The notes under the pieces: generated by a model
The model's input: the letters and a program-made list of their open reading frames with translations, nothing else
Told to the model about the DNA's origin: nothing
Database searches by the model: none
In this document: piece by piece, positions 1 to 64,000 of the stretch
How the letters are laid out: each line of letters opens with the position of its first letter
Position numbering within the stretch: position 1 is the first letter of the stretch
Virus record (IMG/VR): IMGVR_UViG_3300028573_000014
Location: 1-64,000 of that record
Source: a virus
Length of the DNA stretch: 64,000 nt
Strand: one strand, 5' to 3'
Made by a program: the position numbers and the translations under genes

Positions 1-421
1 TTGCGCCACAGATCCGATACACATGGGAGAGAAAGGTTCACGGAGGATGTCCGGTTTGTGCTAGCCTGCCCCGTCATCTGATTCCGCTTGCCCCTTCTCT
101 CCGCTATATTGGGTTCCGTTGTTAAAGTGCGGTTCGCTTTGATTACCGTGAGCGCTCACCACAAACCTCTCACTGATGCCCGTTCAGACGTTCCTATGAG
201 GTGGACCTTCATCATACATCTGTTCTAAATGGGAGTCAAGAAATTGGATTACCGTCGAGGTCCATGTGCCACTCATCGAGTTTTTGACAGGTAAGATGGC
301 ATAGCCAGATCCAGCGATCATGCAGGACAGTCTGATCAATGAACAACAGAATGCGGATTGCAATGCGGTTGAATAACATTTGAGACTCCTTTTATTGTCA
401 GTATAGCATATTTTTTGACAG

Positions 422-450
422 TTGACTGAGTATGCAGATGCGCATATAAT
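422..450 (+). promoter_or_regulatory. sigma70-type promoter for the RHH/par operon
   Basis: TTGACT-17bp-TATAAT; overlapped by inverted repeat AGTATGC(429-435)/GCATACT(453-459); a divergent extended -10 (TGCTATACT) lies on - near 400-408. Confidence 0.75.
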
Positions 451-472
451 AAGCATACTACGGAGGCAAGAT

Positions 473-640
473 ATGGCAAATGATCGTACAAGTGTAGTCC
501 TGACCGATCAAGACCGCGAATATATCAAGGAGATCAAAAACATAGAAAATCTGGACAACGATTCGAGCGCCATCCGCTGGGCAATCCGGCAGCAGGTCAA
601 ACGTTCAAGAAAGAAATTGCTCAAGCAGCAACAGAGTTAA
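473..640 (+). CDS. CopG/ribbon-helix-helix DNA-binding protein
   Basis: GGAGG SD then ATG at 473; RTSVVLTDQDREYI...SSAIRWAI fits the RHH pattern. Confidence 0.7.
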   Translation: MANDRTSVVLTDQDREYIKEIKNIENLDNDSSAIRWAIRQQVKRSRKKLLKQQQS

Positions 641-658
641 GGATAGCTGCAAAATAAA

Positions 659-690
659 GGACGTGTTCCCTGTAGGCTGGGAACACGTCC
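659..690. promoter_or_regulatory. Perfect 12-bp inverted repeat (hairpin or operator) before parM
   Basis: GGACGTGTTCCC-tgtaggct-GGGAACACGTCC. Confidence 0.7.
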
Positions 691-727
691 GGTCAAAAGG
701 AAACTCAACACAAAAGGATTATAGCAC

Positions 728-1852
728 ATGGTTATCAAATCTAAGCGAAGCATCATCCAGGAAGATGCACCTATCATTGAAATTCCCACGCTGCCTGGTT
801 ATGTTCTTGAGCACATGAGAGAGATTATTGAGAACATCCTCAATGGCAATCTCCTCCTGCTGGGATTGGATGTCGGATACGGTGTAACGAAAGCTCTGTC
901 ATGGGGATTTGAACCGATCCTGTTCAAAACTCTGTACGGTTACGGGCGTGACCTCGGTTATGACACCGACAAAATCTTGAAGCAAAACCCTGGCGAATCC
1001 ATTATTACCGAGGAAGGCAAATGGTTCGTGGGGAAACTTGCCTCAACTCACCTTGCGGCCCGTGAACAGCTATCTCTCCGTGGACGCGATGATGCCAATG
1101 TAGTGCGTCGGCTCATGATGCTGGCTGCTATTGGAAAGATGTTCCCTGGCCTCTATCGCAATGACCCTATTCGCGTCATTGTCGCCACGGGATTGCCCGA
1201 AGGTCATATGAAGGGCGCAGATCGCCTGAAGCATGAACTGGTCGGGCACTGGATGGTCGAGACAGATCAATCTCGCTTCCCAGTTGAGATCGAGTATGTC
1301 AGCGTGATGCCGCAGCCCACGGGCACAATCAATGCTTACAGCCTGCTCCCCAATGGCGCAGAAAATCCGCGCTTTATCTTCAACAAGATTGCAGTTGTGG
1401 ACAATGGGAAGTTCTCTGTTGACCTGAGCACCGAAGAAGCTGCGCTGCATGTAGAGGCACAATCGGGCACTTCTGAGACGGGAATGCACACTGCCTTTGA
1501 GCGTCTTGCCAATCGATACAACACGATGTTCGGAGAGTATCCAGAAGATCGCACTGTCGAAAGCATCCTGCTCAATGATGGCAAGTTCAAAGTCTATGGC
1601 GAAGCGCAGGATTGGAGCGCGGAAGTCGCAGATGACTTGAAGCCAATGCGCGAAGCTACCATTGCGCTGTGCCGCGAAAAGATTGGTCGGGCAGCCCAGC
1701 ATGAACTGATTCTCAATGTCGGTGGTCCTGCACCCCTGGTAAAAGAGCAGATCAAAAAGGAGTATCGGCAGGCCATGATGCCCGATCACTCCCAGACAAC
1801 AAACGCACTCGGATACCTGCATTACGCCAGCTTTATCGCCAGCGAATTATAG
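728..1852 (+). CDS. parM: ParM/StbA-family actin-like partition ATPase
   Basis: GLDVGYGVTK phosphate-1 loop, VATGLP, VMPQPTG, VVDNGKFSVD, VGGPA, NALGY actin-fold motifs. Confidence 0.9.
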   Translation: MVIKSKRSIIQEDAPIIEIPTLPGYVLEHMREIIENILNGNLLLLGLDVGYGVTKALSWGFEPILFKTLYGYGRDLGYDTDKILKQNPGESIITEEGKWFVGKLASTHLAAREQLSLRGRDDANVVRRLMMLAAIGKMFPGLYRNDPIRVIVATGLPEGHMKGADRLKHELVGHWMVETDQSRFPVEIEYVSVMPQPTGTINAYSLLPNGAENPRFIFNKIAVVDNGKFSVDLSTEEAALHVEAQSGTSETGMHTAFERLANRYNTMFGEYPEDRTVESILLNDGKFKVYGEAQDWSAEVADDLKPMREATIALCREKIGRAAQHELILNVGGPAPLVKEQIKKEYRQAMMPDHSQTTNALGYLHYASFIASEL

Positions 1853-1854
1853 GG

Positions 1855-1891
1855 GTGTTACAACCGTAACACACGTAATACGTCTGTAACA
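1855..1891. repeat. GTTAC/GTAAC palindromic boxes, candidate parC or operator
   Basis: GTGTTAC-aacc-GTAACAC plus CGTAATACG and TGTAACAC between parM and the parR-like gene. Confidence 0.5.
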
Positions 1892-1905
1892 CCGAGGAGC
1901 GTGGC

Positions 1906-2283
1906 ATGGCAAAAACAAGGCACAGGATCGCCATAAACGCATGGCTTTACCCTGAACGGGACAGTATGCTGATCGAGAGACTGAAAGACTATCAGGGAGA
2001 CAGAGCCACGTTGATTGTCAAGGCGCTGGAGAATTATCTGGAAATCCCCGCCGATCAGCGTCGTGATCCGGCAGAAAGACTCGTGGAGGAGATTGCGCAA
2101 CTTCGGCAGGCGATCAATCTTCTTCCGAGTCGACTATTGAACCAGCTTACAACATCACTGGCCGGTCTTGTTATCCGAAATCGCGGGAAGGATGACGATG
2201 ATAGCGAACTGGACACAAAGCCAGTGGTTACAGATGCTGAATTGAAGCGCCGAAGAGAAAATCGTTTAGCCAACAGATGGTAA
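1906..2283 (+). CDS. ParR-like centromere-binding adaptor
   Basis: Small ORF directly after parM; N-terminal RHH-like segment (IAINAWLYPERD...RATLIVKALENY), coiled coil and charged tail. Confidence 0.65.
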   Translation: MAKTRHRIAINAWLYPERDSMLIERLKDYQGDRATLIVKALENYLEIPADQRRDPAERLVEEIAQLRQAINLLPSRLLNQLTTSLAGLVIRNRGKDDDDSELDTKPVVTDAELKRRRENRLANRW

Positions 2284-2294
2284 GGAGAATGTCT

Positions 2295-3236
2295 ATGAAA
2301 CACAATCTACTTCGCGGTATCACCCTTATTGCCTTCGCCCTGCTTATGGTCGCCTCTACCGAGGTGTCCGCCCGTATGCTGTCACCTCGTCCAACCGAGA
2401 ATGACTTTCTGCGCCAACACGCGCCTGTAATCGATAATATGATCGCCATCGCGCCACTTCGCATCGATGACAAGCTGCCAGACTATAGCAGTCCGCTGCT
2501 CAACGTCCGCAATGGTGAGCGTGTCACGGCTGGGCAACCATTGGTAGCCACACACGATATTTATATGTTCGGCAGTTCAACGCTATTTGGCTTCCTGAAC
2601 TCGGATGAAGAAACCCTGTCCAGCCAACTCCAACGCCTTATCCCCGATGCACGTATCCATAACATGGGACTGGTCGCAGACAACGCGACTCTGATGCTAG
2701 CTCATCTCAAGCATACAAAATTGCATCCAGGGGATTCGGTAATTTTCTACACTGGAAGTATGGAATTGATCAATGCCGCGCGTGAACTGGATGGGCAGCA
2801 CTATGATTTCTGTCGCTCTGCATTGTCGATGGCAAATGACATCCATCTACTGCACTGGTTATGCGATAATCGCATCACTCCTGTACCGCTGGACGACCAG
2901 ACTCGCGATGATATTGTCAGCCACTATGACAGTGCCATTACGCGAGCTCGCCAGTACACTGAGCAGGCAGGCGCAGCCTTTTACAACTTCCTTGAGCCAA
3001 CGCAGGCAATGGGAGCGCGGCAAACGTTCTTCAGTTCGACTTATGACGTGGACACAGCCACAGCCTATTCGCTGTATCCAATGCTGTATCCACTGCTGAG
3101 GCAGACTGGCGCTATCGACTTAAGCCGCCGCCTGGACAACGTGCCAGGGGCTTACATCGATGACTGGCATACCACGGGATCGGCAAATGCTTTGATAGCT
3201 CAAAGTATCAAACAGCATTTGATACTTCCGATCTAA
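2295..3236 (+). CDS. Membrane-anchored SGNH/GDSL hydrolase-like protein
   Basis: N-terminal TM/signal; MFGSSTLFG block I, HNMG block II, YIDDWHTT DxH motif. Confidence 0.7.
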   Translation: MKHNLLRGITLIAFALLMVASTEVSARMLSPRPTENDFLRQHAPVIDNMIAIAPLRIDDKLPDYSSPLLNVRNGERVTAGQPLVATHDIYMFGSSTLFGFLNSDEETLSSQLQRLIPDARIHNMGLVADNATLMLAHLKHTKLHPGDSVIFYTGSMELINAARELDGQHYDFCRSALSMANDIHLLHWLCDNRITPVPLDDQTRDDIVSHYDSAITRARQYTEQAGAAFYNFLEPTQAMGARQTFFSSTYDVDTATAYSLYPMLYPLLRQTGAIDLSRRLDNVPGAYIDDWHTTGSANALIAQSIKQHLILPI

Positions 3237-3280
3237 TCATCTCTCCACGTCCAGGACGACCCCGACTTCCAGTATTGTCC

Positions 3281-3323
3281 CCGCCGTGGCTTGCGCTGAA
3301 ACAACCAGCGCAGGAAACGGCGG
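3281..3323. terminator. GC-rich hairpin between convergent genes
   Basis: CCGCCGT..TGCGCTG-aaacaac-CAGCGCA..ACGGCGG. Confidence 0.55.
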
Positions 3324-3324
3324 A

Positions 3325-4635
3325 TCATAGCGTTAGATTGTTGTAACACCAGTCGGCTCCCTGAAATGCGCCTGTGCCATTGAGAACCCACGCCATCACC
3401 GGAATCCCCGCATTACCAAGCAATCGATAAGCATTGAGAACTGCCACAGGGGTCACAACTGCGGACCCTACAGGACCAATCTCGGTCCCAATAACGGGCT
3501 TGTTCCCAAACATCTGCCGCCACGCATTGATCGGCGGATTGAAGTCTGAGCCATCGTTCTTTTCCCAGTAACAATGCACGCCAACCCAGTCCGCAGATCG
3601 CACGGCTGCCGCAGCATCTGCGATAAACTGGATCTCATTCACGCGCACGCCTGCATAAGCTGGTCCGGGTGAGGTTGCCGGAAACCCTATCTTGCAACCG
3701 GGAAACGCATTCCGGTAAGTCTGCGCCACAGTAGCAAAGAACGAGGCGAAGCCTGCCCCATTCTGCCAGCCAACGGACAGTCCTTCACTGACAAGGTTCG
3801 GCTCGTTGTGCAGGGCAATCATCATGCCTGGTGCGCTGCCCAGTGCGGCATAGTATTCACGCAGGATCGGCATTGTGATATCCAGAAAGTGTTGAGCAGT
3901 AGAGATTGGCGACGTTGTACTGGCCCGCACGATAAGTTGTTTGATGCCTGCGGCCCGTACTTTCGGGATTAAATCTGCTGCCACGGCCTGATTATAAGCA
4001 ACAGCCAGCGCGACTTCGATATTGTTCCTCTGGATGAGCGCCAGTTCAGTGGGACTGGTCGTCCAGCCTCCGGCATTCAGGCCAACGCCGCGCATCGAAG
4101 CGCTAAAAGGCAGAGTCCACGGTAGGCTGGGCGGAAGTGGCGCTGGTGTAGGCTGCGGTACCGGCACCGGAGTCCCATCTGGAACAAGTACAACAAATTT
4201 TGCTGCAATCCAGCGCTGATCGCTCGTAGCCAGTTGATACCATGTGTAGCCATCGGCAATCTGGGAAACGTGGGCATACACAACTATGGTAACGCCTGCT
4301 GCGAGAGTCGTGACAACCGGATTGCTCAGTCCTGGACCGCTCCGCACTCGCAAACTGTCCGTGGTTTTCACCTTCATGGTGTCACCATTGGTAGCAGGCG
4401 GAACTGGTGTGGGCACTACAATGTCCAGTGGTTGTACAGTGGGCGCACCCGTGGCAGTCGCTGTAGCGATGTACCCGATATGTGGCGAAGTCACATGTAG
4501 CCATGCCATATCGGGCGCATAGCTATCGACTACTGCATGATCTCCATTAAAGAGGGCAGACGAGGCATTGAAGCCTACGCCTGCACCATCTCGCACATTG
4601 ATCGCATGTACAATTACCTGGACAACAACACTCAT
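3325..4635 (-). CDS. Putative endolysin: two SH3b-like domains plus clan GH-A glycoside hydrolase domain
   Basis: INVRDGAG and LRVRSGPG SH3b motifs, Pro-rich linkers, HNEPN acid/base, GVHCYW, IGTEIG nucleophile; next to holin-like gene. Confidence 0.7.
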   Translation of the reverse strand: MSVVVQVIVHAINVRDGAGVGFNASSALFNGDHAVVDSYAPDMAWLHVTSPHIGYIATATATGAPTVQPLDIVVPTPVPPATNGDTMKVKTTDSLRVRSGPGLSNPVVTTLAAGVTIVVYAHVSQIADGYTWYQLATSDQRWIAAKFVVLVPDGTPVPVPQPTPAPLPPSLPWTLPFSASMRGVGLNAGGWTTSPTELALIQRNNIEVALAVAYNQAVAADLIPKVRAAGIKQLIVRASTTSPISTAQHFLDITMPILREYYAALGSAPGMMIALHNEPNLVSEGLSVGWQNGAGFASFFATVAQTYRNAFPGCKIGFPATSPGPAYAGVRVNEIQFIADAAAAVRSADWVGVHCYWEKNDGSDFNPPINAWRQMFGNKPVIGTEIGPVGSAVVTPVAVLNAYRLLGNAGIPVMAWVLNGTGAFQGADWCYNNLTL

Positions 4636-5102
4636 TAGCCGTGTGGCTCCGCTCCAACATCAAGAGACTTCGTGGACTTTTTGGCTATGGTGTTGTTCGC
4701 TTTCACTGCGGCTTTTGTCGTAACCGTTATTGTATAAGCCTTAGCGAAAGCGTCCCGACCCATGAGAAAGCGCATACCGAGCAATTGCATACCGAACCAT
4801 ATTTGACCAATGGCCTGCGGAGCATAGTAAGCAGCAATCGCAGTTGCCAGAATTGCCCATAAGGGTTGGATGGCCGTCACGAAAGCAGGGGCAAACAGGG
4901 TAAGCCCATAGCTTGCCAGACCATCGACAATAAAGACGATGAACCGAACGAAGTTTTTCTGGTCAGGTGTGTCGTTGCTGGCAAACTCAGTGATGACGAG
5001 ATTTGCGAACAACGCGATAACGGCTGGCATCAGCAGCCATGCGCCCAGTTGGGTAAAATCGGTTGGGATAGGCGGAATTGCCTGAGCAAAGATGTGAAAC
5101 AT
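4635..5102 (-). CDS. Putative holin
   Basis: About three hydrophobic segments, basic C-terminus, directly upstream of the endolysin. Confidence 0.6.
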   Translation of the reverse strand: MFHIFAQAIPPIPTDFTQLGAWLLMPAVIALFANLVITEFASNDTPDQKNFVRFIVFIVDGLASYGLTLFAPAFVTAIQPLWAILATAIAAYYAPQAIGQIWFGMQLLGMRFLMGRDAFAKAYTITVTTKAAVKANNTIAKKSTKSLDVGAEPHG

Positions 5103-5225
5103 AGTTCTCTCCTTAACTTAACGCCTTATGGCGTATAATCGACCCATGAAAGACGAACGATTCCTGCGTGCTGCACTTGGCTTACTGTGTCTTATTGCTT
5201 GCGAGGTGATCTATCTTGTTCAGAT

Positions 5226-5723
5226 TCACCTGCTGCATCCATAATGCAAGCCATATAAATAGGCGTAGTGCTGCCATACGCCATTCCAGTTGCCGTAATC
5301 CTCCGCGCCGATTGAGTCAATGGAGTGAGGATAGTCTTCGGTCAATTCCATATCGACAAAGGGATGTTGACTGGTAGCCGTGAGCACACAGGTTATATCT
5401 GGCTCAACGACACGTACCTGACTAAGTTTCATCCTCACTGCATTTTCGACATCAGCAGTGCTGAATGAAACATTTAGCGTGTGATTATGGGTCATGATAC
5501 AGCCCTGACATACACTTGTGTCGATACGTACATCATCGGCAGTGCCATTGTCATAACGAGCCAGGATGTCACCGTTGGCATTGAACAGAATCGCGTGCTC
5601 TGTAGGCAAGCCTTGAATAGTGGCCTCGGCAATGCGAATTTTGACCAGTGGAGACTGAGTCGCACTGATCGGAGTGGGTAGAAAAGTACCGAGTAGAAAG
5701 ACGAGAATGAATAGTTTGCGCAT
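5226..5723 (-). CDS. Secreted protein with JAB/MPN-like metal motif
   Basis: Signal peptide; EHAILFNANG...THNHT..SFSTAD (E...HxH...S..D). Confidence 0.5.
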   Translation of the reverse strand: MRKLFILVFLLGTFLPTPISATQSPLVKIRIAEATIQGLPTEHAILFNANGDILARYDNGTADDVRIDTSVCQGCIMTHNHTLNVSFSTADVENAVRMKLSQVRVVEPDITCVLTATSQHPFVDMELTEDYPHSIDSIGAEDYGNWNGVWQHYAYLYGLHYGCSR

Positions 5724-5751
5724 AGTAGTTTCTCCTTGATATATCTACAGT

Positions 5752-6027
5752 CTACGCTTCTTTGGGCTGCTGTTCCTGACTATCCACTGATACTTCGCGC
5801 CCATTTTTCGCAGATACAGACGCGAGAAGCGCAGCGTGTTCTGCTTCAAGGTAGTCAATCGCTTTCTGACAGCGCTCGACTGCTTTGATCTGCATTTCCA
5901 TCCTCTGCTCATCATCCAACACCTTAAAGGTGCGATAACGCAACGCTTCCATGTCTCGTTCAACCTTCCATGCGTGCAGAAGATTCTCGTTGTTGAAAAG
6001 CTGTTCCTGAAGTGTTATGTCTGTCAT
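5752..6027 (-). CDS. Small coiled-coil protein following the tail fibre
   Basis: AGGAG SD, helical heptads; function by position only. Confidence 0.5.
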   Translation of the reverse strand: MTDITLQEQLFNNENLLHAWKVERDMEALRYRTFKVLDDEQRMEMQIKAVERCQKAIDYLEAEHAALLASVSAKNGREVSVDSQEQQPKEA

Positions 6028-6035
6028 TTTTTCTC

Positions 6036-9000
6036 CTATGCTGCTGCTGGCAGCCATTCCCACGGCGCGAATTGCGCCAATATGTCATTTGTCGTTCCGC
6101 CTGTGCCGACCTGTCCAGTGACTTTAAATACCTGATCGTTAGATAGCGTCAGCCCTGTCACCGGAAGATAAACAGGCGAAGCAGCCATTGTCGTATTTGT
6201 CGATATGCGACAACTCGTTTTTACGCTGCTGCTACTATCGCGTGTAATTAGCACTTCTATGATCATGACCGCGTTAGCGAGAGAGGTGGCGACGGCTGCT
6301 GGCTGATAAATGGGAGTGCCACCGAAATCGACTTCGATCTGCTTGGTTCGAGCGTTATTGGCAAAGGTGATTGTGATGGTAGTGCGAAGCGTGTCACCAT
6401 TATTGACGAGCGTGTTGCCTTTGACTGTATGTGTGAACAGGTCAGTCTTTGTGGTGGTCGAATTGGAGACAGCAGTAACATCAGTGAAGATCATTCCGCC
6501 GACACGCGGAAGGTTTGTCGTCTGCGTGCCCGCTGCGATTGCTACAATGTCGCCAAGATGCACGATCCCGCTGTTTGTGAATATGGCGTAATTCGCTGCA
6601 CCCGTTGTGAGAGATTCAACATACAATCCATATTGCGTTGATACAGTTGCACCGACATTGCCTTTAACGCCGTTTCCAGCATAAAACGCATAATTACTAA
6701 TAGTGCCAGTATAGCTAGCGTTTGTATCAATACGTGCATAGATACCCGCTACGATTGTTATGTTTTTACTGGTCCCAGCGTTGTCGCTAATTGTTGGGAT
6801 AAACAACATCCCAAAGAGAGTATTTAAATTAGCGGTAGGTTTTGCAGTTGCCTGGGCACTAATAATAGGTAATCCGTCAGTACCTTGCAAAATCGTTGGC
6901 GAAAAACTGATGCCAGCCTGATTCGTGACTGTTGCAGAGACAGATACAGCTAACACACCACTCGCCAGACCTGTGCCTGTGACGCTAAATTGTGACGCTG
7001 TTATCGCCGCCGGGGTCGTGCCGCCGATAGCGGGTGGCGTGGTCAGTGCCGTGGTCAGGTCAGCGCTGGCAATTGTGCGCACGCTGACAACGTGACTACC
7101 GTCCTGTGCGAGAAAAGACGTAGCGCCACCCGTTGCACTCAGGTCTTGTCCTGTGCCGCCCTTTGCGGTTGACAGGATGCCTGTCAGAACCGAGATGGCA
7201 AGCGTGCCACCGCCCGCCGCGTTGGTGTGGTTGTGAGTGGAATTTGTGAAGTCAGCAATCGTCGGCGTGGTCAGCGTCTTGTTTGTGAGCGTCTGCGTTG
7301 CTGTGAGTGTGACAAGCGTGTCAGTTACATCAGGCAGCGTGTACGTGCGCGTTGTTGCTGTTGTGATGCTGGATAGTTGAAATTGCGCTTGTTTGGTCGT
7401 ATCGCCATCGTCTTGCAGGGTAAATAGCGTGTCTTTGAGTGTGACGGTATTAGTGTTGCCAATGGTCTTATTGGACAGCGATTCTGTACCCGTTGGGCTG
7501 GTATAATCCGTACCCGCCGCTGCAATGCTCTGTATGCCCGTTGTGGTCGTATTCTTGACGATGCCAGTGCCCAGCGCGCCCATAACCTGAGCGTTGGGTA
7601 CGTTGCTATCGGCAGTCCGCAAAAGGAATTGGGCGGGTAGTGTAGCGGCCTGTGAACCAGTACCAGGGCCAGCCGTTACGCCGCCTGTAAGCTGATTGAT
7701 GCCCGCGCCCTGAAACTTGACGAAAGTGACAGCAGTTACACCGATGGTAATCGCAGATGAATTGGAACACAGGAATGCTGTATCAGCATTAACTGTGCCT
7801 TGCAAGGCGAACGCATACGCCCCGATGAGTTCAGCGCTAGTATTTGCATCTACGGTGCGCGTGAGCACAAAGGATACGCCGACAGCACCCGCTGTAGTGC
7901 AGACGTAGATACCGTTCTGGAACTGTGTTGTCTGATCTTTGACACCGATACGCATTCCGAGCGTAACCGCCACGCCATCCACCGTAAGTACGCCTGTCAA
8001 AACGCCGGTCAGCGTGGCTCCTACGCCCGACGAGCCGTTGACATAAATAGCCGTTGGCAGGGGTGCATTGGTCCACAGAGCGAGGTCGGCTTTCGGGGCG
8101 AGGCCATTGATAGCGTTCTGGACAGCGTTATCGGTGTAAGTCTTCGCTGCCTTTTGTGACGGGATAAGACTATCACTGTTACCAGCAAATGAGCCATCAG
8201 TGGATAGCGATAATCCGGTGTCATTGATTGTGGTTGCGGTAATGTCATCCCACATAGCAAAGTCACCGATCACCGTAGATGGCACGCCTGTAACTGCTCC
8301 ACCCGCCGTGGTTGCATCCCACTGGGTTCCGTTGTAGGTAACAGTGACCGTGCCATAATTGTTGGACAGCACCAGAGTCGAGGCTCCGTTGATGTTGCCC
8401 GATGCAGGCGTTATCGTGATATGGTGAGTAGCAGCATCACCTTTGCCATCATGAATGACATAGGTGACACCCGTGGATGGGGTTGCTGGCAGATTAACCA
8501 CTGTAGCTGCGCCAGACGTTTTGTCAATCGATATAATGTCATCGCTGGTTGCGACTGTGACCGCGCCTGCGGCAGTGACAACCCGTGTCTTGCGCACCTT
8601 GCCAGATTGCGTCGTTTCAATGCCTGGGATAGTGATGTTGTTGCTGTCATCGATGATAACGCCGCTGTTCTGGATAGTGTCCGGCGTTGTACCACCAGGA
8701 TTATCATATCTGGCGATAGCATTGTCAGTCGATGAACCAGGACCAGTGACATTCCCACTGCCGCCTGCACCCTGCACATTGACAAGCTGACGATTGTCCA
8801 TATACGTGTCAGTGTCAAGCACAGTAGTCGCTGTATCTTTGAGGTCATACGACCATGCTGCCGTGCTGCCGGGTGTACACAGTGCCAGCGCTTCATTCAG
8901 GTCATCAACAGTAAGCGCCTGCACCAGAGACACTGGTGTTGAGGCAAACACCTCGGTAGTGGCATAGTCATTCTTAACGAAGATAACTACGCAGCAATGT

Positions 9001-9512
9001 AGGCCAGAGGACGGCACAAAGCTGGTGAGGTCAATGTCATCGCCCTGAAACTCATAGGCGAAGTTGGAGATAATAGGGACCCACTGCCCGATATGGACAA
9101 CCATTGAAGGTTGATCAGTGTTCTGGGAAACACGAAGCGTGGAAAGCTGGTCCTGAGTCGATCCGTCTCCAGCCCCGATAGCCGCAGGGGGATTTTGTAC
9201 TGGGTAGTAGCCCGAAATGACAGCGGCATGAACATCCACGTCATCGATGTAGGGTTCGGTGCTGCCATCGTACTTAATTTTTACATTCAAGCCATCCGTG
9301 AGAGCAGTTGCAAGTTGCTTTGAAGGACCACGTACCAGCGTAGGCGTGGAATAGCCGTTATCCGTCAGAAAACGTACCCAGACTCGTCCTGAGCCGACCC
9401 AGTAGGGATCATTGATATTGCCACTGCCATCTCCCACGATAGCAGTATTCCACTCGATATTGAGGGACTGACGAAAAGCGCCACGTGCGCGACTCTGCAT
9501 TACGTTGCTCAA
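6036..9512 (-). CDS. Tail fibre / receptor-binding protein
   Basis: 1158 aa, Gly/Thr/Ser/Ala-rich, TLTNKTLT repeats, QNGIYV fibre module, last large gene of the tail module. Confidence 0.85.
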
Positions 9513-12500
9513 TTGTAAATATCTCCCGCTGTAATGCTAACGCCCGGTGCGACGCGCGGCTTTTCACCGCTGTTAGCCCATGTCTTGGTGTACCCGCAGG
9601 GGGCATCAAAGACAAATATCTGGCCCTTGTGGCTACCGAGACTACTATCGTTTCGACGAACGCGCAGCACGGCATCACCCGACACATTCTCTATGAAGGT
9701 CCATGTGACCGTACCCGCTCCGGTCAGGTTCTCTGCTACGTACAATTTGCATACACCGCCAACGCTGACAATGACTGCGATCTTCTTGCCCCGTAGCATC
9801 GTGATTTTGTTGGGACCATCGACAATTGCACCGCTGGCAGGCGTAGTAATGGCGGTCAGGCTACCCGTACCGCTCATAATATATAGACAGGTTCCACTCA
9901 CCTCAGTGTCCAGACCGATGACGGCCTGTGGTGTGGACGAACTTCGCTGCGAAGTAGCATCTGAACCAACCTGGAAGTAGGGGATAACGATGCTGGTAGG
10001 GTTCCCGCCCAGACTTGCGGCAAGACTGCTATAGGACCCGCCTAGCGTGCTGGCCTTCAGCACCGTGGCTACCCCTGCTGCATAGCTAACGCCTGTTACG
10101 TTGGCAAGGTCGAAGCCACATTCAACAGGGGGCGATGAGCCAAGATCGAGTGCGCTACCAATGGTAGCCCCATAATCACTGATGAGGCGCACATTGGCGT
10201 TGGCGCTGCTGCCGTAGGTCAGGATAACTTTGCTGACCCAGCACGGTCCACCAGGCGGCAACTGAATAGTCGCGCCCCAGACTTCCATTGTTGTTGAATC
10301 TGTACCGCCCAGATCGACCAGTCCGCCTTCCTGCGGGAAATTATTTACTGTTAGCGAATCGAATGTCAGAACTGGATAAAAGAAAGTAGTGAAATTGCCC
10401 GATGTAAATACACGGCAACTTAGCAAATGGCGCGTTGACGGGAACGTAATCTTACAGGACAGCGGATAACTGTGGTCAGTCGGAGACAGTCCTGAAGTGC
10501 TGCCCTGAAAGCCTAGCCCAGCAGTCCAGCCCAGTGTACCAGTAGGCCAGCGTGCCGGGTTGACACTCCAACCTGCCTGCGAGGCAGTGAAGTCGTAAGT
10601 AACAGTTTGCCCATCCGGGTTGCTGGTATAAACTTCCACACTTCCAGCCACGCCTGCACCGCGTATCTGGGTATAAGCTCCGCTGAAGGTGGCGCTTTTC
10701 GACCATACTGGCGGATGTGCCAGAACATTGGGCGCATAGTACAACACACTGTCTGTACCGTCCTCAGCCAGGATGTATCCGCCGCAAGTGTTGGAAGAAG
10801 GTCCGAGAGGATCAAAGATCGCGTCTCGAATGACAAATGATCCCAGATCGCTTGGCGTAATCCCTATCCATGTAGGGGCAGCCAGCGCAGCGTAATTCTG
10901 CGTTATCCATGCATTTGTATCATCACTGGCCATTACCGTATTACCGTCCAGATGCGTGATTTTTCCCACGGCTGGCTTAAAGCCAGGGGGGAGAACAGGC
11001 AATCCTTCTTCAGGGAATGGCGGCAGAGTCGGTAGTGATGGGAACGGGATAGGCGCGAGTGGCGGCACAGTGTTAGCTACATCAGGCGAAGCTGGTGGCA
11101 CCAGTCCTGCTGGCGCATCCAGAACAACCCGACGATAGACCACACGCACTTTGCGAGTGCCATCATTGGCAGTCTGATAACTCACACTCTTCACAAACCA
11201 GAAGGTCGAGGTGTCGAAAACGATGCGATTGACACCATTGGTTCCCACCACGGTGCTATCAATCGTCCAGGTGTACAGCTCTGACTTGGAGGGAATGAGA
11301 AAGTCGTAACCATCAGGATGGTCGATGGTCAGTTCTTCCACGAAGTTCTGGACTGCAAAGTACGTTCCGCAGCGCTGACAAACTTCCAACTGCGACTCGA
11401 CAGGATTCCCGTTCTTCAATATCTGGTCGGTCAAATTAGCGCTGCCCTGTGCTTCGCCAAATGTGATGTAAGCCTTGTATGCCTGAACAGTCGATCCGTT
11501 CTGGCTTGCGCCAGTCATGTCTACGCGACCAATGGTATTGTCGTAGCTCACGGTATGATTGACTGCTACACCGTCGGAGATAGCCCCGACTCCAGCGGTA
11601 AAGTTAGCAATAACAGGCAGTGCTGCAAATTCAGCATCGGTTAGATACTGCGCATCGCGGCAGCCAAAGATTCGACCATCTGGCGCAAACTCCAACGCAC
11701 CGTTCACCTGCGCCAGCAAGTTGTTGCAGATGTCGAGTACATTGTTGCCCTTGAAGGGAATCGCAGGCAGTTCAAAGTCCTCGGTGAGCAGTTCAGTATC
11801 GAAGTCGAGATCGCAGAGCGTGGCAACGGTGCTATGTCGCGTAAGAACATGCCAGACAGATCGCCGCGGGACGGCAAACCATATCTGGTCCCACACTGAA
11901 GGCGAACTCTGATTGATGATCATAAGCAACTGCTGGATGAGATAGGCCATGCGTGCCCCGACTCCAGCCAGTGAGAATGTTACATCCGAGGTCGTACTAT
12001 AAGTCTTGTCGCCTTTGATATTGCCGTTTTCACTGACAAACCAACCGATGAACTCAATATTGTTATCGGTTAGTCCGCCGTAAGTGTTCCCGTAGACCTC
12101 ATCTGAGCGCCACAGCACCGCAGGCGTTCCAGGCAGAATGTCATCCACGCCAGCAAACGCAGGCAGCGTGGCTGTATAGTTTTGCGTCCATGCCGCTGCA
12201 TTTTGCAGATTATCAAAGGATACATTCGGGGGATGATCGGCATCATGAATCTTGATCCCGAACTGCCGTTCAATGAATACACCATCGCTCTGGGTAACGA
12301 GCAGTGTGCCCCAGGTCTCACCCCACTCCGCGCAGGCTGCCGGATCAATGTCTACGGTAACAGTCGGGCTGGACAGCGATCCACTGATCACTGTAGCGAT
12401 GCCAGACCGGAATGAGTAGAGATAAGCCGTGATCGTTTCGCCTGCCTGCTCGACTTTGGCAGTGATATGCAGGTTCATGCGAAATTTGCCAGTGATAGGA

Positions 12501-13003
12501 TCGGGCGTTCCCGCATAGCAGGTCTGCAATCCTGTGACACGTGGCAGCATATCCTGATAAGCCAGTGTCGTGTCTTTATACTGCACAATGGCGGGCACAG
12601 TACCAACCGGGCGGGAAAGACGGTTCAGGATCTCGAATTCGTCCAGCACCCAGAAGTAGTAGTCGTCTGATACAGGCGCATTGGTGATATTACAGGTAAT
12701 GACTGACGAGGTGGGAATCAGACGAATACGCCCGTGAAACAGCCGCTCCTGAAGCGCTGAGTATTTCAGATCGTTGGTCGAACCAATGATGAGGGTCATG
12801 CCGTCCATCACATCGGTATAAGAACCGACGGTGACATTATCGTAATTGAACTGATACCAGGGGAAAGGGGATGGCAGGTTGCCGCTGACCTGACCTGCGA
12901 ACACCACACGCTGGCTGAAAAATGACACGTTAACCTGGCCTGCGTAGCGTCCAGAGCGCAGGAGATTGTACTGGTCAGTGGTCAGCGGTTCGTTGAAGGC
13001 CAT
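9509..13003 (-). CDS. Large minor tail protein (hub/tip) with C-terminal beta-rich domain
   Basis: 1164 aa after the distal tail gene; Pro-rich hinge then repeated blade-like motifs. Confidence 0.7.
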
Positions 13004-13428
13004 TAGCTCAGTTGCACCAATCTGGTATAGGATAAAGTGAAGGTTTTGAAGGCAGGAGCCATCTGTTTGCCCTGATTTGGCAACTGCTCAATTTTCAGGA
13101 TAGCGTTATAGACATGCCAGACGTTGGGATTTTCCTGTCTGAATTCCGCTGTAACAAACGACCAGTATTTATCGCTGTTGATATTGTGGAAGATGTAATA
13201 GAACTGCGCCTCGGTAACGTATCCCCACACCGGTTTGGCAGACGAGAAGCCTGCATAATAGAACGAACCATCGGTGTTGGTCTTTTCCTGACCCAACATA
13301 AATGATCCGTAGATCACTGGCGCAAGAAATGGCACGTCTCCCGCAGGTGTAATAGATTCCCATGCCGCCAGTCCTGCTGCGTTGTTATAGCCCACGGCTA
13401 TTTTGGAGTTAGCGTATTGATAACTCAT
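13003..13428 (-). CDS. Putative distal tail protein
   Basis: 141 aa immediately after the tape measure gene. Confidence 0.55.
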   Translation of the reverse strand: MSYQYANSKIAVGYNNAAGLAAWESITPAGDVPFLAPVIYGSFMLGQEKTNTDGSFYYAGFSSAKPVWGYVTEAQFYYIFHNINSDKYWSFVTAEFRQENPNVWHVYNAILKIEQLPNQGKQMAPAFKTFTLSYTRLVQLS

Positions 13429-16325
13429 TGGCCTTTTGTCCAGTTCTGTAGCATTGCAGCTACGGCATCGGCATTGGCCTGCGGGTCGGAGACACCCTGA
13501 ATGGTAATGCTAATAGGTCCAAGATTATTGTTGTTCTGAGGTGCTTGCACGTTACCACCTTGCAGGGGGGTGACATAAGCCGCACCGCCGCCGACGCGGT
13601 AAGAGCGTCCAGCGATATTGAGCGTTTCATCCTGACCTGCTTCGCTCATCACGAAGCCCTGGCCTGCACTAAAATCACCGCCGCCAGCAAACTCCGAGAA
13701 AGTGGAATGGCCCGCATAACTTGTTCCGCCGCCAGTAGCACCGCCGCTAGCGCCTGTGAGAACATCCAACTCCTGTTGAAGGAGTGCCATCCGCGCATTG
13801 TAATTTTCCTGATAGAGCGTAAGTTCACGGTTCAGATTTACGCCAATCTGGGTCAGCTTGGCCTGTTCAGCCGTGTCCAGATCTTCCTGCTGGCGCTGCG
13901 CCCATGTGTTGAGGTCACGAGTTTTGCGATCCTCGTTGGTATTTTCCTGATCAATGGCTCGATTGGCAGCCACCTGATCCGCTTCGACCTTGCGCTGCTC
14001 AGCCGTGATCTGCGCCGTCTCCTGATTCTTGATCGACGTGTTCAATGCATCCTGCTGCTGCTGAAGATGCTGTTGAAGCAATGCTTCCTGATTGGAATAG
14101 GAATTAACCTCATCCTGTTCCTGCTGTTGGAGTTGGAGGTGAAGCTGAGCCAGTTTGTTATCATAACTGGTGTTTTCAGTCGCCTCTTTATCCTTTTCGG
14201 CCTGCTGATCCTGATACAGCTTCTCGAAGTTGCCATTGAGAACATCATCCTGCTCGGACTGCATCGCGTTCTGGCGAATACTAGCGAGAGTCTGTTCATG
14301 GGTCAGTTCATCGGAAACTTCGCTATCGTGCTCTTTAACAACCAGGTCTGACATCTTCTGCTGCTCTTTGAGAAGATCGTCAGCCTGAGTATTGTGATTG
14401 TCTTGAATAAGTTTCGCGGAATCTTCCTGATATTTAGTCTGGTCGTCCGCAAGCTGATTTAAGTAAGCATTCCAGGCATCTTCATCCTTCTGAGAAGCGC
14501 TGGTGCGTATATCTGCGATCTTGTCAGCAGAAGCCTGAACAATATCTTCTTCTTTGCGAGTGCCATCCGTAACAATTTTTTGGAGATTGGCGCTGCCCTG
14601 ATTTACTGCATCCTGATATGCCTGGTCAGCTTTCGTCTTGGCATCAGACACTTGCTGCGTGTACTGATCTTCTGTCGATGTCAGTTGCTGGAGAACTGCC
14701 GTGCGCTCTTTGTCGGCCTCGGCAGCAGCCTTGCTAGCATCTGCAAGGTCTTGCTCATGCTGCGCCCAGTCATCTGCTGCCTGCCCCGCCGGGATAACAA
14801 CATCGGTCAGGTGCTGTTGGGCATATCTGTTATCATCCAGCGCTTTGTTGTTAGCAGCAATGGCATCGGTGGTCGCTTTGGATGTGTCATTGATCTGGGC
14901 AAGTTGATCATGCTGCGCCTGAAGATTCGTCTGCTCTTCTTTAAGCTGTGCGAGTTTCCCCTGAGCCTGCTCAGCAGTAAGCCCATCCAATGACTGATTA
15001 ATCTGCTCTTGATCCGCCAGCTTCTGAGCAGCTTGCGTATGATTGTAGATGGCATCAGCGGCTTTGTTCGACCCACCCTGGATTGCCAGAAACGCATTAG
15101 TATCTGTTTCCTGCATCGCCTCAACACTGGTGTTGAGCTTATCCACAGCGTCCTGAGCATCCTTGTAGCCTTTAGTGCCTTTGGCTTGCGAGGCTGCACC
15201 GACTTCTTGTTCATTGCCAGCGACATCCTCAGCGTTACTGGCCTTCTGGAATTCCTGTGCCTTAGCCTTGAGTTGATCCTCTGTGGTTCCAGGATCGGCA
15301 TAGGGGCGAATAGCATCTTCTAGAAGTTTAGTTTGGCCGGCCTGAAGGTCTTTGACTTTCTGCTGATTATCAGAGATCGTCTGCTGGTTATCATTGAGGT
15401 CCTGAGTAGCCTGAGTAGTGTTTTCATGCGATATCTTAGCAAACTGATCTTCCTCAGTAACCTGACGTTCTAGCCCTGAAGCAGCCAGGTCTGCCTGTTC
15501 CTGCAAAGTATGCAGCACTGCAATAAGACCGATAATTGCAGTAGCAACCGCAGCCACAGGAAGGGCAACACCTGCGATGCCAGCCAGCGGCACTTCCATT
15601 GCAACCAGACCTTCAGTGAAGCCTGGGATCAGCCCACCAGTTTCAACCAGCTTGTCATTGAGACCAACAAAAGCATCCTGAACTTCCTGGATACCGCGCT
15701 GGATAAAGAGAACGTCTGCGCCACCGGTGAGCGGACCGGCCAACCCTGGCGCACCTGCTAATCTTGCCAGACCACCTGCGGCACGCGCACCTCGCCCGAT
15801 AGCAAGAGGATTGCCAATACCGCCGCCGCCACCTTCACTATCATCTTCAGCGGGTCCAATGAGACCGCCTTCTGCACCATAGCCAATATCACCAGGTTGG
15901 GATAATCCAGGCGTGTAGGACCCAGTAGGTGAACTAGCTAACTGCTGCTGGACCGCAGCCTGCTGTTCAGCTTCAGCACGATAAGCATCTGCCAGCGCAT
16001 TGATCTGGTCGATTTGCTTTTGCGTGGTGTCGATGGATTTGTTCTGCTCATCATCAAATGTCTGCCATGCATCAGACTGAGCACGAAACGAATCAGCCAG
16101 TGAGTTGATCTGCTGCATTTCCTGATCAACCACGGCTTGAAGATCGTTGACCGATTGAGCAACCTGATTGCTGCTCTGGTCAACGGCATCAGAAAAGGCT
16201 TTAGGCGCGGCTGAGGCACGCTGAAAGGCATCTGCAATCTGGTCCAGACTTGCAGCAGCCTGATCATCGCCTGTAACCTGAATCTGGATGCTTTCCAGAA
16301 TCTGCCGTACAGTCTGATCTGCCAT
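13425..16325 (-). CDS. Tape measure protein
   Basis: 966 aa, Ala/Gln/Asp-rich helical, central hydrophobic segment, follows the frameshifted chaperones. Confidence 0.85.
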   Translation of the reverse strand: MADQTVRQILESIQIQVTGDDQAAASLDQIADAFQRASAAPKAFSDAVDQSSNQVAQSVNDLQAVVDQEMQQINSLADSFRAQSDAWQTFDDEQNKSIDTTQKQIDQINALADAYRAEAEQQAAVQQQLASSPTGSYTPGLSQPGDIGYGAEGGLIGPAEDDSEGGGGGIGNPLAIGRGARAAGGLARLAGAPGLAGPLTGGADVLFIQRGIQEVQDAFVGLNDKLVETGGLIPGFTEGLVAMEVPLAGIAGVALPVAAVATAIIGLIAVLHTLQEQADLAASGLERQVTEEDQFAKISHENTTQATQDLNDNQQTISDNQQKVKDLQAGQTKLLEDAIRPYADPGTTEDQLKAKAQEFQKASNAEDVAGNEQEVGAASQAKGTKGYKDAQDAVDKLNTSVEAMQETDTNAFLAIQGGSNKAADAIYNHTQAAQKLADQEQINQSLDGLTAEQAQGKLAQLKEEQTNLQAQHDQLAQINDTSKATTDAIAANNKALDDNRYAQQHLTDVVIPAGQAADDWAQHEQDLADASKAAAEADKERTAVLQQLTSTEDQYTQQVSDAKTKADQAYQDAVNQGSANLQKIVTDGTRKEEDIVQASADKIADIRTSASQKDEDAWNAYLNQLADDQTKYQEDSAKLIQDNHNTQADDLLKEQQKMSDLVVKEHDSEVSDELTHEQTLASIRQNAMQSEQDDVLNGNFEKLYQDQQAEKDKEATENTSYDNKLAQLHLQLQQQEQDEVNSYSNQEALLQQHLQQQQDALNTSIKNQETAQITAEQRKVEADQVAANRAIDQENTNEDRKTRDLNTWAQRQQEDLDTAEQAKLTQIGVNLNRELTLYQENYNARMALLQQELDVLTGASGGATGGGTSYAGHSTFSEFAGGGDFSAGQGFVMSEAGQDETLNIAGRSYRVGGGAAYVTPLQGGNVQAPQNNNNLGPISITIQGVSDPQANADAVAAMLQNWTKGQ

Positions 16326-16328
16326 TAA

Positions 16329-16660
16329 CTAAAACGCTCCCTTATAATCTGCCGCGCGTGGTCCCATCTCCTCAAGATCCTCGTCTTCAATGAGGCCATG
16401 AGCTTTCGACCACTTCCGATAGTTCACCTGTCTGTCCATCAGCATGATGTCATCCATCAATGCCTCGTCCTGATCTTCCAGACCACCTCTCCGAGGCCAC
16501 ATTTGAAAGCGGTCCAGGAAGAAATAGGCTAGCTTAACTTCATTCTCATCACTGTGGAATTTGGCTTCAATGTCCACAGGTTCCGGCGCATCATCGCTCA
16601 GTGGCTCTGGGTTGAGGACCCCGCTTCCGACGTACCGCTTGACGATATTGCGGATACTAT
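16329..16660 (-). CDS. Tail assembly chaperone, -1 frame extension (gpGT-like)
   Basis: -1 frame is open from the A-run at 16660-16668 (NSIRNIVKRYVG...PEPVDIEAKF) to the stop at 16329. Confidence 0.8.
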
Positions 16661-17002
16661 TTTTTTTTCAGCGTCCACCGTTGAATAGCCGTTCAATGCT
16701 GGGACGCGCATTTCCAGTAGTTCGCACAACTTTTCATCAGTCTGTGCAATGAATTTCAGGAATATTTCCAGCGTGGCGGCATCACCCGCAAAAGCAGTCA
16801 TCTTCGCAAAATCGAAGTTTTCACACTTCACGATCTGCGTGATGAAGAAGCCAAAGATAGTGATATAGCGCTTATAGAAGGGGGTTTCATCCCCCGCTGG
16901 CTTCAGCGATACCCACACCTGCCGCCTCACCTGCCCGTCCAAAATGGTTGGACGGGCAAGTTCGATGCGGATGTCACCGTACTCGATGGTATCCGTTTGC
17001 AT
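16598..17002 (-). CDS. Tail assembly chaperone (gpG-like)
   Basis: Between tail tube and tape measure genes; contains slippery GAA AAA AAA A. Confidence 0.8.
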   Translation of the reverse strand: MQTDTIEYGDIRIELARPTILDGQVRRQVWVSLKPAGDETPFYKRYITIFGFFITQIVKCENFDFAKMTAFAGDAATLEIFLKFIAQTDEKLCELLEMRVPALNGYSTVDAEKKIVSAISSSGTSEAGSSTQSH

Positions 17003-17003
17003 C

Positions 17004-17870
17004 CTACAAAAACTCCACTTGGGCAATCAACCGCAGGCCAGCCGTTGGCACAGACCCGAAGTCGAACTGGTAGTTCGTGCTCACCAGTGTCACCGTCGGT
17101 GTCACCAACACGCCATCCTTACGAGTGACGTTCGGATAGCCTGGGGCCAGCAAACCGCTGCCAGGGATCGCGCTCTGAGGCAGGTTGAACACCGAAGCAA
17201 TGCCGTCGGCCTTCCAGCCGTAGTACATCGCCTTGTTCGGGCTGCTGAACGGGAACTCAACACCATTGCTGGTCTTGAAATTCGAGGACGTGATCGCCAG
17301 ACCGTTCGGCAATATGCTCGACGGGTTGCAGATCACATGGCGCTTCCAGTCGGTGATCTTCTTTTCCGCCATGCCGTCAGACGACATGGGGACTGCTTTC
17401 ACCTTCGGGAAGAGAACGCCGTCCCAGTTACCCTGACCCTGGCTTGCCTGGTCCTTCGAGATTGACAGCCGCTGCATGAGCAGAGCGCCATCAATGTAGG
17501 CTGGCAGATAGGGCTGGATAACACCGAACGAAAGGTTGCCCTCAGCGACCACGGCTGTGGTCTGCGTGAGTGCGTCCAGCGTGAGGTCGGAGACACTACC
17601 AACAATGTCGAAACTCGGCAGTGTTTGTTGTGGCTCAACGATCTGACCCTGAACCTGATCTTCGCCCGTGCCCAGAAGAACCAATGGTTCTATGGCCTTA
17701 TAGGCTGCGGTTTTCACGCCGGACATGAAGTAACCGGCCTGCCCATTGTTGGGTCCAGGCACAAGCGTACCCGTTGCTCCGGCAAAGTATCCGTCCTGGT
17801 CGAGCGGAATGAACCATGCGATTCGGAATCCGCCCGACAGGACCTTGATAACGTTGTCAATTGCTGGCAT
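17004..17870 (-). CDS. Major tail (tube) protein
   Basis: 288 aa, beta-rich, canonical position before the chaperones. Confidence 0.75.
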   Translation of the reverse strand: MPAIDNVIKVLSGGFRIAWFIPLDQDGYFAGATGTLVPGPNNGQAGYFMSGVKTAAYKAIEPLVLLGTGEDQVQGQIVEPQQTLPSFDIVGSVSDLTLDALTQTTAVVAEGNLSFGVIQPYLPAYIDGALLMQRLSISKDQASQGQGNWDGVLFPKVKAVPMSSDGMAEKKITDWKRHVICNPSSILPNGLAITSSNFKTSNGVEFPFSSPNKAMYYGWKADGIASVFNLPQSAIPGSGLLAPGYPNVTRKDGVLVTPTVTLVSTNYQFDFGSVPTAGLRLIAQVEFL

Positions 17871-18368
17871 TTAGTAGTCCCTCTCCGGGTTTGTCAGATA
17901 GAAACCCAGTGTCCATAAAAATTTCGCAGCGATGATGTCACCTGGCATCAGGGGAGTAGTTAATTCCAGTGACGCACCCAGAAAGTTATTGATCCGACCC
18001 GGTTTCGCGTCGGAGGTCAGCAACGGTCTGGACCGACCCATCGCCATTGTGTAAGGAATCCAGGTATACAGTTGTTCTTCCAGTGCGCCATCAAAGCCCT
18101 CGGTTCGCTTTCCGAGCTGTAGTTCAGTCACAATTGCTGTGACCTCAGCATCTTCCCAGATACCGATGGGCTGTGGCTTGATAGTCGATATCCCGTTCAA
18201 CCACTTGGGATAGATAGCCTCGGCTTCATAGCGCATAAAAGGCTTTGCTGCTGTCCCAAAGTTCTGACCGAGTATTTGCCCGACTGCCGTGGATATTTCC
18301 TGTTCAATGGCAACAAGATGATCCATCGCGTCCTGGACGTTGATATAGTTGAGCAGGGTGACGGTCAT
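17871..18368 (-). CDS. Putative tail terminator
   Basis: Position and size; ATGA coupling to the upstream gene. Confidence 0.5.
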   Translation of the reverse strand: MTVTLLNYINVQDAMDHLVAIEQEISTAVGQILGQNFGTAAKPFMRYEAEAIYPKWLNGISTIKPQPIGIWEDAEVTAIVTELQLGKRTEGFDGALEEQLYTWIPYTMAMGRSRPLLTSDAKPGRINNFLGASLELTTPLMPGDIIAAKFLWTLGFYLTNPERDY

Positions 18369-19297
18369 ACCGCGCTCCATCCCCAGTCACGGGTCTGGTT
18401 AGTGATATTCAAGATCTCCGACGGTGCATCACTCGGATAGATCATCGTCTTGCCCTGCGACAGGTCGGTTTTTACTGCCTCGTAAGCCCCACGCCGTGAG
18501 TACCAGTATCCCAGCCATCGGTAGGCTGCCCGGTTGATCTCTGGCTGGACCTGCCATGTGGATATCTTAGTTCCCGCAGGCCATGCCTGAGCGGTAGATC
18601 CGTTCTGCCCACGAAGAGCAGTGATCGTTAGCCCGACAGGATCTGTGGAGAGAACCATCATCCATTCAAACACAGCGGGAGTCGCCAGACTATCTCCGAC
18701 CTGAATCATGTTTCCGGCAGACAGCGCTGGACTGTAGCCCCAGCTATTCATGCCTGCCGGAGTCGAAACTGCAAACGTGATAATGTGGTTATCGATGTCA
18801 CTCGTAATGGTTTGCAAGCTGTCTATCCAGCTTTGTGGGTAGTTCTGTCCGTAGCCCCAGTAGCCCGTGACTCGAATCTTTCGCAGAAACTGACCGGGGG
18901 CAATCCAGAAGTACGTGCCAAAACCAAAACCATACGACCAGCCATAGACCTGATTGCTGATAAGCTGCAACTGCATGTTTGGCGAGTCTTTCTGCACAAA
19001 CACATAATCCACATCGAATACCAGCACATTGTCAAAGGCATCAATAACCTGAGTCGGATACAGGATGGGACGGCCCAGATCTAACTTGCGCTGAACGTCA
19101 TCGATCCATGTGCCGAAAGCATCATAGCGATATTCCTGATAGTAAGGCAGATAGCGCTGGCGTGTCATGACATTCAGACGCGATCCCAGATCGACCAGAT
19201 TGTTGACAATCCAGTTGTCACCGGAATGATCGCTATCAGGCACTTTAGCCTCGTCACGAACCTGCGCCAGCGTACATAACCTGTCAGGAGGGAACAT
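18365..19297 (-). CDS. Head-tail adaptor/connector
   Basis: LCTLAQVR N-terminus, IRVTGYWGY, PEINRAAYRWLGYWYSRR typical of adaptor proteins. Confidence 0.7.
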   Translation of the reverse strand: MFPPDRLCTLAQVRDEAKVPDSDHSGDNWIVNNLVDLGSRLNVMTRQRYLPYYQEYRYDAFGTWIDDVQRKLDLGRPILYPTQVIDAFDNVLVFDVDYVFVQKDSPNMQLQLISNQVYGWSYGFGFGTYFWIAPGQFLRKIRVTGYWGYGQNYPQSWIDSLQTITSDIDNHIITFAVSTPAGMNSWGYSPALSAGNMIQVGDSLATPAVFEWMMVLSTDPVGLTITALRGQNGSTAQAWPAGTKISTWQVQPEINRAAYRWLGYWYSRRGAYEAVKTDLSQGKTMIYPSDAPSEILNITNQTRDWGWSAV

Positions 19298-19299
19298 CG

Positions 19300-19623
19300 C
19301 TAATCCGTCTCCACAATCACAGTGACCGTCGCATCGGCTGAGCCATCCCGAATCATCAGAAGCGCAGCAGTATTTTCCCGACCAACGACCTCGAAGATCG
19401 GGAAATTATTCGTCGGCAGTCGCAACCCGGCAGTTGTTGTGGGTGGATTGGTCGTCACAGGGTGATCCCACGCCACGCGAAGGGCATTGGCTCCGACGCT
19501 GATAAAGACTCGGTCTGCTGCCGCAGCCACACCGGGATCAAATCCGAACGCCACCAGACTCAATGCCACTGTAGACACGGTGCCTGTGATGTGAACTGAC
19601 TGCGAACTACCGTTAACTGCCAT
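19300..19623 (-). CDS. Virion structural protein (head decoration-like)
   Basis: Small beta-rich ORF downstream of the capsid gene. Confidence 0.5.
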   Translation of the reverse strand: MAVNGSSQSVHITGTVSTVALSLVAFGFDPGVAAAADRVFISVGANALRVAWDHPVTTNPPTTTAGLRLPTNNFPIFEVVGRENTAALLMIRDGSADATVTVIVETD

Positions 19624-19633
19624 GCTGCACCGC

Positions 19634-20047
19634 CTACTTCAACACGTAGCGACAGGCCAGATAGGCCAACCCTACGGTTGGAGATCCGCCCATCGTGACG
19701 TACACGGGCTTCTGCGAACTGAACTTGGTGAACCACTTGTTGAGAGTGATCCATGCTGTGCTGAACACCGGTCCTGCTGTACCCAGAACAGACTGGGCGT
19801 TCAGGAACGAGGTGGGCAGCGCCACGCTCTCACCCACGGACAGAGTTGCGCTACCATCGAAGATCGTCTGGACATCCAGATCGAAGCCGATGATCGTTGC
19901 GCCCTGTGGAAGGGTGAAGGCCAACTTGTTTGAACCCGTGGTCGGTGTCAATTGGAAGTACTTGACACCGAGAGTGCCCCCCAACATCGGGGGGGCATAG
20001 CCGTCGCCATCACTGGCGTATACTGCGGGGAAAGGTCCATCTACCAT
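19634..20047 (-). CDS. Virion structural protein (head decoration-like)
   Basis: TLPQGATII...FDGSATLSVG motif of small capsid-adjacent proteins. Confidence 0.55.
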   Translation of the reverse strand: MVDGPFPAVYASDGDGYAPPMLGGTLGVKYFQLTPTTGSNKLAFTLPQGATIIGFDLDVQTIFDGSATLSVGESVALPTSFLNAQSVLGTAGPVFSTAWITLNKWFTKFSSQKPVYVTMGGSPTVGLAYLACRYVLK

Positions 20048-20059
20048 GAGGTTCCCCCT

Positions 20060-20473
20060 TTATACGCTCAGTGAGGTGTAGGATTGAAGGTGCAGCTCGA
20101 TGGCGTTGACCGTGACACTGACCGCACCAACTGGAGCCAGCGTGACGCTGAGATAGCGCATCAACTCATCGCGCTTCAGGCCGAACTGAACTTTGCCGCC
20201 AGCAGAGCCAACGACATTGGGAATGGTGTAACCGGGCACACCAGTCACAGGATTGAGAATGGCATCGGCTGGGACATTCACGAATGTCGTGTTGTCAGTA
20301 GCCATCACGGGCTGAATAGACAGCGTGCCAGTGCCGCCGCTTGGGACCTGAATGGCCATCAAGACTGGTCCAACTGCGTTCACCAGGTCCACGCCCGCAG
20401 GTGTGGTGCTGGACGTAACCGCACCGTTTTGCAGCCAGTTGATGCCAAGAGCATTATCTAAATACGTAAACAT
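20060..20473 (-). CDS. Capsid cement/decoration protein
   Basis: Directly after the MCP; GVDL...RYLSVTL jelly-roll-like pattern. Confidence 0.55.
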   Translation of the reverse strand: MFTYLDNALGINWLQNGAVTSSTTPAGVDLVNAVGPVLMAIQVPSGGTGTLSIQPVMATDNTTFVNVPADAILNPVTGVPGYTIPNVVGSAGGKVQFGLKRDELMRYLSVTLAPVGAVSVTVNAIELHLQSYTSLSV

Positions 20474-20485
20474 GCTTCATTCTCC

Positions 20486-23400
20486 TTAGTTGGTACCGGT
20501 GGTTACGCCGGAGATGGAGACGGGAAGAACGCCCTTCATGACGAAGAACGCCTGGGGGTACACGATTTTCACATCCGCGTACACATAGATCAGCAGGCCA
20601 GCCTGCAAGTTCCCAGCGAAGGTCTGGTCCAGACGCACCTCAACCTGATCGCTCAGGCCGATGTACATATACTGCCAGTCGCCACCAAAGACATAGGACG
20701 AGTTGGTGCTGGTCCCTTCAACGACATTGGTCGGAATCTGGTTGGAGATCGCATATGGCATCGCCATGATCTCACGCTCGGCTGCGGCACGCCACGCAGG
20801 ACGCAGCAGAGGATTGCCCAGAGTGTCAGTCGCCAGCGTAAAGGCGCGGCTGATCTGGCTGTGGAGTGCGATACCGCGACGTGACCCGTCATCATAGGGC
20901 ACGTTGGCATCGTCCAGCAAACCAAACGCCTGACCAATATCCGTGAACTGAGGAATACGCCCGTTCCCGCCCATGTCATAGGTCTGAGCCGATGGTGTGT
21001 TCAGGATACCGACGATTTCCATACCGCCGCCGGACACGAGCGCACCGCCCGTACCAAGCAAAGCAGCCTTGTCGATCTTCAAGGCAATCGACTTCGCCAT
21101 CTGGTTGCGCAACTGCGACTCGGCTTGTGGAGTCATATTTGCTTCAACGTTGAAGGGGACCTTCACCAGGCTTGAGACACCGTGCGGGTACAACGTAACC
21201 GTGCGGTACCCAGGCTGGCTGTCAGAGACGGCCTGATTCTCACCAACCCATTGCGCATCGGGCGCTGAGTTCATGATAGGAACGGTCAGGACGTTCGTGC
21301 CCTGCATGTCGATGTGCTCAGCCCCAAGCTGATAACAAACGACTTTGGCACGCAGCGGGTCCAACACGACTGGAGAAATCTCCTGGTGCAGGATATAACC
21401 ACCGTTTGGACCCGAAGCGGAGGACATTGCCTTTTCCGCGCCGATCACAAAACGAGGACGTTCCATCCGCGCGATGCGCTTCAGGTCGGCATACACACCA
21501 GCCAGAGGCGTTTTGGTGATGCCAGTGTTTTGATTGATGCCCTTCTGGGCGATTGAACCAGTCATATATGGCCCCACTGACTTTGAACCACCGCCGCTTG
21601 ATAAGTGACGGCTAAGGACGGAATAGTTGTACGGTGCTGGATCGCTCATCGTCGCGGTAGGAACATCGTCCTTTTCGCTTGACATCGCAGCGCTGTACAG
21701 GTTGTTGAGGTGGCTGGTCACATCTTCGGCCTTGCTATCTTCGGGCATACCAAGTGCCTTGATCAGATCCGGGTGAGCTTTGCCTTCGGTATTAATCGCT
21801 GCAATGTGGTTGTCCATTGCACCGCGTACCGCAGTAGGCTCCGGTTCACAGCCATACATCTGTGCCAGGGCGTGCAGGGTTGATTCGGGCTGCTCGTCGG
21901 CATCGAAGTCGTCATTTGCATCATTGACTTCTTCGAGACCGTCCTTTGCAGCGTCTTCCTTCTGCTCTTCCTGGTCTTCCTTCTCGTCTTCTTTATCCAT
22001 TTTTCCCTCTCTTATTTCTGCTTTTGTGGCTTCCTCAAGCGTGTCAGTCGCCTCCCGCTCCTGCATCACACTCTTCAAAGCCAGTTCCAAACTCTTGGCG
22101 GCAAGCACGGGGCCAAGTCCCGGTTCGGCAGGGGTGCGAGTAAGGCTGCATCCCGCTAACGGCCACAATCCCAGATGTCCGTCAGCGGGGTCATACCCCT
22201 GCTGCGCATAATGGGAAAGGCTGTCACTAGAGTAGGCAAACACACCGTTCGCTGCGTCTTTCGCAGTGCGGACGTAAAGTGGATGGTCGGTGTGGAGAGC
22301 GTGCTCTCCCCAGATTCCCCGTGGGTACACCTTTACCAGGGTGCGTTGCCCAATAGGGTCCCCGCCGTAATCGGGGTTTTTGCCGTGTTCCATCCACAGA
22401 GGCGCGTTCGGGTAGTAATCCGCAAACGTTTTGGTCATGTCATCAAAAAAGGTATCCTGCAAATCGAGATTTTCAGGATCCGTGAAAAGCATCATCCAGC
22501 CCTCAACCGAGGTCGGTAGACCATCGACTGCCTTCGAGCCAATCATTGAGGCACGGTTGCAAGCACCCTGCGCTGCCAGCGTAGCCTTAACGTCATCCCC
22601 GGTTTCTTGCATCACCTGATCGTAGACTTTTGCCCACAGGCTAAAGTCTTTCTCGCTCAGATCGGATGGCATTTTGCCAGACAGATAAGCCGCAACCTTT
22701 GCCTTATCCTCTTTGGACAGGCCAAGTTCAGCCGCGCGTGCCCGAATGCGGGAACGAACTGTTGGCTTGTCAGCATCGGGAATGTCGGCACGATTACCGT
22801 GCGGAGGGTTAGGTCCCATCGCTGCGGCTGCCAGCAACACATGTCGAGCGTCTGGCATCGGCAGTTTCCACGAAGATGGTGTGTCCTTATCGGGCACATA
22901 ACCATACGTGTCAGGATTGGCATCCTTGCCTGCTGCTTCTTCCTCTGGCGCTTCACCGTAGAAGTAGGCATTGAAGTCTTCTGAGCCACGAGGATGATGA
23001 GCCTTTTCGCCTGCCACTTCATCGACTGCTGTTTCAGTCTCAGCAGGCGCATCGGAGATCTCTTCGATCACTTCCTCATCTGGCTCAGACTTGGTAGCAA
23101 CGGGCACTTCCCCGTGCGCATGGGCAATGGCTTCTTCGCGTGTGGCGTAGCCTTCTTCAGGAGAACGCACACCGGAAGTCATGTCCAGAACGCGGTATTT
23201 ACCGTCGGTCTTGCTCTTTACAATTTTCACTGTCAAGGACTTCTTTCCTTTCCCGCCGGATAGCGGAATGGTGTAATCCCCTGCCTCTCCATAGGATTCC
23301 CAGAGACTGTCAAAGGTCACAGGGACAGGTTGGAGTGGGATTGTCGGGGTAGGCATCTCTTTATCGATATAGGCCAACGTCATATGCGGCGTGTAGCCAT

Positions 23401-23863
23401 GAGTCTCCAGCGGATCGGCATCCGCACCTTTCAGGAAAGCAACCAGTGCCTGCCGGAAACGTGGAAGGTCAGGGCAATCGAAGTTCAGGTAGATGCAGTC
23501 CTTATCAGGCGCATCCATGAACCGACCAATGCCGTTCAGAGTGCCACTGAGCGCAGGCCAGCCCTGTGCGAACTTAGTCAGTTCGGACTCCAGCGCTTCC
23601 TCATCTGGCATCCAACCGGGATCATCAGTGCTGCCCAGATAGGCCAGCGTGACATGCATTTCATCGACTGGCATCAGGCAGTCTTCTGGTAGTCCAGCGC
23701 CCTTCGCCAGTGCGATCAGATGTTGGGCAATAACAGGCGGAATCTTGAACGCGATCATGATTCCGTCCTGGTGGTCAGCATCCTTTGCCGGGATACCAAT
23801 GGTAGAACGGAGAACATAACCGCCTGCTGCCCCTGTCGCGCTGCTCATCGCTTTGGCCGTCAT
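20486..23863 (-). CDS. Head polyprotein: 2H phosphoesterase + accessory domains + prohead protease + scaffold + HK97-fold major capsid protein
   Basis: HVTLAY and HMTLAY 2H motifs; DLQDTFF, EHG, YSS, SLTRTPAEP protease motifs; acidic scaffold; GGYIL, AQWVGE, IDKAALLGTG, GGDW capsid motifs. Confidence 0.85.
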   Translation of the reverse strand: MTAKAMSSATGAAGGYVLRSTIGIPAKDADHQDGIMIAFKIPPVIAQHLIALAKGAGLPEDCLMPVDEMHVTLAYLGSTDDPGWMPDEEALESELTKFAQGWPALSGTLNGIGRFMDAPDKDCIYLNFDCPDLPRFRQALVAFLKGADADPLETHGYTPHMTLAYIDKEMPTPTIPLQPVPVTFDSLWESYGEAGDYTIPLSGGKGKKSLTVKIVKSKTDGKYRVLDMTSGVRSPEEGYATREEAIAHAHGEVPVATKSEPDEEVIEEISDAPAETETAVDEVAGEKAHHPRGSEDFNAYFYGEAPEEEAAGKDANPDTYGYVPDKDTPSSWKLPMPDARHVLLAAAAMGPNPPHGNRADIPDADKPTVRSRIRARAAELGLSKEDKAKVAAYLSGKMPSDLSEKDFSLWAKVYDQVMQETGDDVKATLAAQGACNRASMIGSKAVDGLPTSVEGWMMLFTDPENLDLQDTFFDDMTKTFADYYPNAPLWMEHGKNPDYGGDPIGQRTLVKVYPRGIWGEHALHTDHPLYVRTAKDAANGVFAYSSDSLSHYAQQGYDPADGHLGLWPLAGCSLTRTPAEPGLGPVLAAKSLELALKSVMQEREATDTLEEATKAEIREGKMDKEDEKEDQEEQKEDAAKDGLEEVNDANDDFDADEQPESTLHALAQMYGCEPEPTAVRGAMDNHIAAINTEGKAHPDLIKALGMPEDSKAEDVTSHLNNLYSAAMSSEKDDVPTATMSDPAPYNYSVLSRHLSSGGGSKSVGPYMTGSIAQKGINQNTGITKTPLAGVYADLKRIARMERPRFVIGAEKAMSSASGPNGGYILHQEISPVVLDPLRAKVVCYQLGAEHIDMQGTNVLTVPIMNSAPDAQWVGENQAVSDSQPGYRTVTLYPHGVSSLVKVPFNVEANMTPQAESQLRNQMAKSIALKIDKAALLGTGGALVSGGGMEIVGILNTPSAQTYDMGGNGRIPQFTDIGQAFGLLDDANVPYDDGSRRGIALHSQISRAFTLATDTLGNPLLRPAWRAAAEREIMAMPYAISNQIPTNVVEGTSTNSSYVFGGDWQYMYIGLSDQVEVRLDQTFAGNLQAGLLIYVYADVKIVYPQAFFVMKGVLPVSISGVTTGTN

Positions 23864-24405
23864 GATTGGAAAGCTCCCAACGCTTCGTCCAGCGCTTCAA
23901 GTAACATGTCTTCGACCAGATCTGCAATCTCATTCTCAGCGTCCTCGAAGTCGTTGCCCCAGCCTGTATTCTCATGGCCTGGAACAGCATCTGGACCGTA
24001 GACCGCCTGCGCGTAGTTGTCACCCTTCCAGTCCACAGCGTCATTCTCTATGGTCAGGAAAGTATCATTGGCACTGGTGTTTTCGGAGACGACCCAACTG
24101 CTTTCCAGTTTGTCGGTGCGGTCCCACTGTCCACCGTTCGGGTCCCAGTCCTGTCCAGGGATCTGCCCGGTTCTCTTCATCCAGAAATACCAGTTGCGAC
24201 TGGGAAGGGTTGCGAAATCAAAGGGATGCACAACATCACCAGGTGGAGGGGCAAAGCGGTCATTGACCACTTCCACCACTGCCTCATGGATGGGACCATG
24301 CACAGCTTCGTAGATTGGTTCGCGGATGGCAGCGACCTTCTGGCGAATGTCACGCAGAACATCTACAGCGACTGAGGGGTTGTACTCCACGCTGAAGAAA
24401 CTCAT
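23860..24405 (-). CDS. Virion morphogenesis (neck/tail completion-like) protein
   Basis: RTDKLESSW and NYAQAVYG resemble HK97 gp10-type motifs; lies between portal and capsid genes. Confidence 0.5.
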   Translation of the reverse strand: MSFFSVEYNPSVAVDVLRDIRQKVAAIREPIYEAVHGPIHEAVVEVVNDRFAPPPGDVVHPFDFATLPSRNWYFWMKRTGQIPGQDWDPNGGQWDRTDKLESSWVVSENTSANDTFLTIENDAVDWKGDNYAQAVYGPDAVPGHENTGWGNDFEDAENEIADLVEDMLLEALDEALGAFQS

Positions 24406-26762
24406 ATCGCCACCGCCTCAGTGTCAATGACCATATTGTGCTCATGGTCATGATGGTCATGTGACTTTGTGCCTGCGATGGGTACGCCTGCCAGTGAACC
24501 ATTGGCCGGTTCAGTTGTGTCATCGAGCGTACACAGACAGTTAATCCCCGTGCAGATACAACTATCGGAGCGGGGATAGATTCCATATTTGAGCCAGGTA
24601 CGCGCACGATGCACCTGCCCGTCAGCACCAGAACACGTTTCGCAGTGGTCTTTCGTGCCGCCAAGCGTAAATTTCTTCATGCCGTTCATCTTGCCGTACA
24701 TGTTGCCCAGTATCTTCATGCCCTGTAGACCCTTATTGATCCACAGTTCAATTCGACTAAGCATGGCATTACGGGCTGCTGAAAACTCAGGGGTCTCCCT
24801 GAGCGGAATCACATTGCGATACATGTCGTTTGCCAGCGCAGTCCAGTAACTGCGTTCCTGCTTTGTTTCCAGATCGAGCGCTGACTTTTCTTCATCGGTC
24901 ATCTCAGCGGGATCTGTACCCGCTTCCTGCATTCCGTTCTTAAACGCATTCAGGAAAGCCATCTCAATTTCGCTACGCCCTGCTACTCCGAACTGATTGC
25001 GATTCAAGTTTCCCTGGAAAGCATCGGTCATGAGTTCATATAGAGCAGTGCGATACTGTGCCTCGGTGTCCTCGTAGCCTTTAACCGCCTGCACCCGGAT
25101 GGCATTCCAGATTGATTCCGACGGTTCTTCACCGGAAAGCAGGAAACGACCAAACGCTACTGCATGGGCGGGTAGAGAGTCGCTCTTAAATGCATAATTT
25201 CTGCCCTTGCGCTCAATGAGAACACGCCAGTTCTTCAACTCTTTGTGCTGGGCATCGGGCAGGAACGGAATAGGATCGACACTTTTGCCTGTTGGTGCGG
25301 TAGGTGCAGTCGCTTCGGTAGATGCGCCCACTTCCGCAGCACGTGGAGTGCTTTCGCCTGTGCGGGATGGCTTATCGGGCTTAGCATTTTCTCCACCGGA
25401 AACCATGCCTGGATTACCAGGGGCCACACGCCAGTAGTTCTGCATTTCAGCGGATGGCACTGGAATGCCGCCGATAAGGTACAGACCTGTCAGGTTTTCG
25501 TCTACATTCAGCCCCAGTGTTTTCTGAGCATTTGCCAGATCCAGAACACCGTCCTTAAGCTGCTTGCTCACGGTATCCGTGCGGGATGAGATATCCTCGT
25601 CCAGGCCACGTACACGCTTGAAGGTGGGGACAATGCGCCATTCAGGATTGAGTGGCTTGGCAACCTGCTCAGTGAAGATGTCGGCATAGCGTTCTGACTG
25701 CGGGACCAGCCAGCTAATGAGCCATTCACGCTTCTGGTCGTAGAACTTTGTGCCCTGCGCACGCTGCGCCTGACGTGGCTCAATAAGTTCAAGTGGAACG
25801 CGCAGGATACGCAGACAGGCATCACGCGCCTGGTCGGTCAGGTTGGGCATTCCCAGCTTATCGAAGTCTTGCTGGAATTTCAGCATTTCCCAACGTGTGG
25901 GTAGAACAACCGTGCGACCTGCATTGGCTGCGCCCTGATACATCCGGCGCAGGTATTCACTCAGTTCGAGTTTCTGGTCAGGACCAGGGACATAACTCGA
26001 CCCGTCCGCAGGCTGAATAACAAAGGATGGCATCGCCATGTTGCGAAAGAACATCAATTGCGTGGCTGTGATCTCTGTCTCGGTAGCAGCCTGCGCATAA
26101 GCGACCATCAGCGGACCCGTGCCGCCAAAGTCTTCAAAGAAGTCAATGTTATGGAAATAAACAGTGTCTTCCGGCGGCAACCAGTCCAGATCTGGTTCAA
26201 GCTCGCTGCCCCAGACCGGACGGATATGGAAACCGCCCAGACCGCGTGAAGTATCGGTCTCACGGCGGAAGAAGTTATTGTTAATCCACTGAAACCCGTC
26301 GAGAATGCCAGACTGAGTCTTCAACCGACGCAGCAACACTTCGCCATAGCAGCAGTAGGACGTTTCAGACCGCTCAATAATGCTCTGGAAGTTAGACTGG
26401 AATGCCGCCTGAATGCCCTGAGCGCGAGGGGTGAAGAATTTGGGATCTCCCTCTTCGAGCAGTTCTCCAGCGGCATTGGCGATCTTAAAGTCAACCTGGC
26501 GCAGCGACTCAGCGCGGAGTTCAATGGCAGAACGTGCTGTAACTGCTGTCCTGAACAAATGTGCGATCTCGCTGTAGGAGACCTGCGGACGTAGCAGTGC
26601 GACTTCCTGATTCAGGTAAGTCTTGATAGCGCTGCCGCTGTTTTCCATGACGTTGAAGGGCAGGTCATTCAGGTCCAGTTCAAAGCGATTCTTGCGAATC
26701 GTTTGCGTGATCTGCTTTGATCGATTCTTTTTGCCCTGGAAGTGTCGATTACGGTGACTCAT
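24402..26762 (-). CDS. Portal protein fused to MuF-like head morphogenesis domain
   Basis: YGEVL, GTGPL, FFRNMAMPS, NAGRTVVL, ILRVP portal motifs; C-terminal HCETC...CTGINCLC; ATGA overlap with terL. Confidence 0.85.
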   Translation of the reverse strand: MSHRNRHFQGKKNRSKQITQTIRKNRFELDLNDLPFNVMENSGSAIKTYLNQEVALLRPQVSYSEIAHLFRTAVTARSAIELRAESLRQVDFKIANAAGELLEEGDPKFFTPRAQGIQAAFQSNFQSIIERSETSYCCYGEVLLRRLKTQSGILDGFQWINNNFFRRETDTSRGLGGFHIRPVWGSELEPDLDWLPPEDTVYFHNIDFFEDFGGTGPLMVAYAQAATETEITATQLMFFRNMAMPSFVIQPADGSSYVPGPDQKLELSEYLRRMYQGAANAGRTVVLPTRWEMLKFQQDFDKLGMPNLTDQARDACLRILRVPLELIEPRQAQRAQGTKFYDQKREWLISWLVPQSERYADIFTEQVAKPLNPEWRIVPTFKRVRGLDEDISSRTDTVSKQLKDGVLDLANAQKTLGLNVDENLTGLYLIGGIPVPSAEMQNYWRVAPGNPGMVSGGENAKPDKPSRTGESTPRAAEVGASTEATAPTAPTGKSVDPIPFLPDAQHKELKNWRVLIERKGRNYAFKSDSLPAHAVAFGRFLLSGEEPSESIWNAIRVQAVKGYEDTEAQYRTALYELMTDAFQGNLNRNQFGVAGRSEIEMAFLNAFKNGMQEAGTDPAEMTDEEKSALDLETKQERSYWTALANDMYRNVIPLRETPEFSAARNAMLSRIELWINKGLQGMKILGNMYGKMNGMKKFTLGGTKDHCETCSGADGQVHRARTWLKYGIYPRSDSCICTGINCLCTLDDTTEPANGSLAGVPIAGTKSHDHHDHEHNMVIDTEAVAI

Positions 26763-28117
26763 AAGAATATGTACTCCGCAGTGGGCCATGCAACATCAAT
26801 GGGCGGAGGAGGCGGAAACTGGACATTTCCATAAAGCACATCAGCGGGGATAATGCCCTGCGAGGCGTGCGGGATATCGATAAGTTCCGGTGCCCACTTG
26901 GGAACACCGTAGGTTGCGCCATGATAGGCCAGCGCTAGAGACATCACCATATCGTCATTCGAGTCACGGGGACCGGAATAACGGAATGCGCCAGATGGCA
27001 GTCGCTCCATCTGGAATGCATGGAGTTCGTCCAGAAGAAGCTGACCTATCGGCTGACCGTCAATGGCTTCACCCTTGTGAAGAACCTGTAGCTGACGATT
27101 GTCGAAGGCGGCAGCCAGTGCCTCAATGATGAGCGCCTTACTGCTACCACTGGTAGTGAAGGGCATAATGGGCAAGCCAGTGTCCATGAGACTTTCCATG
27201 AACGCCAGGTTGGTATTCTGCTCGACAATGATGCCTGCTGCGTGGAAAAGATTTGCCAGTGCAACAATGCGACCTTTTTGCAGCTTGTAGTCCACATGGT
27301 TGGCCCGGTCAATATAACAAACCGACATCAACGTTACGTCGATGACGGTGAACACGGAAAAGTCATTGGTCTTGGCAAGGTCAACGCCGATGACGTAGGT
27401 ATGACCGGCCTTTGGCTGAGCCTGAACAAAGCCCTGCGCCATCTCTTCCAGATTGCGGAACACAGATCCTGCATCCGAAATGAACTCGGCCAGGTATTCC
27501 TGCGAGAAAATGTTGACGGGCGTAGTTTTACGTGCATCTTCAATTTCACTTGCAGGCAGGAACGGATTGTCGGAAGAAGGCTTGTGCCAGCTCTCCCAGT
27601 CGGGAAAAGCGTCGTTTTTGCCCAGTCGATACAGATTCCAGAACCAGTTGTAACCCTTTGGCGTTGAGGCAAACAGGGCACGACCCTGCGTGGTCATGAG
27701 CATGGGTCGGATAACTTCTTGCCAGGTGTCACCAGAGGGAACAACCGCAGCCTCGTCAATGAGCACGAGATCGTATTCGCGTCCACGAGGACCATCTGGG
27801 TTGTCCAGTGACCACATTTCCACGACTGCACCGTTGATGGTCTCAATACGGTGTTCGTCTTCCTTCTTTTCCTTCGTGATGGGCGCAAGCATGTTCTTGA
27901 CAATGCGCCACATGTCTGCCAGCATCTTGTAGGTCGGGCACATGTAGGCAATGCGCTTGGCCTCGGACACTGCTCGAAGTATTTCAGCACGAAGGGTAAC
28001 GGTCTTGCCCCATCGTCGACCACAGTCCAGAACACGGAACCGGGCAGGCGACTCATAGACTTCTATCTGTCCAGGATGAAGGGCGAGACCCAGATAGACA
28101 TTAATCCTGTTGTCCAT
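26759..28117 (-). CDS. terL: Terminase large subunit
   Basis: GRRWGKT Walker A, LIDEAA Walker B, STPKG, IGVDLA and NDDMVMSLALA nuclease motifs. Confidence 0.95.
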   Translation of the reverse strand: MDNRINVYLGLALHPGQIEVYESPARFRVLDCGRRWGKTVTLRAEILRAVSEAKRIAYMCPTYKMLADMWRIVKNMLAPITKEKKEDEHRIETINGAVVEMWSLDNPDGPRGREYDLVLIDEAAVVPSGDTWQEVIRPMLMTTQGRALFASTPKGYNWFWNLYRLGKNDAFPDWESWHKPSSDNPFLPASEIEDARKTTPVNIFSQEYLAEFISDAGSVFRNLEEMAQGFVQAQPKAGHTYVIGVDLAKTNDFSVFTVIDVTLMSVCYIDRANHVDYKLQKGRIVALANLFHAAGIIVEQNTNLAFMESLMDTGLPIMPFTTSGSSKALIIEALAAAFDNRQLQVLHKGEAIDGQPIGQLLLDELHAFQMERLPSGAFRYSGPRDSNDDMVMSLALAYHGATYGVPKWAPELIDIPHASQGIIPADVLYGNVQFPPPPPIDVAWPTAEYIFL

Positions 28118-28598
28118 CGACCACCTGTGCATCTATGACTCTGGTGGTCTCTTCATCCTTCTTTTGCGGAGCGCCCAGAACGAAATTGATAACAATGTCG
28201 CCCCGTCCAGATTCCTGCTTCGGGCTGTACTTCTCTGGCCGGTTGCCTTTCAGGTGAATTTCAATCGCCTTGATTTTGGCTCCGGCAGGCGTATCCGGGG
28301 CAAGCGCCATGTCAACCAGCGCATCTTCGACATCATCTACAATGGACTCTTGAACATCATCCATAAGCTGGCGGAAGGCTGGATCAGTCTCACGCCAACG
28401 ATAGACCATAAACTTTTGTAGATCCGCTGCTTTACAGGCTTTACCGAGGTGCGCCCGAAACTCGGAATAGGTCCGCAGAAAGCGTTCTTTCTGGTCCTGA
28501 ATCTCAGCAAGCCGTTCTTCTTCCACATTGAATGCAGGAGAAAACGACTTGATATCTCGGTCTGGAGTTTGATCTAAGCGCTGCTGCCCGTCAGTCAC
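28101..28598 (-). CDS. terS: Terminase small subunit
   Basis: HTH (KACKAADL..VYRWRETDPAF), LKGNRPEKY, upstream of terL. Confidence 0.85.
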   Translation of the reverse strand: MTDGQQRLDQTPDRDIKSFSPAFNVEEERLAEIQDQKERFLRTYSEFRAHLGKACKAADLQKFMVYRWRETDPAFRQLMDDVQESIVDDVEDALVDMALAPDTPAGAKIKAIEIHLKGNRPEKYSPKQESGRGDIVINFVLGAPQKKDEETTRVIDAQVVDGQQD

Positions 28599-28620
28599 AT
28601 GATTTAGCCCATAAACAAAG

Positions 28621-28650
28621 AAGCATCTAATGGCAACAGATTAGATGCTT
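28621..28650. promoter_or_regulatory. 11-bp inverted repeat upstream of terS
   Basis: AAGCATCTAAT-ggcaacag-ATTAGATGCTT. Confidence 0.6.
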
Positions 28651-28694
28651 TTGAGGCTATAGACAATTAAGTAGTCTGGGGTAATAAAACTATC

Positions 28695-29048
28695 CTACGA
28701 GGTGTGTATTACCTCAGAAAATCTACTCTCTCTTATGACGGGATGGCTATATTGAGAATTGACCAGAAAGAATTCACCGTTCTTTTTAACGGCACGGCAT
28801 TCCCAGGGACGGGTCAGTTGCATTGCATAGTTGAACGCATTGCCCGTCGAGATGCCCATGATTTTCCCGATCTTCTCGTAGGTCGGTGTATTGCCACCGT
28901 GATCTGCGGCATAGAAAGCAATAATGAGTTCGACCCGATCTCGCTGCAATAAATCCTTGTTTGCAATGAGTTCAATGAGTTCATCGGGCGGGATCCACTC
29001 GTCCAGGTCAGGCTGGAAGGGTTTGCGTTCTGTAGATTTATTTGACAT
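28695..29048 (-). CDS. LexA-type winged-HTH protein
   Basis: PTYEKIGKIMGISTGNAF. Confidence 0.65.
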   Translation of the reverse strand: MSNKSTERKPFQPDLDEWIPPDELIELIANKDLLQRDRVELIIAFYAADHGGNTPTYEKIGKIMGISTGNAFNYAMQLTRPWECRAVKKNGEFFLVNSQYSHPVIRESRFSEVIHTS

Positions 29049-29277
29049 CGGTCAATGCCTTTAATCGCTCAGATATATCCCACGAGGACTCACTTAGCCA
29101 GTACTTCTTGTCTTTGCAGGATACTTTTCCATATGATACCAGTTCCCTGACATACATGTGGGCGTTCCCTGCGCTTGTGGCAGCCCCTTCCGCTATTTCG
29201 CGCATCGTGGGAAACTGTCCACCATGAGAAAGTCCATAGGTTGCAATAAAGAGTTCTATTTGATCGCGTTTTACCAT
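29038..29277 (-). CDS. LexA-type winged-HTH protein (paralogue of neighbour)
   Basis: PTMREIAEGAATSAGNAHMYVRELVSYG. Confidence 0.7.
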   Translation of the reverse strand: MVKRDQIELFIATYGLSHGGQFPTMREIAEGAATSAGNAHMYVRELVSYGKVSCKDKKYWLSESSWDISERLKALTDVK

Positions 29278-29813
29278 GATTTTGACTTTACCATAAAAGG
29301 TCCACGGACGTTAGGACTAAAGCGTGCAGCAACAGTCAGCGCCAGTTCGATCCGATGATCAACATCCCTCATTTTCTCAGTAGACCCAAGCGATCCGAGT
29401 GCATAATCTTCGCCAGATCCACAGGCAGCATAGTTCTCTGCGTAATGATTGACCTGAAAATCACTACAGACGCAGTAGATAGTTCCATGATAGCCTACCA
29501 GAAATTCTCCGCTGCTTTCCAGATTGTTTTCGATCTTGGAGATACCATGTTCTTTGAACAAACTGCGAACGTTTTCTGCAAAAACTTTGACCATGTAGGC
29601 ATCGTCAGAAACACCGTCTTTCTGCCTGGGAACAGTCAGATGATGCTGCAAGATTTGCCCCATCCTGAATGACCAGGTATAGCCAATGAGGAAGTCTCCG
29701 ACCTCGAAAACCTTTGGCAGCAGGCTGGTTCGCATTGTATTGCCTACGCTGGATGAACTATCAGCGCCTATGTATACCGTGTCGTTTTTAGCGATGCCAA
29801 CAATGCAGGTCAT
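29271..29813 (-). CDS. HslV/proteasome-beta-like Ntn protease
   Basis: MTCIVG N-terminal Thr, GADS, PKVF, ACGSGEDYALG. Confidence 0.8.
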   Translation of the reverse strand: MTCIVGIAKNDTVYIGADSSSSVGNTMRTSLLPKVFEVGDFLIGYTWSFRMGQILQHHLTVPRQKDGVSDDAYMVKVFAENVRSLFKEHGISKIENNLESSGEFLVGYHGTIYCVCSDFQVNHYAENYAACGSGEDYALGSLGSTEKMRDVDHRIELALTVAARFSPNVRGPFMVKSKSW

Positions 29814-30217
29814 TTGTATCCTTTGCTACTATCGTTTATGCTGCTAATTTCACTGGATATTGTGGCAATATAGGCGCGGCCATCCTTAAATTTCACAATT
29901 ACTTTTGTGCCCGGATATTTACCAGCCGCAACCCCCAATGGATCGTCAATGGAAATAGAGATAAAGGAGCCTTTTCGCATAAACCGTACAAAGGTTTTCC
30001 CTTCGGAATCTGGGTCGTAAATATAGCCTTCCGCAGTCCCTAATATGCCAACCTCACCTTCCTCAGTGTCTGGCGTATCGGATGGCGGACTCCACCAGGG
30101 CAAATAGAGATCAGGCCACATTTCGCGCTGATCGAAGTACCGATCCCGCTTCGACTGCCACTTGTGCTGCCGTGCATCTCGCCCCAGTCGGCGGATGGCT
30201 TCCAGTAAGGTTGTCAT
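29810..30217 (-). CDS. Stand-alone paralogue of the tail-fibre N-terminal domain
   Basis: GILGTAEGYIYDP..EGKTFVRF...GTKVIVKFKDGRAYI vs fibre [13 protein letters not shown]...SGRVWVRF...[16 protein letters not shown]. Confidence 0.55.
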   Translation of the reverse strand: MTTLLEAIRRLGRDARQHKWQSKRDRYFDQREMWPDLYLPWWSPPSDTPDTEEGEVGILGTAEGYIYDPDSEGKTFVRFMRKGSFISISIDDPLGVAAGKYPGTKVIVKFKDGRAYIATISSEISSINDSSKGYK

Positions 30218-30822
30218 GATATCCTGTAAGGACTTTCCATGACAGGCGGATCATCCCCGGTAAGTTCAACAAACTCTCCGAGCATATCCGCGCGAAACCC
30301 GACCTCGGAGGAGGACTCCACCACACTGCGAAGATCCTCGGCATTAAGGAACGGGTTGGTTTTGATGGGGAACATGAAGAACGCTGCATCGAGAAAGTGC
30401 TTCTTGCTCTGGGCGAACTTCTTCAACTCGATAAACAGGTCGGTCTGGTGCTTATGGCTTGGAACAGGCGTACCGACTGCCAGCAGTTTCCCGTCTGGGA
30501 TTAAGCACGGCAAAAGTTCATCGAGCAAATAAGGAGTCATGGTCGCAGGCTCATTGATGATGACGAGATCGAACTGATGTCCCCTGTATTTATCCTCGTT
30601 TTTCTCCATGTAGACAATTTTTCTGCCGCTGCTTACCACCATTGTTGTTTTGAAGAATTTGTTCATCCCGTGATTTGGACCAACAAAGAGGATTTCACGA
30701 GCATCGGATATCTCTATGCAAAATCTGCATAGTGCATCTTTGCCCCAGCGCCGACTGGTAGACACAACACGGTAGCGATCTCTGGAGTCCAGGACTAATT
30801 GCTGTCCAGTATGCGGGATCAT
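30214..30822 (-). CDS. Stand-alone degenerate terminase ATPase domain
   Basis: HTGQ, RYRVVSTSRRWGKD, RGHQFDLVIINEPA, VGTP, TNPFL, MLGEFV colinear with the N-half of TerL. Confidence 0.85.
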   Translation of the reverse strand: MIPHTGQQLVLDSRDRYRVVSTSRRWGKDALCRFCIEISDAREILFVGPNHGMNKFFKTTMVVSSGRKIVYMEKNEDKYRGHQFDLVIINEPATMTPYLLDELLPCLIPDGKLLAVGTPVPSHKHQTDLFIELKKFAQSKKHFLDAAFFMFPIKTNPFLNAEDLRSVVESSSEVGFRADMLGEFVELTGDDPPVMESPYRIS

Positions 30823-31085
30823 TCTGTTGCCGCCTTGATCTCCTGATCGATCTGATCTGCCAGTGAACGCAATTCATTGGCGCGACTTTTGACCTGCATC
30901 CACGAAGCAATGGAATTAAGCAATGGTTCGTAATTGAAGTCGGGCAAAATCGCTGGTCCGTTAGGCAAAAAACGGGGAAGTGAATTCCCGCTGGCAACAT
31001 CATTTAGTAGATGGAAAGCCCGAATTTCCTCCTCGGTGCAGGTTACAATAATCTCACCCTGAGACGTATAGCCAATTTGTTTCAT
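30819..31085 (-). CDS. Hypothetical protein
   Basis: ATGA-coupled in operon; contains an MCP-like peptide. Confidence 0.6.
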   Translation of the reverse strand: MKQIGYTSQGEIIVTCTEEEIRAFHLLNDVASGNSLPRFLPNGPAILPDFNYEPLLNSIASWMQVKSRANELRSLADQIDQEIKAATE

Positions 31086-32209
31086 TTCGTTTTCACTCCT
31101 TCAATAGCCTTCCGTAGTTCTTCAGCAACTCTGCCCACCTCTACCGATCTCATCTTCAAGTGCATGGGGAGCGACAATAGACGGTTACTGGCCTCGGTTG
31201 CTCTGGGCAAGTATCCGTGATACATCGGATACTGCGTGTTATCGACATAATGTACACCCGTTCCAATGCCAGCCAACTTCAGCGCATTGACCACTTCATT
31301 GCGGTTATCTACCAGTACCTGATACAGATGGCGAGACGGGACGCAATCTGGGGACATGGGCACGGTCTCGCAGACACCTGCTAACAGCTTGTCATACAGG
31401 GCTGCGATGCTCCGTCGATGCTGATTGTCATCGTCCAGATATTGCAGGGCAACCAGTCCCATTGCTGCCATGATACTGTTGCCGTTGTATTTCCAGCCAA
31501 CATTCTCCACGTCATATTCCCATGAGTATCCGGTGCCGGAAGACCTTGCATAGGTATCCTTGTCGATGCCCATCCAGGACAATTTGCGCGACTGAGCATC
31601 CATTTCAGGATCTGCCCAACAGATCATGCCAGAATCGCCCGTCGGTAGATTTTTCACTGCCTGAAAGCTGAACACGGAAACATCAGCGGTTGCACCAACA
31701 TGATCGCCATCTAGCCAGCGCGTTCCTGCCATGTGAGCAGCGTCCAGAATGAGCTTTAACCCATGAGATTGGCATATCTCCCAGATTTTGGCGTACTGTC
31801 CTACATTGCCTCCAAGTCCTACGAAAACTACGGCTCTGGTGCGCGGGGTGATTTGCTCCTCTACACTGTCGGGGTCCAGACACATGTACTGGTCAACATC
31901 TGCGAATACAGGTGTTAATCGTTCATACAAAATAGGATGATTCGTGCTGACGAAGGTGATCGGCGTGGTGATCACTTCATCACCATCGGACCATCCATAA
32001 CTGAGTTCGTGCATTGCCAAATGAAGTCCTGCTGTCGCACTATTCAAGAAGCACGCATTTGGCAGTCCAGTGTATTTCTTCCACGCTTCTTCAAACTCAA
32101 CAGTCTTGTAACCGATGCCCGTCCAGCCCTTTTCGAGACACTGGCGAATCTCGGCAAGCACTTCTTCGGTGCGAAAGACGGGGGTGAAAAGTTGGATGGA
32201 ATCGCTCAT
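31082..32209 (-). CDS. DegT/DnrJ/EryC1/StrS sugar aminotransferase
   Basis: NSATAGLH, TFVST, DAAH, FSFQAVKNL (PLP Lys), LSLPMH. Confidence 0.95.
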   Translation of the reverse strand: MSDSIQLFTPVFRTEEVLAEIRQCLEKGWTGIGYKTVEFEEAWKKYTGLPNACFLNSATAGLHLAMHELSYGWSDGDEVITTPITFVSTNHPILYERLTPVFADVDQYMCLDPDSVEEQITPRTRAVVFVGLGGNVGQYAKIWEICQSHGLKLILDAAHMAGTRWLDGDHVGATADVSVFSFQAVKNLPTGDSGMICWADPEMDAQSRKLSWMGIDKDTYARSSGTGYSWEYDVENVGWKYNGNSIMAAMGLVALQYLDDDNQHRRSIAALYDKLLAGVCETVPMSPDCVPSRHLYQVLVDNRNEVVNALKLAGIGTGVHYVDNTQYPMYHGYLPRATEASNRLLSLPMHLKMRSVEVGRVAEELRKAIEGVKTK

Positions 32210-32463
32210 TTGATCACCTGCGAATTACCACTGCCACCAACAATATTCTGTGTCGTACTGATCGGCGGACCATCGTAGCAGTCAATGATGGTCGATTGTC
32301 GTCCTGTACCATGCCAGAACGCCCACTTAATGAAGTGTCGATGTTCCATCCAGAACTCGATCAATTCTTCAGCAGCCTCTTTGCCATCGTTGCCATGCGG
32401 ATACATTTCACTGGCGTTATCGACCAGTTCCTGAAATTTTTTGCGAAGTTGTGCAGGAGTCAT
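32206..32463 (-). CDS. Hypothetical protein
   Basis: GAGGA SD, coupled to the aminotransferase; MCP-like peptide. Confidence 0.6.
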   Translation of the reverse strand: MTPAQLRKKFQELVDNASEMYPHGNDGKEAAEELIEFWMEHRHFIKWAFWHGTGRQSTIIDCYDGPPISTTQNIVGGSGNSQVIK

Positions 32464-32505
32464 TTCGTTGTTTTTCCTCTCATTTTGCGGTAAAATACGA
32501 ATTAC

Positions 32506-32557
32506 TGTGGTCTAGGGTAGCTCCCGAAAAGGTGGTTTCGTCACCGCCCTGACCCAT
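32506..32557 (+). ncRNA. Structured RNA leader upstream of the HNH gene
   Basis: GGTC...GACC closing stem enclosing GGG-TAGCT-CCC and GGTGG-TTTCG-TCACC hairpins, just after -10 TAAAAT (32491-32496). Confidence 0.5.
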
Positions 32558-32594
32558 ATACATCTTGACGAACTAGCACAAGACGAGGTGCTAA

Positions 32595-33386
32595 GTGATC
32601 TACCAGCCGTCTCCAATTGGTCGGATATGCAAAAAGTGCAACGAATGGAAACCGCGAGCAAGGCTCGTAAAGGAAAAACGCTGTCTCTGGGGCGTACATG
32701 CCCTTTGCCTTGACTGTGTTGCTGCGAGAATAAGAGAAGACAGACAGAAAAATCCTCTCAAATACCGTATTTATGAGCGGAAATTTAGAAAAGAACATCC
32801 AGATCGGTATCGCACATATCAAAGAAGCCATAACGAACAGAGAAACGCAGGAAACCGTCGCCGCCGCGCTCTCAATCCACAACATGCTAGAGACTATCAC
32901 AATAGATGGCGAAAGAAGAATCGTGAACTTGTCAGACGGTATGAACAAGCGACTAATAGCCGTCATCCTGATCGCGTAAAGCAAAAATCGCAGGTGAGAA
33001 GATCCCGAAAGCATAACCTTCCCTCCGAATTCACTGAAAAACATTGGTTGGAATGTCTTCAATACTTCAACAATAGATGCGCATACTGCGGTAGACCACA
33101 AGGACTGTGGCATTCTCTTTCGCAAGATCACTTTATCCCAGTTAAAAAAGAGGGCGGTTATATTCCAGGCAACATCGTACCAGCATGTCATGGTATAGAT
33201 GGTTGCAATGAGAGCAAACACGACAAGGATGCCGTTGATTGGCTGACTGCAAAGTACGGAAAGCGAACAAGCAAATTGATCTTGCAAAGAATATTTGCCT
33301 ATTTTCAATGGGTCGAGCATTCTAGCGCGTTACCCTCAACTGAAAATCCCGCGCAGGTTCATGCCACACACCAGGGACAATCGTAA
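32595..33386 (+). CDS. HNH endonuclease (antisense insertion)
   Basis: CKKC..CLDC, basic helical linker, CAYCG..QDHFIP..GNIVPAC..CNESK. Confidence 0.9.
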   Translation: MIYQPSPIGRICKKCNEWKPRARLVKEKRCLWGVHALCLDCVAARIREDRQKNPLKYRIYERKFRKEHPDRYRTYQRSHNEQRNAGNRRRRALNPQHARDYHNRWRKKNRELVRRYEQATNSRHPDRVKQKSQVRRSRKHNLPSEFTEKHWLECLQYFNNRCAYCGRPQGLWHSLSQDHFIPVKKEGGYIPGNIVPACHGIDGCNESKHDKDAVDWLTAKYGKRTSKLILQRIFAYFQWVEHSSALPSTENPAQVHATHQGQS

Positions 33387-33840
33387 TGTTTTCACGATTG
33401 AACCCGGCATCCACTACCATATCTGACAGTGACTGCGGCGTATAACCCCAGCGGTGTCCCATTAACGGTTCATCGGGCGAACTATTTCCGAAGACTCCCC
33501 ACCATCCGAACTGCTCAACCGATCTGCCATCTGGTGGTTGAATAACACCTGCGATCACTTTGCAGCAGTATGCCAGATCGGGCTGCTCAAGGATCAGAAG
33601 ACCTTCAGGCAGCAAAACATCATAGCATTGCTTGAGCACAATCAAAGCGTCCTGTTTGAAGAAATGCTCGATAATGTGCGATGCTACGACTTCTGTGAAT
33701 TTTTGTGACATCACTTCGTCGGGTAACGGCGGTAGCATAGCGCAAATATCAGGTTCGTTGGCAGGATTCCCATCAATGGTTACATATTCCTGCCAATGCC
33801 ATTCTCCGCTGCCTATGAGCAACTTCGTCTTATTTATCAC
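33322..33840 (-). CDS. SAM-dependent methyltransferase-like protein
   Basis: LLIGSG, ASHIIEHF, LLPEGLL..PD, HRWGY. Confidence 0.75.
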   Translation of the reverse strand: MINKTKLLIGSGEWHWQEYVTIDGNPANEPDICAMLPPLPDEVMSQKFTEVVASHIIEHFFKQDALIVLKQCYDVLLPEGLLILEQPDLAYCCKVIAGVIQPPDGRSVEQFGWWGVFGNSSPDEPLMGHRWGYTPQSLSDMVVDAGFNRENITIVPGVWHEPARDFQLRVTR

Positions 33841-34084
33841 GGTCTTCCTTTCCCTTCACTAATTCTTTCCAGATTACAGGTTGTGCTGTCAAATCTTCAC
33901 AGATATAAAAATGTCCGCTGCCGTCCTGCACCATCACCCTGTTACTGGGAGGTGATATCTTGAAAATAGCCAACTCTGCAAACGATGGCATTGTCATCGG
34001 CAAGATAATCGTTCTCAGTGGCTGATATATCATGCAGCCCCACCGATAGTCTCCTGCGACATAGTATGGTTTCATTGATCTCAT
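33830..34084 (-). CDS. Hypothetical protein with tail-protein-like segment
   Basis: ATGA-coupled; NRVMVQDGSGHFYICEDLTAQPVIW resembles blades in 9509..13003. Confidence 0.5.
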   Translation of the reverse strand: MRSMKPYYVAGDYRWGCMIYQPLRTIILPMTMPSFAELAIFKISPPSNRVMVQDGSGHFYICEDLTAQPVIWKELVKGKEDRDK

Positions 34085-34980
34085 GGCTTGAAACCCGCAA
34101 GCACCTTTATCCACTTGAGCGCCACCTTGTCCGCTGTGAATTGCTGTGCAGCGACCCATCCCAACTCAGCATCCGACTCGCGCAGGGTTTTGTCGTTTGC
34201 GCTGGACAGAGCTGCGCACCATTGCTCAGTAGTCTCTGCCATCCAGAACAATCCTATCTCCTGATAAGAAGGGATAGGCGTTCCTACCACTGGTAGACCG
34301 AGGCCATAGGCTTTCAGCAGTCGGTTGGCACTCTTGGTCATCACCCAGTTGACCGACCATTGGGGACTGCCAAACACGAACGGGAAGATCGCCATATCAT
34401 GCTCGACCATCAATTGGTCTACTGTATCAGCGGACCACTGCTGCGCATTCCAGCCTTCTTTAGGCAGTTGATCCGTCTGCTCGGAGAAATGCGGATTGTT
34501 GAGATCCGTAATAATGGTCAGATTAATGCCCAGTGTACGGCAAGCACGGGCTGCATAGCATAGATGATACATGTTCTGAGTATTGCCGACCCAGACAGCG
34601 CTATTCAAGTTGTCTGCGTGTACTTTCTTGCGAGGGCTGGTCGGCTCAGTATCCAGACAATCTGGAATAACGATTGCCCCAGGGAAATGAGCGAGCTTGG
34701 ACTCAGTGTCCACTGTGATCTGATCCACCTCGGCAGGGATAGGCGTGGAAATAAGATCGTCAATGTCGAAAATGATACGCTTCCCCGCAGCCTTGAACAT
34801 CTTCATTGAGCCATCCTGCGGCCAGACCTTCTGATACACCACAACGTCACAATCCGATGAATTGTAACTGTTGAAGGTAACGGTATGCCCCATCGCTCGG
34901 AGCGCTGTAGCGACCTTCCAGACACGGAGTCGACTACTGGCAAAGTCTGTGCTGCCTGCGGGGAAATAGTTAATGCGCAT
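34081..34980 (-). CDS. Glycosyltransferase (GT-B)
   Basis: ASSRLR, IFDIDD, WVG, KSANRL...GLPVVGTPIPSY. Confidence 0.85.
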   Translation of the reverse strand: MRINYFPAGSTDFASSRLRVWKVATALRAMGHTVTFNSYNSSDCDVVVYQKVWPQDGSMKMFKAAGKRIIFDIDDLISTPIPAEVDQITVDTESKLAHFPGAIVIPDCLDTEPTSPRKKVHADNLNSAVWVGNTQNMYHLCYAARACRTLGINLTIITDLNNPHFSEQTDQLPKEGWNAQQWSADTVDQLMVEHDMAIFPFVFGSPQWSVNWVMTKSANRLLKAYGLGLPVVGTPIPSYQEIGLFWMAETTEQWCAALSSANDKTLRESDAELGWVAAQQFTADKVALKWIKVLAGFKP

Positions 34981-35353
34981 TGTTGTCTCTCAATTCACTG
35001 AACAACTGGTCAATGGCACCAGCTTCGATATAAACGCTAGCTTTTACTGACTCTGCCATTCTCCGATAAGCATCCTCGTAAGTATCTGCCCACATACAAT
35101 CAATGAAGTCTGGCTGCTTACCTTCCTTCCAGATGTCCCATGCGATGCGACGTTCAATGCCCGATTCTGCTATCTCTAGCGGAGGTGCTGTATATGTATG
35201 CAATGTCCACCAGTTAACTTCAAGCGGTTTAATTTGCGCCACATTGTAAGGGAAAGCGATGCCGCGATAATCGAAGTCGCCGCGGTTGGTTCCCACATGG
35301 AATGTCCACTGCTTTGAAATAAGAAGGATGGCAGGAGCCAGTTTGATCTTCAT
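34970..35353 (-). CDS. Hypothetical protein
   Basis: Overlap-coupled ORF in operon. Confidence 0.55.
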   Translation of the reverse strand: MKIKLAPAILLISKQWTFHVGTNRGDFDYRGIAFPYNVAQIKPLEVNWWTLHTYTAPPLEIAESGIERRIAWDIWKEGKQPDFIDCMWADTYEDAYRRMAESVKASVYIEAGAIDQLFSELRDNNAH

Positions 35354-35847
35354 CGTCTGCCTACAAACAATCTATCCGACATGGGATCATAAGCGGCAAA
35401 AATATCGAGATAGTCATATGGATTAGAGGGGTAGCCATGATAATTACCAACCATATAACGTTCAAATCGGATAGTGCGAACACTAACACTGGGACTAACA
35501 CCGAAGTTGAGATCGATCATGCCAATATGTTCGATGCTCATTGGTCGCCAGTTGGCGGGCCGGTCCGCCGGATGGTAGCGATTATCGACCAGCCACTTGT
35601 GAAACCGCTTGACGCAGCGCAAATAGAACGCCTTCCAGCCTTTTGCGGGATACCAGTTATTCCGATAAGGACGCATCATTGAATCGTCCTGTACAGGGAT
35701 CTGTATCTCACGGGGAGAATTGTACACAAGTTCAATGGTCGTCTTGTCATTCAACTGTGGAATTTTGCTGCGCATTTCGCGCCACAGATAAAAGGCAAGC
35801 GGACCATCTCCGATAACTGACTGCAAAGGATGAACGGGCGCTCTCAT
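35350..35847 (-). CDS. Hypothetical protein
   Basis: Overlap-coupled ORF in operon. Confidence 0.55.
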   Translation of the reverse strand: MRAPVHPLQSVIGDGPLAFYLWREMRSKIPQLNDKTTIELVYNSPREIQIPVQDDSMMRPYRNNWYPAKGWKAFYLRCVKRFHKWLVDNRYHPADRPANWRPMSIEHIGMIDLNFGVSPSVSVRTIRFERYMVGNYHGYPSNPYDYLDIFAAYDPMSDRLFVGRR

Positions 35848-36809
35848 GCCTTTACCCCCACATGCTCCAGTATATCCATAACACGCTGACGACTTCGTTC
35901 AAAGGTGAATTGTTCAACCATTCGATATTGTTCAGCAACTGCATTCCCATAATAACTGTTGCTGCTGAGCAATTCAGCCATCACGCTAGCCTGCGCAGGG
36001 TCAAAGGGGTCAATATGTAGTCCTGGCGCATCATTGCACCACTCAGAACTGATCACAGGTGTACCGACCATCGCGCACAGAACCTGCTGCCGACCATAGC
36101 TATGGCGCGTGTAAATGTCCACGCACATCTGCGCCTTAGCCGTAATCGCCACAAAATAAGGCCATGCGACGTGCCCCAGAAACTCAGCCTTGAGGCCAGC
36201 GATACGCGCATAGTCCGAGGTCCAGTCCCGCTGCGCTGCATACAGCACCCGACAGCCTGTTTTGCGCTGGATGGCAGCCACTGCCGCAACGTTATTGGCA
36301 GTATTGTTGTCAATGTCGATGCTGTGGTCGAGCGTGAGAATGTAGTCTTCTTTGGGCAAGTCACGATAAGGCAAGAAGAATTCTGTGTCACCGATAGGGG
36401 ATGGGAGATAAAACGTTGGTTTGTTCAATAGCTCGCCATACACATTGCAATCTGCATGTGTACGCCCCCCAATGGCATCTGCCATGCTCATCTGGTGCAG
36501 CATAAACATCCAGTCTGGACGAGTCAACACAATATCCACGCAGGCATCCGGGCAGGCAATACAGTAACAGGTCGGGTTGACCGCTTTTATCTGCTCAATG
36601 TGACGCGAGTCTGTGGTGTGGAATAAGTTAACTATAACGATCCTTGCTTTCCGCACCGCATCTGGCATTGTCCCTGGTTGCCGTGTATCCCAGCGTTGCC
36701 ACGGCAAATCCAACACGGTAGACCAATTAGAGACGCTTACGGTAGGCGGACCACCTGGTCCGCTTGTAACGAACTCGCCCCACACAAGCGCAAGATCACT
36801 CAGTTGCAT
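35844..36809 (-). CDS. Divergent glycosyltransferase (GT4-like)
   Basis: EFLGHV, HSYGRQQVLCAMVGTPVISS, DPFDP, FTFER. Confidence 0.75.
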   Translation of the reverse strand: MQLSDLALVWGEFVTSGPGGPPTVSVSNWSTVLDLPWQRWDTRQPGTMPDAVRKARIVIVNLFHTTDSRHIEQIKAVNPTCYCIACPDACVDIVLTRPDWMFMLHQMSMADAIGGRTHADCNVYGELLNKPTFYLPSPIGDTEFFLPYRDLPKEDYILTLDHSIDIDNNTANNVAAVAAIQRKTGCRVLYAAQRDWTSDYARIAGLKAEFLGHVAWPYFVAITAKAQMCVDIYTRHSYGRQQVLCAMVGTPVISSEWCNDAPGLHIDPFDPAQASVMAELLSSNSYYGNAVAEQYRMVEQFTFERSRQRVMDILEHVGVKA

Positions 36810-37092
36810 TGTTAACCACCTTGTTCATTTCTTCCCGCACAATAAGGCGGATCATTCTGGTCAAGTCAACCGACTTCTCCAGCGGGACATAATTTGCCGC
36901 GTAATCAGTGGAGATGCCCAGTGCCACCACGCCCGGAATGCTTGCCCTCATTCTTTGCAAAACAGCATTGATAAGTTCCCCGTCTCGGCCTGCAACAATC
37001 CAGACATCATCACCCAGATTGAACATTTTCATCTTTCCCAGGTCGAAGATTCCAGGTTGAGTAGCATCAATTGGCTCAGGTAGATCACTCAT
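36796..37092 (-). CDS. Hypothetical protein
   Basis: Overlap-coupled ORF in operon. Confidence 0.55.
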   Translation of the reverse strand: MSDLPEPIDATQPGIFDLGKMKMFNLGDDVWIVAGRDGELINAVLQRMRASIPGVVALGISTDYAANYVPLEKSVDLTRMIRLIVREEMNKVVNNATE

Positions 37093-37351
37093 CCAACATT
37101 CCTTTCACAACACCCTCAATGTATTTCTTTAAAACTTCATTGTCATTAAGATTAAGCACTATTTCCAGCGAGAAGGGCAAGACTACCATTCGCACACCGA
37201 TAGGAGCCAGCCTTTCCTGGTACACACTCACAACATGATCGAGCTTTTCATGATATAGTGGCGATGCACCGAGCGGTAGTCCAAACAGTATCAGCGTCGG
37301 GCTAACAACGATAACCGAAAGCAGAATGTCAGGCGTAGCCATATTATGCAA
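37085..37351 (-). CDS. Small protein resembling an internal portal segment
   Basis: HNMATPDILL...VRMVVLPFSLEI vs portal RNMAMPSFVI...GRTVVLPTRWEM. Confidence 0.5.
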   Translation of the reverse strand: MHNMATPDILLSVIVVSPTLILFGLPLGASPLYHEKLDHVVSVYQERLAPIGVRMVVLPFSLEIVLNLNDNEVLKKYIEGVVKGMLDE

Positions 37352-37892
37352 ACCTTATCGATAGGCCACCGTGCCGCGTGCCATGCAAAGCCAGTGCGGT
37401 AGCCACTACTGTTTCAGTGTTTCTGACGGGCAGAAAATCTCCCTGTCCGCCAGCGCGGTATTCATAGCCAGATAGCTCATTGATAAGCCCTTCGTCAGGA
37501 ACAATGCGCAATCGCCCCATATTTAATTCCAGCGCCAGATTATTGAGCATGTCGGCTCTGCTTGCCCTGGTCATACGTAGTGGGTACACGGGTAATCCCT
37601 CCGATCGCAACGCTTCGATGTTAGGACCGCCAATGCTGGCCGCCTCAACATAGATAAGCTGCGGTTTCCATATTTTGTGCAACGCGGATACTCGATCTCG
37701 CTGCACTGCATAACCCTCACCTATGGTTCGGTCCAGCGCGACCAGTTGATGCGTTGTAGCATCCATAATGGCTACGCCCATACGGTCCATATGGTTTCCC
37801 CAGTCCAGCCCGAAGACTATCCGATGACCAACAACAGGCTTATCCTGCGGCTCAACTCTGGCATATCGTTCTGGATTGGGGAAGAGCCTCAT
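37344..37892 (-). CDS. Stand-alone terminase nuclease (RNase H-like) domain
   Basis: FGLDWG..D, IYVEAASIG, GLPV, LINELSGY, TETVVATALALHG colinear with the C-half of TerL. Confidence 0.85.
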   Translation of the reverse strand: MRLFPNPERYARVEPQDKPVVGHRIVFGLDWGNHMDRMGVAIMDATTHQLVALDRTIGEGYAVQRDRVSALHKIWKPQLIYVEAASIGGPNIEALRSEGLPVYPLRMTRASRADMLNNLALELNMGRLRIVPDEGLINELSGYEYRAGGQGDFLPVRNTETVVATALALHGTRHGGLSIRFA

Positions 37893-38518
37893 CTCTTTGT
37901 TGCCTTTCGTGCTGGCGCTTTGGCCTTTGCCTTTGTGGTAATGGCTCCAGTACCTTCGCCTATCGTAGGCGTTCCACCGGACACTTCAAACTCATAGTGG
38001 GCAGGAGAAGACTTTGGCTCATCAATCTCACCCCACACTCGTACAGCACTGGCGCAGACATCGTAGCCAGATTCCACGGTGCGAATATCATCGAGTACGC
38101 CCGTGTTCGTCATGAGTTCACGCAGGGCTTCTTCGGACATTCGCCACAGGTCCGGTCCAGATTTTACGGGCGGTTTGGTGAAGGAGGGGGTAACAATTAC
38201 CAGTAACCCCTGCGGATGCATTACGCGGACCAATTCTTTCATCCATGACACGAGATCCAGCACTGCGTAAGCCACGCTGCCTGAGATAACAATGTCATAG
38301 TGACCGCTTTCGATGGGATAGTGGTAGGGATTATCTGCCACGATATCCACATTGGAGTTGGCTTCCAGGTCCAGCCCCGTGTAATGCCAGCCAAGCGACA
38401 CGATGTACTCCCTGTAGGACCCGTTTACGTTGAAAGCGCCAACGTCCAGCACTGAAGCGCCAGTCTCAGGGTAGCGTTGCAAAGCGTCAGCCATAAGGTC
38501 CAGACTTCCCTGGTGCAT
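37889..38518 (-). CDS. Class I SAM-dependent methyltransferase
   Basis: VLDVGAFNVNGSYR, YTGLDL, YDIVISG, ELVRVMHPQG, DLWR. Confidence 0.85.
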   Translation of the reverse strand: MHQGSLDLMADALQRYPETGASVLDVGAFNVNGSYREYIVSLGWHYTGLDLEANSNVDIVADNPYHYPIESGHYDIVISGSVAYAVLDLVSWMKELVRVMHPQGLLVIVTPSFTKPPVKSGPDLWRMSEEALRELMTNTGVLDDIRTVESGYDVCASAVRVWGEIDEPKSSPAHYEFEVSGGTPTIGEGTGAITTKAKAKAPARKATKR

Positions 38519-38526
38519 AATTCTCC

Positions 38527-38703
38527 CTATCCTGTAATATGAGCGGTTAAAATGACGATCCCGAAGAAAAACAGTGCAGCGGCAAGGCTAGCCCAGTCGG
38601 GCAGTTTCATCTTGCCACCAATCCAGCGAACCAATCCGCCTACGAGGGCAGCAACAAGGCACAACACAATAACAACCGCGGCGACATGCGTATCGACAGT
38701 CAT
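38527..38703 (-). CDS. Small two-TM membrane protein
   Basis: 58-aa hydrophobic ORF read manually, coupled to the GT gene. Confidence 0.55.
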   Translation of the reverse strand: MTVDTHVAAVVIVLCLVAALVGGLVRWIGGKMKLPDWASLAAALFFFGIVILTAHITG

Positions 38704-40049
38704 AGATTCTCCGTTTTCTTTATTTCCTGTAGCACACGTTTTTTGTCCCAGATAGGGGCAACTTTTTCAGGTTCAGTCTTCTTCCTCAACCATTCGGCAT
38801 GAGGTTCGGCCTTCAACTGTGCATCAATCTCATTGAGCACAGGGATAAAATGATCTTTCAGCACTGTCTCTACATCATAGACCAGTGCAGCCTTACGGGT
38901 ACGCTCACGCAGTTCTGGCATCTCGCCTGCCTTCCAGATGCTATAAGCGTGCGCCAGACAGTCAGCGGCATCATAAGGGTCTGCCAGCATCTGATAGCTT
39001 CGCGGAATGCGTTCTGGCTGAAAACGAATACCGCTGACTTTCCAGCCGGTCAGGTTAATCTCACTGCTAGCGGCAAAATCGATGGCGATCAGTGGACAAC
39101 CACACGCCTGCGCCTCAACATCGGTCAGGCCAAAACCTTCGCCATAGGAGAGCATCAGTTTCGCGTCCGCTGCGTTGTAAACATCGACCAGATGATCATC
39201 CGTGGGAATGCCAGTCACCATCATGTAAGTACCGAGGCTGCGCAGGCTACCATTACCATCGCCATCGACCAGAAGATGGTTCCCGCCGGGGAAGATAACC
39301 TTGTCGGCAATGCCCAGTTGAGCAGCCATCGCATCGATGGGATGGCCATGGACTCCAGAAGGGTCAGCGTGGACGTAAAGAAGCGCATCGGGATGGTCAT
39401 GCGAAAAGAGTTGGAACGCCTCGAACATTCCCGCGAAATTCTTGCGCCCACCTTCGCCATTGTTGGCTACGATAACGACCAGGAATGCATCATCGGGGAT
39501 AACCTGATCGATCAGGTTCTTGGTGAACATGTTCTTCCGCGCCTGACTTCGATCAGTGGGTTTAAACACCTCAGTCTCAATGCCGTGTGGCACATAGAGA
39601 GGCTTCAATCCAATTTCCTTCATCTGCGCTTCGCCATGTCGTGAAATAGCGATGGGCCAGCGGCAAGCATTGAACTGAGCACGCTCGTTTTGCAGAATAG
39701 GTTCACAATCTACCGGACACCAGGCTGCCCACGGGAGCGGCATCCACAGGTCTGGACGCATCGCAAAAATGTCAATGAGCGACCAGATTACACTGGTGCG
39801 TTGATGGTTCGGAAAGTATGTCTGGGCGTACAGATAGTGACCGTAGATCACGTCATTGCCGTGCTGTTCTTTGACACGTGGCAAATGCACAATGCCTGCT
39901 GCATCAGCCAGCGGAGATCCTTCCAGGCCACGATAAGCGCTGACGACTACACCATAGCCTGCTTCTTTAAGACGGTGAGTCCAGATGCGCGATTGTGTGC
40001 CGTACCCGCTGGGCATCCAGGTTGCGTTAGAGTGCCAGAGTATATTCAC
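38700..40049 (-). CDS. GT4-family glycosyltransferase
   Basis: SGYGTQ, VPHGIETEVFKP, RKNF, YNAAD, GEGFGL..VEAQACGCP. Confidence 0.92.
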   Translation of the reverse strand: MNILWHSNATWMPSGYGTQSRIWTHRLKEAGYGVVVSAYRGLEGSPLADAAGIVHLPRVKEQHGNDVIYGHYLYAQTYFPNHQRTSVIWSLIDIFAMRPDLWMPLPWAAWCPVDCEPILQNERAQFNACRWPIAISRHGEAQMKEIGLKPLYVPHGIETEVFKPTDRSQARKNMFTKNLIDQVIPDDAFLVVIVANNGEGGRKNFAGMFEAFQLFSHDHPDALLYVHADPSGVHGHPIDAMAAQLGIADKVIFPGGNHLLVDGDGNGSLRSLGTYMMVTGIPTDDHLVDVYNAADAKLMLSYGEGFGLTDVEAQACGCPLIAIDFAASSEINLTGWKVSGIRFQPERIPRSYQMLADPYDAADCLAHAYSIWKAGEMPELRERTRKAALVYDVETVLKDHFIPVLNEIDAQLKAEPHAEWLRKKTEPEKVAPIWDKKRVLQEIKKTENL

Positions 40050-40501
40050 GATTCGTCCTTTACTACATAAATAGTCCGCTGATCTTCCCAGACCACGCGG
40101 CAACTGAACGGACCTATAGTCATAAATCCACCGAACTTGTGGGTTTCAAACGAGTCTGCCAAAAGCTCTTTAGCAACCCCCACAATTTCTTTATTCCCCC
40201 ACATATACTGATAAGTGATCATGTTGTTCGTCATGTCTTTCTCACGAACGACTGTAATAACGCCTGTATCTGTCGGTCTCGGATACGACCTTATCAGTTC
40301 ATCGATCTTCTTATAACCAGCGTCGGATAAGCCGCGCAGGAATTTCTGCGTTCCGATGGATCTTGTCCATACATAGGGACTATCTAGCAATTCAGTATAT
40401 TCGGCATCAGTGATGACCTGAACGAAATTATCATTCGGGTGTTTCCCAGCCCTCTCTAGCCAGGGCAGTATTCTGAGCAGGTCGAGATCACTTAGGGGCA
40501 T
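40046..40501 (-). CDS. Hypothetical protein
   Basis: Coupled ORF. Confidence 0.55.
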   Translation of the reverse strand: MPLSDLDLLRILPWLERAGKHPNDNFVQVITDAEYTELLDSPYVWTRSIGTQKFLRGLSDAGYKKIDELIRSYPRPTDTGVITVVREKDMTNNMITYQYMWGNKEIVGVAKELLADSFETHKFGGFMTIGPFSCRVVWEDQRTIYVVKDES

Positions 40502-41019
40502 TATTTTCTCTTCTTTCTGGACTTCCGTTCAAAATCGCCAGTTTCAATGAGAGCAAGCACTTCGCTGCGTCTGACATAAGTCGAGTGATAAATGCGACCA
40601 GTCTGTTTGTATCTGGCAGCGATAACATTTGGATTGAAATAACTATGCAAATATTCATATTCTATAAGTCGAGCGACTTTGCGCAGTTGCAAATTCCCTG
40701 CCGATCCCCAGAACAACCGGGCAGCCTGACTGGGCGTGAGCGCTTCTTCGCTGTACAACTTCCACTGCGCCCAAGCAACCTTACGTCCACCTTTTGTCTC
40801 CCATAACCACGGGGAGATTTTGAGCGCAGGGAATGGACACAGCGCTTTGACCACATGCTTGACTGCATCCTCCAGAACCGATGGTTCTGCCGTGCATTCT
40901 TCTACAATGTCGATGTATTTTTGCTTGCAATGCTTCTGGCAAAGTTCAGTGAGCGATGCAGTCCAGACATTCTTAGCCTGCTTGCGAACCCTTTTAAGGA
41001 CTACGGGATCAACGTTCAT
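40501..41019 (-). CDS. Putative DNA-binding protein (excisionase/MerR-like HTH at C-terminus)
   Basis: LTPSQAARL...VARLIE...YVRRSEVLAL. Confidence 0.55.
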   Translation of the reverse strand: MNVDPVVLKRVRKQAKNVWTASLTELCQKHCKQKYIDIVEECTAEPSVLEDAVKHVVKALCPFPALKISPWLWETKGGRKVAWAQWKLYSEEALTPSQAARLFWGSAGNLQLRKVARLIEYEYLHSYFNPNVIAARYKQTGRIYHSTYVRRSEVLALIETGDFERKSRKKRK

Positions 41020-41323
41020 AGGATTCCAGCCTTTTGATAAGCGCTGACAGGTCTCGGCCTTCTATTTCCCAGTAACGGAAGAAGTCGGCATGGAAGAAAA
41101 TCTCTTTCGTCATTTCTGCTATCAGGAGAAAGCCACCAGCGCCAGCATCATTCGCAAAAAACTGTTTCATCCGCGCCTGCACGTCTGCGGCAATGTCTGT
41201 TGCTGAGGATGCGTTTATAGTGACAGTGAGTTTCGACTCGCGCATTTCACGCGGAGTGATTGTGCCTTCAGGCCAGCTTTCAGAATGTCCGTTTACATTG
41301 ATCATTTTACGGCTCATTGTCAT
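41009..41323 (-). CDS. Hypothetical protein with capsid N-arm-like peptide
   Basis: AGAGGFLLIAEMTKEIF. Confidence 0.5.
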   Translation of the reverse strand: MTMSRKMINVNGHSESWPEGTITPREMRESKLTVTINASSATDIAADVQARMKQFFANDAGAGGFLLIAEMTKEIFFHADFFRYWEIEGRDLSALIKRLESYER

Positions 41324-41449
41324 CCCAATCTTCTGGTTTCTCCGCAGTCCACAACGGCGTTTTCTCCTTCGGTGGCGCTGAGGGATAAGGGACCGTGCGA
41401 AAGTGATTGCGCAGCTCTGGATAGTTGCGTCGGTGCGCCATCTTCTTTC

Positions 41450-41752
41450 TCATCTTTTTGGTTTTGTAGTGTCGTTTGACCATATCTTCAGCCCTTCGTA
41501 CATAGCTCTGGCCTGCGCAATGCCCGCCTCTGGCAATACACCTGCTTCAAATGCTCTGAATGAACCGACTGGAATGCGAAGCGTACCAACGATGAGTTCC
41601 ACATGATTCCACCAGAGACTGTGTGTAGCAGTATCCATTTTCTCAGTGATCTGTATCTGGGCATCTTCGAGATTGATCACCGTGATTAGAGGATGCTCAT
41701 TGTTCTCCCATGCCGTTTTTGTCCATAACTGCCAGATGTCACTCAGGTTCAT
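41450..41752 (-). CDS. Hypothetical protein
   Basis: ORF on the coding strand of the operon. Confidence 0.5.
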   Translation of the reverse strand: MNLSDIWQLWTKTAWENNEHPLITVINLEDAQIQITEKMDTATHSLWWNHVELIVGTLRIPVGSFRAFEAGVLPEAGIAQARAMYEGLKIWSNDTTKPKR

Positions 41753-41882
41753 TGTGGTTTAATCCGACTGATCACTGCACGAATAGCAGACTTCCCGCCC
41801 TCAAACGCTCCGATGAGCCACACGCGATAGCCAATTATTACAACCGCAGCGATAATTAGCGGGATGTAAATGCATAGGTCGC

Positions 41883-42338
41883 TCATTGAGTAGCCTTCCA
41901 TTTACCGAAACGCATCATCAATGCATCGACCAGTTGGTACAGATCGAAGAAAACATACTGAAGATATCTCTCTGCTGAGATTTCCAGATTGCGCCGTCGG
42001 TAGAACTGGCTACCGGCACCAACAATTAACTTCCCAGACTTCCAGTACAAACCCGCCTCAAAAAAGCTGATCGGCGCTTTCGATGAGGATGGCAACCACA
42101 TAAAGATAAGGTCAGCCTTCTCCAGTGCGTCCAGTTCCCAGTGAATTTGCCCGTCTAGCGTATCTGGCGTGAATGCTGCTCGACGGGGATTGATCAGCAC
42201 CAGATCGTCGTAGTCCTTCAATGTCTCAATAACTTTTGCCTGCCAGTCTTCGGCAGCACCCATATCAATTGCGCCTGCCAGAAAGACGCGATAACCAGGA
42301 ACATCGACAGACTCAGGGGCAGTAATTACAGTGGTCAC
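41883..42338 (-). CDS. Nucleoside 2-deoxyribosyltransferase-like protein
   Basis: VFLAGAI, DWQ, NPRR, QIHWE..ALEKAD, PISFFEAG. Confidence 0.85.
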   Translation of the reverse strand: MTTVITAPESVDVPGYRVFLAGAIDMGAAEDWQAKVIETLKDYDDLVLINPRRAAFTPDTLDGQIHWELDALEKADLIFMWLPSSSKAPISFFEAGLYWKSGKLIVGAGSQFYRRRNLEISAERYLQYVFFDLYQLVDALMMRFGKWKATQ

Positions 42339-42772
42339 AGGTCAATCTTTCTGGCATTCACAATCGCTCTGAAGAAACGCTGTCGCATCTCTTCTTCGGA
42401 AAGTTCTTCAATCTTCTCAATCTCCGGCGGACCAACGGTCACTGCCCCGTCTTTCAGGGTAACAGTATTGACAACCGTCTTGTCCTCATACTCGCCACCG
42501 CAATGCACTTTGAGTGAGAGAGAAGGGCACGCTGCGCCCAATTTGAGCAACGTTTTAGCCACACTCTCTACGGTATAATTGCGCTCAGCCAGATTGCCAC
42601 GCGCATTGATCTTCGCAGCAGGCCAGTCGCCCAGACCGCCAAGCCCATCGGTTACAGACAGACAGTGGAAATGCTTGTAGTCTTCGCCTGGATCGCACTC
42701 ATGGCGAAGATCGCGCACCTCGGATTCGGCACAATCCCCGATAATTTGAACAGACATCCAATCGCCCATCAT
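42335..42772 (-). CDS. Hypothetical protein
   Basis: Coupled ORF. Confidence 0.55.
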   Translation of the reverse strand: MMGDWMSVQIIGDCAESEVRDLRHECDPGEDYKHFHCLSVTDGLGGLGDWPAAKINARGNLAERNYTVESVAKTLLKLGAACPSLSLKVHCGGEYEDKTVVNTVTLKDGAVTVGPPEIEKIEELSEEEMRQRFFRAIVNARKIDL

Positions 42773-43405
42773 CTACTCCTTCACCGGCCACGGCAAACCA
42801 AAGTCTCGGCGCTTGATCTTCGCCATTCTGCCATCGGGATGATGCCAGACAATGCCTTCGATGGCATGGGGAATTTCGAGGTCCCTATCCCACAGCGCAT
42901 CATGCGCCACAAAGCTACCTCTTGAAAGATAGGCGATCAGCCCGATGTAATCACGCGGAGCATCGAGCAATTGAGTCTCGCCATGCCGATAGAGACCATG
43001 CGTGTGAAGCCGATAGATGTTCCCCTGCACCTTTGGTCCCACCAGTTCGTAAGTGCCATCGAGAATTGGACGATCCGTCATTTTCGTCCAGCCCTCATAG
43101 TTCTCCATTGCTTCCCGATGCCACTTATCTTCAGGACCATCAGTAACTCGCACCCAACCGGGAACATCCCCCGTTACAGGATCGGGACCCTGCGCAGGAA
43201 TAAAGTCTTTCGGGACAGGTCTGCCATTTTTGAGTTCATAACGCTTGAACATAACGCCGTTCTGGATGAGGCAGCATGTGCCATCCGTTTTCTCTGTGGC
43301 AACGCCTTCGCCTGCTAGCACCCACTCGCAGCCTGCTGCAACCTCGTCACGAACCTGACGATCAGTCTCGTAATTCCGCTCAAAGAGCGTTGGAATTTTC
43401 TTCAT
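42773..43405 (-). CDS. RNA-ligase-like nucleotidyltransferase
   Basis: TEKTDGT motif I, TYELVGPKVQGN, IEGIVW, MAKIKRRDF. Confidence 0.8.
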   Translation of the reverse strand: MKKIPTLFERNYETDRQVRDEVAAGCEWVLAGEGVATEKTDGTCCLIQNGVMFKRYELKNGRPVPKDFIPAQGPDPVTGDVPGWVRVTDGPEDKWHREAMENYEGWTKMTDRPILDGTYELVGPKVQGNIYRLHTHGLYRHGETQLLDAPRDYIGLIAYLSRGSFVAHDALWDRDLEIPHAIEGIVWHHPDGRMAKIKRRDFGLPWPVKE

Positions 43406-44109
43406 TTCGCATACCTACCATACCCAGTATCTCCACCAGGCCACGCGCTGGGCAACTGCGGATTAACAATGCCGTTCTCCAGCAGCCACGCCATCGACCT
43501 GTACTGAATCTCGACCATTGCGGCAGGAAACACATTGGCCCGCTCGAATACAGTGTGCCCCACGGAATCATGTCGCGTTTCGCCCATGCCAGTGCCAAGA
43601 TCGGCAGTCCGACTCATGTCACCAGTCAGACTTTTCACAGTCATTTCAGACCGAAAGGCGCTGTCCATAACAGATTGACCAGATGCCCTTGAGTACGAGG
43701 CTGAAGCACGGTAAACAGGCGCTTTCTCAGTGAAGATCGCCACGCCGATCACGCCAACATTTTCTGCACTGCCCGTGGCCTGCGCAGCAATGGAAGACGC
43801 TGGGTCGGAGAACACAAAATCACGGGTTGTATTGTCATCGATGCGCCAGCCGTGATTTGTCCATTCTCCGGTGATGATCATGCCCTTATTACTGAGCAAA
43901 GCTAACTGGTCCCGCAGCACATCCCGACCATCCACGCTTTCCAACACTTCGATGCGTCCACTTACCCGATGGCGCACCACAATGGCGTAGGCTTTGCCCG
44001 GTTCTCCAGCAATCCAGTTCCGCCCGTTCTTCTCGTAGATGGGCAGCGGCAGACCATCTACTGCAATGGCAATATCGACACCGCCTGGTAACACAATCAA
44101 GTTTCTCAA
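43402..44109 (-). CDS. Conserved hypothetical protein
   Basis: SVDGRDV, GWR, NVGVIGVAIF, LGTGMG pattern. Confidence 0.6.
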   Translation of the reverse strand: MRNLIVLPGGVDIAIAVDGLPLPIYEKNGRNWIAGEPGKAYAIVVRHRVSGRIEVLESVDGRDVLRDQLALLSNKGMIITGEWTNHGWRIDDNTTRDFVFSDPASSIAAQATGSAENVGVIGVAIFTEKAPVYRASASYSRASGQSVMDSAFRSEMTVKSLTGDMSRTADLGTGMGETRHDSVGHTVFERANVFPAAMVEIQYRSMAWLLENGIVNPQLPSAWPGGDTGYGRYAK

Positions 44110-44118
44110 TTCAGCCTC

Positions 44119-44883
44119 CTATTCGTTATCGTACCGATGATGTTTGTTGTGTAGTTCAGCGAGCTTGTCCATCCAGACTTTGGCTGGAACACTCTCGTAA
44201 CACACCTTGCATAGAAAATCAGGCGGATCGCCTTCCTGCACTTGAATGAGATCCACCGTGCGCTTTTCATGACACAGATTGCAGGTGAAGGTGTCCAACC
44301 CCTGCTCCGCGCATACATCGCAGATATAGCCATCCTTCGAGACTGACCATGCGCCAACCTTGTGGATGCCAGCACGCGCCATCTGCGCTTTCTGGTCAAG
44401 TTTATTCCACACAGGCCAATGTCCATGCCATTCGCTCAGCATCGGCATCATCGGATTGCCACAGATGGGACATTTCTTTATCTCTAGCGCAAAATCCATG
44501 TAGATTTTGCTGCCAGACTCGTTAGGCTTCAGGTTATGTGGCGTGAACTCTGCAATGTCGATCTTCAAGTCTTCTCGATGGCGCACTCCTTCATAGATCA
44601 AATTCTTCAACTGTCCCTTCAGGTCGCCAAGTTCAGGCTCAGTCGAGAAGCCCGTAAAGTGCGACAGATACAGGACAACTCTCGATGGATAACTAACCGT
44701 GTTGGCTATCACTTCTGAGATTTTTCGAGTAAGTTCTATATCCACATCGCTTTTGAAGGCCAGGATAGTCTCCTTATCGCTCAGAGAGATAATCGTCAAC
44801 TCATCGGAGTTCACAATGCTGGGCGACTCTAGCGCCGTCACTGGCAGTTGCACATTGATAGATTTAACGGTCATGAGGATCAC
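44119..44883 (-). CDS. Zn-finger-containing hypothetical protein
   Basis: Four CxxC pairs. Confidence 0.6.
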   Translation of the reverse strand: MILMTVKSINVQLPVTALESPSIVNSDELTIISLSDKETILAFKSDVDIELTRKISEVIANTVSYPSRVVLYLSHFTGFSTEPELGDLKGQLKNLIYEGVRHREDLKIDIAEFTPHNLKPNESGSKIYMDFALEIKKCPICGNPMMPMLSEWHGHWPVWNKLDQKAQMARAGIHKVGAWSVSKDGYICDVCAEQGLDTFTCNLCHEKRTVDLIQVQEGDPPDFLCKVCYESVPAKVWMDKLAELHNKHHRYDNE

Positions 44884-45094
44884 GCTTCATTTCTACCAGT
44901 CCACCTGGCGCATCCTTGCCGTCCCACGTCTTTGTGTGATCTACCCTGTCGCGCATGATATAACTGCCATCGGGCAGGAGCGTCACCGTATAATGTTTGT
45001 GGCATTCTGAGCAGAACACATCGAAACTGTCAGCATTGTCACCAAAAACCCATCGACCCCTGTGACCTGCTGGACACTTAAGATTAATTTCCAT
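44864..45094 (-). CDS. Small Zn-ribbon protein
   Basis: CPAGH...CSECH. Confidence 0.5.
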   Translation of the reverse strand: MEINLKCPAGHRGRWVFGDNADSFDVFCSECHKHYTVTLLPDGSYIMRDRVDHTKTWDGKDAPGGLVEMKRDPHDR

Positions 45095-45272
45095 TTTTCA
45101 CCTCGGCCTGTGGGGGCAGCGCTGCGATCAACGTTGTGCGTATCCAGTCGGCAGCCGTGCCCTTCTCGGTCAGCTTCTGGTAATAGGTCCACAGCAATTT
45201 TTGCTGGGCATTATCCATGTCCAGCGTTACTGGCTGAAGGCGCTGCACATTGACCAGTTTTTTACGTGACAT
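45084..45272 (-). CDS. Small RHH/ParR-like protein
   Basis: Paralogue of 53746..54048 (W..TLIAALP.Q). Confidence 0.5.
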   Translation of the reverse strand: MSRKKLVNVQRLQPVTLDMDNAQQKLLWTYYQKLTEKGTAADWIRTTLIAALPPQAEVKNGN

Positions 45273-45273
45273 G

Positions 45274-45480
45274 TTACTCAGATTCTGGAGTAATTTGATA
45301 CCAGGCGATTGAATTGCTCCGCACAACTAGAACCCCCAGCGCTCCTGTTACACGCAGAATATCCGCGTCCTCGGAGAATTCACCCTCAAACTCTTCTCGC
45401 CCCTCGTCACTAACCGAGTGCATTTCCAATAGCTGCCCATCGTGCAGCTTAATCTTTATTGTAAATGTCGGGTTTTCCAT
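45274..45480 (-). CDS. Hypothetical protein
   Basis: Tightly packed ORF with SD. Confidence 0.5.
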   Translation of the reverse strand: MENPTFTIKIKLHDGQLLEMHSVSDEGREEFEGEFSEDADILRVTGALGVLVVRSNSIAWYQITPESE

Positions 45481-45481
45481 G

Positions 45482-45769
45482 TTATTCCCCTTTTCTCATT
45501 TTATCTGCCACGTCTTTTGAAGATGTGACCACGCGGGCTGTAGATCCACGCTGAATAAGCGCACCAATGGCAGCATCGAAAGCTGAAGCAAAAGAAGTGT
45601 GATGCTCAATATCCCGTCCAGCCTCCAGAATGTGCCAGAGGCCATCCTTGCCTTCCAGCATCACCAGCGCATGGGCGTGCAATCGTCTGTTGAGAATCTT
45701 TACCGCCTCGCGCATATGAGTGCCGTCGGCAAGCATTCCACGAATAATTTCTTCAGTTGATTCGTTCAT
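45482..45769 (-). CDS. Hypothetical protein
   Basis: ATGA-coupled to thyX. Confidence 0.5.
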   Translation of the reverse strand: MNESTEEIIRGMLADGTHMREAVKILNRRLHAHALVMLEGKDGLWHILEAGRDIEHHTSFASAFDAAIGALIQRGSTARVVTSSKDVADKMRKGE

Positions 45770-46533
45770 TTTATTTCCTCAAATGCTTCGGCAGTCCAGG
45801 GGAGGACCACTTTGAAAAAGTTATCGTAAATCACCTGAGCATAGACGCGAATTTCATACTGGGCATCGCTGGCCATGCGCAAGCGCAGGAAGTTCATCAG
45901 ATTGTGAGCATCGATCTTAATCACGCCCGTGTAGTAGACTGCAAATCCGGGCAGGAACAACCGTGCAATCTCCCGTGCCACGCCCTTCTTCAGCGCTGCC
46001 TCATACAACTCATACGAGTGCGCGTAGTGGGCAATAAGGGCTGCTGTGGTCTCATTGCCCACAGCCTCGTCCAGTTCGCCTTCACTGGCCTGTTTGTTGT
46101 TCTTAGCCTGCTGCCGCCAGACATCCGGCACATAGAAGTCGTTTTCCTCAAAGGGGGTATAGCGGCCCGATTGCAGGTTAATATTAAAAGTCCGGTGTCG
46201 GACCAGTTGCCACCATGTTACCAGTGGGGCACGCAGCCTGAACTTGAACTCGACCATCTCAAAGGGACTGGTGTGATGATTGCGCAGCAGGTAGAAGAGT
46301 AACTTCTTGTCGGACTCTGCGCCCTTGCTCTGTCCGAGGAAGGAAACGCGAGCTGCATTGACAATGGCGAGATCATTGCCCATGACAGATTGCAGTTCCA
46401 CGAAGCCTTTGTCGAGCACAGGAATAGTATTGCCGATAGGAGCCTGCGCTTTGGGATGTCGTTCACGCAATTCTTCCCATAAATTGTTATCTATCAACTC
46501 GTCATCAGTTAATTTGTCGTTACCCTTTTGCAT
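45766..46533 (-). CDS. thyX: FAD-dependent thymidylate synthase
   Basis: AARVS, HTSPFE, RHRTFNINLQSGRY, EIARLFLP, FLRLR..AQYEIR. Confidence 0.95.
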   Translation of the reverse strand: MQKGNDKLTDDELIDNNLWEELRERHPKAQAPIGNTIPVLDKGFVELQSVMGNDLAIVNAARVSFLGQSKGAESDKKLLFYLLRNHHTSPFEMVEFKFRLRAPLVTWWQLVRHRTFNINLQSGRYTPFEENDFYVPDVWRQQAKNNKQASEGELDEAVGNETTAALIAHYAHSYELYEAALKKGVAREIARLFLPGFAVYYTGVIKIDAHNLMNFLRLRMASDAQYEIRVYAQVIYDNFFKVVLPWTAEAFEEIK

Positions 46534-46723
46534 CCCACACCTTTGCTCTCAAGTCTTTGATATAAGCCTGCGCCCACAACGGCAATTCCGACATTTTGCC
46601 TATAAGCGCTCCGTCCACAAACAGTATATTTTCGTCTTCAATGTAGGCTGTACGTTCATGCTTTAGTCGATCATACTCGGATAGAGCACGCACTTCGTCT
46701 ATCAAGTCCTGCATTTTACTCAT
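46520..46723 (-). CDS. Hypothetical protein, paralogue of 46943..47149
   Basis: Shared LPLWAQAYIKD.RAK.WDA. Confidence 0.7.
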   Translation of the reverse strand: MSKMQDLIDEVRALSEYDRLKHERTAYIEDENILFVDGALIGKMSELPLWAQAYIKDLRAKVWDAKG

Positions 46724-46953
46724 CGATCTCCGCCATTCTTTTTCTTCTCCTTATCCTCATCTCCTGGACCTGGACCAGCGCCCGCGATAATCCCAAATCC
46801 CACAATAGCAATGAAAACAGCCAAGACAGCGATAAGCACTTTCTCTGGATCTAAAAACAAAGAAAAGAACAGGAAAGCGGCAAAGTGCATTGCGATTAGT
46901 CCTACGAGTACTTGTTTGTCCTCGGCATCCATTTTTATAAACTTATCTATCAT
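46720..46953 (-). CDS. Small membrane protein
   Basis: Two TM segments. Confidence 0.6.
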   Translation of the reverse strand: MIDKFIKMDAEDKQVLVGLIAMHFAAFLFFSLFLDPEKVLIAVLAVFIAIVGFGIIAGAGPGPGDEDKEKKKNGGDR

Positions 46954-47149
46954 TTCTTGCGTCCCATAATTTGGCTCTCATGTCCTTGATGTAAGCCTGC
47001 GCCCATAGTGGCAAGTCCGCCAATTTACCGACAATAGCGCCTGTGAGGCATATAAAATCATCGTTAATATAGGCTTCGCGTTCACGCGCCAGCCGATCCC
47101 TTTCGGCAAGGTCCTTTATCTCATCGATGGCATCCTGTAGGGTGCTCAT
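46943..47149 (-). CDS. Hypothetical protein, paralogue of 46520..46723
   Basis: Shared motif along the full length. Confidence 0.7.
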   Translation of the reverse strand: MSTLQDAIDEIKDLAERDRLAREREAYINDDFICLTGAIVGKLADLPLWAQAYIKDMRAKLWDARNDR

Positions 47150-47589
47150 TACTGATCTTCGCCCATATAGTTGTCCATCAATCGTTCGACTTTTCCCTTT
47201 AATTTCACATTATCGGCTTCTAGGGCTTCAATCCGTCGGAGCGCAGCCACCAGATTGGCGACCAGAAACACACCCCAGTGATTATTGGTATCCAACGTCG
47301 CAGGAAGATCAGGCAACTTGTAGCCATAATCGGTAGAGAGCACGTATAGGGGCGATGAGGTGAGGCGATTCAGATTGTCGAGTGCTTTCGCTACCAGTTG
47401 GTCATCAGCCTTACGGGATAGGTCGGAGAGGATTACGCGCGCTTTCACTGTTTGTTGCACGCGAAACTCGAACTCTTCCATCGATGCTGACATTTCCCAT
47501 AGCTGGTTGATGGTAGACAGATACAGGATGGCACTCATATCGTGCGCGGAGGCATAATTCATTGCTTCGATTGGAGCAGGAGATTGCAT
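47149..47589 (-). CDS. Hypothetical coiled-coil protein
   Basis: GAGGT SD; C-terminal heptads. Confidence 0.6.
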   Translation of the reverse strand: MQSPAPIEAMNYASAHDMSAILYLSTINQLWEMSASMEEFEFRVQQTVKARVILSDLSRKADDQLVAKALDNLNRLTSSPLYVLSTDYGYKLPDLPATLDTNNHWGVFLVANLVAALRRIEALEADNVKLKGKVERLMDNYMGEDQ

Positions 47590-47953
47590 TTGTTACCTCG
47601 TAATAGCGCAGGTCATGGTAAATCCGGCTTTTGTCTGCTAAGTTAAAAGGGGCATGACCTACGCCACGATCTATCCTATCAGAACTCCTGTTCGGAGTGC
47701 ATTGAGGTTACGTTAAGGTTTCATGCGTTGCGCATGTATTATTCATGCATTGGATACATAGCGAAGCTATTTCAAAAAACGCGCAAGCATATTGGCGACT
47801 TGCCCCAGCAGCCCGACCACAACAAGATCGATTCCGATAATAGCCAATAACATAGCTGGGAAGGGTAGCGGATGAAATATAATCAAAACAAACACACAGC
47901 CTGCATCGAACAGTGAGAGCGAAAGTAGAAAGTGCCCAGTTAAGCGTGTGTCG

Positions 47954-48229
47954 TCATCCATTTTGAATTCCATGTAATATTCGTGCAAGACGTTCCCGAA
48001 ACTCATTAAAATTCTCAGGGCTGGCATCGATGCCCAGATTTTGCAGTGCAAGGTCGATGATTTTCTGCTGCCGCTCGATCTCATCGGCAGCCTCCACCAT
48101 AAACCGCGCAGTGAGAGGCAGGCGTTGATCAGCGTTTTTCTCTGCCATCAATCGCAGGTTGTTGAGCAGGATATCCTGACTCACCTGAAGGTCTTTCATG
48201 GTCTGGGCATCTGCGTTACTTATTGTCAT
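47954..48229 (-). CDS. Hypothetical protein
   Basis: EAADEIER phage motif; GAGG SD. Confidence 0.6.
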   Translation of the reverse strand: MTISNADAQTMKDLQVSQDILLNNLRLMAEKNADQRLPLTARFMVEAADEIERQQKIIDLALQNLGIDASPENFNEFRERLARILHGIQNG

Positions 48230-48578
48230 TGTTGCCTCGACAATCTACTGAGTGCGCCATCTGGTTATCCTTCACAGCGAAGATGCAGGTATCCCCTACA
48301 TTGACCAATCCGATCTGTTCAGCGTACAGGCCAACCACGGCGGGTTTGCCGTTGCTGTCGAGCACTACATAGGTCGTTGACGTGCCTGAGAAAAGAGTCG
48401 CGTAGGTGCGCACAACCTTGCCTGAAACAGAGGTGGTAGGCGGGTTGCTGATATAATTGGACAGCACAGAGAAAAAGACTAAAATAAGACCAACTATCAT
48501 CAGACCAATAAAGATCGGCAACAGCCATTTCAGCCATTCGATGGTATCAATCCATATGGTCGATCTTTGTTCATTCAT
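48216..48578 (-). CDS. Membrane-anchored protein with OB-like C-terminus
   Basis: One TM then SGKVV...VGDT. Confidence 0.55.
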   Translation of the reverse strand: MNEQRSTIWIDTIEWLKWLLPIFIGLMIVGLILVFFSVLSNYISNPPTTSVSGKVVRTYATLFSGTSTTYVVLDSNGKPAVVGLYAEQIGLVNVGDTCIFAVKDNQMAHSVDCRGNNDNK

Positions 48579-49012
48579 GATACGCGCATATCCTCATACT
48601 TCCATCTATTCCAGTTTAAGGCCAATCCTTCGCCGCACTCCATGACCAGATACTGCATAAGGTCATAGCCATTACTAAGTGCCTGCGCCAGCTCCGATAA
48701 CCGCTGATTATCTTTCTCCAGCATAATTCTCTTTTCCAGCACTTCGCAATCTGCGTGGACCCGATGCCATGTCTGACATATCTTCATATAGGGACACCAT
48801 TCGCGCAGTAGCCTCCCTGAAATCCACCATTGAACGCCAGACGGGGAGACTTTGACGTGGCACAATCTCATCTCGACCATCTCTCTCAGGTCATCGTACA
48901 GGTCATTGCTGGAAATATGATGACTGTTGATGCAGTGGGCAATCATGAGCAAACCCAGAACTTCGACCTGGCCTCTGGATGGGGACAGTTTGATAGCAGG
49001 TTCAGGGATCAT
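48575..49012 (-). CDS. Hypothetical protein
   Basis: Coupled ORF. Confidence 0.5.
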   Translation of the reverse strand: MIPEPAIKLSPSRGQVEVLGLLMIAHCINSHHISSNDLYDDLREMVEMRLCHVKVSPSGVQWWISGRLLREWCPYMKICQTWHRVHADCEVLEKRIMLEKDNQRLSELAQALSNGYDLMQYLVMECGEGLALNWNRWKYEDMRVS

Positions 49013-49027
49013 TCTGGCCTCGGCAGT

Positions 49028-49237
49028 CTAGGGATGGACGGGTAAAGGTCTGGCAATGTTACCTCCCATTGCGCTGCGGATCAGTGCTTGCACTTCATCA
49101 ATGGTCTCAGTGCAGCGAATCGAGTCGCCGCTAACGGTCTTTATCAGGGTATCTCCATCGTCACGATAAACGTACTGTATCTGTCCGACCAGAATCAACA
49201 CAGGTCCAACATCCCTTATGCCAGTAACTCTAATCAT
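49028..49237 (-). CDS. FlbD/SwrD-like small protein
   Basis: MIRVT...TLIKTVSGDSIRCTETIDEVQALI. Confidence 0.55.
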   Translation of the reverse strand: MIRVTGIRDVGPVLILVGQIQYVYRDDGDTLIKTVSGDSIRCTETIDEVQALIRSAMGGNIARPLPVHP

Positions 49238-49878
49238 CCCATCCACCTGAAGCCTTTCCGTATGAGTAGTTCTTTCATTTCCCGCTTGAAGGCCCATGCG
49301 CCCTGAAACTTCACCCGCTTGGAGAGCGTGTGGATCATTCTGGCGTGCCACAGGTCCAGATGGGATGGGTCTTCGTCATGATTGACCCACAGATCATGCC
49401 ACGCACATGTAAACGGCTGCGTGTTCTGGACAGTCCACTCCAGTGCATCGGCCTCAATAATCCTCAACCGATCAGTCTGTGGCATATAAGGCTGGACCAG
49501 CTTAAGCACATCGGGCGAGTTCTCAATAACAGTAATATGCTCGACCTTCGGATTGAGCAGCAGTCCCCTGACGACGCAGCCCAGACCCAGCCCTGTTACC
49601 AGCACATGCCCGTAGGCTTTCATGGCGAAGCCCAGATGGGTGCTGAGTTCAAAGGGTGTATCTTCCATGACCAGATCGCCAGGAGGGTTGTTGTAGAGCG
49701 TGGCATCAGTGATGCAGCGCAGATAAGTATAAGTTCCGGCGGGAAGGGTGATCATCTTCCAGTTGCGGTAGGTCGTGTGATCCTTTTTGATACGGTACTT
49801 GCTAATATGCCACAGACCGGAGTATCCGGCAGGGATAGCCTTAGCGCTCATGGCAGCCAGATAATCTTTAGCGTTCAT
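49234..49878 (-). CDS. Spermidine-synthase-like SAM-binding protein
   Basis: VLVTGLGLG, ITVIENSPDV, EADALEW, WHDLW. Confidence 0.75.
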   Translation of the reverse strand: MNAKDYLAAMSAKAIPAGYSGLWHISKYRIKKDHTTYRNWKMITLPAGTYTYLRCITDATLYNNPPGDLVMEDTPFELSTHLGFAMKAYGHVLVTGLGLGCVVRGLLLNPKVEHITVIENSPDVLKLVQPYMPQTDRLRIIEADALEWTVQNTQPFTCAWHDLWVNHDEDPSHLDLWHARMIHTLSKRVKFQGAWAFKREMKELLIRKGFRWMG

Positions 49879-50120
49879 TCTATTTCCGAATCTGCCTGCG
49901 CGGCATCCATTGCGTCCTGTCGGGTCGGGAATCTGTTTTTCCCACCAGCAACGATGAATCCCTTGTACGCATCGTACCGCACCCAGCACCATTTGCCGTC
50001 GCCGTTTTCTTGCCCAACCACGTAGGTGAGACCTTCTTTCACCTTTGCCTCCCACGAAATAACAGGCTCTCGTTTATCCTGGGGGACGTGGCTAGTTTCT
50101 CGCCATTCCAGTGTTGTCAT
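49875..50120 (-). CDS. Hypothetical protein
   Basis: Coupled ORF. Confidence 0.55.
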   Translation of the reverse strand: MTTLEWRETSHVPQDKREPVISWEAKVKEGLTYVVGQENGDGKWCWVRYDAYKGFIVAGGKNRFPTRQDAMDAAQADSEIE

Positions 50121-50364
50121 GCTCGTCCTGTCTCCTGGTCGATCTTGCGGATAATCTTACCATCATCACTGATCTCATTGACCCAGAAATCCCACGGCCC
50201 CACATTGTCCACCGTGTCCCAGCCAATATTATTGGCACGGATCAGGTCAGTGATCACACTCTCATCGTAGGGATCACGATCAATGGTCTCTGTTCCACCG
50301 TCAAAGCAGCCATCATAATCTTCACCGGTGCAATCGTGGCAGAATATAACGACTTCGTAATGCA

Positions 50365-50622
50365 TCAGTTGCTCTCCCAACTGCGATAAACGGCATCGAC
50401 AATGATCGAATCGATGGCCTGTTTTTCTTCTTCGGTTGCCCTGTCGTCACATTCCCGATGAACACGGTAGAAGTAGCTGCGGCTGTCACCTGGGACCATC
50501 AGTGACGGGGAACGCATCGGCTCACTCAACTTCTTATGGCAGAAGGGGCACTCCATATCAAAGCCAGGGTCATAGGCTGGAGTGTTGCTATCATCATCAA
50601 AGTACCCGAACATTTTGTTCAT
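50365..50622 (-). CDS. Hypothetical Zn-binding protein
   Basis: CPFC...HREC. Confidence 0.5.
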   Translation of the reverse strand: MNKMFGYFDDDSNTPAYDPGFDMECPFCHKKLSEPMRSPSLMVPGDSRSYFYRVHRECDDRATEEEKQAIDSIIVDAVYRSWESN

Positions 50623-51152
50623 CCCCAGTAACTCGATAGCCACCACTTGGGCTGCTCATTCCCGATTTCAATGTTGTAGGTCTTGCAGAACTCAATGAGC
50701 GCTGCCACTTTATCAGGACTGACTACCAATTCTGCCGGGTCGAATGCTTCTGGCGATCCCCGATAAGCCACCTTAATGCTGGTCGGTACAGCCAGAATGA
50801 TCATCGGATACTCACCGCTGCAATAGTTAATCTCTGCCACGGGGAGAGGATGAGCAGCCTCGAAGGCATTCTTTTCATTGAAGTAAGGTGCGTATTCTTC
50901 TTTTGTAGGCCGTTTCCCATGAAGATAGATGGCGTTCTCTCTATCTACGTGCGTTTTAGCCACTGCCATCCTCTGGGCGTAAATCTCGTCATCAGCATAG
51001 ATAGGATGTTCAGGCTTGAACTGGCAGATGCCATTAATCCACCAGCCATCCATATCGTTATCGTCCTCATATTCGCCGGAATTCCAGGGCAATTCAGTGC
51101 CCTCTTCCAGCATTATCCCGAAGCATATCTGACCATCGGCTGATGTTGACAT
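50619..51152 (-). CDS. Hypothetical acidic protein
   Basis: Coupled ORF. Confidence 0.6.
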   Translation of the reverse strand: MSTSADGQICFGIMLEEGTELPWNSGEYEDDNDMDGWWINGICQFKPEHPIYADDEIYAQRMAVAKTHVDRENAIYLHGKRPTKEEYAPYFNEKNAFEAAHPLPVAEINYCSGEYPMIILAVPTSIKVAYRGSPEAFDPAELVVSPDKVAALIEFCKTYNIEIGNEQPKWWLSSYWG

Positions 51153-51397
51153 TAGTACACCGCCCAGACTTCGATGGTGCTAGCTTTTCTCAGCACCTGG
51201 ATCAACTCCTCGTAAGGATTTACCGAATCGCCTTCGTTCAAGGCCGCCAGAACTTCCAATCTGGGGATATCGTCTGTGTCCAGCACTGTCGGGAAAGCAC
51301 CGAAGACCTTTTCCATTTCCGAAATGAAGGTCGATGGTCCATTCACGTCCAGACTCGTGCCTTCATCGAGCGGTTTCCATAGAATTGATGCGGTCAT
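51152..51397 (-). CDS. Hypothetical protein
   Basis: GAGG SD. Confidence 0.55.
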   Translation of the reverse strand: MTASILWKPLDEGTSLDVNGPSTFISEMEKVFGAFPTVLDTDDIPRLEVLAALNEGDSVNPYEELIQVLRKASTIEVWAVY

Positions 51398-51719
51398 GCC
51401 AGATTCCTCTCTATCTTGAGGGCGAAGATGTTTGCCCAGTTCGATGGGAGAAGGATGCCAGTTGGTTTAATGCGTTATTGGTCACTTCTTCTCCACTTCC
51501 GCCAGTATCGCCCCAGCAATCACTTCTTCGTCATCTCCATATGGATTATCAGGGGAAGAGCGTATTACCGATATGGCCTCATCACACCACGCAAGTGCAT
51601 CTCGCATCCGTGGGGCAATGTTTTTCAACGACTCCATGGCCGCTGCCATCGGATTGCTACCCTGAGCGGCATCACGCGCCATCTTGAGGATCATCAACTT
51701 TTTCAGGTTGGGACCAATC

Positions 51720-53093
51720 TTACGATCTGCCATTTTGCCAGCGCTCCAATGATGCCTGCGCAGCTTGCCGTGCTTCCTGAGCAGTAGTGCCTTCCCCGAA
51801 ATCATGATAGGCCGCAAAGACAGCCCCGCTGCGCTTCGTTGTTGTAGTCCACACCCATTTGTCGTTATATAAATTGTGACTCACCACCATCATGCAGTTG
51901 TAGTCGGGAATCGCAGTCTGGCAGGAGTAGAGGCTGCTATTATCCTTCCATTTATAGACGGAGGGTTGCCACGTCTCTGGCTTTTCGTAACCCTTATCGG
52001 TCAGCCACTCCTCGAACATCTTGCGCTGCTCAGCGTAAGCGCCCTTCGCTATCTCCACCTCGTGGCGCATGAACTCCTCGGCAGTTATTGCCATCCGCCA
52101 CTCGTCCAGCAGGCTACAAATAACATGAGCGTCACCGTCGGAACGATGGGCATACTGCTGTTCAAGAGCATCAGCACGCCATTTGGTCAGTGGCAGCCAG
52201 ACACCATCTTCCGCCGGAGCAGGGACTGCCACAATCCGTCCTTCTACCCCATCGTAGATATGGTACTTTGCGTCGGGCGTTTCGGGAGTATCTTGAAGCC
52301 ACTTGAGCCACATCAGTGCCAGATCGAGATTGTCAGTGCTATGACCTTCGACCATATTCTTGCCATTCCAGATCGAGTATCGGAGTTTCTGCACCTTGTT
52401 TGCCTCAATGATCTCCAGCAGTCCTCTTATATATTTCGCTGCCGCCCGTGCCACGCCAGCAGCCTCACGAGGCATCCAGCCCAGTTGTCTTTCATCACTC
52501 CAGACTGCCAGCGCTGTACGCGCCCCGGCAAGCGATAGCTGTTGAAGACCAGGCAAATCTGGCAGTGGCTGTCGGTCTATCAGATCGAATTGCGCCAGTC
52601 CGCCTGCCTGTCTGTCTCGGAGAAATTGCTGGGCTTCAGCCAGATCGTCGGTTTCAAAGGCATCCCACCTGAAATCGAACTTTATGCCCTGGATTAGATA
52701 CCGTTTTGAAGTAATCACCTCCACCGTACTTGCGCTCACGCTGAACTTCTTATCGGGTATATCGAGATACACCACCACAACTTGATATTCGCCCACCTGT
52801 ACAACCTGCGCCTCGGATGGGACCCGCACAACTCCACCCTGGGCATTCACTGTAGCCTTATGGACGAACACGCGCTGTCCAACTTTTATCTCCACGCCAT
52901 TGCGGTCATGCAGTGGCGCTGGTCTCTCGACATCAATCCTTATTTTCGATGCAGTGTCCAGTATCTGGTACTTCACCTGCGGATTGCGCGACTGGAGTTC
53001 CCTGACCTCCTGCACAGCGAGTTGCAGATCATCCGTGTCATAGAAGTTGACCGCACCACCATCGTTCTTTATCTGCACGACAAATCGTTTCAT
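51720..53093 (-). CDS. Multi-repeat hypothetical protein
   Basis: Three TD[DN]L..A...[YF].[IL].D repeats plus a KOW/SH3-like segment. Confidence 0.7.
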   Translation of the reverse strand: MKRFVVQIKNDGGAVNFYDTDDLQLAVQEVRELQSRNPQVKYQILDTASKIRIDVERPAPLHDRNGVEIKVGQRVFVHKATVNAQGGVVRVPSEAQVVQVGEYQVVVVYLDIPDKKFSVSASTVEVITSKRYLIQGIKFDFRWDAFETDDLAEAQQFLRDRQAGGLAQFDLIDRQPLPDLPGLQQLSLAGARTALAVWSDERQLGWMPREAAGVARAAAKYIRGLLEIIEANKVQKLRYSIWNGKNMVEGHSTDNLDLALMWLKWLQDTPETPDAKYHIYDGVEGRIVAVPAPAEDGVWLPLTKWRADALEQQYAHRSDGDAHVICSLLDEWRMAITAEEFMRHEVEIAKGAYAEQRKMFEEWLTDKGYEKPETWQPSVYKWKDNSSLYSCQTAIPDYNCMMVVSHNLYNDKWVWTTTTKRSGAVFAAYHDFGEGTTAQEARQAAQASLERWQNGRS

Positions 53094-53557
53094 TCTATGT
53101 CATCCTCATTGAACTTCTTCGCCCACGTCACTGCCAGCATCTTGGCTTCTTCGGGCGTATAGCATTTACCCCAGCCATCTTTCCGCCGGATGTTAAGATC
53201 CTTGCCATACTGTACATCCCAGTACCAGTGGGCTTCACTCGGAAAGCCTGCCATCCGATTGAGATCGTACTGGACCCGAATCTTTACCCCGTTGACCACT
53301 GCCTCGTAGCGAGGGTTGATCTTCTCGTCCACTGTCCAGTCCACATCTCTCACCATGTTGGTTCTGGCAAGGTACGTCAACTCTTCCACACCTGCGGCAT
53401 CCTCATCTATCAGAAACTGATACTTCTCACCCATCTCGGCAAGGCGGATCAAGTCCGGCAGAATATCCGCCAGCTCTTCTTCGCTCAATCCGAGAAAATT
53501 CCAGTTGACCAGCCTATTGTACAGAGACTTCGCCCGTTGGATTACATTCTCAGCCAT
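53090..53557 (-). CDS. Hypothetical protein
   Basis: Coupled ORF. Confidence 0.6.
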   Translation of the reverse strand: MAENVIQRAKSLYNRLVNWNFLGLSEEELADILPDLIRLAEMGEKYQFLIDEDAAGVEELTYLARTNMVRDVDWTVDEKINPRYEAVVNGVKIRVQYDLNRMAGFPSEAHWYWDVQYGKDLNIRRKDGWGKCYTPEEAKMLAVTWAKKFNEDDIE

Positions 53558-53566
53558 CTATTCCCC

Positions 53567-53749
53567 TTACCACATCAACAGCATCACGGCTGCCCCGCCC
53601 AACAACACCGCACAGTGAATGCCTGCCAGCCAGTAGTCATCGAACGTCAGGCTGCGCTGACTGGCTATATATCTCAATGTCCTGATCACATACACGAAGA
53701 CCATCATGGCGAATATATCTACTGCGATGATGATGGCGTGGATGATCAA
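53567..53749 (-). CDS. Small membrane protein
   Basis: Two TM segments. Confidence 0.55.
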   Translation of the reverse strand: MIIHAIIIAVDIFAMMVFVYVIRTLRYIASQRSLTFDDYWLAGIHCAVLLGGAAVMLLMW

Positions 53750-54048
53750 TCGACATCCTCATAGGTTATCTCATCATCGGATGGCGGGAGTTCTTCGTCT
53801 GGCACCGGATAACCATATTCAATCTTCCCGTCTGGCGATTGGAACTCTGGGGAGAGGATGCCAGCTTTGCGAAGATGCTCGACAGGCTGGGCAGGCAGCG
53901 CTGCGATCAGTGTCTCTATCATCCACTGCGATGCCTTACCGCTCAATGCCAGCATACCCAGATATTCGTGTAACCGCTTCTGCTCACTGTCATCGGAGGA
54001 CAGGTTGAAGCCATGTCGCCAGATGTCTACGTTCTTTTTGTGGGACAT
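53746..54048 (-). CDS. RHH/ParR-like protein
   Basis: AAAGGTG SD; preceded by GTAAC/GTTAC palindromes; paralogue of 45084..45272. Confidence 0.55.
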   Translation of the reverse strand: MSHKKNVDIWRHGFNLSSDDSEQKRLHEYLGMLALSGKASQWMIETLIAALPAQPVEHLRKAGILSPEFQSPDGKIEYGYPVPDEELPPSDDEITYEDVD

Positions 54049-54058
54049 ATGTCACCTT

Positions 54059-54100
54059 TGTGTAACCGTTACATCACTGTTGAGTAAGGGTTACTCAACC
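54059..54100. repeat. Paired palindromes TGTAAC-c-GTTACA and GTTGAGTAA-ggg-TTACTCAAC
   Basis: Read directly; related boxes at 54462-54510 and 1855-1891. Confidence 0.65.
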
Positions 54101-54119
54101 CTTGTGTGACTGTTGTGCG

Positions 54120-54404
54120 TCACGCGCCTTGCCATCTTTCGTGGGTCAGTTCGTAGAACCGATCATATACATGATCGTCATCCTCTGGGACGAAGGCAGG
54201 ATCAAGTATCTTCAGCACTACCTGCTCGACGGTCAGATCATCCTTCGTGACCAGTCCATAGTCATATCCACCGCTGTCGATGTCAGGGTAGTAGTAGAAC
54301 GTCTCGCCTACCAGATCGAGCGACTTTATGTCCAGCTTATCCAGATCGTATAGCCCGATCACCATTTGTTGGAAGTCTCGTCCAGCCTGGTTGTTGCCCA
54401 TCAA
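54120..54404 (-). CDS. Acidic hypothetical protein, first gene of the leftward unit
   Basis: GAGGT SD downstream of the leftward promoter. Confidence 0.6.
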   Translation of the reverse strand: MMGNNQAGRDFQQMVIGLYDLDKLDIKSLDLVGETFYYYPDIDSGGYDYGLVTKDDLTVEQVVLKILDPAFVPEDDDHVYDRFYELTHERWQGA

Positions 54405-54427
54405 TACCTCGTTGTTATTTACTGTCT

Positions 54428-54456
54428 ATGATATGACCTCATATATCGTCTGTCAA
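54428..54456 (-). promoter_or_regulatory. Leftward sigma70 promoter
   Basis: TTGACA-17bp-TATCAT on the minus strand. Confidence 0.75.
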
Positions 54457-54814
54457 CACTCTTGTGTAACCGTTGAGTAAGTGTTGTGCTACCGTTGTGT
54501 AACTGTCACCCAACTGTTGTGTGATGGTCTATTTGAGAGTTGTCGTTTCATTGCGGAAGTGTTGATGCTCATCAATGATCCAGTTCGATTTTTTGATCTG
54601 GCCTTAGATCAGCTAACGCGACTGGGGCATCGCGGCTCGGCTATTAGTACCCCTCCGGGGATGGTATTATTGCAATGTTTACTGATTATTTCCGATAATA
54701 ACTATTATCGCGTAAGGTCGGCAAATTATGCGATAGCTAGGCGCTGGATTGCGATTGTGAACGATGGCACAAGCGCGGTTAAGTTCATTAACGAAGCATT
54801 GCCTAAAAATTGAT

Positions 54815-55141
54815 TTAAAATTGTTTAGTTCGTTCACTAAAGAATAGTTTCATGTCTCTAAGCAAAACGTAGTATTTAGCTTGCAATCCATAGGATCGGT
54901 TAAGCATGTTGATTGCACTATCTGGAATAGGATAGATTGGTACACTATGCGAGATCATAACGTACACATGAGGATTAGGTCGACGACCATAAATCAGGCG
55001 ATAAGCCTTATTGATCGTCATAGCATCATGACAGTTTTGAGTCCACAATTTTTCTGCGAAGCATTTACCGCGCTTCGTGGTCCAGAATGCCGGGTCTATC
55101 CCTTCGCACCATAACGGTATTAAATCACTTAGTTCTATCAT
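54815..55141 (-). CDS. Hypothetical protein
   Basis: MIELSDLIPLW...; TGCTACAAT extended -10 just upstream. Confidence 0.4.
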   Translation of the reverse strand: MIELSDLIPLWCEGIDPAFWTTKRGKCFAEKLWTQNCHDAMTINKAYRLIYGRRPNPHVYVMISHSVPIYPIPDSAINMLNRSYGLQAKYYVLLRDMKLFFSERTKQF

Positions 55142-55397
55142 AGTTAAGCGATTGTAGCACGTAGCAGGCGCAAGGCGCAACGATGCATCGTAACAGTACT
55201 GAATTACAGGGCCGCAATCGATAGCGAAGCATAGCACGAAGGATTGCGCAATCGATGCAAGGCGAAGCATAGGCCAGGTCGTAGCAGGCGCGATCATAGT
55301 CCAGTGTTATCGCCTGCTCAATTTGCTGGCAAGGTAGAACAGAATAGAACATAAACCTACGCTTTGAAAATTGGTGAAAATTGGTTGTCTAAACCTA

Positions 55398-55426
55398 TTG
55401 ACAGTGTACTGCAATAAGAGTATAAT
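55398..55426 (+). promoter_or_regulatory. Consensus early promoter P1
   Basis: TTGACA-17bp-TATAAT. Confidence 0.9.
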
Positions 55427-55466
55427 TCTCTCATAAGACGCGAGCACACACGAAGGATTAAACAAC

Positions 55467-55688
55467 ATGTTTTCACTAAAAGCCACAATCGCCGAAAGAA
55501 ACAACGAAACAATAGTGATGTTTTCCGACGAAGGTGCGAAGTTTCAGGAAGATTGCTTAAACACTGTCGGGTTAGTCAAGTTCTCACCCGCTCACAAAAT
55601 GATCGGTTCACTAGTAACGGCTATCAACAATAACCAGATTTCAGTAAGCGAAGCAACCAAAAAGTTTAACGCCGCATTAAGCAACTAA
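55467..55688 (+). CDS. Early hypothetical protein
   Basis: AAGGA SD after P1. Confidence 0.7.
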   Translation: MFSLKATIAERNNETIVMFSDEGAKFQEDCLNTVGLVKFSPAHKMIGSLVTAINNNQISVSEATKKFNAALSN

Positions 55689-55718
55689 GTCAATCGACAC
55701 AATAAGGGATAAGCTACC

Positions 55719-56186
55719 ATGATCACAAATTGCCCTAAGTGCGGCGGACTCGGTCACATTGCCTGCTATGGTCACATAGCGCAAGGTGCGTGCTTTAAAT
55801 GTAATGGGACGGGCAAAATTAATGCACCGGTGGCACGCAAGGATCGCAAGGTGCAATCCCCTGAGCGCAAAGCAGAATTAGCGGCATTAAAAGCAGATAA
55901 GCTAATTATTGGTACAGTCGATGACGCGATCAAACGTGCCATTGATGCTATTGCAGATAAGCCATCGTATAAGGCAGAAATAAGCTTGCTTATCAATTGC
56001 TTCGTGCGTGAGGTAAGCATAGCAGGCTTGACACTCTACCAGGCAAGGATCGCAGATGAGAAGTTAAGCAAGGCGATCTACCGCTTGCCATCTAGCAGCG
56101 ATCTATCCTGGTTGACTATCAACAAGCCTTACACGCTTAACGATGGCATTATAAAGCAGGCAATCCATAATCACATAGGACGGTAA
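55719..56186 (+). CDS. Early protein with DnaJ-type Zn finger
   Basis: CPKCGGLG...CFKCNGTG. Confidence 0.75.
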   Translation: MITNCPKCGGLGHIACYGHIAQGACFKCNGTGKINAPVARKDRKVQSPERKAELAALKADKLIIGTVDDAIKRAIDAIADKPSYKAEISLLINCFVREVSIAGLTLYQARIADEKLSKAIYRLPSSSDLSWLTINKPYTLNDGIIKQAIHNHIGR

Positions 56187-56189
56187 AAA

Positions 56190-56384
56190 ATGATCGAACG
56201 AATAAGCATTGTACGCAAACTCATAGAACTAAACCAGAAACAACTTGAACACGATCAATTGATTCTAGAGTCCTCGTCTTACAATAGCGCTCAATGGTTA
56301 GTTTATCGGCAAGCGGTAGAGTCAGATAAACGGACAATTGAGCGTTATGAGAACGAATTAAAACAATTGGAGAATCAATCATGA
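56190..56384 (+). CDS. Small coiled-coil protein
   Basis: Operon position. Confidence 0.6.
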   Translation: MIERISIVRKLIELNQKQLEHDQLILESSSYNSAQWLVYRQAVESDKRTIERYENELKQLENQS

Positions 56385-56605
56385 TCGCATTAACCATAGT
56401 CTCACTTCGCACCGGTGATCTTGTATTGCAAGACACGTTTAACGATAGCTTCGTGTGGGAAATTATCGCCACATACACAGAATGCACCGATCTTCCCTAC
56501 GATTGTACTAGCTTCGTAGCAGGCGCGTTTTATGTGGCCCTGGATGATATCGATAACTGAGAATTTTCGTTATGTGTCTGTTATGCTAATTCAGTAAATT
56601 GGTTA

Positions 56606-56634
56606 TTGACAGTACACTGCAAAAAGCATATAAT
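56606..56634 (+). promoter_or_regulatory. Consensus early promoter P2
   Basis: TTGACA-17bp-TATAAT. Confidence 0.9.
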
Positions 56635-56672
56635 GGTATTCATAGACACGCGAGCACATGAGGGTAACGAAA

Positions 56673-56912
56673 ATGAACGGGTTTAACTTCACTTCACAGA
56701 ATTGGCAAGTCGACGAACACGAAGTAACGCCTACATTCGATAATGATGTTTTTAGCGCCATCGCCGCCGGCCAGGCTTGTGCAATTGCCCGTAAAGATAA
56801 GAGCGGTATTGAGTTTTTCAAGAGCATTGCAAAGAAAGGCAACATCGCATCGTTAACCAGCAAGGAGCAATCCCTAATCCGTATCTGGTATATGCGCTCA
56901 TTGGAGAGCTAA
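56673..56912 (+). CDS. Early hypothetical protein
   Basis: GAGGG SD then ATG 56673. Confidence 0.65.
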   Translation: MNGFNFTSQNWQVDEHEVTPTFDNDVFSAIAAGQACAIARKDKSGIEFFKSIAKKGNIASLTSKEQSLIRIWYMRSLES

Positions 56913-56918
56913 GTCAAC

Positions 56919-57137
56919 ATGAACACGGTAAACGATAAGCGCCTGCTCTTAATCTCAGTACTGGAAGATCGCCGCACCAATGCCATTATGCGGGGAAACT
57001 TCAAAACCGCGAAAAACTTAACACGTTGGATCTGCTTCTTGCGTGGTCCTGCTACCAGATACGATATCGCGGCCCTGTATACAGAATATCGATGCAATCA
57101 TGAAACTATCGCGCCTGCTCAGTTAACTCTATTTTAA
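56919..57137 (+). CDS. Early hypothetical protein ending in QLTLF
   Basis: GGAG SD; C-terminal clamp-binding-like pentapeptide. Confidence 0.6.
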   Translation: MNTVNDKRLLLISVLEDRRTNAIMRGNFKTAKNLTRWICFLRGPATRYDIAALYTEYRCNHETIAPAQLTLF

Positions 57138-57256
57138 AAGGGGTGATCACCATGAAACAAGCGAAGCATATGAAACGCGCCACGCGTAACAATCGGCAAT
57201 TTGTCAAGGCTTATCTCAAGTCTAAGACTCGCAAGTTCTAAAAGGATATACCAATC

Positions 57257-57556
57257 ATGATCAAGTCAATGTTTTCTATCGATGATGAACCGGGCGTTAT
57301 CTATCCTGGTTATACAGATGAACTAACCGCTTACATGGGGTTTGAGGATCCTTCGTTTGAACTTGCGATAGTACTGGAAATTTTAAAGGATCGGAGCGTC
57401 GAATATACATTCGATAACGATACTTTCAGCATACCAGAATTCGCGGATTTTACGCCAGAAAACGTATACAGCGGATTCGATATCGCCATCGATGGCGAAG
57501 TGAAGCACGTGTATAACGTGGGACAATGGTTGTTTATCTGGAATAGGGCGGTTTAG
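57257..57556 (+). CDS. Small acidic early protein
   Basis: AAGGA SD; Asp/Glu-rich. Confidence 0.7.
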   Translation: MIKSMFSIDDEPGVIYPGYTDELTAYMGFEDPSFELAIVLEILKDRSVEYTFDNDTFSIPEFADFTPENVYSGFDIAIDGEVKHVYNVGQWLFIWNRAV

Positions 57557-57565
57557 TAACACATA

Positions 57566-57593
57566 GCGCCTGCTAATTGGAGTTAGCAGGCGC
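57566..57593 (+). terminator. 11-bp hairpin built from two AGCAGGCGC copies
   Basis: GCGCCTGCTAA-ttggag-TTAGCAGGCGC right after a stop codon; no U-tract. Confidence 0.55.
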
Positions 57594-57630
57594 AATTGTG
57601 AGACTAAGCATATTACAGGGGATATCATCG

Positions 57631-58380
57631 ATGTTAACCAATGGTTGTAGAGTAGCAGGCATATACGATGGCAAGTCATTTACTGGCAACTTGTATGAGT
57701 TAAATCATATTAGCAGTATTGAGTTAGACAATGGGATCATAGGGTTTGACGGGCGATATACTGAGCGCTTGCATATGTACACTGATAACCATAAGGCAAG
57801 CCAGCAATTTTGGGAAATCCCAGAATCCCCGGTTAATAGTGAATATGCCATTGGTGATCTCTCCGAGATTGCACGCGAATCCCTTGCCAAACAATTTAAG
57901 CCTGTAAAGTTAAGTGAATATCGCGCTATGGTGCAAAATAGGTTAATGACCTATAAGACGGTAAAGCAGGCAGTAACTTGTGAATATGGTCATAAGCATA
58001 TGATTGATCGTCGTGTCCCGGTTGCGCCTGCTATCGATGAGAAGCTTCTCAATATTGAATTCTTTTTCTACTGTTTAGCAGAATACGCGCGTTATCTGGA
58101 GGAACGTGAGTATGTGGCACGTAACGAAACGTGGAATCGCCTGGCTCGCAAGTTGTCATTGTCGGCAATTGCCTATGATGGCACGTTTGAGGGACTAGAT
58201 ACAGAGACAATTAAGCATATACGTGCGGAATTGTCGAAGCAATACGACGATCTATGCTTCGATTATCAGGTCAAAATCTATGGTGCGAAGTATATGCCGC
58301 GTCATATCCGATCTTGTGAGCTATGCTACAAAAACGATCTAGGCAAGCGTTATAGTGCTTACCTCGAAGGGATTAAATAA
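57631..58380 (+). CDS. Early hypothetical protein
   Basis: AGGGG SD before ATG 57631. Confidence 0.65.
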   Translation: MLTNGCRVAGIYDGKSFTGNLYELNHISSIELDNGIIGFDGRYTERLHMYTDNHKASQQFWEIPESPVNSEYAIGDLSEIARESLAKQFKPVKLSEYRAMVQNRLMTYKTVKQAVTCEYGHKHMIDRRVPVAPAIDEKLLNIEFFFYCLAEYARYLEEREYVARNETWNRLARKLSLSAIAYDGTFEGLDTETIKHIRAELSKQYDDLCFDYQVKIYGAKYMPRHIRSCELCYKNDLGKRYSAYLEGIK

Positions 58381-58382
58381 CT

Positions 58383-58901
58383 ATGTGTAACGCGAAGCAT
58401 GCCTATAAATCAGCATACCGTAAAGAGCGCCAGTACTTTAACAACCTGATAAATCCCCTGGATTATCATGATCGCTATGTCGATACTCTACAGGAAAAAC
58501 AGACTCGTGAGACCTATATGTTTTGGGACGGTATGCAGAATCCGTGGAGTAATGATCGTTACTTCGATGCAATGATCGCCTGCTATGCATCGAAGTCAAT
58601 CTATACGCTTAAAGTACGATCTATGATGCTATGTCAATCATGTGGTGCGGTAAGTGATGAGTTAGACCATGATACTTGTCCTCATTGCCTGCTTATGGCG
58701 AGTCAGGCACTACTTAACGCTGCCAATGATACTTATGAGGATATCGCCAAAATATGGATCAATACCTTCGTGTGGCGTGATGATAATTACTTCGAGATTC
58801 AGCGCTTATACGATGATGCAAGCCAGCACGTGCAAGCAATGATCAATCTACAGGATGAGTATCATGTGGCATATTACAATGCCACCGGTAAGGAATCCTA
58901 A
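58383..58901 (+). CDS. Early hypothetical protein with Zn ribbon
   Basis: CQSCG...CPHC; N-terminus similar to 59752..60162. Confidence 0.65.
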   Translation: MCNAKHAYKSAYRKERQYFNNLINPLDYHDRYVDTLQEKQTRETYMFWDGMQNPWSNDRYFDAMIACYASKSIYTLKVRSMMLCQSCGAVSDELDHDTCPHCLLMASQALLNAANDTYEDIAKIWINTFVWRDDNYFEIQRLYDDASQHVQAMINLQDEYHVAYYNATGKES

Positions 58902-58902
58902 C

Positions 58903-59136
58903 ATGATCCTGCTACTATGTGCAAAGAATCCACGCACGAAGCAGGAACGAAACTACATTCTAAAAATGTGCTATAAGGCTGCCCGCGCGGTAAATGGCGA
59001 TAAGACTGGGAATAATAATGGATCGAGAGTCTTAGATGGCAAGGTGATCATTGTAGACTTAGCTGGCAATGCCAGAATTGAAACACAGACAACATATACT
59101 CATCGCCCGCTCTTCACATGGATAGACCAGGACTAA
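58903..59136 (+). CDS. Early hypothetical protein
   Basis: AAGGA SD. Confidence 0.55.
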   Translation: MILLLCAKNPRTKQERNYILKMCYKAARAVNGDKTGNNNGSRVLDGKVIIVDLAGNARIETQTTYTHRPLFTWIDQD

Positions 59137-59142
59137 AACAAC

Positions 59143-59739
59143 ATGAAAACTAAACGACAAGTTGCGCCAATGCTCACAAAAAACCAGTTGATTGATCTAC
59201 TCATTACAGGAATCGCGCATGAACTTGTGAGCGATTATAAAAGCAACTATCCCTCGATTCAAACGCCTGCTAAGAATTACAAGACAATTGAGAAGTTAGT
59301 AAAAACAGGCGTTTTTAAATGGTCTCGCATATACCAATCGGGTGATCATGGTGCTGGCGTATACTTTACTGAGCAGGCGCTAAAACGATATGAGAAAATG
59401 ATCCGAGATCGCGCTTATGGGATCGTGCTCCGAGAGTCAATCTTTGATCTTAAATACGCTCCGAGATTGCGTGAACAGTTTGCAAACGAATCATGGTTAA
59501 AGTACTGCAATACCGAGCCAACTATCTGGCGCTGGTGGAATCACGGTAAGGGAAGTGCTTTTGAGTTTTTAGAGATAACGTTTACTAATGGGCTGGATCA
59601 ACGTGTCGAGATTAACTGCAATTATGACACCGATTGTATGGTCTCTTATGAGGAACGTTTACAACATGCTGATCTGCAATACTCACGCGCTGAAATTGCA
59701 CGTCTACCAATGGTAGAGCTATATCCCTTCTCACTATAG
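59143..59739 (+). CDS. Early hypothetical protein
   Basis: AGGA SD. Confidence 0.65.
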   Translation: MKTKRQVAPMLTKNQLIDLLITGIAHELVSDYKSNYPSIQTPAKNYKTIEKLVKTGVFKWSRIYQSGDHGAGVYFTEQALKRYEKMIRDRAYGIVLRESIFDLKYAPRLREQFANESWLKYCNTEPTIWRWWNHGKGSAFEFLEITFTNGLDQRVEINCNYDTDCMVSYEERLQHADLQYSRAEIARLPMVELYPFSL

Positions 59740-59751
59740 AGGATTCTAACT

Positions 59752-60162
59752 ATGAACACTAAACAAGCCTATGTCGAAGCCTACCGCGTATACCGTCAAT
59801 TTGATGGATCTTGCACCAATTTACAACTATATAGAACGTCTATACTTTGCAAGTATGGCACTATAGGCGCGAAGGCAATTGAATCGAGGGATAACCGATC
59901 CTATGCTTCGCCAATGCCAACAAAAAAGCATGCTTATCCTGCTATTTATCGGGCAACCTATCGGTTAGGGCAAATGTACGAACGTTCGATCTTGCTGGCA
60001 AGGTTTACACGCAATCCAGGAGACTACGACAAGGCGATAGAAGCGGAAAAGATCTTAGATGGCCTGGTGCGAAGCAATCCAGAACACTGGTTATATACTG
60101 ATTTTGTCAATGGGCGCAATTCCATCCGCGCGGCCCGACAATTGGAGTTGATCAATTTATAA
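59752..60162 (+). CDS. Early hypothetical protein
   Basis: GAGGA SD. Confidence 0.65.
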   Translation: MNTKQAYVEAYRVYRQFDGSCTNLQLYRTSILCKYGTIGAKAIESRDNRSYASPMPTKKHAYPAIYRATYRLGQMYERSILLARFTRNPGDYDKAIEAEKILDGLVRSNPEHWLYTDFVNGRNSIRAARQLELINL

Positions 60163-60173
60163 CACTTTCGTTA

Positions 60174-60202
60174 TTGACAGTACACTGTAAACCTGCTACA
60201 AT
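60174..60202 (+). promoter_or_regulatory. Early promoter P3
   Basis: TTGACA-17bp-TACAAT. Confidence 0.85.
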
Positions 60203-60232
60203 TCGATACATAAGCAAATGAGGGACTAAACC

Positions 60233-61852
60233 ATGACAGTAACAAACAACATGCGCCAGAATTGGCAACAATTGAGCGTAAAAAGCAATAATCCTGATTT
60301 CAAGCCTTTCTATGTGCCAATGGCGACAAGCTACCAGGGACGGCGCGCCAATTATGATTATGCAAGGGTTGAGTATACTTTCGAGTACTGGGCAAAGTCA
60401 TTGCAAGGCGAAGCGTCGAATGATCCTTACCTGAGCAATCATGATACAGCATACTTCGCCGACGAATACCGGCAGGCTTATGAAAAGTTTTTAGATAAGT
60501 TTGCCAGCATCGAAGCAGACAAGCGCCAAAAGGATGAGCACGCGGTAAGGATCGCGCTATATCATGCCAACGTGGCAAACGAAACAACATTCGACATTGC
60601 CAGCTATGCCAACGATATGATCTCGGATTATGAGCATAGCGCCGGGTCAATTGTGTCAAGTGTCCTCCAGGAGAATTTAGAGCAGGCGCTTAAACTGCTA
60701 GAAAAAGGATACGGTAAAACGCCAGATCAACATATGGTGCAGATTAAATCTGGCAAGTATGAATTGCAATTAACTGCTACCAATGGTTCTATGTGGTTAC
60801 AAACTGGCGTTACTTATGCGCCAGGGCTGCCGGTTAATATCTTCCTTCCCGCGAAGCGCTTGCAAGACCTGGTTAAGGCATTGCCAGCATTTAGAATCGA
60901 TATGAATACCACGACGCGCGAAGTTGACAGTATTAAGCACTTATACGCGCCTGCTTTGCACCTTGTGTCTGGTTGCGCTAGTGCCAATGTGATCGGCACT
61001 AGAACGCCTAAAAAGGTGCGGGAAATGCCAGCGCTACCAATTGGTGACTATATCCTGATTAATGATGTTATTGGCTTTCGTAGCAAGTTGGAGCAGGCGC
61101 TTGCAATAACGGCAAAAAATGATCGTCGCCCTATACTCGAATGTGTAAACCTCAAGATTGAGAATAACACGCTATCGATTGTCGCCGCGGATGGCTGGCG
61201 CTTGTCGGTAGATAAGATCGAAGTTGAATCGGGCGATATCGCTGGCAATTGGAATTTACACAATACTGATATCCGCGCTTTACTGGCAATACTGCCAGCC
61301 AAAAACGCTCAATCTACATTGACTCTAAGCACGGCGGGCGAGTGTATGTTTTTTGTGTATGATCGCGTGATTGCCTGCTTTACCGCTGTTAAGGGAAAGT
61401 TTCCAGATTATGATCAGATTATTCCTCGTCAACCTGCTATGAACGTAGCGTTAAACCTTAACGATACTATCCGCCAGATAAAGAGTCTCAAACCCTTCTA
61501 TAAGGAAAGCGCTAATACTGTCAAAATTGAGATTGTCCAGGGGACAAGCGGCAATATATATCATGATCCTGCTACCGTAACACTGAGCGCCACAAGCCAG
61601 GAAAAAGGATCTAGAACGGTAGAGCTTAGAGCAGGCGAGTCAACCGGTAATATCAAGGCTTCGGTCAATGGTGCTTACTTGCTGGAGATACTCGAAAAAA
61701 TGGCGAAGGCGCTACCCAAAACAAAAAGCACCATTGAGCCTTCCTTCCTGCTCAGTTTGAGCGATCAAGCACCCTGGAAGATCGACTCGTGGGACGCGCA
61801 AGGCTGCCCGGGTACGACTTATGTTATTATGCCAATGAGTGAACCACGCTAG
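60233..61852 (+). CDS. dnaN: DNA polymerase III beta-clamp homologue with N-terminal extension
   Basis: LQENLEQAL, LTATN, RPILECV, VAADGWRL, GKFPDYDQIIP, VNGAYLLEIL, YVIMPM. Confidence 0.85.
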   Translation: MTVTNNMRQNWQQLSVKSNNPDFKPFYVPMATSYQGRRANYDYARVEYTFEYWAKSLQGEASNDPYLSNHDTAYFADEYRQAYEKFLDKFASIEADKRQKDEHAVRIALYHANVANETTFDIASYANDMISDYEHSAGSIVSSVLQENLEQALKLLEKGYGKTPDQHMVQIKSGKYELQLTATNGSMWLQTGVTYAPGLPVNIFLPAKRLQDLVKALPAFRIDMNTTTREVDSIKHLYAPALHLVSGCASANVIGTRTPKKVREMPALPIGDYILINDVIGFRSKLEQALAITAKNDRRPILECVNLKIENNTLSIVAADGWRLSVDKIEVESGDIAGNWNLHNTDIRALLAILPAKNAQSTLTLSTAGECMFFVYDRVIACFTAVKGKFPDYDQIIPRQPAMNVALNLNDTIRQIKSLKPFYKESANTVKIEIVQGTSGNIYHDPATVTLSATSQEKGSRTVELRAGESTGNIKASVNGAYLLEILEKMAKALPKTKSTIEPSFLLSLSDQAPWKIDSWDAQGCPGTTYVIMPMSEPR

Positions 61853-61868
61853 AAAGTTGCTATACTTT

Positions 61869-61902
61869 GGTGATTGACAGATAATTGTCAATCACCTATA
61901 CT
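61869..61902 (+). promoter_or_regulatory. Early promoter P4 overlapped by an 11-bp palindrome
   Basis: TTGACA(61874)-17bp-TATACT; GGTGATTGACA-gataat-TGTCAATCACC. Confidence 0.85.
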
Positions 61903-61938
61903 AAACCTACACGACGCGAACAATTGGAGAAAACAACT

Positions 61939-62601
61939 ATGTATAAATCAAACGACACAACCAGCAAAGTTAAGACCCTCGCCGACGAACTTTACAGCGC
62001 CTTCCAGAACGACAAGCGCAACGATGGGACAGAGTTTGTACATTTGAAGGATGGATCGCCAGAATGGATGACTCAGGTTATCCACACGGCACACGGTGAC
62101 AAGTTCCCCGATGATACCGTTTACGAATTTGTATATCGCGCGGCGATGGCGCTGGCAGACGCTGGCGATTATTTACAGGATGCCATCTCGGAGATTGAGC
62201 CAGATATCTATACTCATGATTTAACCGCGTGGCTTCATGCACGGGTGGATCACATTGAGTATATTGATCAGGCTATCTCGGAATTCGGGCAATTTGACAG
62301 CGGTTTCAACCTGCTCTCAGCGGCCCAGAAAATGCAGATCGATGAGATTAGTTACAGTGTACTGTCAAGCCTGGAAAGCCTCGCAGATGACGCAATAGAG
62401 GAAGAATACCAGGCAGACGAAGAAGAAGAATCACACGGCTTTGACTGGGATAATTATCCGCCGATTCAGTCTCGATTTTACTTCGATCAATTGTGGAAGG
62501 GACGCGATTATTTGCTGGCGGATGTTCACAATAACGATCTAGTCCTGGCTGATCTCGATTATTGGTTCTGGCTTGATACCAATACCTACAGCGCCGAATA
62601 A
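61939..62601 (+). CDS. Ocr-like acidic DNA-mimic (putative anti-restriction) protein
   Basis: Very Asp/Glu-rich; DYLQDAISEIEPDIYTHDL resembles the T7 Ocr core; EEEYQADEEEE tract. Confidence 0.55.
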   Translation: MYKSNDTTSKVKTLADELYSAFQNDKRNDGTEFVHLKDGSPEWMTQVIHTAHGDKFPDDTVYEFVYRAAMALADAGDYLQDAISEIEPDIYTHDLTAWLHARVDHIEYIDQAISEFGQFDSGFNLLSAAQKMQIDEISYSVLSSLESLADDAIEEEYQADEEEESHGFDWDNYPPIQSRFYFDQLWKGRDYLLADVHNNDLVLADLDYWFWLDTNTYSAE

Positions 62602-62616
62602 GCCAGCGTAAACCGC

Positions 62617-62638
62617 GCGGACCTGGCAACAGGTCCGC
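62617..62638 (+). terminator. GCAA-tetraloop hairpin
   Basis: GCGGACCTG-GCAA-CAGGTCCGC. Confidence 0.6.
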
Positions 62639-62675
62639 TATACCTCATCAAAGCATAAGAGAAGGCTAAAACACT

Positions 62676-63317
62676 ATGAAAACAGACAATATACACGGCT
62701 TCACAGTAGGACCAGCAAAGATCGGCACAAACAAGATCGCTATCACACGAATCTCAACCGGTAGGGTTGTTCGCTCCTTCAATGCTAGCGATGCTTATAC
62801 CAATTGCCAGCAGGCGCTTGAATGGCTCAAGGAAAACAAAAAAGGCGCTCCGATCTATGTCTCCGACTCTGAGCCGAAATTCTCGCAGTATGTGATCGAT
62901 CATCCTGGCAATGGATACTATGATAAAGCGACCAGCAAGCGCATTAACGCGGCAGCCCAAAAGATCGAGGCGATCAAGTATCTGCAAACCATCGTTAAAC
63001 CAGGCCAAACCGTCTCGGTCTCGCTGGTTAGCGTGGCACGCTCCGGCCTGAGCAGGCGAGTCAAGTTGTTCTATACCGTGAAGGGTCAAAACCTGAATAT
63101 TACAGCCTGCGCGGCGACTATTCTGGGCTGGCATTATGACGGGGACTCGGTGCGTGTCGATGGCTGCGGCACAGATGCGGCGTTCCAGGTTGTGTATCAC
63201 CTTTCCAGCGCTCTATACCCGAAAGGCGCAAAAGTGCCCGCCAGCTATCGCGGGAAGAAGGATGCAAGCGGTTTTGTTCGTGATGGCGGTTATGTTCTGC
63301 TGAATCGCTGGCTATAA
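62676..63317 (+). CDS. Conserved phage hypothetical protein
   Basis: VARSGLSR...VDGCGTDAAFQVVYHL. Confidence 0.7.
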   Translation: MKTDNIHGFTVGPAKIGTNKIAITRISTGRVVRSFNASDAYTNCQQALEWLKENKKGAPIYVSDSEPKFSQYVIDHPGNGYYDKATSKRINAAAQKIEAIKYLQTIVKPGQTVSVSLVSVARSGLSRRVKLFYTVKGQNLNITACAATILGWHYDGDSVRVDGCGTDAAFQVVYHLSSALYPKGAKVPASYRGKKDASGFVRDGGYVLLNRWL

Positions 63318-63377
63318 ACTGACAGATCGCACGTAAGCACGCTATACCCGAAAAGCAATAGAGAAAGACAGCGCAAC

Positions 63378-64000
63378 ATGAAAACACAATTGACTCCACG
63401 GACAAGTATCAAGACTATTCAGCAAATGATCGCAGATGATTTCCAGGTCTTTATCGACAATGATCTGGCTGAAAACATCCGCAAGCACGCAGGCCGCGAT
63501 CTGATCGTGTGGACTCCTGATCATTTAAAGTGTGTAGCCAATGATCTGCAACTTGAGATTATGACTAACAGCATTGTGTGGTTTGGCACTGGCTATACCA
63601 ATAAGGAATGGAACATTGAAGCGCCAAACCAGATAGATGATTGGAATACTGTTATCAACCATCTCACAACGCCAGAGTTTGATCCCTTCGTGGATGAGTG
63701 GCACGCCGATCAACTTCGCGGTGCATCGTTTGAGTTTGTGCGCACCTTCCTGGATCAGTCTAATAATGATTATTGGTACTGGGAAGACTACAACGTATAC
63801 CCGTTTGAGCATCAGGCGCAGCCCGTTGTCAAGTTGACCGCGTATCGGCTCGGCCTGCTGCGAGATTGTAACCGCGAAAATGGGATCGATGCGCAGACAT
63901 TGACGCGCTTTAAACCACAGGCAAAAAGCGCTGTAAACTGGCTCATCCGACAGGGACTCATGATCAAGCATAAGAATGGCGACATGTTTGTAGCCCTTCT
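63378..64000 (+). CDS. Hypothetical protein, truncated by the window end
   Basis: Open frame MKTQLTPRTS... read manually to the end of the sequence. Confidence 0.65.
   Translation, partial: MKTQLTPRTSIKTIQQMIADDFQVFIDNDLAENIRKHAGRDLIVWTPDHLKCVANDLQLEIMTNSIVWFGTGYTNKEWNIEAPNQIDDWNTVINHLTTPEFDPFVDEWHADQLRGASFEFVRTFLDQSNNDYWYWEDYNVYPFEHQAQPVVKLTAYRLGLLRDCNRENGIDAQTLTRFKPQAKSAVNWLIRQGLMIKHKNGDMFVAL

Follow-up and report, generated by a model that had tools for sequence, protein, structure and literature searches.

The terminase is the best-studied of the viral DNA motors, and the usual view is of one enzyme with two domains, occurring once per phage. A viral ASCE-type packaging ATPase that has no nuclease domain is known in gp16 of phi29, a protein-primed phage that requires no cutting of its DNA; gp16 has canonical Walker motifs and is the only motor of this phage. 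The protein described here, P0001, differs from gp16 in that it coexists with a complete terminase large subunit (TerL); it is not detectably closer to gp16, and no gp16 structure is among the Foldseek matches listed for it. A literature search for stand-alone ATPase or nuclease halves of TerL found no paper.

P0001 is encoded by an uncultured soil phage, G000, represented by the 64,000-nt stretch of DNA that was analysed (the window), and is a folded, stand-alone TerL ATPase domain that is neither a recent duplicate nor a fragment of the TerL of the same phage. BLASTP aligns residues 4 to 189 with residues 19 to 222 of this TerL in a single colinear alignment (25% identity, E 5e-14) that extends from H(T/P)GQ to LGEFVEL/LAEFISD, confirming the colinearity from HPGQ to YLAEFI that an earlier note had proposed. 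The protein matches the PHROGs family phrog_2 'terminase large subunit' at 3.4e-11, the Pfam Terminase_6N match is sub-threshold only, and the nearest sequence relatives are Mu gp28-like TerLs. The AF2 model has a pLDDT of 90.8, and its best Foldseek matches are the TerL ATPase domains of P74-26, T4 gp17, D6E, Sf6 and HK97 (TM ~0.7, probability 1.0). The ATPase domain closes with a GEF motif, the C-terminus lies 18 residues beyond it, and the nuclease domain is absent (Table 1). An origin as a recent copy of the cognate TerL was rejected, given the identity of only 25% and the remote position of P0001 from it in the tree.

Table 1. Features in and around the packaging genes and the separate TerL domains of the window.
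Feature	Coordinates	Strand	Evidence
Portal protein, 795 aa	24402..26789	-	Pfam Phage_portal 2.3e-18
Full-length TerL, 457 aa, canonical GRRWGKT/LIDE/HDD-type motifs	26759..28132	-	Pfam Terminase_6N 1.3e-14, phrog_2 4e-43
Small terminase subunit TerS, 165 aa	28101..28598	-	phrog_4044 1.3e-13; Pfam Sf6_terminase sub-threshold
Terminator-like hairpin, 11-bp stem, between the P0001 gene row and TerS	28621..28650	-	Consensus match only
HslV-like Ntn-hydrolase, 180 aa, N-terminus MTCIVG	29271..29813	-	phrog_1040 1.4e-24, Pfam Proteasome 3e-5
135-aa ORF, no family match; its ATG overlaps the P0001 stop codon (ATGA)	29810..30217	-	
P0001, ATPase-only TerL paralogue, intact ORF, 202 aa; full ATPase domain including lid, nuclease domain absent	30214..30822	-	BLASTP, PHROGs, AF2/Foldseek
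P0001 Walker B LVIINE, residues 86-91; Asp to Asn, catalytic Glu91 retained	30550..30567	-	DNA reading and alignments
P0001 Walker A SRRWGKD, residues 23-29; K+1 Asp replaces Ser/Thr	30736..30756	-	DNA reading and alignments
88-aa ORF, no family match; its stop codon overlaps the P0001 ATG (ATGA)	30819..31085	-	
Nuclease-only TerL paralogue, 182 aa	37344..37892	-	BLASTP, AF2/Foldseek, alignment

Compared with the TerL ATPase domain (Terminase_6N/PHROG 2), P0001 has the same ASCE P-loop fold and the same order of motifs, from the adenine-binding Q motif through the RRWGK P-loop, the Walker B motif with its catalytic Glu and the GTP/STP coupling motif (S/G-T-P) to the lid. It also retains the 'RG' arginine, a putative trans arginine finger. 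It differs in lacking an RNase H-like nuclease domain on the same polypeptide, in lying away from the packaging-enzyme position beside TerS and portal, with a separate full TerL 2 kb off, and in both motifs of the Mg site. The Walker A consensus GxxxxGK[S/T] is broken, with the Lys in place and an Asp at the following position (K+1), and the Walker B consensus hhhhDE is broken by Asn; the corresponding motifs of the phage's own TerL are GRRWGKT and LVLIDE. Motif reading from the DNA agrees with the earlier note, which had described a change from GRRWGKT to SRRWGKD and from LIDE to IINE in an ATPase-only TerL paralogue, a designation that holds. Among the Walker A changes, the K+1 Asp stands as a departure at the Mg site, whereas the first-position Ser is no true deviation, as it is also found in a homologue with an otherwise canonical site (P0003, GKS/IDE) and in T4 gp17, whose Walker A motif is SRQLGKT.

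The gene is located five genes upstream of TerS, and the canonical TerL lies in a TerS-TerL-portal row (24402-28598). Its surroundings are sugar- and DNA-modification genes, and it does not lie strictly within the packaging genes; the accessory region encodes DegT, GT4, methyltransferases and HNH proteins. The 4-nt ATGA overlap between the P0001 stop codon and the start of the 135-aa ORF suggests that the two would be translationally coupled, and the ATGA overlaps on both sides point to P0001 as an expressed gene of an operon. Two genes downstream of P0001 lies the HslV-like gene, which shares 31% identity with its orthologue in a second phage, G002, where the order is the same. Promoter and terminator sites, among them the hairpin that separates the P0001 row from TerS, were counted in a scan at numbers not above the shuffled expectation. 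The sequencing runs with the ORF are all rhizosphere metagenome contigs of 2019, none listed as RNA, and the contigs are identical within the P0001 ORF and so give no polymorphism data.

The window also encodes a nuclease-only TerL paralogue, 6.5 kb from the P0001 gene. It aligns with residues 224 to 409 of the phage's own TerL (26% identity, E 9e-13), and its AF2 model (pLDDT 92) shows an RNase H-like fold with confidence; the G20c/P74-26 TerL nuclease is the top Foldseek match (TM 0.8), and RuvC is among the structural matches. The first Asp (GLDW) and the central Glu (YVEAAS) of the nuclease site are kept, and the third motif is changed from HDD to NTE; in G002 this motif is EID.

Three otherwise almost unrelated phage genomes encode an ATPase-only paralogue together with a full TerL of one subfamily (Mu gp28-like, GRRWGK), and the nuclease-only paralogue is also found in two of them, G000 and G002. 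The complete 70.5-kb genome of G001 has the order TerS-like gene, paralogue, two small ORFs and TerL, with no nuclease-only partner detectable; by BLASTP, the TerL and the paralogue are all that it has in common with G000. G002 (75.9 kb, complete) encodes the TerL and both the nuclease-only and the ATPase-only paralogues, and about eight proteins are common to G000 and G002 by BLASTP, including the TerL, both halves, the HslV-like protein and DegT. The gene order, in which the nuclease half is followed at a distance by the ATPase half, then one gene and then the HslV-like gene, is identical in these two genomes, with identities of 37% and 24% between the respective TerL halves. An origin of the halves from one TerL gene split by an insertion was rejected, since the nuclease half is transcribed before the ATPase half in both genomes. 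At ~80 loci with related TerLs, mostly on short contigs (42 with at least 3 kb and 16 with at least 9 kb upstream of TerL), the paralogue was absent, indicating that TerLs of that type can do without it.

The ATPase-only TerL paralogues are a small, old and fast-evolving family, defined here by a length of 170-255 aa, an end at the ATPase/nuclease boundary, separation from full TerLs and a co-occurring full TerL. P0001 belongs to a set of 14 such proteins of 173-254 aa, each of which ends at the domain boundary, 1-22 residues past the GEF motif; a co-occurring full TerL was seen in three of the 14, these being the three whose genomes were read. In a quick tree with long branches, the 14 are split from 94 other sequences by a branch with an SH-aLRT of 80. 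Six further short proteins (P0040, P0042, P0052, P0053, P0061 and P0070) were rejected as members because they nest among full TerLs with canonical motifs and are probable fragments. Searches of viral contigs with A1, P0003, P0029 and P0035, and A4 searches of metagenome contigs and of genome contigs, gave nothing new, and an A8 search of metagenome contigs returned, apart from full-length TerLs, only P0016 and P0021, both of them known already. Among GenBank phages, a megablast of 12 kb had zero matches and tblastn of P0001 found full TerLs at 24% identity only, leaving the cultured phages of GenBank without a detectable copy. Matches in the ESM Atlas are to generic Terminase_6N clusters only (213-241 aa, possibly fragments), and a 5.8-billion-protein cluster set holds two matches to P0001.

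Within this family, all 14 members share Q7, R24, G27, the catalytic E91 and T118, a pattern at odds with random decay; Q7 and T118 are also invariant in 62 aligned sequences, P119 is conserved at 86-98%, and across the family little or no variation is seen in the P-loop Arg/Lys and the GTP coupling motif. The GKD/NE site itself is partly conserved among homologues: P0002 (70% identity to P0001) has GKD/INE, whereas P0072 (38%) has GKD/IDE and the above-mentioned P0003 (41%) has neither change. P0072 is encoded on a 90.6-kb contig. Several residues conserved in TerL are relaxed in the short family (W100, P105 and D77), and the RG arginine, present in 94% of full TerLs, is missing in 8 of the 14 members. 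At K+1, 283 of the 289 full TerLs of the subfamily have Ser or Thr and six have Asp, Asn or Met, while nine of the 14 short proteins deviate, making deviations ~30 times commoner in the short family; its deviations at K+1 and in the P-loop include Asn, Tyr and one lost Lys. Based on these frequencies and the loss of the RG arginine, the short family as a whole may have shifted away from fast motor chemistry.

In P-loop NTPases, both the Walker A Ser/Thr and the Walker B Asp are regarded as strictly conserved, each being essential by itself, and in many of these enzymes a lone Walker B Asp to Asn mutation abolishes hydrolysis while binding is kept (Kozlova et al. 2022, PMC9599734). In P0001, the Walker A Thr to Asp and Walker B Asp to Asn changes are one coupled substitution. 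Walker B Asn or Thr occurs in 11 of 303 sequences, and in 11 of these 11 the K+1 residue is Asp, Glu or Asn; this pattern requires at least seven independent changes on the tree. A phylogenetically corrected pair test of the coupling, underpowered with 4-5 pairs only, gave p ~0.25. Five of the 11 cases are full-length TerLs, and Walker B NE is found in four full TerLs of the subfamily. L052 (GKD/INE) is followed by portal, S78 protease and MCP genes; L071 (GKN/INE) is the sole TerL match in G004, a 100%-complete 54.5-kb phage, and is followed by a MuF-like head protein; the others are L062 (GKN/xNE), P0057 (GKD/INE) and P0068 (GKD/ITE). These enzymes belong to the same subfamily as P0001 and have the same paired replacement, however they keep the nuclease domain and the normal TerL position and are the only terminase, whereas P0001 is an extra copy. 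The presence of the coupled pair in sole or canonically placed TerLs indicates that a terminase that needs to package DNA works with a GKD/NE-type site. As single Asp to Asn mutants lose hydrolysis, this natural occurrence is what points to compensation within the pair, and P0001 is probably not a dead enzyme. The natural GKD/NE and GKN/NE terminases in phages without another TerL offer a ready-made test of proton-relay and Mg-coordination mechanisms.

The homology, fold, family, synteny and motif coupling observed for P0001 are best explained, at a tentative probability of roughly 45%, by an ATPase-only TerL paralogue with a compensated site that serves as an accessory nucleotide-dependent subunit beside TerL. 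In such a site the hydrogen-bonded pair of K+1 and Walker B residues would be kept, with the carboxylate shifted to the Walker A side. Because terminases that have to function carry the coupled pair too, P0001 is expected still to bind Mg-ATP and probably to hydrolyse it, perhaps slowly. It probably does not work as a motor by itself; most likely it would act in trans, with TerL, the nuclease-only paralogue or both as candidate partners, when DNA is packaged or its ends are processed. The conserved ATPase halves, sometimes with nuclease halves, beside a full TerL suggest an undescribed accessory layer of packaging and DNA processing or of counter-defence.

The earlier note had called P0001 a pseudo-ATPase with a binding rather than a motor role. 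Such a protein would bind ATP or a partner without hydrolysis and act as a static adaptor or regulator of the packaging machinery, for instance one that caps or spaces TerL or holds DNA or the portal. Like the pseudo-ATPases of P-loop machines, P0001 is a paralogue substituted at the Mg site and encoded near the active enzyme, with both canonical Mg-site residues replaced, and Walker B Asp to Asn mutants classically bind yet fail to hydrolyse (PMC9599734). The enrichment of K+1 deviations in the short family and the frequent absence of the RG arginine, W100, P105 and D77 also fit a relaxed need for turnover. The proposal was drawn from the two substitutions alone, however, and the homologue survey argues against it: the two changes go together and are found again in enzymes whose activity is required, including the five full-length TerLs, so that the motifs lend it no support. 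P0001 itself retains the RG arginine, the Q motif, P-loop Arg/Lys and GTP coupling motif are held constant or nearly so, and a pure binder would have no need of a catalytic Glu in 14 of 14 members. A binder without hydrolysis is therefore a doubtful, if credible, alternative to the compensated accessory subunit.

It is quite unlikely that the free TerL halves serve as anti-defence decoys or dominant-negative proteins, blunting terminase sensors (Avs1-3) or poisoning the terminase of a rival phage or satellite. Avs families sense TerL by its fold (PMC13581612), both halves are separate genes in an accessory region full of modification genes, the long branches are compatible with an arms race, and a 2H phosphoesterase with a weak match to Acb1 forms part of the capsid polyprotein, suggesting that this phage invests in counter-defence. 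If true, this would be a new class of counter-defence made from pieces of a core virion-assembly enzyme. However, the TerL ATPase domain itself is the predicted binding target of KpAvs2 (PMC11564622), and a free domain would thus be expected to trigger the sensor, not to blind it, while a shape mimic would not require invariant catalytic residues. PADLOC had zero matches in P0001, the nuclease half and eight neighbouring proteins, other families gave none for such a role, and no published TerL decoy was found in the literature search. A wider 'operon of many protein fragments' was also rejected, as BLASTP of the small ORFs of the region against structural proteins matches the two TerL halves only.

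More improbable still is a split second terminase, in which the ATPase-only and nuclease-only proteins would form a two-subunit enzyme that cuts or moves DNA without filling heads, with candidate jobs in the degradation of host DNA, the maturation of ends and the resolution of intermediates that arise in replication or recombination. The conservation of both halves as separate genes, inverted in order in G000 as well as in G002, and the first Asp, central acidic residue and RuvC-like fold of the nuclease half are consistent with such an enzyme. Against it, G001 carries the ATPase half with no detectable nuclease half, the third nuclease motif is degenerate in both phages that have one, and the two genes of the window are non-adjacent. 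A complex prediction for P0001 and the nuclease-only paralogue scored 0.00, which weighs neither for nor against contact.

Finally, that P0001 is what is left of an old or foreign TerL gene, decaying and without function, is very improbable, for although its divergence from its own TerL, its altered motifs and its rarity in the protein cluster set would fit decay, the ORF is intact with a confident fold and ATGA overlaps with both adjoining genes, its length and ends are the same in homologues at 70%, 41% and 38% identity, motif residues are invariant across the family, and a gene of this type is kept in three phages with almost nothing else in common.

P0001, a protein of 202 aa, is encoded by an intact open reading frame (30214-30822, minus strand) on a linear source record of 79,953 bp with a CheckV completeness estimate of 51%, whose first 64 kb make up the window; the source sequence is present in public runs that are rhizosphere metagenomes. 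The gene has ATGA overlaps on both sides, its start codon with the end of the 88-aa ORF upstream and its stop codon with the start of the 135-aa ORF downstream, an arrangement typical of an expressed operon gene. BLASTP against TerL of the same phage, G000 (26759-28132, minus strand, 457 aa), aligns residues 4-189 with TerL residues 19-222 in one colinear stretch (25% identity, E 5e-14). P0001 also matches PHROG 2, "terminase large subunit" (3.4e-11), with only a sub-threshold match to Pfam Terminase_6N. The best PDB matches of an AlphaFold2 model (62-sequence alignment, pLDDT 90.8, pTM 0.87) are all TerL ATPase domains, namely those of P74-26, T4 gp17, D6E, Sf6 and HK97, at a TM of about 0.7. 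The protein ends 18 residues past the GEF motif, which closes the ATPase domain, and therefore has no nuclease domain. These matches bear out the description in the earlier note of a nuclease-less ATPase domain colinear with TerL, and the altered motifs it reported, SRRWGKD in Walker A and IINE in Walker B, are read directly from the DNA.

P0001 shares the fold and motifs of the TerL ATPase domain, but lacks the Ser/Thr that follows the Walker A lysine (position K+1), the Walker B Asp and a fused nuclease domain, and the role and position of packaging enzyme are held by the canonical TerL next door. Failing these four defining features, it is not filed as "the" TerL; it is assigned instead to a family of ATPase-only paralogues in the TerL superfamily, one that is undescribed as far as a literature search could show. 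The third match in a search of the G000 record with TerL is a 182-aa protein that aligns to TerL residues 224-409 (26% identity, E 9e-13), and its model (pLDDT 92) matches the TerL nuclease domains of G20c and P74-26 (TM 0.8). Its first catalytic Asp (GLDW) and central Glu are intact, but the HDD motif reads NTE. As this protein matches the TerL nuclease domain, G000 encodes a full TerL and, in genes of their own, both TerL halves. In transcription order the nuclease half comes 6.5 kb before the ATPase half, opposite to the domain order of TerL, which rules out one interrupted TerL gene. A 106-aa ORF outside the window (C1:70552-70872, minus strand) has a weak match to the TerL C-terminal profile (E 1e-4, 15.9 bits) that may be due to chance.

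Paralogues of this type are rare. A set of 5.8 billion clusters held only P0001 itself and P0002 (70% identity), HMMER run exhaustively over 1.84 billion representatives added P0003, a close relative at 41% identity, along with 68 weaker matches, mostly full TerLs with some short proteins, and P0072 (38% identity) was found by profile search. No copy was detectable in cultured phages by tblastn of GenBank phages with P0001, which returned only full TerLs at 24% identity. In a quick tree of 108 ATPase domains, with long branches, 14 short proteins (173-254 aa) split from the other 94 (SH-aLRT 80), which are 88 full-length TerLs and six short matches that nest among them, look like fragments and were rejected as family members. 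All 14 members of this short family sit on long branches and end 1-22 residues past GEF of the domain-closing motif; ending there, they are true ATPase-only proteins, not truncations. Q7 of the adenine-binding motif, R24, G27, the catalytic Glu E91 and T118 of the coupling motif (P0001 numbering) are invariant and K28, R25, P119, N156 and P157 nearly so, a pattern that rules out random decay.

Three of the 14 members have readable genomes: P0001 on G000, and P0015 and P0016 on the complete IMG/VR genomes G001 (70,494 bp, terminal repeats, 100% complete) and G002 (75,929 bp, 100% complete), with GC contents of 50.6%, 38.3% and 56.6%, respectively. The order in G001 is TerS-like gene, P0015, two small ORFs and TerL; a search of G001 detected neither a nuclease half nor an HslV-like gene. 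In G002, TerS and TerL lie at 0.8-2.7 kb, and a formyltransferase and a GT4 glycosyltransferase stand between the two TerL halves. By BLASTP (E <= 1e-5), G000 has only TerL and the paralogue in common with G001, and about eight proteins with G002, including TerL, both halves, HslV-like and DegT. The order of nuclease half, ATPase half, one gene and HslV-like is identical in G000 and G002. The TerLs of the three phages, 38-42% identical to one another, form one clade (support 98). Since it was the paralogue that led to G001 and G002, the search did not build this association in. The paralogue is nevertheless accessory: some 80 loci with related TerLs lack it, although only 42 of them extend 3 kb or more upstream of TerL and 16 extend 9 kb or more. 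The TerL of G001 (L009:1513-2844) has YEK at the nuclease HDD motif of other TerLs, an unusual first nuclease motif and the Walker A WGRRGGKS.

Because the paralogue is co-inherited with one TerL subfamily in genomes sharing almost nothing else, and sits between TerS and TerL in G001, we favor, at a probability of roughly 0.45, an accessory role for P0001, that of a nucleotide-dependent subunit for packaging or the processing of DNA ends, which would work in trans with TerL, the nuclease half or both.

The K+1 Ser/Thr of P-loop NTPases is a Mg ligand and forms a hydrogen bond with the Walker B Asp. All collected sequences, 289 distinct full-length TerLs and the 14 short-family members, were tabulated for K+1 and for the acidic pair of Walker B; GK[S/T] with acidic Walker B is found in 283 of the former, and five of the latter fall in this canonical class, one of which (P0044) lacks the Walker A lysine (GAT). 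Every protein with a non-acidic Walker B (Asn or Thr; n = 11) has Asp, Glu or Asn at K+1, and none has Ser/Thr. This coupling gives Fisher's exact values, uncorrected for relatedness, of 3e-17 across all sequences and 4e-10 when only full TerLs are counted; the Walker B change represents at least seven independent events on the tree, and a conservative independent-pairs test, with too few pairs, falls below significance. A carboxylate or amide at K+1 with an amide at Walker B could preserve this hydrogen bond while shifting the charge. P0072 (GKD with DE) and P0003 (GKS with DE), which are closest to P0001 and P0002, suggest that the Walker A change preceded that in Walker B. In P-loop NTPases the K+1 Ser/Thr and the Walker B Asp are regarded as strictly conserved, each of them essential, and nucleotide binding survives a Walker B D-to-N mutation (Kozlova et al. 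2022, PMC9599734).

The full-length TerLs with the paired substitution are real terminases; downstream of L052 come a portal (Pfam 3e-54), an S78 prohead protease and a major capsid protein, and L071, with a MuF-like head protein after it, is the sole TerL match of the 54.5-kb, 100%-complete phage G004. Since DNA packaging in these phages must rely on that enzyme, the substitution would be compatible with a working motor. Thus, of the earlier reading of the altered motifs, the stand-alone ATPase paralogue stands, but the motif argument alone for a pseudo-ATPase does not hold.

Deviations at K+1 are nonetheless about 30 times more frequent in the short family (9/14) than in full TerLs (6/289; Fisher 2e-10). 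The "RG" arginine upstream of Walker B, the putative counterpart of R139, the trans-acting finger in P74-26 TerL, is present in 94% of full TerLs versus 6/14 short proteins, and the TerL-conserved D77, W100 and P105 are relaxed. The K+1 deviations and these losses favor a shift of the family as a whole from fast motor chemistry, and could fit a hydrolysis-dead adaptor; however, with the paired substitution also in real terminases and the RG arginine kept in P0001, this reading is less likely than the accessory subunit. P0001 probably binds nucleotide, while its hydrolysis at a meaningful rate is somewhat doubtful.

An anti-defense mimic would suit the accessory, modification-rich neighborhood and the presence of both halves. 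However, the ATPase domain of TerL is itself the predicted binding target of KpAvs2 (PMC11564622), and a KpAvs2-like sensor should therefore be set off, not blinded, by such a domain on its own; PADLOC gave no match, no literature precedent was found and the region has no other "fragment" genes, making this reading improbable. A separate split enzyme for another DNA job is slightly less probable again, and a remnant without function is very improbable. P0001 is a genuine and probably functional stand-alone TerL ATPase paralogue with a conserved nuclease-only companion and a coupled active-site variant that it shares with full-length terminases.

The whole region around P0001 is transcribed from the minus strand, the HNH gene excepted; a 259-aa ORF overlapping the latter on the minus strand (32541-33320) is probably spurious. 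The HslV-like protein begins MTCIVG, leaving an N-terminal Thr once Met is removed; its gene lies two genes downstream of the ATPase half in G000 and G002 (31% identity) and is not detectable in G001. The split-terminase loci of G000 (31082-40103, minus strand) and G002 (7373-14039) are embedded among sugar- and DNA-modification genes, DegT aminotransferase, GT4 and two SAM methyltransferases in the former and formyltransferase, GT4, MT-A70 and DegT in the latter, which may serve virion or DNA glycosylation.

Features of the split-terminase loci and noncanonical Walker motif classes
Feature	Positions	Strand	Remark
GT4 glycosyltransferase, G000	38700-40103	-	first in transcription order
SAM methyltransferase, G000	37889-38518	-	second in transcription order
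182-aa protein (nuclease half), G000	37344-37892	-	after SAM methyltransferase; then several unknown-family ORFs
Second methyltransferase, G000	33322-33840	-	after unknown-family ORFs
HNH endonuclease, endonuclease VII-like, G000	32595-33386	+	sole plus-strand gene within long minus-strand block
DegT-type aminotransferase, G000	31082-32209	-	then 88-aa ORF, P0001, 135-aa ORF
P0001 Walker A SRRWGKD	30736-30756	-	TerL GRRWGKT
P0001 Walker B LVIINE	30550-30567	-	TerL LVLIDE
HslV-like Ntn hydrolase, G000	29271-29813	-	after 135-aa ORF
Two small paralogous ORFs, G000	28695-29048 (117 aa), 29038-29277 (79 aa)	-	just upstream of TerS
Terminator-like hairpin, G000	28621-28650	-	11-bp stem, T-rich tail; sole sizeable intergenic gap between accessory gene row and TerS
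Nuclease-only paralogue, G002	6747-7337		
ATPase-only paralogue P0016, G002	about 10.8-11.5 kb		then MT-A70 methyltransferase, HslV-like protein, DegT
HslV-like gene, G002	12100-12662		
Full-length TerLs, GKD/NE (2)	L052: 9816-11021		P0057 (GKD/INE), L052 (GKD/INE)
Full-length TerLs, GKN/NE (2)	L071: 9941-11236 (G004); L062: ~750-1900		L071 (GKN/INE), L062 (GKN/VNE)
Full-length TerL, GKD/TE (1)			P0068 (GKD/ITE)
Full-length TerL, GKM/DE (1)	L144: 9971-11194		normal DE
Short family, GKD/NE (4)			P0001, P0002, P0029, P0035
Short family, GKE/NE (2)			P0015, P0025
Short family, one each			P0072 GKD/DE; P0016 GKN/DE; P0021 GKY/DE

The two small ORFs look like tandem paralogues with the common motif HGG..PT..EI......GNA..Y; a family search gave no match, and they are possibly winged-helix DNA binders. 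The hairpin suggests that the accessory row and TerS are separate transcription units, and TerS, TerL, portal and capsid polyprotein come after it in transcription order. The polyprotein (20486-23863, minus strand, 1125 aa) joins an N-terminal 2H phosphoesterase/LigT-like domain to a major capsid domain of the HK97 type that follows it, with Pfam scores of 2e-12 for 2_5_RNA_ligase2, 1e-27 for Phage_capsid and a weak 0.005 for Acb1.

Follow-up and report, generated by a model that had tools for sequence, protein, structure and literature searches.

A stand-alone terminase nuclease-fold gene of apparent foreign ancestry beside an intact large terminase gene in a phage

The locus and its surroundings

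The locus holds a small gene encoding only the nuclease half of a large terminase (TerL), the nuclease-fold ORF, set in a minus-strand operon of a phage that also carries an intact TerL gene and, closer to it, an ORF that encodes only a TerL ATPase domain (Table 1). The window, which is the whole stretch analysed, comprises the first 64 kb (64,000 nucleotides) of a linear IMG/VR virus record of 79,953 bp (IMGVR_UViG_3300028573_000014), with a completeness of ~51% according to the CheckV estimate. Its DNA is also present in many rhizosphere metagenome runs from 2019, and a megablast of window positions 26000-40500 against phages gave no match. The minus strand carries genes from about 3.3 to 54 kb. 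The accessory region upstream of the packaging module includes two methyltransferases, GT-B glycosyltransferases, and many unassigned ORFs.

Table 1. Features of the nuclease-fold locus and of the packaging module (window coordinates)
Feature	Position	Strand	Remarks
Portal protein	24402-26789	-	Phage_portal
Resident TerL, full-length, 457 aa	26759-28132	-	Canonical motifs; Terminase_6N 1.3e-14, phrog_2 4e-43
Probable TerS (small terminase subunit)	28101-28598	-	Weak Sf6_terminase match
Stand-alone TerL ATPase-domain ORF, 202 aa	30214-30822	-	Walker A RRWGKD, Walker B IINE
Accessory genes between the two single-domain ORFs	30819-37351	-	Several ORFs without assigned function
DegT aminotransferase	31082-32209	-	In the accessory region between the two single-domain ORFs
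HNH endonuclease gene	32595-33386	+	Pfam HNH 1.2e-5; within the minus-strand accessory operon
Methyltransferase	33322-33840	-	In the accessory region between the two single-domain ORFs
Small downstream ORF, 85 aa	37085-37342	-	ATG at 37342; no family match
Stand-alone TerL nuclease-fold protein (P0001), 182 aa	37344-37892	-	ATG to TAA
ATGA overlap	37889-37892	-	Methyltransferase stop / nuclease-fold ORF start
Upstream SAM-dependent methyltransferase, 209 aa	37889-38518	-	K/A-rich C-terminal tail

Residues 3-175 of the nuclease-fold ORF align to residues 224-409 of the resident TerL, that is, to its nuclease half only (BLASTP, 26% identity, E 9e-13). The ATPase domain is absent from the polypeptide, which starts at the interdomain linker, and the open frame 5' of the start adds just 31 codons that overlap the methyltransferase gene. 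The Pfam family Terminase_6C scores 13.3 bits against the protein, under the cut-off of 22.6, and hence Pfam alone would miss it. The ATGA overlap at its start suggests translational coupling with the methyltransferase, a gap of 1 nt separates its TAA from the ATG of the 85-aa ORF, and the ORF that follows the latter again starts through an ATGA overlap. The nuclease-fold ORF has a GC content of 0.528, and both its GC and its codon-position pattern are like those of the rest of the phage. Taken together, the overlap, the 1-nt gap, and the phage-like composition make it a tightly packed operon gene. Scans for promoters and terminators around it remained at background level.

Contigs of sequencing runs were mapped onto the region, and none of the differences listed falls inside the nuclease-fold ORF. 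One contig of run X8 (depth 8.4; about 20-25 in the main form) connects position 37092 directly with 37344, the shorter side of the joint being only 30 nt. This junction takes out positions 37093-37343 and thereby exactly the 85-aa ORF, which is therefore optional in the phage population. The strain contig X11 has ~10 differences within 40 nt (window positions 37953-37990) in the K/A-rich tail of the methyltransferase (…TKAKAKAPARKATKR), and the adjoining start of the nuclease-fold ORF is free of differences among those listed.

Several other genes of the window deserve mention. The HNH gene, which is probably a homing-type insertion, overlaps an unannotatable 259-aa ORF of the minus strand (32541-33320). 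A 180-aa ORF at 29271-29813, just upstream of the packaging genes, starts with MTCIVGI and matches the Proteasome family over its N-terminal part (PF00227, 3e-5); it is a proteasome/HslV-like Ntn hydrolase. A nucleoside 2-deoxyribosyltransferase-like protein is encoded at 41883-42338 (PF15891, 7.7e-23), upstream of sugar and methyltransferase genes, and may hint at nucleotide or DNA modification. We also considered whether the neighbouring ORFs form an operon of virion-protein fragments, which BLASTP did not support: in single comparisons, the 85-aa ORF matched the portal with an E-value of 2.4 and a 135-aa ORF (29810-30217) matched the tail fibre with an E-value of 0.035.

Fold and active site

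The AlphaFold2 model of the nuclease-fold protein, built on a 75-sequence alignment, has a pLDDT of 91.9 and a pTM of 0.89, and the ESM Atlas model of the identical sequence has a pTM of 0.88. The best PDB matches of the model with Foldseek are the TerL nuclease domains of G20c and P74-26 (5m1f/5tge; TM 0.79-0.83, E 7.5e-14 to 3.5e-12), followed by T4/RB49 gp17, D6E, P22, HK97, SPP1, and Sf6, whereas RuvC (7xhj/4ld0) shows weak fold similarity only (TMq 0.46). The sequence match to 5tge has an E-value of 7e-10 (HMMER). The protein is thus a complete TerL nuclease domain and nothing else, with a predicted RNase H/RuvC-like fold of the terminase type.

An earlier note, made from the sequence alone, had described an ORF with a GLDWG motif and a central Glu in which NTETV replaces the NDDMV of the resident TerL, and had asked whether such a protein would fold and is conserved. 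All the motifs are present as described (GLDWG with D30, E83 in 'YVEAAS', NTETV), the protein is predicted to fold with the confidence given above, and it is conserved in a homologue with the same ends, P0003.

We mapped the residues onto G20c/P74-26 from HMMER alignments to 5TGE and 5M1F. D30 and D36, at the positions of G20c D294 and D300, are kept. E83 takes the place of D347 and is acidic, with Glu as in the family, and R112 is a conservative change of K377. The equivalents of three other residues are lost: K297 is N33 (the family has Arg in 86%), H427 is N158, and D428 is T159, at a position where Asp is invariant in 73 relatives. Two further positions differ from all relatives, namely E160, at the place of D429 (Asp to Glu; Asp in 73/73), and A85, which has no mapped G20c counterpart, follows the central acidic residue, and replaces an Asn found in 73/73. 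Carboxylates are still at all three metal-ligand positions (D30, E83, and E160, the latter a Glu at the metal-A ligand), but the supporting catalytic residues K297/H427/D428 and the invariant Asn are gone, and with them the second shell. The beta-hairpin is 4 residues shorter, model confidence is lower around it (pLDDT 78 over residues 141-160), and the protein ends in the tail GGLSIRFA.

Mutants of the two crystallised enzymes are informative on these positions. In G20c, D294N, D347N, and D429N gave the lowest activity, the authors calling these three residues indispensable, and activity was strongly reduced in D428N/A and H427A (PMC5389553). In P74-26, cleavage was lost in K297A, K377A, and R421E; on its own, the nuclease domain does not bind or cut DNA, which is gripped by the ATPase domain (PMC5389665). 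Some residual Mn/Mg-dependent cutting could nevertheless persist in the nuclease-fold protein, given the carboxylates of D30, E83, and E160.

Relatives and ancestry of the nuclease-fold ORF

We searched for near-length relatives among 5.8 billion clustered proteins. The cluster of the nuclease-fold ORF itself has 2 sequences from 11 contigs (up to 96 kb for those of P0001), the variant P0016 differing at 6 residues. There is one clear stand-alone homologue, P0003, a protein of 188 aa and 51% identity from a 2.7-kb contig, which starts at the matching linker position and ends in ...SIRFA, like the nuclease-fold ORF. All remaining close matches are full-length or truncated TerLs. The best full-length ones are P0019 (410 aa, 53%, E 1.8e-46), P0020, and P0002, with 49-53% identity over the nuclease half. 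The named members of the wider match list are mostly from Anaerolineae/Chloroflexi (Chloroflexota) MAGs. The resident TerL ranks last of the 121 matches, and yet it is 41% identical to P0019. The TerLs of the P0019 clade are about 400-410 aa long, with canonical Walker motifs, HDD, and short branches. The 'short TerLs' of 340 aa (P0021-P0025) have miscalled starts and are no biological short form. A possible third stand-alone nuclease-fold protein, P0252 (179 aa, from a 781-bp ENA contig), shares the linker start, is without the central 'AEAN' Glu segment, and carries GDD for the HDD of the family; it may have an independent origin or be a fragment.

Scans for related loci found none in metagenome contigs. 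In genome contigs, a scan with P0003 found none either, and neither did scans of viral contigs with the resident TerL and with the ATPase-only ORF. Related loci in viral contigs were limited to full-length TerLs, L001 and L004.

The phylogenetic tree of the nuclease half (75 rows, rooted on the resident TerL, quick IQ-TREE search with SH-aLRT support only) groups P0001 and P0003 in one clade (SH-aLRT 99), nested within starred clades of full-length TerLs of 11 rows (96) and 15 rows (99). The stem of the stand-alone clade has a length of 0.71 and its tips of 0.68 and 1.04, whereas sister tips have 0.03-0.15. The nesting and the branch lengths indicate that the stand-alone lineage arose among closely related TerLs and then evolved ~10-20x faster. 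Since P0001 and P0003 are both long-branched, long-branch attraction could inflate their pairing. The two proteins also share the truncation point and the departures L3, P5, Y61, and L116, in columns that hardly vary among 72-73 TerL relatives (92-99%). Hence, judging from the sequences, the nuclease-fold ORF descends from a P0019-clade TerL of another phage lineage and did not arise by duplicating the resident terL. The term 'paralogue', which the earlier note had used with respect to the resident TerL, is not supported, as the tree places the ORF inside a different TerL clade.

The ATPase-only ORF

Aligned to the resident TerL, the ATPase-only ORF covers residues 19-222. In transcription order it follows the nuclease-fold ORF on the same strand, at a distance of 6,522 nt. 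An exhaustive HMMER search among 1.84 billion representatives returned one strong relative, P0140 (201 aa, 41% identity, E 2e-40), a stand-alone protein with canonical GKS and DE from a 1.1-kb contig. Weaker stand-alone relatives of about 170-230 aa are P0209, P0165, P0172, P0181, P0195, P0154, P0152, and P0162, and full-length TerLs match with E-values of 5e-9 or worse. The tree of the N-terminal half, again from a quick search and supported by SH-aLRT values alone, has ten stand-alone ATPases together in a single starred clade with long branches, apart from the P0019 clade. Forcing the ATPase-only ORF and P0140 into the P0019 clade costs a delta lnL of 31, which is not significant (AU p = 0.0785). 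The ATPase-only ORF is 22-28% identical to every TerL, and the nuclease-fold ORF up to 53%; among full-length pairs with a C-half identity of 0.50-0.55, the N-half identity is 0.43 on average and at least 0.25. The phylogeny of both halves, proposed in the earlier note, thus gives a divided answer: the nuclease half is inside the P0019 clade, and the ATPase half in a separate, older-looking clade made only of stand-alone proteins, although a common origin is not rejected (AU p = 0.08).

Of ten stand-alone TerL-ATPase proteins, four (the ATPase-only ORF, P0152, P0162, and P0172) carry an acidic residue behind the GK of Walker A (GKD or GKE), and all four have N-E at Walker B. The other six have D-E; five of them combine it with GKS, GKT, GKL, or the variant of P0181, which lacks the Lys, and the sixth, P0150, is a fragment with GKT.

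The ends of the two ORFs are complementary to the residue: the ATPase-only ORF aligns through '...EFVELTG' and the nuclease-fold ORF starts at the next 'xxF'. The crystallised ATPase-domain construct of P74-26 matches up to that boundary, which is also where independent stand-alone ATPases terminate and where P0003 and P0252 begin. The complementarity therefore follows from a natural domain boundary that recurs in independent stand-alone forms, and we dropped it as a sign of one split event. A circular permutation or integration was also considered, and the flanks contain no more repeats than chance would give. That both ORFs come from one gene by a single split is not supported by these comparisons. 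This is in line with the earlier note, which had remarked that the domain order is reversed and that the two ORFs are not one interrupted gene: the order and the distance of 6.5 kb are as it stated, an intact TerL is encoded nearby, and the motifs are degenerate.

What the stand-alone lineage conserves

We compared P0001 and P0003 each with the consensus of their sister clade in windows of 10 residues. Both keep residues 21-30 (beta-1), 41-50, and 91-100 (NIEAL..GL), and above all 161-182, the stretch of the last helix and tail, where their conservation is strongest. Both have diverged at 31-40, the loop with the K297 and D300 equivalents, and at 141-160, which covers the beta-hairpin and the HDD loop, and P0003 has additionally diverged at 81-90. 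P0003 lacks the equivalents of D294, D300, and D54 (D30 is replaced by L, D36 by F). The loss of the first catalytic Asp and of other residues in P0003 indicates that catalysis is not what the stand-alone lineage conserves. The tail of the stand-alone proteins matches the P0019-type GG[IL]SIRFA and does not resemble that of the resident TerL, whose C-terminus is long and different. Under neutral drift, the probability that both frames stay open at ~50% divergence is 2e-3 to 2e-7, computed from the codon content of the ORF and ignoring indels.

Our preferred explanation, to which we give a probability of roughly 0.55, is that the nuclease-fold ORF encodes a maintained, non-catalytic accessory protein derived from a TerL. 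The gene would be kept by selection and would provide only the C-terminal RNase H/RuvC-like fold of the large terminase. After the loss of the ATPase domain, the lineage sped up about 10-20x and changed in its active-site loops (L0, L1, beta-hairpin, HDD loop), but retained its hydrophobic core, last helix, and C-terminal tail. We infer that the protein no longer cuts DNA and acts as a binding module; its role and its partner are inferred in the same way. Part of the rate acceleration could reflect relaxed selection and not a new function.

The function most likely to have been retained would reside in the last helix and the C-terminal tail, both of them conserved. In TerL, docking on the portal or procapsid is most often attributed to the C-terminal domain and tail, a matter that is debated (PMC5389665). 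The protein could thus modulate or compete with terminase docking, either that of its own phage or that of the P0019-type terminases of rival phages. The conservation of a P0019-type tail as the most conserved stretch suggests a docking competitor or modulator, perhaps directed against P0019-type phages, although a role as docking competitor is only a tentative proposal. It is unlikely, if conceivable, that the nuclease-fold protein is a terminase mimic used in conflict. With the docking helix and tail of a foreign, P0019-type terminase but no ability to cut, it would then, alone or with the ATPase-only protein, block the portal or the terminase assembly of rival phages in the same host, or soak up a host immune receptor that senses terminase.

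Alternative explanations

The presence of both halves in one minus-strand accessory region raises the question of a two-piece accessory terminase, in which the nuclease-fold and ATPase-only proteins would join in trans into a TerL-like heterodimer, apart from the resident terminase. The residue-level complementarity of the ORFs would fit, as would the fact that each has one clear stand-alone orthologue at a similar divergence (P0003 at 51%, P0140 at 41%), the need of the P74-26 nuclease domain for the ATPase domain in order to reach DNA (PMC5389665), and a common P0019-clade origin that the AU test does not reject (p = 0.0785). However, the truncations fall at a natural boundary and recur independently, the two genes are 6.5 kb and about ten genes apart in reversed order, and the nuclease active site is degenerate. 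Moreover, the ATPase-only ORF belongs to the all-stand-alone clade of 10 long-branched proteins and not to the P0019 clade (delta lnL 31), and its identity of 22-28% to TerLs is low for N-halves at the 53% C-half identity of the nuclease-fold ORF. We find this association improbable. A free nuclease or resolvase that is still active with a D-E-E metal site, as the earlier note had envisaged, is quite improbable for other reasons, even if the carboxylates of D30, D36, E83, and E160 stand at the positions of D294, D300, D347, and D429, the fold is RuvC-like, and RuvC is among the Foldseek matches. The second shell has gone (the counterparts of K297, H427, and D428, together with the invariant Asn85), the beta-hairpin has been shortened by four residues, the orthologue P0003 lacks the D294 equivalent, that is, the first catalytic Asp, and the isolated nuclease domain of P74-26 is inert on DNA, which it neither binds nor cleaves (PMC5389665).

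Decay of the active site, a branch 10-20x longer than those of the sisters, the great rarity of relatives, and the mosaic character of the surrounding accessory region, which includes a homing-type HNH gene, could also be expected if recombination had left behind a remnant of a foreign terL that has no function and is open by chance. Such a remnant would hardly account for two frames with the same ends that both remain without stop codons at ~50% divergence (2e-3 to 2e-7 under neutral drift), for the conservation of the core and the C-terminus in a confidently predicted fold, or for the tightly coupled coding and phage-like composition, and we consider it very improbable. Lowest of all we rank a link to Avs3-type host sensors of terminase: the protein would be their decoy or sponge, or else a copy moulded by escape from recognition. 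SeAvs3 binds the native-fold nuclease domain of terminase and reads its active-site residues, and some nuclease domains can trigger KpAvs2 (PMC13601566); the changed positions of the nuclease-fold ORF are on the active-site face. But a native-fold copy is expected to trigger such sensors, not to block them, and we found no anti-Avs activity of any terminase fragment in the literature. The maintained, non-catalytic accessory protein remains our preferred explanation.

Relation to known systems and implications

The closest structural counterpart of the nuclease-fold ORF is the nuclease domain of P74-26/G20c TerL (5TGE, 5M1F), with which it shares the fold over its whole length, the strand order, and the places of the first Asp, of the central acidic residue, and of the last helix. 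Even its boundary is that of the crystallised P74-26/G20c constructs. It differs from these TerLs in having NTE for HDD, in the loss of the K297 equivalent, and in being an extra gene beside an intact TerL. Unlike the TerLs of the P0019 clade, it starts at the interdomain linker and evolves 10-20x faster. A single terminase domain encoded as an extra small phage gene is also seen in T4 vs.8 and in the family of the ATPase-only ORF, but there it is the other half: T4 vs.8 is described as ATPase-like, with homology to the ATPase domain of terminase, and is uncharacterised (PMC13601566).

Genes of terL that are split by introns, inteins, or homing endonucleases also have the nuclease domain in its own frame, like the nuclease-fold ORF. 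The pieces of a split terL are the only TerL of the phage, are placed in N-to-C order, and keep the catalytic residues. In contrast, the nuclease-fold ORF has an intact TerL beside it, a reversed order with 6.5 kb in between, and degenerate motifs. Two proteins in our searches, P0220 and P0244, resemble pieces of split terL with intact motifs, and LAGLIDADG-TerL clusters exist.

Our literature search returned no description of an inactive stand-alone paralogue of the terminase nuclease, nor of a terminase decoy. The ESM Atlas has several viral clusters of proteins of 175-230 aa with only Terminase_6C, some of which may be fragments or split genes. These clusters suggest that stand-alone terminase nuclease genes are recurrent but uncharacterised. 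The present case contributes the clear foreign ancestry, the jump in evolutionary rate, and the co-resident ATPase-only gene. As this phage carries the complementary ATPase-only gene, the cooperation of the two halves is directly testable. No enzyme of tailed phages is more conserved than the terminase, which bacterial immune sensors target. Single terminase domains, if maintained as non-catalytic accessory genes, would represent an unexplored layer of packaging control or of competition over packaging.

Follow-up and report, generated by a model that had tools for sequence, protein, structure and literature searches.

A strict heptamer, AGCAGGC, concentrated in the putative early operon of a novel soil phage

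Accounts of how phages time the expression of their genes usually consider one promoter at a time. In T5, the first-entering DNA is the part of the genome that has been freed of restriction sites, and the repeats of this phage lie in the non-coding injection-stop region. DNA uptake sequences (USS/DUS) are words of ~9-12 bp that occur about once per kb genome-wide in a competent host and are shared by its phages, the known words including GCCGTCTGAA and AAGTGCGGT. The cluster A mycobacteriophage stoperators offer a precedent for many asymmetric sites being read by one phage protein (PMC9283540). These asymmetric 13-mers, present in more than 20 copies, are bound by a monomeric immunity repressor (L5 gp71 / TipsytheTRex) and mediate silencing beyond promoters; they are found genome-wide at promoters and in short intergenic gaps, in an orientation that matches the direction of transcription and that they need in order to function (PMC9283540). 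Phages without a recombination module of their own carry 23-50 Chi sites that are regionally clustered, with Chi as the commonest octamer, and Chi-rich phages are strand-biased (20:3 in LLS and 32:0 in MD8; PMC12315714).

Here we describe a repeated word in a novel soil phage, analysed in a window that comprises the first 64,000 nucleotides of IMG/VR record IMGVR_UViG_3300028573_000014. The record is 79,953 bp long and incomplete, with ~16 kb of the genome absent and many ORFs unannotated. All of the listed sequencing runs that contain the phage are rhizosphere metagenomes of 2019, with no RNA among them. The encoded terminase belongs to the Terminase_6 type (PF03237/PF17289), and matches to a TerL profile reached at most 46% identity in scans of IMG/VR, the GTDB genomes and the JGI metagenomes; closer relatives (55-69% identical) were found on Logan contigs of 90-105 kb, and the best within genomes, at most 44% identical, came from Acidobacteriota and Chloroflexota MAG contigs. 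No tRNA genes were found in the 64-kb window.

Density of AGCAGGC

The original prediction placed 26 copies of AGCAGGC, often extended, inside and between genes of an AT-richer early arm. Counting exact matches reproduced every coordinate, with none missing, and gave 26 copies at 55163..63859, 14 on the plus strand and 12 on the minus strand:

55163, 55283, 56021, 56155, 56518, 57585, 57654, plus strand: exact AGCAGGC matches, first half
57965, 59372, 60681, 61092, 61630, 62809, 63051, plus strand: exact AGCAGGC matches, second half
55312, 55761, 56941, 57113, 57568, 58026, minus strand: exact AGCAGGC matches, first half
58578, 58687, 59265, 60949, 61373, 63853, minus strand: exact AGCAGGC matches, second half

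The rest of the window (the other 55 kb) contains 22 further copies and the whole record 56, divided into 26 in 8.7 kb and 30 in ~70.5 kb. Rather than being equal genome-wide, the density was 3.0 per kb in 55.16-63.86 kb versus 0.43 per kb in the remaining record. About 1.2 copies would be expected in the region (1.14 under an order-1 and 1.38 under an order-2 Markov model). Permutation of synonymous codons within genes gave 5.4 ± 1.5 copies, with a maximum of 10 in 500, and permutation of whole codons gave 3.2 ± 1.1, with a maximum of 8; because 26 copies stand against 3-5 (maximum 10) in these codon-preserving shuffles, neither codon nor codon-pair usage explains the enrichment. In sliding 8-kb windows AGCAGGC reached z = 18-21 in this domain, whereas the top 7-mer of the other windows reached z = 6-8, rising to at most 12.5 at the cluster of a second word, making AGCAGGC by far the most enriched 7-mer of any 8-kb window. 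The enrichment is thus directly established, as is its independence from coding.

Outside the domain the 30 copies compare with 15.9 ± 3.4 under synonymous shuffling, so that the word is enriched ~2-fold there rather than purged, and most copies are in the sense orientation (21:9). Spacing within the domain was Poisson-like, with a mean of 348 bp (sd 325) and a density of ~1 per 335 bp; periodic phasing was ruled out, as no periodicity was detected. The four sequencing runs in which the copies were compared represent a near-clonal population (18 differences, none in a core) and carry no power for a conservation test. AGCAGGC was also counted in 5 + 5 genomes with distant TerL relatives and in 301 + 301 sampled genomes, one phylum sample of which consisted of genomes of ~1 Mb. 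These counts showed no interpretable outlier, since CAG-CAG-GCG codons make the word common and the control, its reversed form, is not CpG-matched; in one chromosome that was checked, plus-strand copies were evenly spread without replichore skew.

Match with a transcription unit and a compositional domain

The AGCAGGC domain begins at 55163 and extends to ~62.8 kb, fading to 63.9 kb, and the transcription unit runs from promoter P1 (55398). The domain coincides with a plus-strand operon under three near-identical consensus sigma-70 promoters, and this match makes the label 'early arm' plausible. The features of the region are:

54001..63000, no strand: compositional domain, AT-richer and GATC-rich, with 6-bp palindromes weakly purged
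55398..55426, plus strand: promoter P1, TTGACA-17-TATAAT
55467..62601, plus strand: early operon, ~16 ORFs, nearly all orphans
55719-56186, plus strand: DnaJ-type zinc-finger protein, a gene of the early operon
56606..56634, plus strand: promoter P2, TTGACA-17-TATAAT, P1 family
57566..57593, no strand: inverted 9-mer pair GCGCCTGCTAA-6-TTAGCAGGCGC with an 11-bp stem, in the gap that precedes the largest of the orphan early genes
60174..60202, plus strand: promoter P3, TTGACA-17-TACAAT, P1 family
60233-61852, plus strand: DnaN-like sliding clamp of the early operon, with a 140-aa N-terminal extension
62638..64000, plus strand: start of the next block, with polar word CTATACC; continues past the window

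P1 and P2 have the leader CATAGACACGCGAGCACA in common, and the palindrome CAGTGTACTG, which overlaps the -35 hexamer of P1, is probably an operator. The spacer of P3 contains a one-mismatch AGCAGGT on the minus strand. A scan of IMG/VR with the early-promoter pattern gave single matches at chance level. Where AGCAGGC fades, CTATACC appears in 10 copies at 62638-66244, all on the plus strand, two of which are followed by a conserved leader and an ATG. CTATACC thus behaves as a promoter or RNA-level signal would; for AGCAGGC this role was ruled out, since it occurs on either strand and in every frame.

In agreement with the AT-richer setting described originally, GC content is 42-48% across 54-63 kb versus ~50-56% elsewhere. 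GATC is 2.2- to 2.3-fold over-represented in 54001..63000 (87 copies) and ~1.1-fold elsewhere. For 14 purged 6-bp palindromes, 9 occurrences were observed in the arm versus 27.8 expected, compared with 8 versus 294 in the rest; the weak purge would be in keeping with shielding of the segment or, alternatively, with a module that evolves separately and has its own sites and reader. The match of the word with the operon and with this compositional domain is a direct observation. A megablast search of 50,697 phage records with the arm gave no match, the clamp protein had no homologue in IMG/VR, the phage collection or 5.8 billion clusters except itself, and of 1.84 billion representatives only fragments matched the 457-aa protein next to the clamp.

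Shape of the site and independence from coding

The core of the site is sharp. One-mismatch variants of AGCAGGC are hardly enriched (34 versus 23-25 expected), and the sole copies of the 9-mer with a core mismatch lie at 62934 and 63811, at the right edge of the domain. That copies are often extended was borne out, with G at +8 (AGCAGGCG) in 18 of 26 (p = 5e-7) and C at +9 (AGCAGGCGC) in half of them (13/26). The 5' A is obligatory, being present in 26 of the 29 GCAGGC copies of the arm, and the GC tail is optional. Flanks of AGCAGGCGC are weak (c-a-t before and t after; T at +10, C at -3), and sub-families of flanks recur, for example TAAGAGCAGGCGCTTA. Judged from this pattern, the footprint would be ~10-13 bp, which is typical of a protein site. 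The exact 7-bp core is nonetheless sharper than most transcription-factor site sets and looks more like an enzyme's word (Chi, restriction-modification, nickase).

As originally stated, the copies fall both inside and between genes: 24 of 26 lie within ORFs, 12 sense and 12 antisense, in three sense and three antisense frames, and two are intergenic. A codon or peptide repeat was ruled out as the source of the word by this six-frame spread together with the shuffles, as was a longer repeat or mobile-element remnant, the copies not being part of longer repeats. Replication iterons, which form a tight cluster at or in the initiator gene, were likewise ruled out, since AGCAGGC is spread over 8.7 kb and the iterons are the GGTACTAAACCAGGTTTAGTA cluster, located at record 77692-77790 within the initiator gene. 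The inverted 9-mer pair at 57566..57593 scored as terminator-like on the minus strand; a scan of IMG/VR for inverted AGCAGGC pairs returned only GC-rich contigs, in which the word is codon-driven.

Given that AGCAGGC is independent of frame and strand and exceeds codon-preserving shuffles, it must be kept by selection on the DNA itself, whatever the strand or frame. This is also the part of the original prediction's set of alternatives that stands: they share a strand- and frame-independent signal at the level of DNA, and none of them could be singled out.

Possible readers of the word and comparison with known systems

The reading that we favour, tentatively and at somewhat less than an even chance, is that the AGCAGGC copies are recognition sites by which a putative sequence-specific DNA-binding protein marks the early operon. 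According to this model, AGCAGGCGC (core AGCAGGC) would be a double-stranded DNA recognition word, ~26 copies of which would label the early operon transcribed by the host RNA polymerase, and the protein would occupy these sites regardless of strand, frame or gene boundary. We infer that a protein reads AGCAGGC as duplex DNA, along with its identity and the effect of its binding: it would more likely be phage-encoded and carried within the same module, and the bound sites would distinguish the 8-kb early segment from the remaining chromosome. The likeliest use would be operon-wide occupancy at the early-to-middle switch, silencing or roadblocking early transcription; shielding of the early segment is a second possible use. 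Blindness to orientation (14:12 overall) is expected for duplex occupancy and not for promoters, RNA or polar ssDNA signals, and the end of the domain where CTATACC begins (62638) also counts in favour of binding sites. Against them, the ~2-fold excess outside the domain is not needed by a strictly domain-marking signal. With sites ~330 bp apart, shielding or silencing between them would, conjecturally, need spreading or looping.

Searches of the arm proteins against Pfam and PHROG, plus two Atlas look-ups, gave no match to a DNA-binding family, and a repressor sought among the early proteins in these searches was not found. One clear HTH protein is encoded nearby (record 65207-65449; weak excisionase-type match), and it could equally be the reader of the palindromic operator at the promoters. 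It is possible, though rather doubtful, that the early operon is a self-contained 'addressed' chromosome domain, in which a 7-9-bp word, recurring about every 330 bp, lets a dedicated phage protein tell early DNA apart and switch off the block, or shield it from nucleases, as a unit; the relaxed palindrome purge in the arm would then be the footprint of shielding. If a word does label the whole early operon, regulation or protection would act at the level of a chromosome domain, and a new kind of sequence-specific protein, and a possible tool, would be implied. The site set is clean, with 26 exact copies and sharp limits, and makes the question directly testable.

The word could instead belong to a host enzyme. 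Under this explanation, which we consider unlikely, AGCAGGC(GC) is a hotspot or nuclease-attenuating sequence of the host RecBCD or AddAB that the phage has accumulated to survive or exploit the enzyme, in the manner of the Chi-rich phages LLS, P1 and Pseudomonas MD8. The original suggestion of a Chi-like signal holds for the form of the word, which is short (Chi words span 5-8 nt), strict, non-palindromic and GC-rich and under coding-independent selection; moreover, GCAGGCGC (13 copies) is 1 of 8 positions off the Pseudomonas syringae Chi GCTGGCGC (PMC5959072), and enrichment extends ~2-fold outside the arm. Of the ~60 proteins scanned, none was recognised as a recombinase or an inhibitor of RecBCD, a weak point in its favour given that many ORFs are unannotated and ~16 kb is missing. 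The suggestion does not hold for orientation, as Chi works in one orientation whereas AGCAGGC is divided 14:12 in the domain, and the 21:9 bias outside follows gene sense. In addition, the obligatory 5' A is not part of the alignment to the known 8-mer Chi, the phage shows no enrichment of known Chi words, and a density of 1 per 335 bp with limits at the transcription unit rather than the DNA end is unlike the described cases. If AGCAGGC served an uncultured soil host as Chi, the recombination hotspot of that host would be revealed and phage-host prediction aided.

A strict, short, asymmetric word is also typical of Type IIS, IIG and III methyltransferase specificities. AGCAGGC and GATC might both be targets of a phage or host methyltransferase, or another base-modifying enzyme, and their methylation state would then time, tune (e.g. 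through hemimethylation after replication) or protect the early operon. This appears quite unlikely. The excess of GATC is found in exactly the AGCAGGC domain, and among the genes of the record are one for a beta-class N6/N4 DNA methyltransferase (72118-73551) as well as sugar, aminotransferase and aminopropyltransferase-like genes that could form part of a DNA-modification pathway. However, the methyltransferase family match is weak (PF01555, 25.7 bits versus a cut-off of 26.7), and we know of no regulatory scheme with a non-palindromic 7-mer at 26 intragenic sites; many 6-bp palindromes are strongly avoided in the genome, which indicates that the phage faces restriction pressure and lacks broad protection through modification. 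A by-product appears very unlikely, i.e. that the arm is a recently acquired or fast-turnover module whose signature reflects another history, biased mutation or gene conversion. Several independent features of its composition (AT, GATC, palindromes) set the arm apart, and its proteins lack homologues whereas the terminase has relatives at 55-69%, which fits rapid turnover. Yet drift or foreign composition does not produce a 20-fold excess of a single exact 7-mer whose one-mismatch neighbours show nothing comparable, the word is not a remnant of a longer repeat or mobile element and occurs in all frames of many different genes, and an origin in a donor genome merely relocates the question.

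The claim that this DNA is injected first found no support, there being no known genome end, an incomplete record and a terminase of the Terminase_6 type. Like the first-step-transfer (pre-early) region of T5, the arm has small early genes, a distinct composition and strong host-type promoters. Unlike that region, it is the least purged part of its genome, and AGCAGGC lies within genes; weaker purging is the opposite of what the T5/T7 logic predicts for DNA that enters first and naked, except in the case of an arm that is shielded or young in evolutionary terms. Nothing favoured an uptake signal either: AGCAGGC is limited to one domain rather than genome-wide, and it showed no resemblance to the DUS/USS words GCCGTCTGAA and AAGTGCGGT.

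Similarly to the Chi of E. coli LLS and P1 and Pseudomonas MD8, AGCAGGC is a strict, short, GC-rich, non-palindromic word, the most over-represented oligomer, regional and codon-independent. In contrast to LLS and MD8, it has no orientation bias and a density 5-6 times higher, and it is confined to a transcription unit where Chi phages concentrate theirs near a genome end. With stoperators it shares asymmetry and a high copy number (26). It differs from these 13-mers in having an exact core of 7-9 bp with weak flanks, in lying inside ORFs (24/26) and being confined to 8.7 kb, and in being divided 12 sense to 12 antisense in a unidirectional operon.

Enrichment and anatomy of the AGCAGGC word

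The source is a linear IMG/VR virus record of 79,953 bp, of which the window covers bases 1-64000. All 26 AGCAGGC positions listed in the original prediction were recovered by pattern search, 14 on the plus strand and 12 on the minus strand, and the same search returned 22 more copies in the window's remaining 55 kb. Over the full record there are 56 copies, at a density of 3.0 per kb at 55.16-63.86 kb versus 0.43 per kb elsewhere; the number expected in the region is 1.14 under an order-1 Markov model and 1.38 under an order-2 model. The excess persisted against a codon-preserving shuffle. When synonymous codons were permuted within each gene, keeping protein sequences and codon usage, 5.4 +/- 1.5 copies were obtained (maximum 10 in 500), and permutation of whole codons gave 3.2 +/- 1.1 (maximum 8). 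In a sliding-window survey of all 7-mers (8-kb windows), AGCAGGC reached z = 18-21, where the usual top word has z = 6-8. AGCAGGC is genuinely and locally enriched, and codon effects do not account for it.

The core of the word is exact: its 21 one-mismatch neighbours total 34 occurrences versus 23-25 expected, and A precedes GCAGGC in 26 of the 29 copies within the rightward early-gene arm. On the 3′ side 18 of the 26 copies continue with G (p = 5e-7), 13 have C at the following position and 14 have T at the one after, while the 5′ side shows a weak c-a-t preference; with these flanks the footprint is about 10-13 bp. One-mismatch versions of the 9-mer AGCAGGCGC include five changed at the last base only and just two with a core mismatch (62934 and 63811), both at the domain's right-hand end. 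Copies occur both inside and between genes, as had been predicted (12 sense, 12 antisense, 2 intergenic), and every reading frame is used, three sense and three antisense, across many different ORFs. Spacing is Poisson-like (mean 348 bp, sd 325), and no preferred relative orientation between adjacent copies was seen among the 26. Membership of a longer repeat was considered and rejected, there being no similarity past about 14-18 bp.

The inferred early operon and its neighbourhood

Leftward genes run from about 55.3 kb down to 3.3 kb, in the order unknown genes, then sugar, aminotransferase and ThyX genes, then terminase, portal, capsid polyprotein and tail genes. Rightward genes occupy 55.47 to 66.8 kb and are followed by a leftward replication block (79.9 to 67.6 kb).

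Features of the rightward arm and the replication block (record coordinates)
55398, + strand: promoter P1, perfect TTGACA-17-TATAAT, at the start of the rightward arm
56606, + strand: promoter P2, of the P1 family
57566-57593: inverted AGCAGGC pair between two genes, forming an 11-bp stem
60174, + strand: promoter P3, of the P1 family
76765-78147, - strand: replication-initiator gene

The three promoters are near-identical, match the sigma-70 consensus and have TATTGACAGT(RY)ACTG in common (55391-55456, 56599-56664 and 60167-60212); P1 and P2 are alike in their leader sequence as well. The palindrome CAGTRYACTG overlapping the -35 hexamer is probably an operator. This palindrome occurs a fourth time at 62352-62368 (region 62349-62368), within a gene; that copy is on the opposite strand and lacks a -10 element. 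The ORFs of the arm are small and nearly all orphans; the exceptions are a DnaJ-type zinc-finger protein and an N-terminally extended, DnaN-like clamp. Basic proteins are encoded at 56919-57137, 59143-59739, 59752-60162, 62676-63317 and record 65207-65449. From the consensus promoters and the small, mostly orphan ORFs we infer, on sound grounds, that the rightward arm is an early operon transcribed by host RNA polymerase.

Ten copies of a second word, CTATACC, are found at 62638-66244 (62638-64000 in the window, continuing to record 66244), all on the plus strand and against 0.16 expected; only 6 others occur in the 80 kb. Its frequent context is gGCTATACCc, and the shorter TATACC occurs 15 times on the plus strand of the same interval. 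At 62638 and 63342 the word lies 36-38 bp upstream of start codons and is followed by a conserved leader and ATGAAAAC. CTATACC may serve as an element of middle promoters or of transcript starts. Early transcription would cover 55.4-62.6 kb and middle transcription the part from 62.6 kb onward. The two words switch at 62638, AGCAGGC fading where CTATACC begins. Because P1 opens the arm and CTATACC takes over at this point, the AGCAGGC domain coincides with one transcription unit.

Several further features were observed. Two orphan early proteins (58383-58901 and 59752-60162, both +) are probably paralogues within the arm, because their N-termini resemble each other (AYKSAYRKERQYF versus AYVEAYRVYRQF). 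The hexamer CAATTG is enriched at 55994-63392, with 18 of the record's 34 copies in the arm; since it frequently takes the form CAATTGGAG immediately upstream of start codons, it reads as a motif associated with ribosome binding sites. The palindromic unit GGTACTAAACCAGGTTTAGTA occurs six times inside the replication-initiator gene (record 77692-77790), marking the likely origin of replication. An intein carrying Hint and LAGLIDADG homing-endonuclease domains splits the gene for a DnaB-type helicase (record 74382-76799, -). In the 1125-aa capsid polyprotein (20486-23863, -), residues 64-186 match RNA-ligase/2H-type PHROGs, and this N-terminal region precedes the domain of the major head protein. 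The interval 29000-50100 (-), upstream of the packaging genes, carries clustered aminotransferase, glycosyltransferase, SAM-methyltransferase-like, polyamine-aminopropyltransferase-like and ThyX genes, a possible pathway for DNA or surface modification.

Composition and palindrome avoidance in the arm

The predicted AT-richness of the DNA under the copies was borne out, with 42-48% GC in the arm versus about 50-56% elsewhere. GATC is 2.2-2.3-fold over-represented at 54001-63000 (87 copies, 1 per 103 bp) versus about 1.1-fold elsewhere. Across the record, many 6-bp palindromes have been very strongly purged: CTGCAG, CAGCTG, GTGCAC, GGCGCC, CGGCCG and CCTAGG have no copies, and GCATGC has 2 versus 48 expected in the whole record, both in the arm. 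For 14 purged palindromes the arm holds 9 copies versus 27.8 expected and the rest of the record 8 versus 294, a purge about 12-fold weaker in the arm (54001-63000). AGCGCT, unlike the purged palindromes, is 2.4-fold over-represented throughout the record. Because palindromes are far less purged there, the arm is either the evolutionarily younger part of the genome or has been freed of restriction pressure. Protein homology lends support to a younger arm: the clamp has no homologues in 5.8 billion proteins and the adjoining 457-aa protein none in 1.84 billion, in contrast to the terminase, whose relatives share 55-69% identity. In T5, restriction sites have been lost from the DNA that enters first. 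The weaker purge in the arm is the opposite of this pattern and therefore speaks against the arm being naked first-injected DNA.

Readings of the word and known systems

We tentatively favour sites recognised by a protein on duplex DNA, which would mark the early operon. This reading fits best because the word is blind to orientation and frame, its sharp limits match the transcription unit, and its footprint is of about 10-13 bp. A phage gene would be the most plausible source of the putative reader, which might act at the early-to-middle switch, through operon-wide silencing or a roadblock, or else as a shield. Two points count against recognition sites: the core is sharper than is usual for regulators, and a scan of the arm proteins did not find the reader.

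A Chi-like word, of the kind that serves as a RecBCD/AddAB hotspot, is unlikely, although AGCAGGC has the right form; GCAGGCGC is one base from the Pseudomonas Chi, GCTGGCGC (PMC5959072). Phages rich in Chi, with regional clusters, are documented, but their strand ratios are 20:3 and 32:0 versus 14:12 here (PMC12315714). Moreover, the obligatory 5′ A falls outside the Chi alignment, and known Chi words are not enriched in the phage. Relatives of the terminase large subunit (TerL) in IMG/VR, JGI metagenomes and GTDB genomes all have 46% identity or less, the nearest in genomes being on MAG contigs of Acidobacteriota and Chloroflexota (44% or less). Counts of the word in the TerL-relative genomes and two phylum samples gave no interpretable outlier, and no strand skew was seen in the same set; the 8-mer form is common wherever CAG-CAG-GCG codons are common. 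The sequencing runs that contain the arm are all rhizosphere metagenomes of one year, and the phage population is near-clonal. A methylation or modification target would agree with the co-enrichment of GATC in the arm and with a weak beta-class DNA methyltransferase gene in the record, and we consider it quite improbable. Slightly less probable again is a by-product of foreign origin or biased turnover; the odd composition of the arm suits it, but one exact word is enriched and its neighbours are not.

We class AGCAGGC as a recognition word under selection in a phage genome, with a putative reader. To our knowledge, no described system has a strict heptamer that occurs on both strands at 3 per kb within the genes of a single early operon. 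Cluster A mycobacteriophages carry stoperators, more than 20 asymmetric 13-mers read by one monomeric repressor, which provide a precedent for multi-site asymmetric words read by one protein; however, stoperators are intergenic, genome-wide and orientation-dependent, and on these features the AGCAGGC set does not belong with them (PMC9283540). The closest kinds are Chi-rich phages and multi-site asymmetric operators, each of which departs from the AGCAGGC set in tested defining features.
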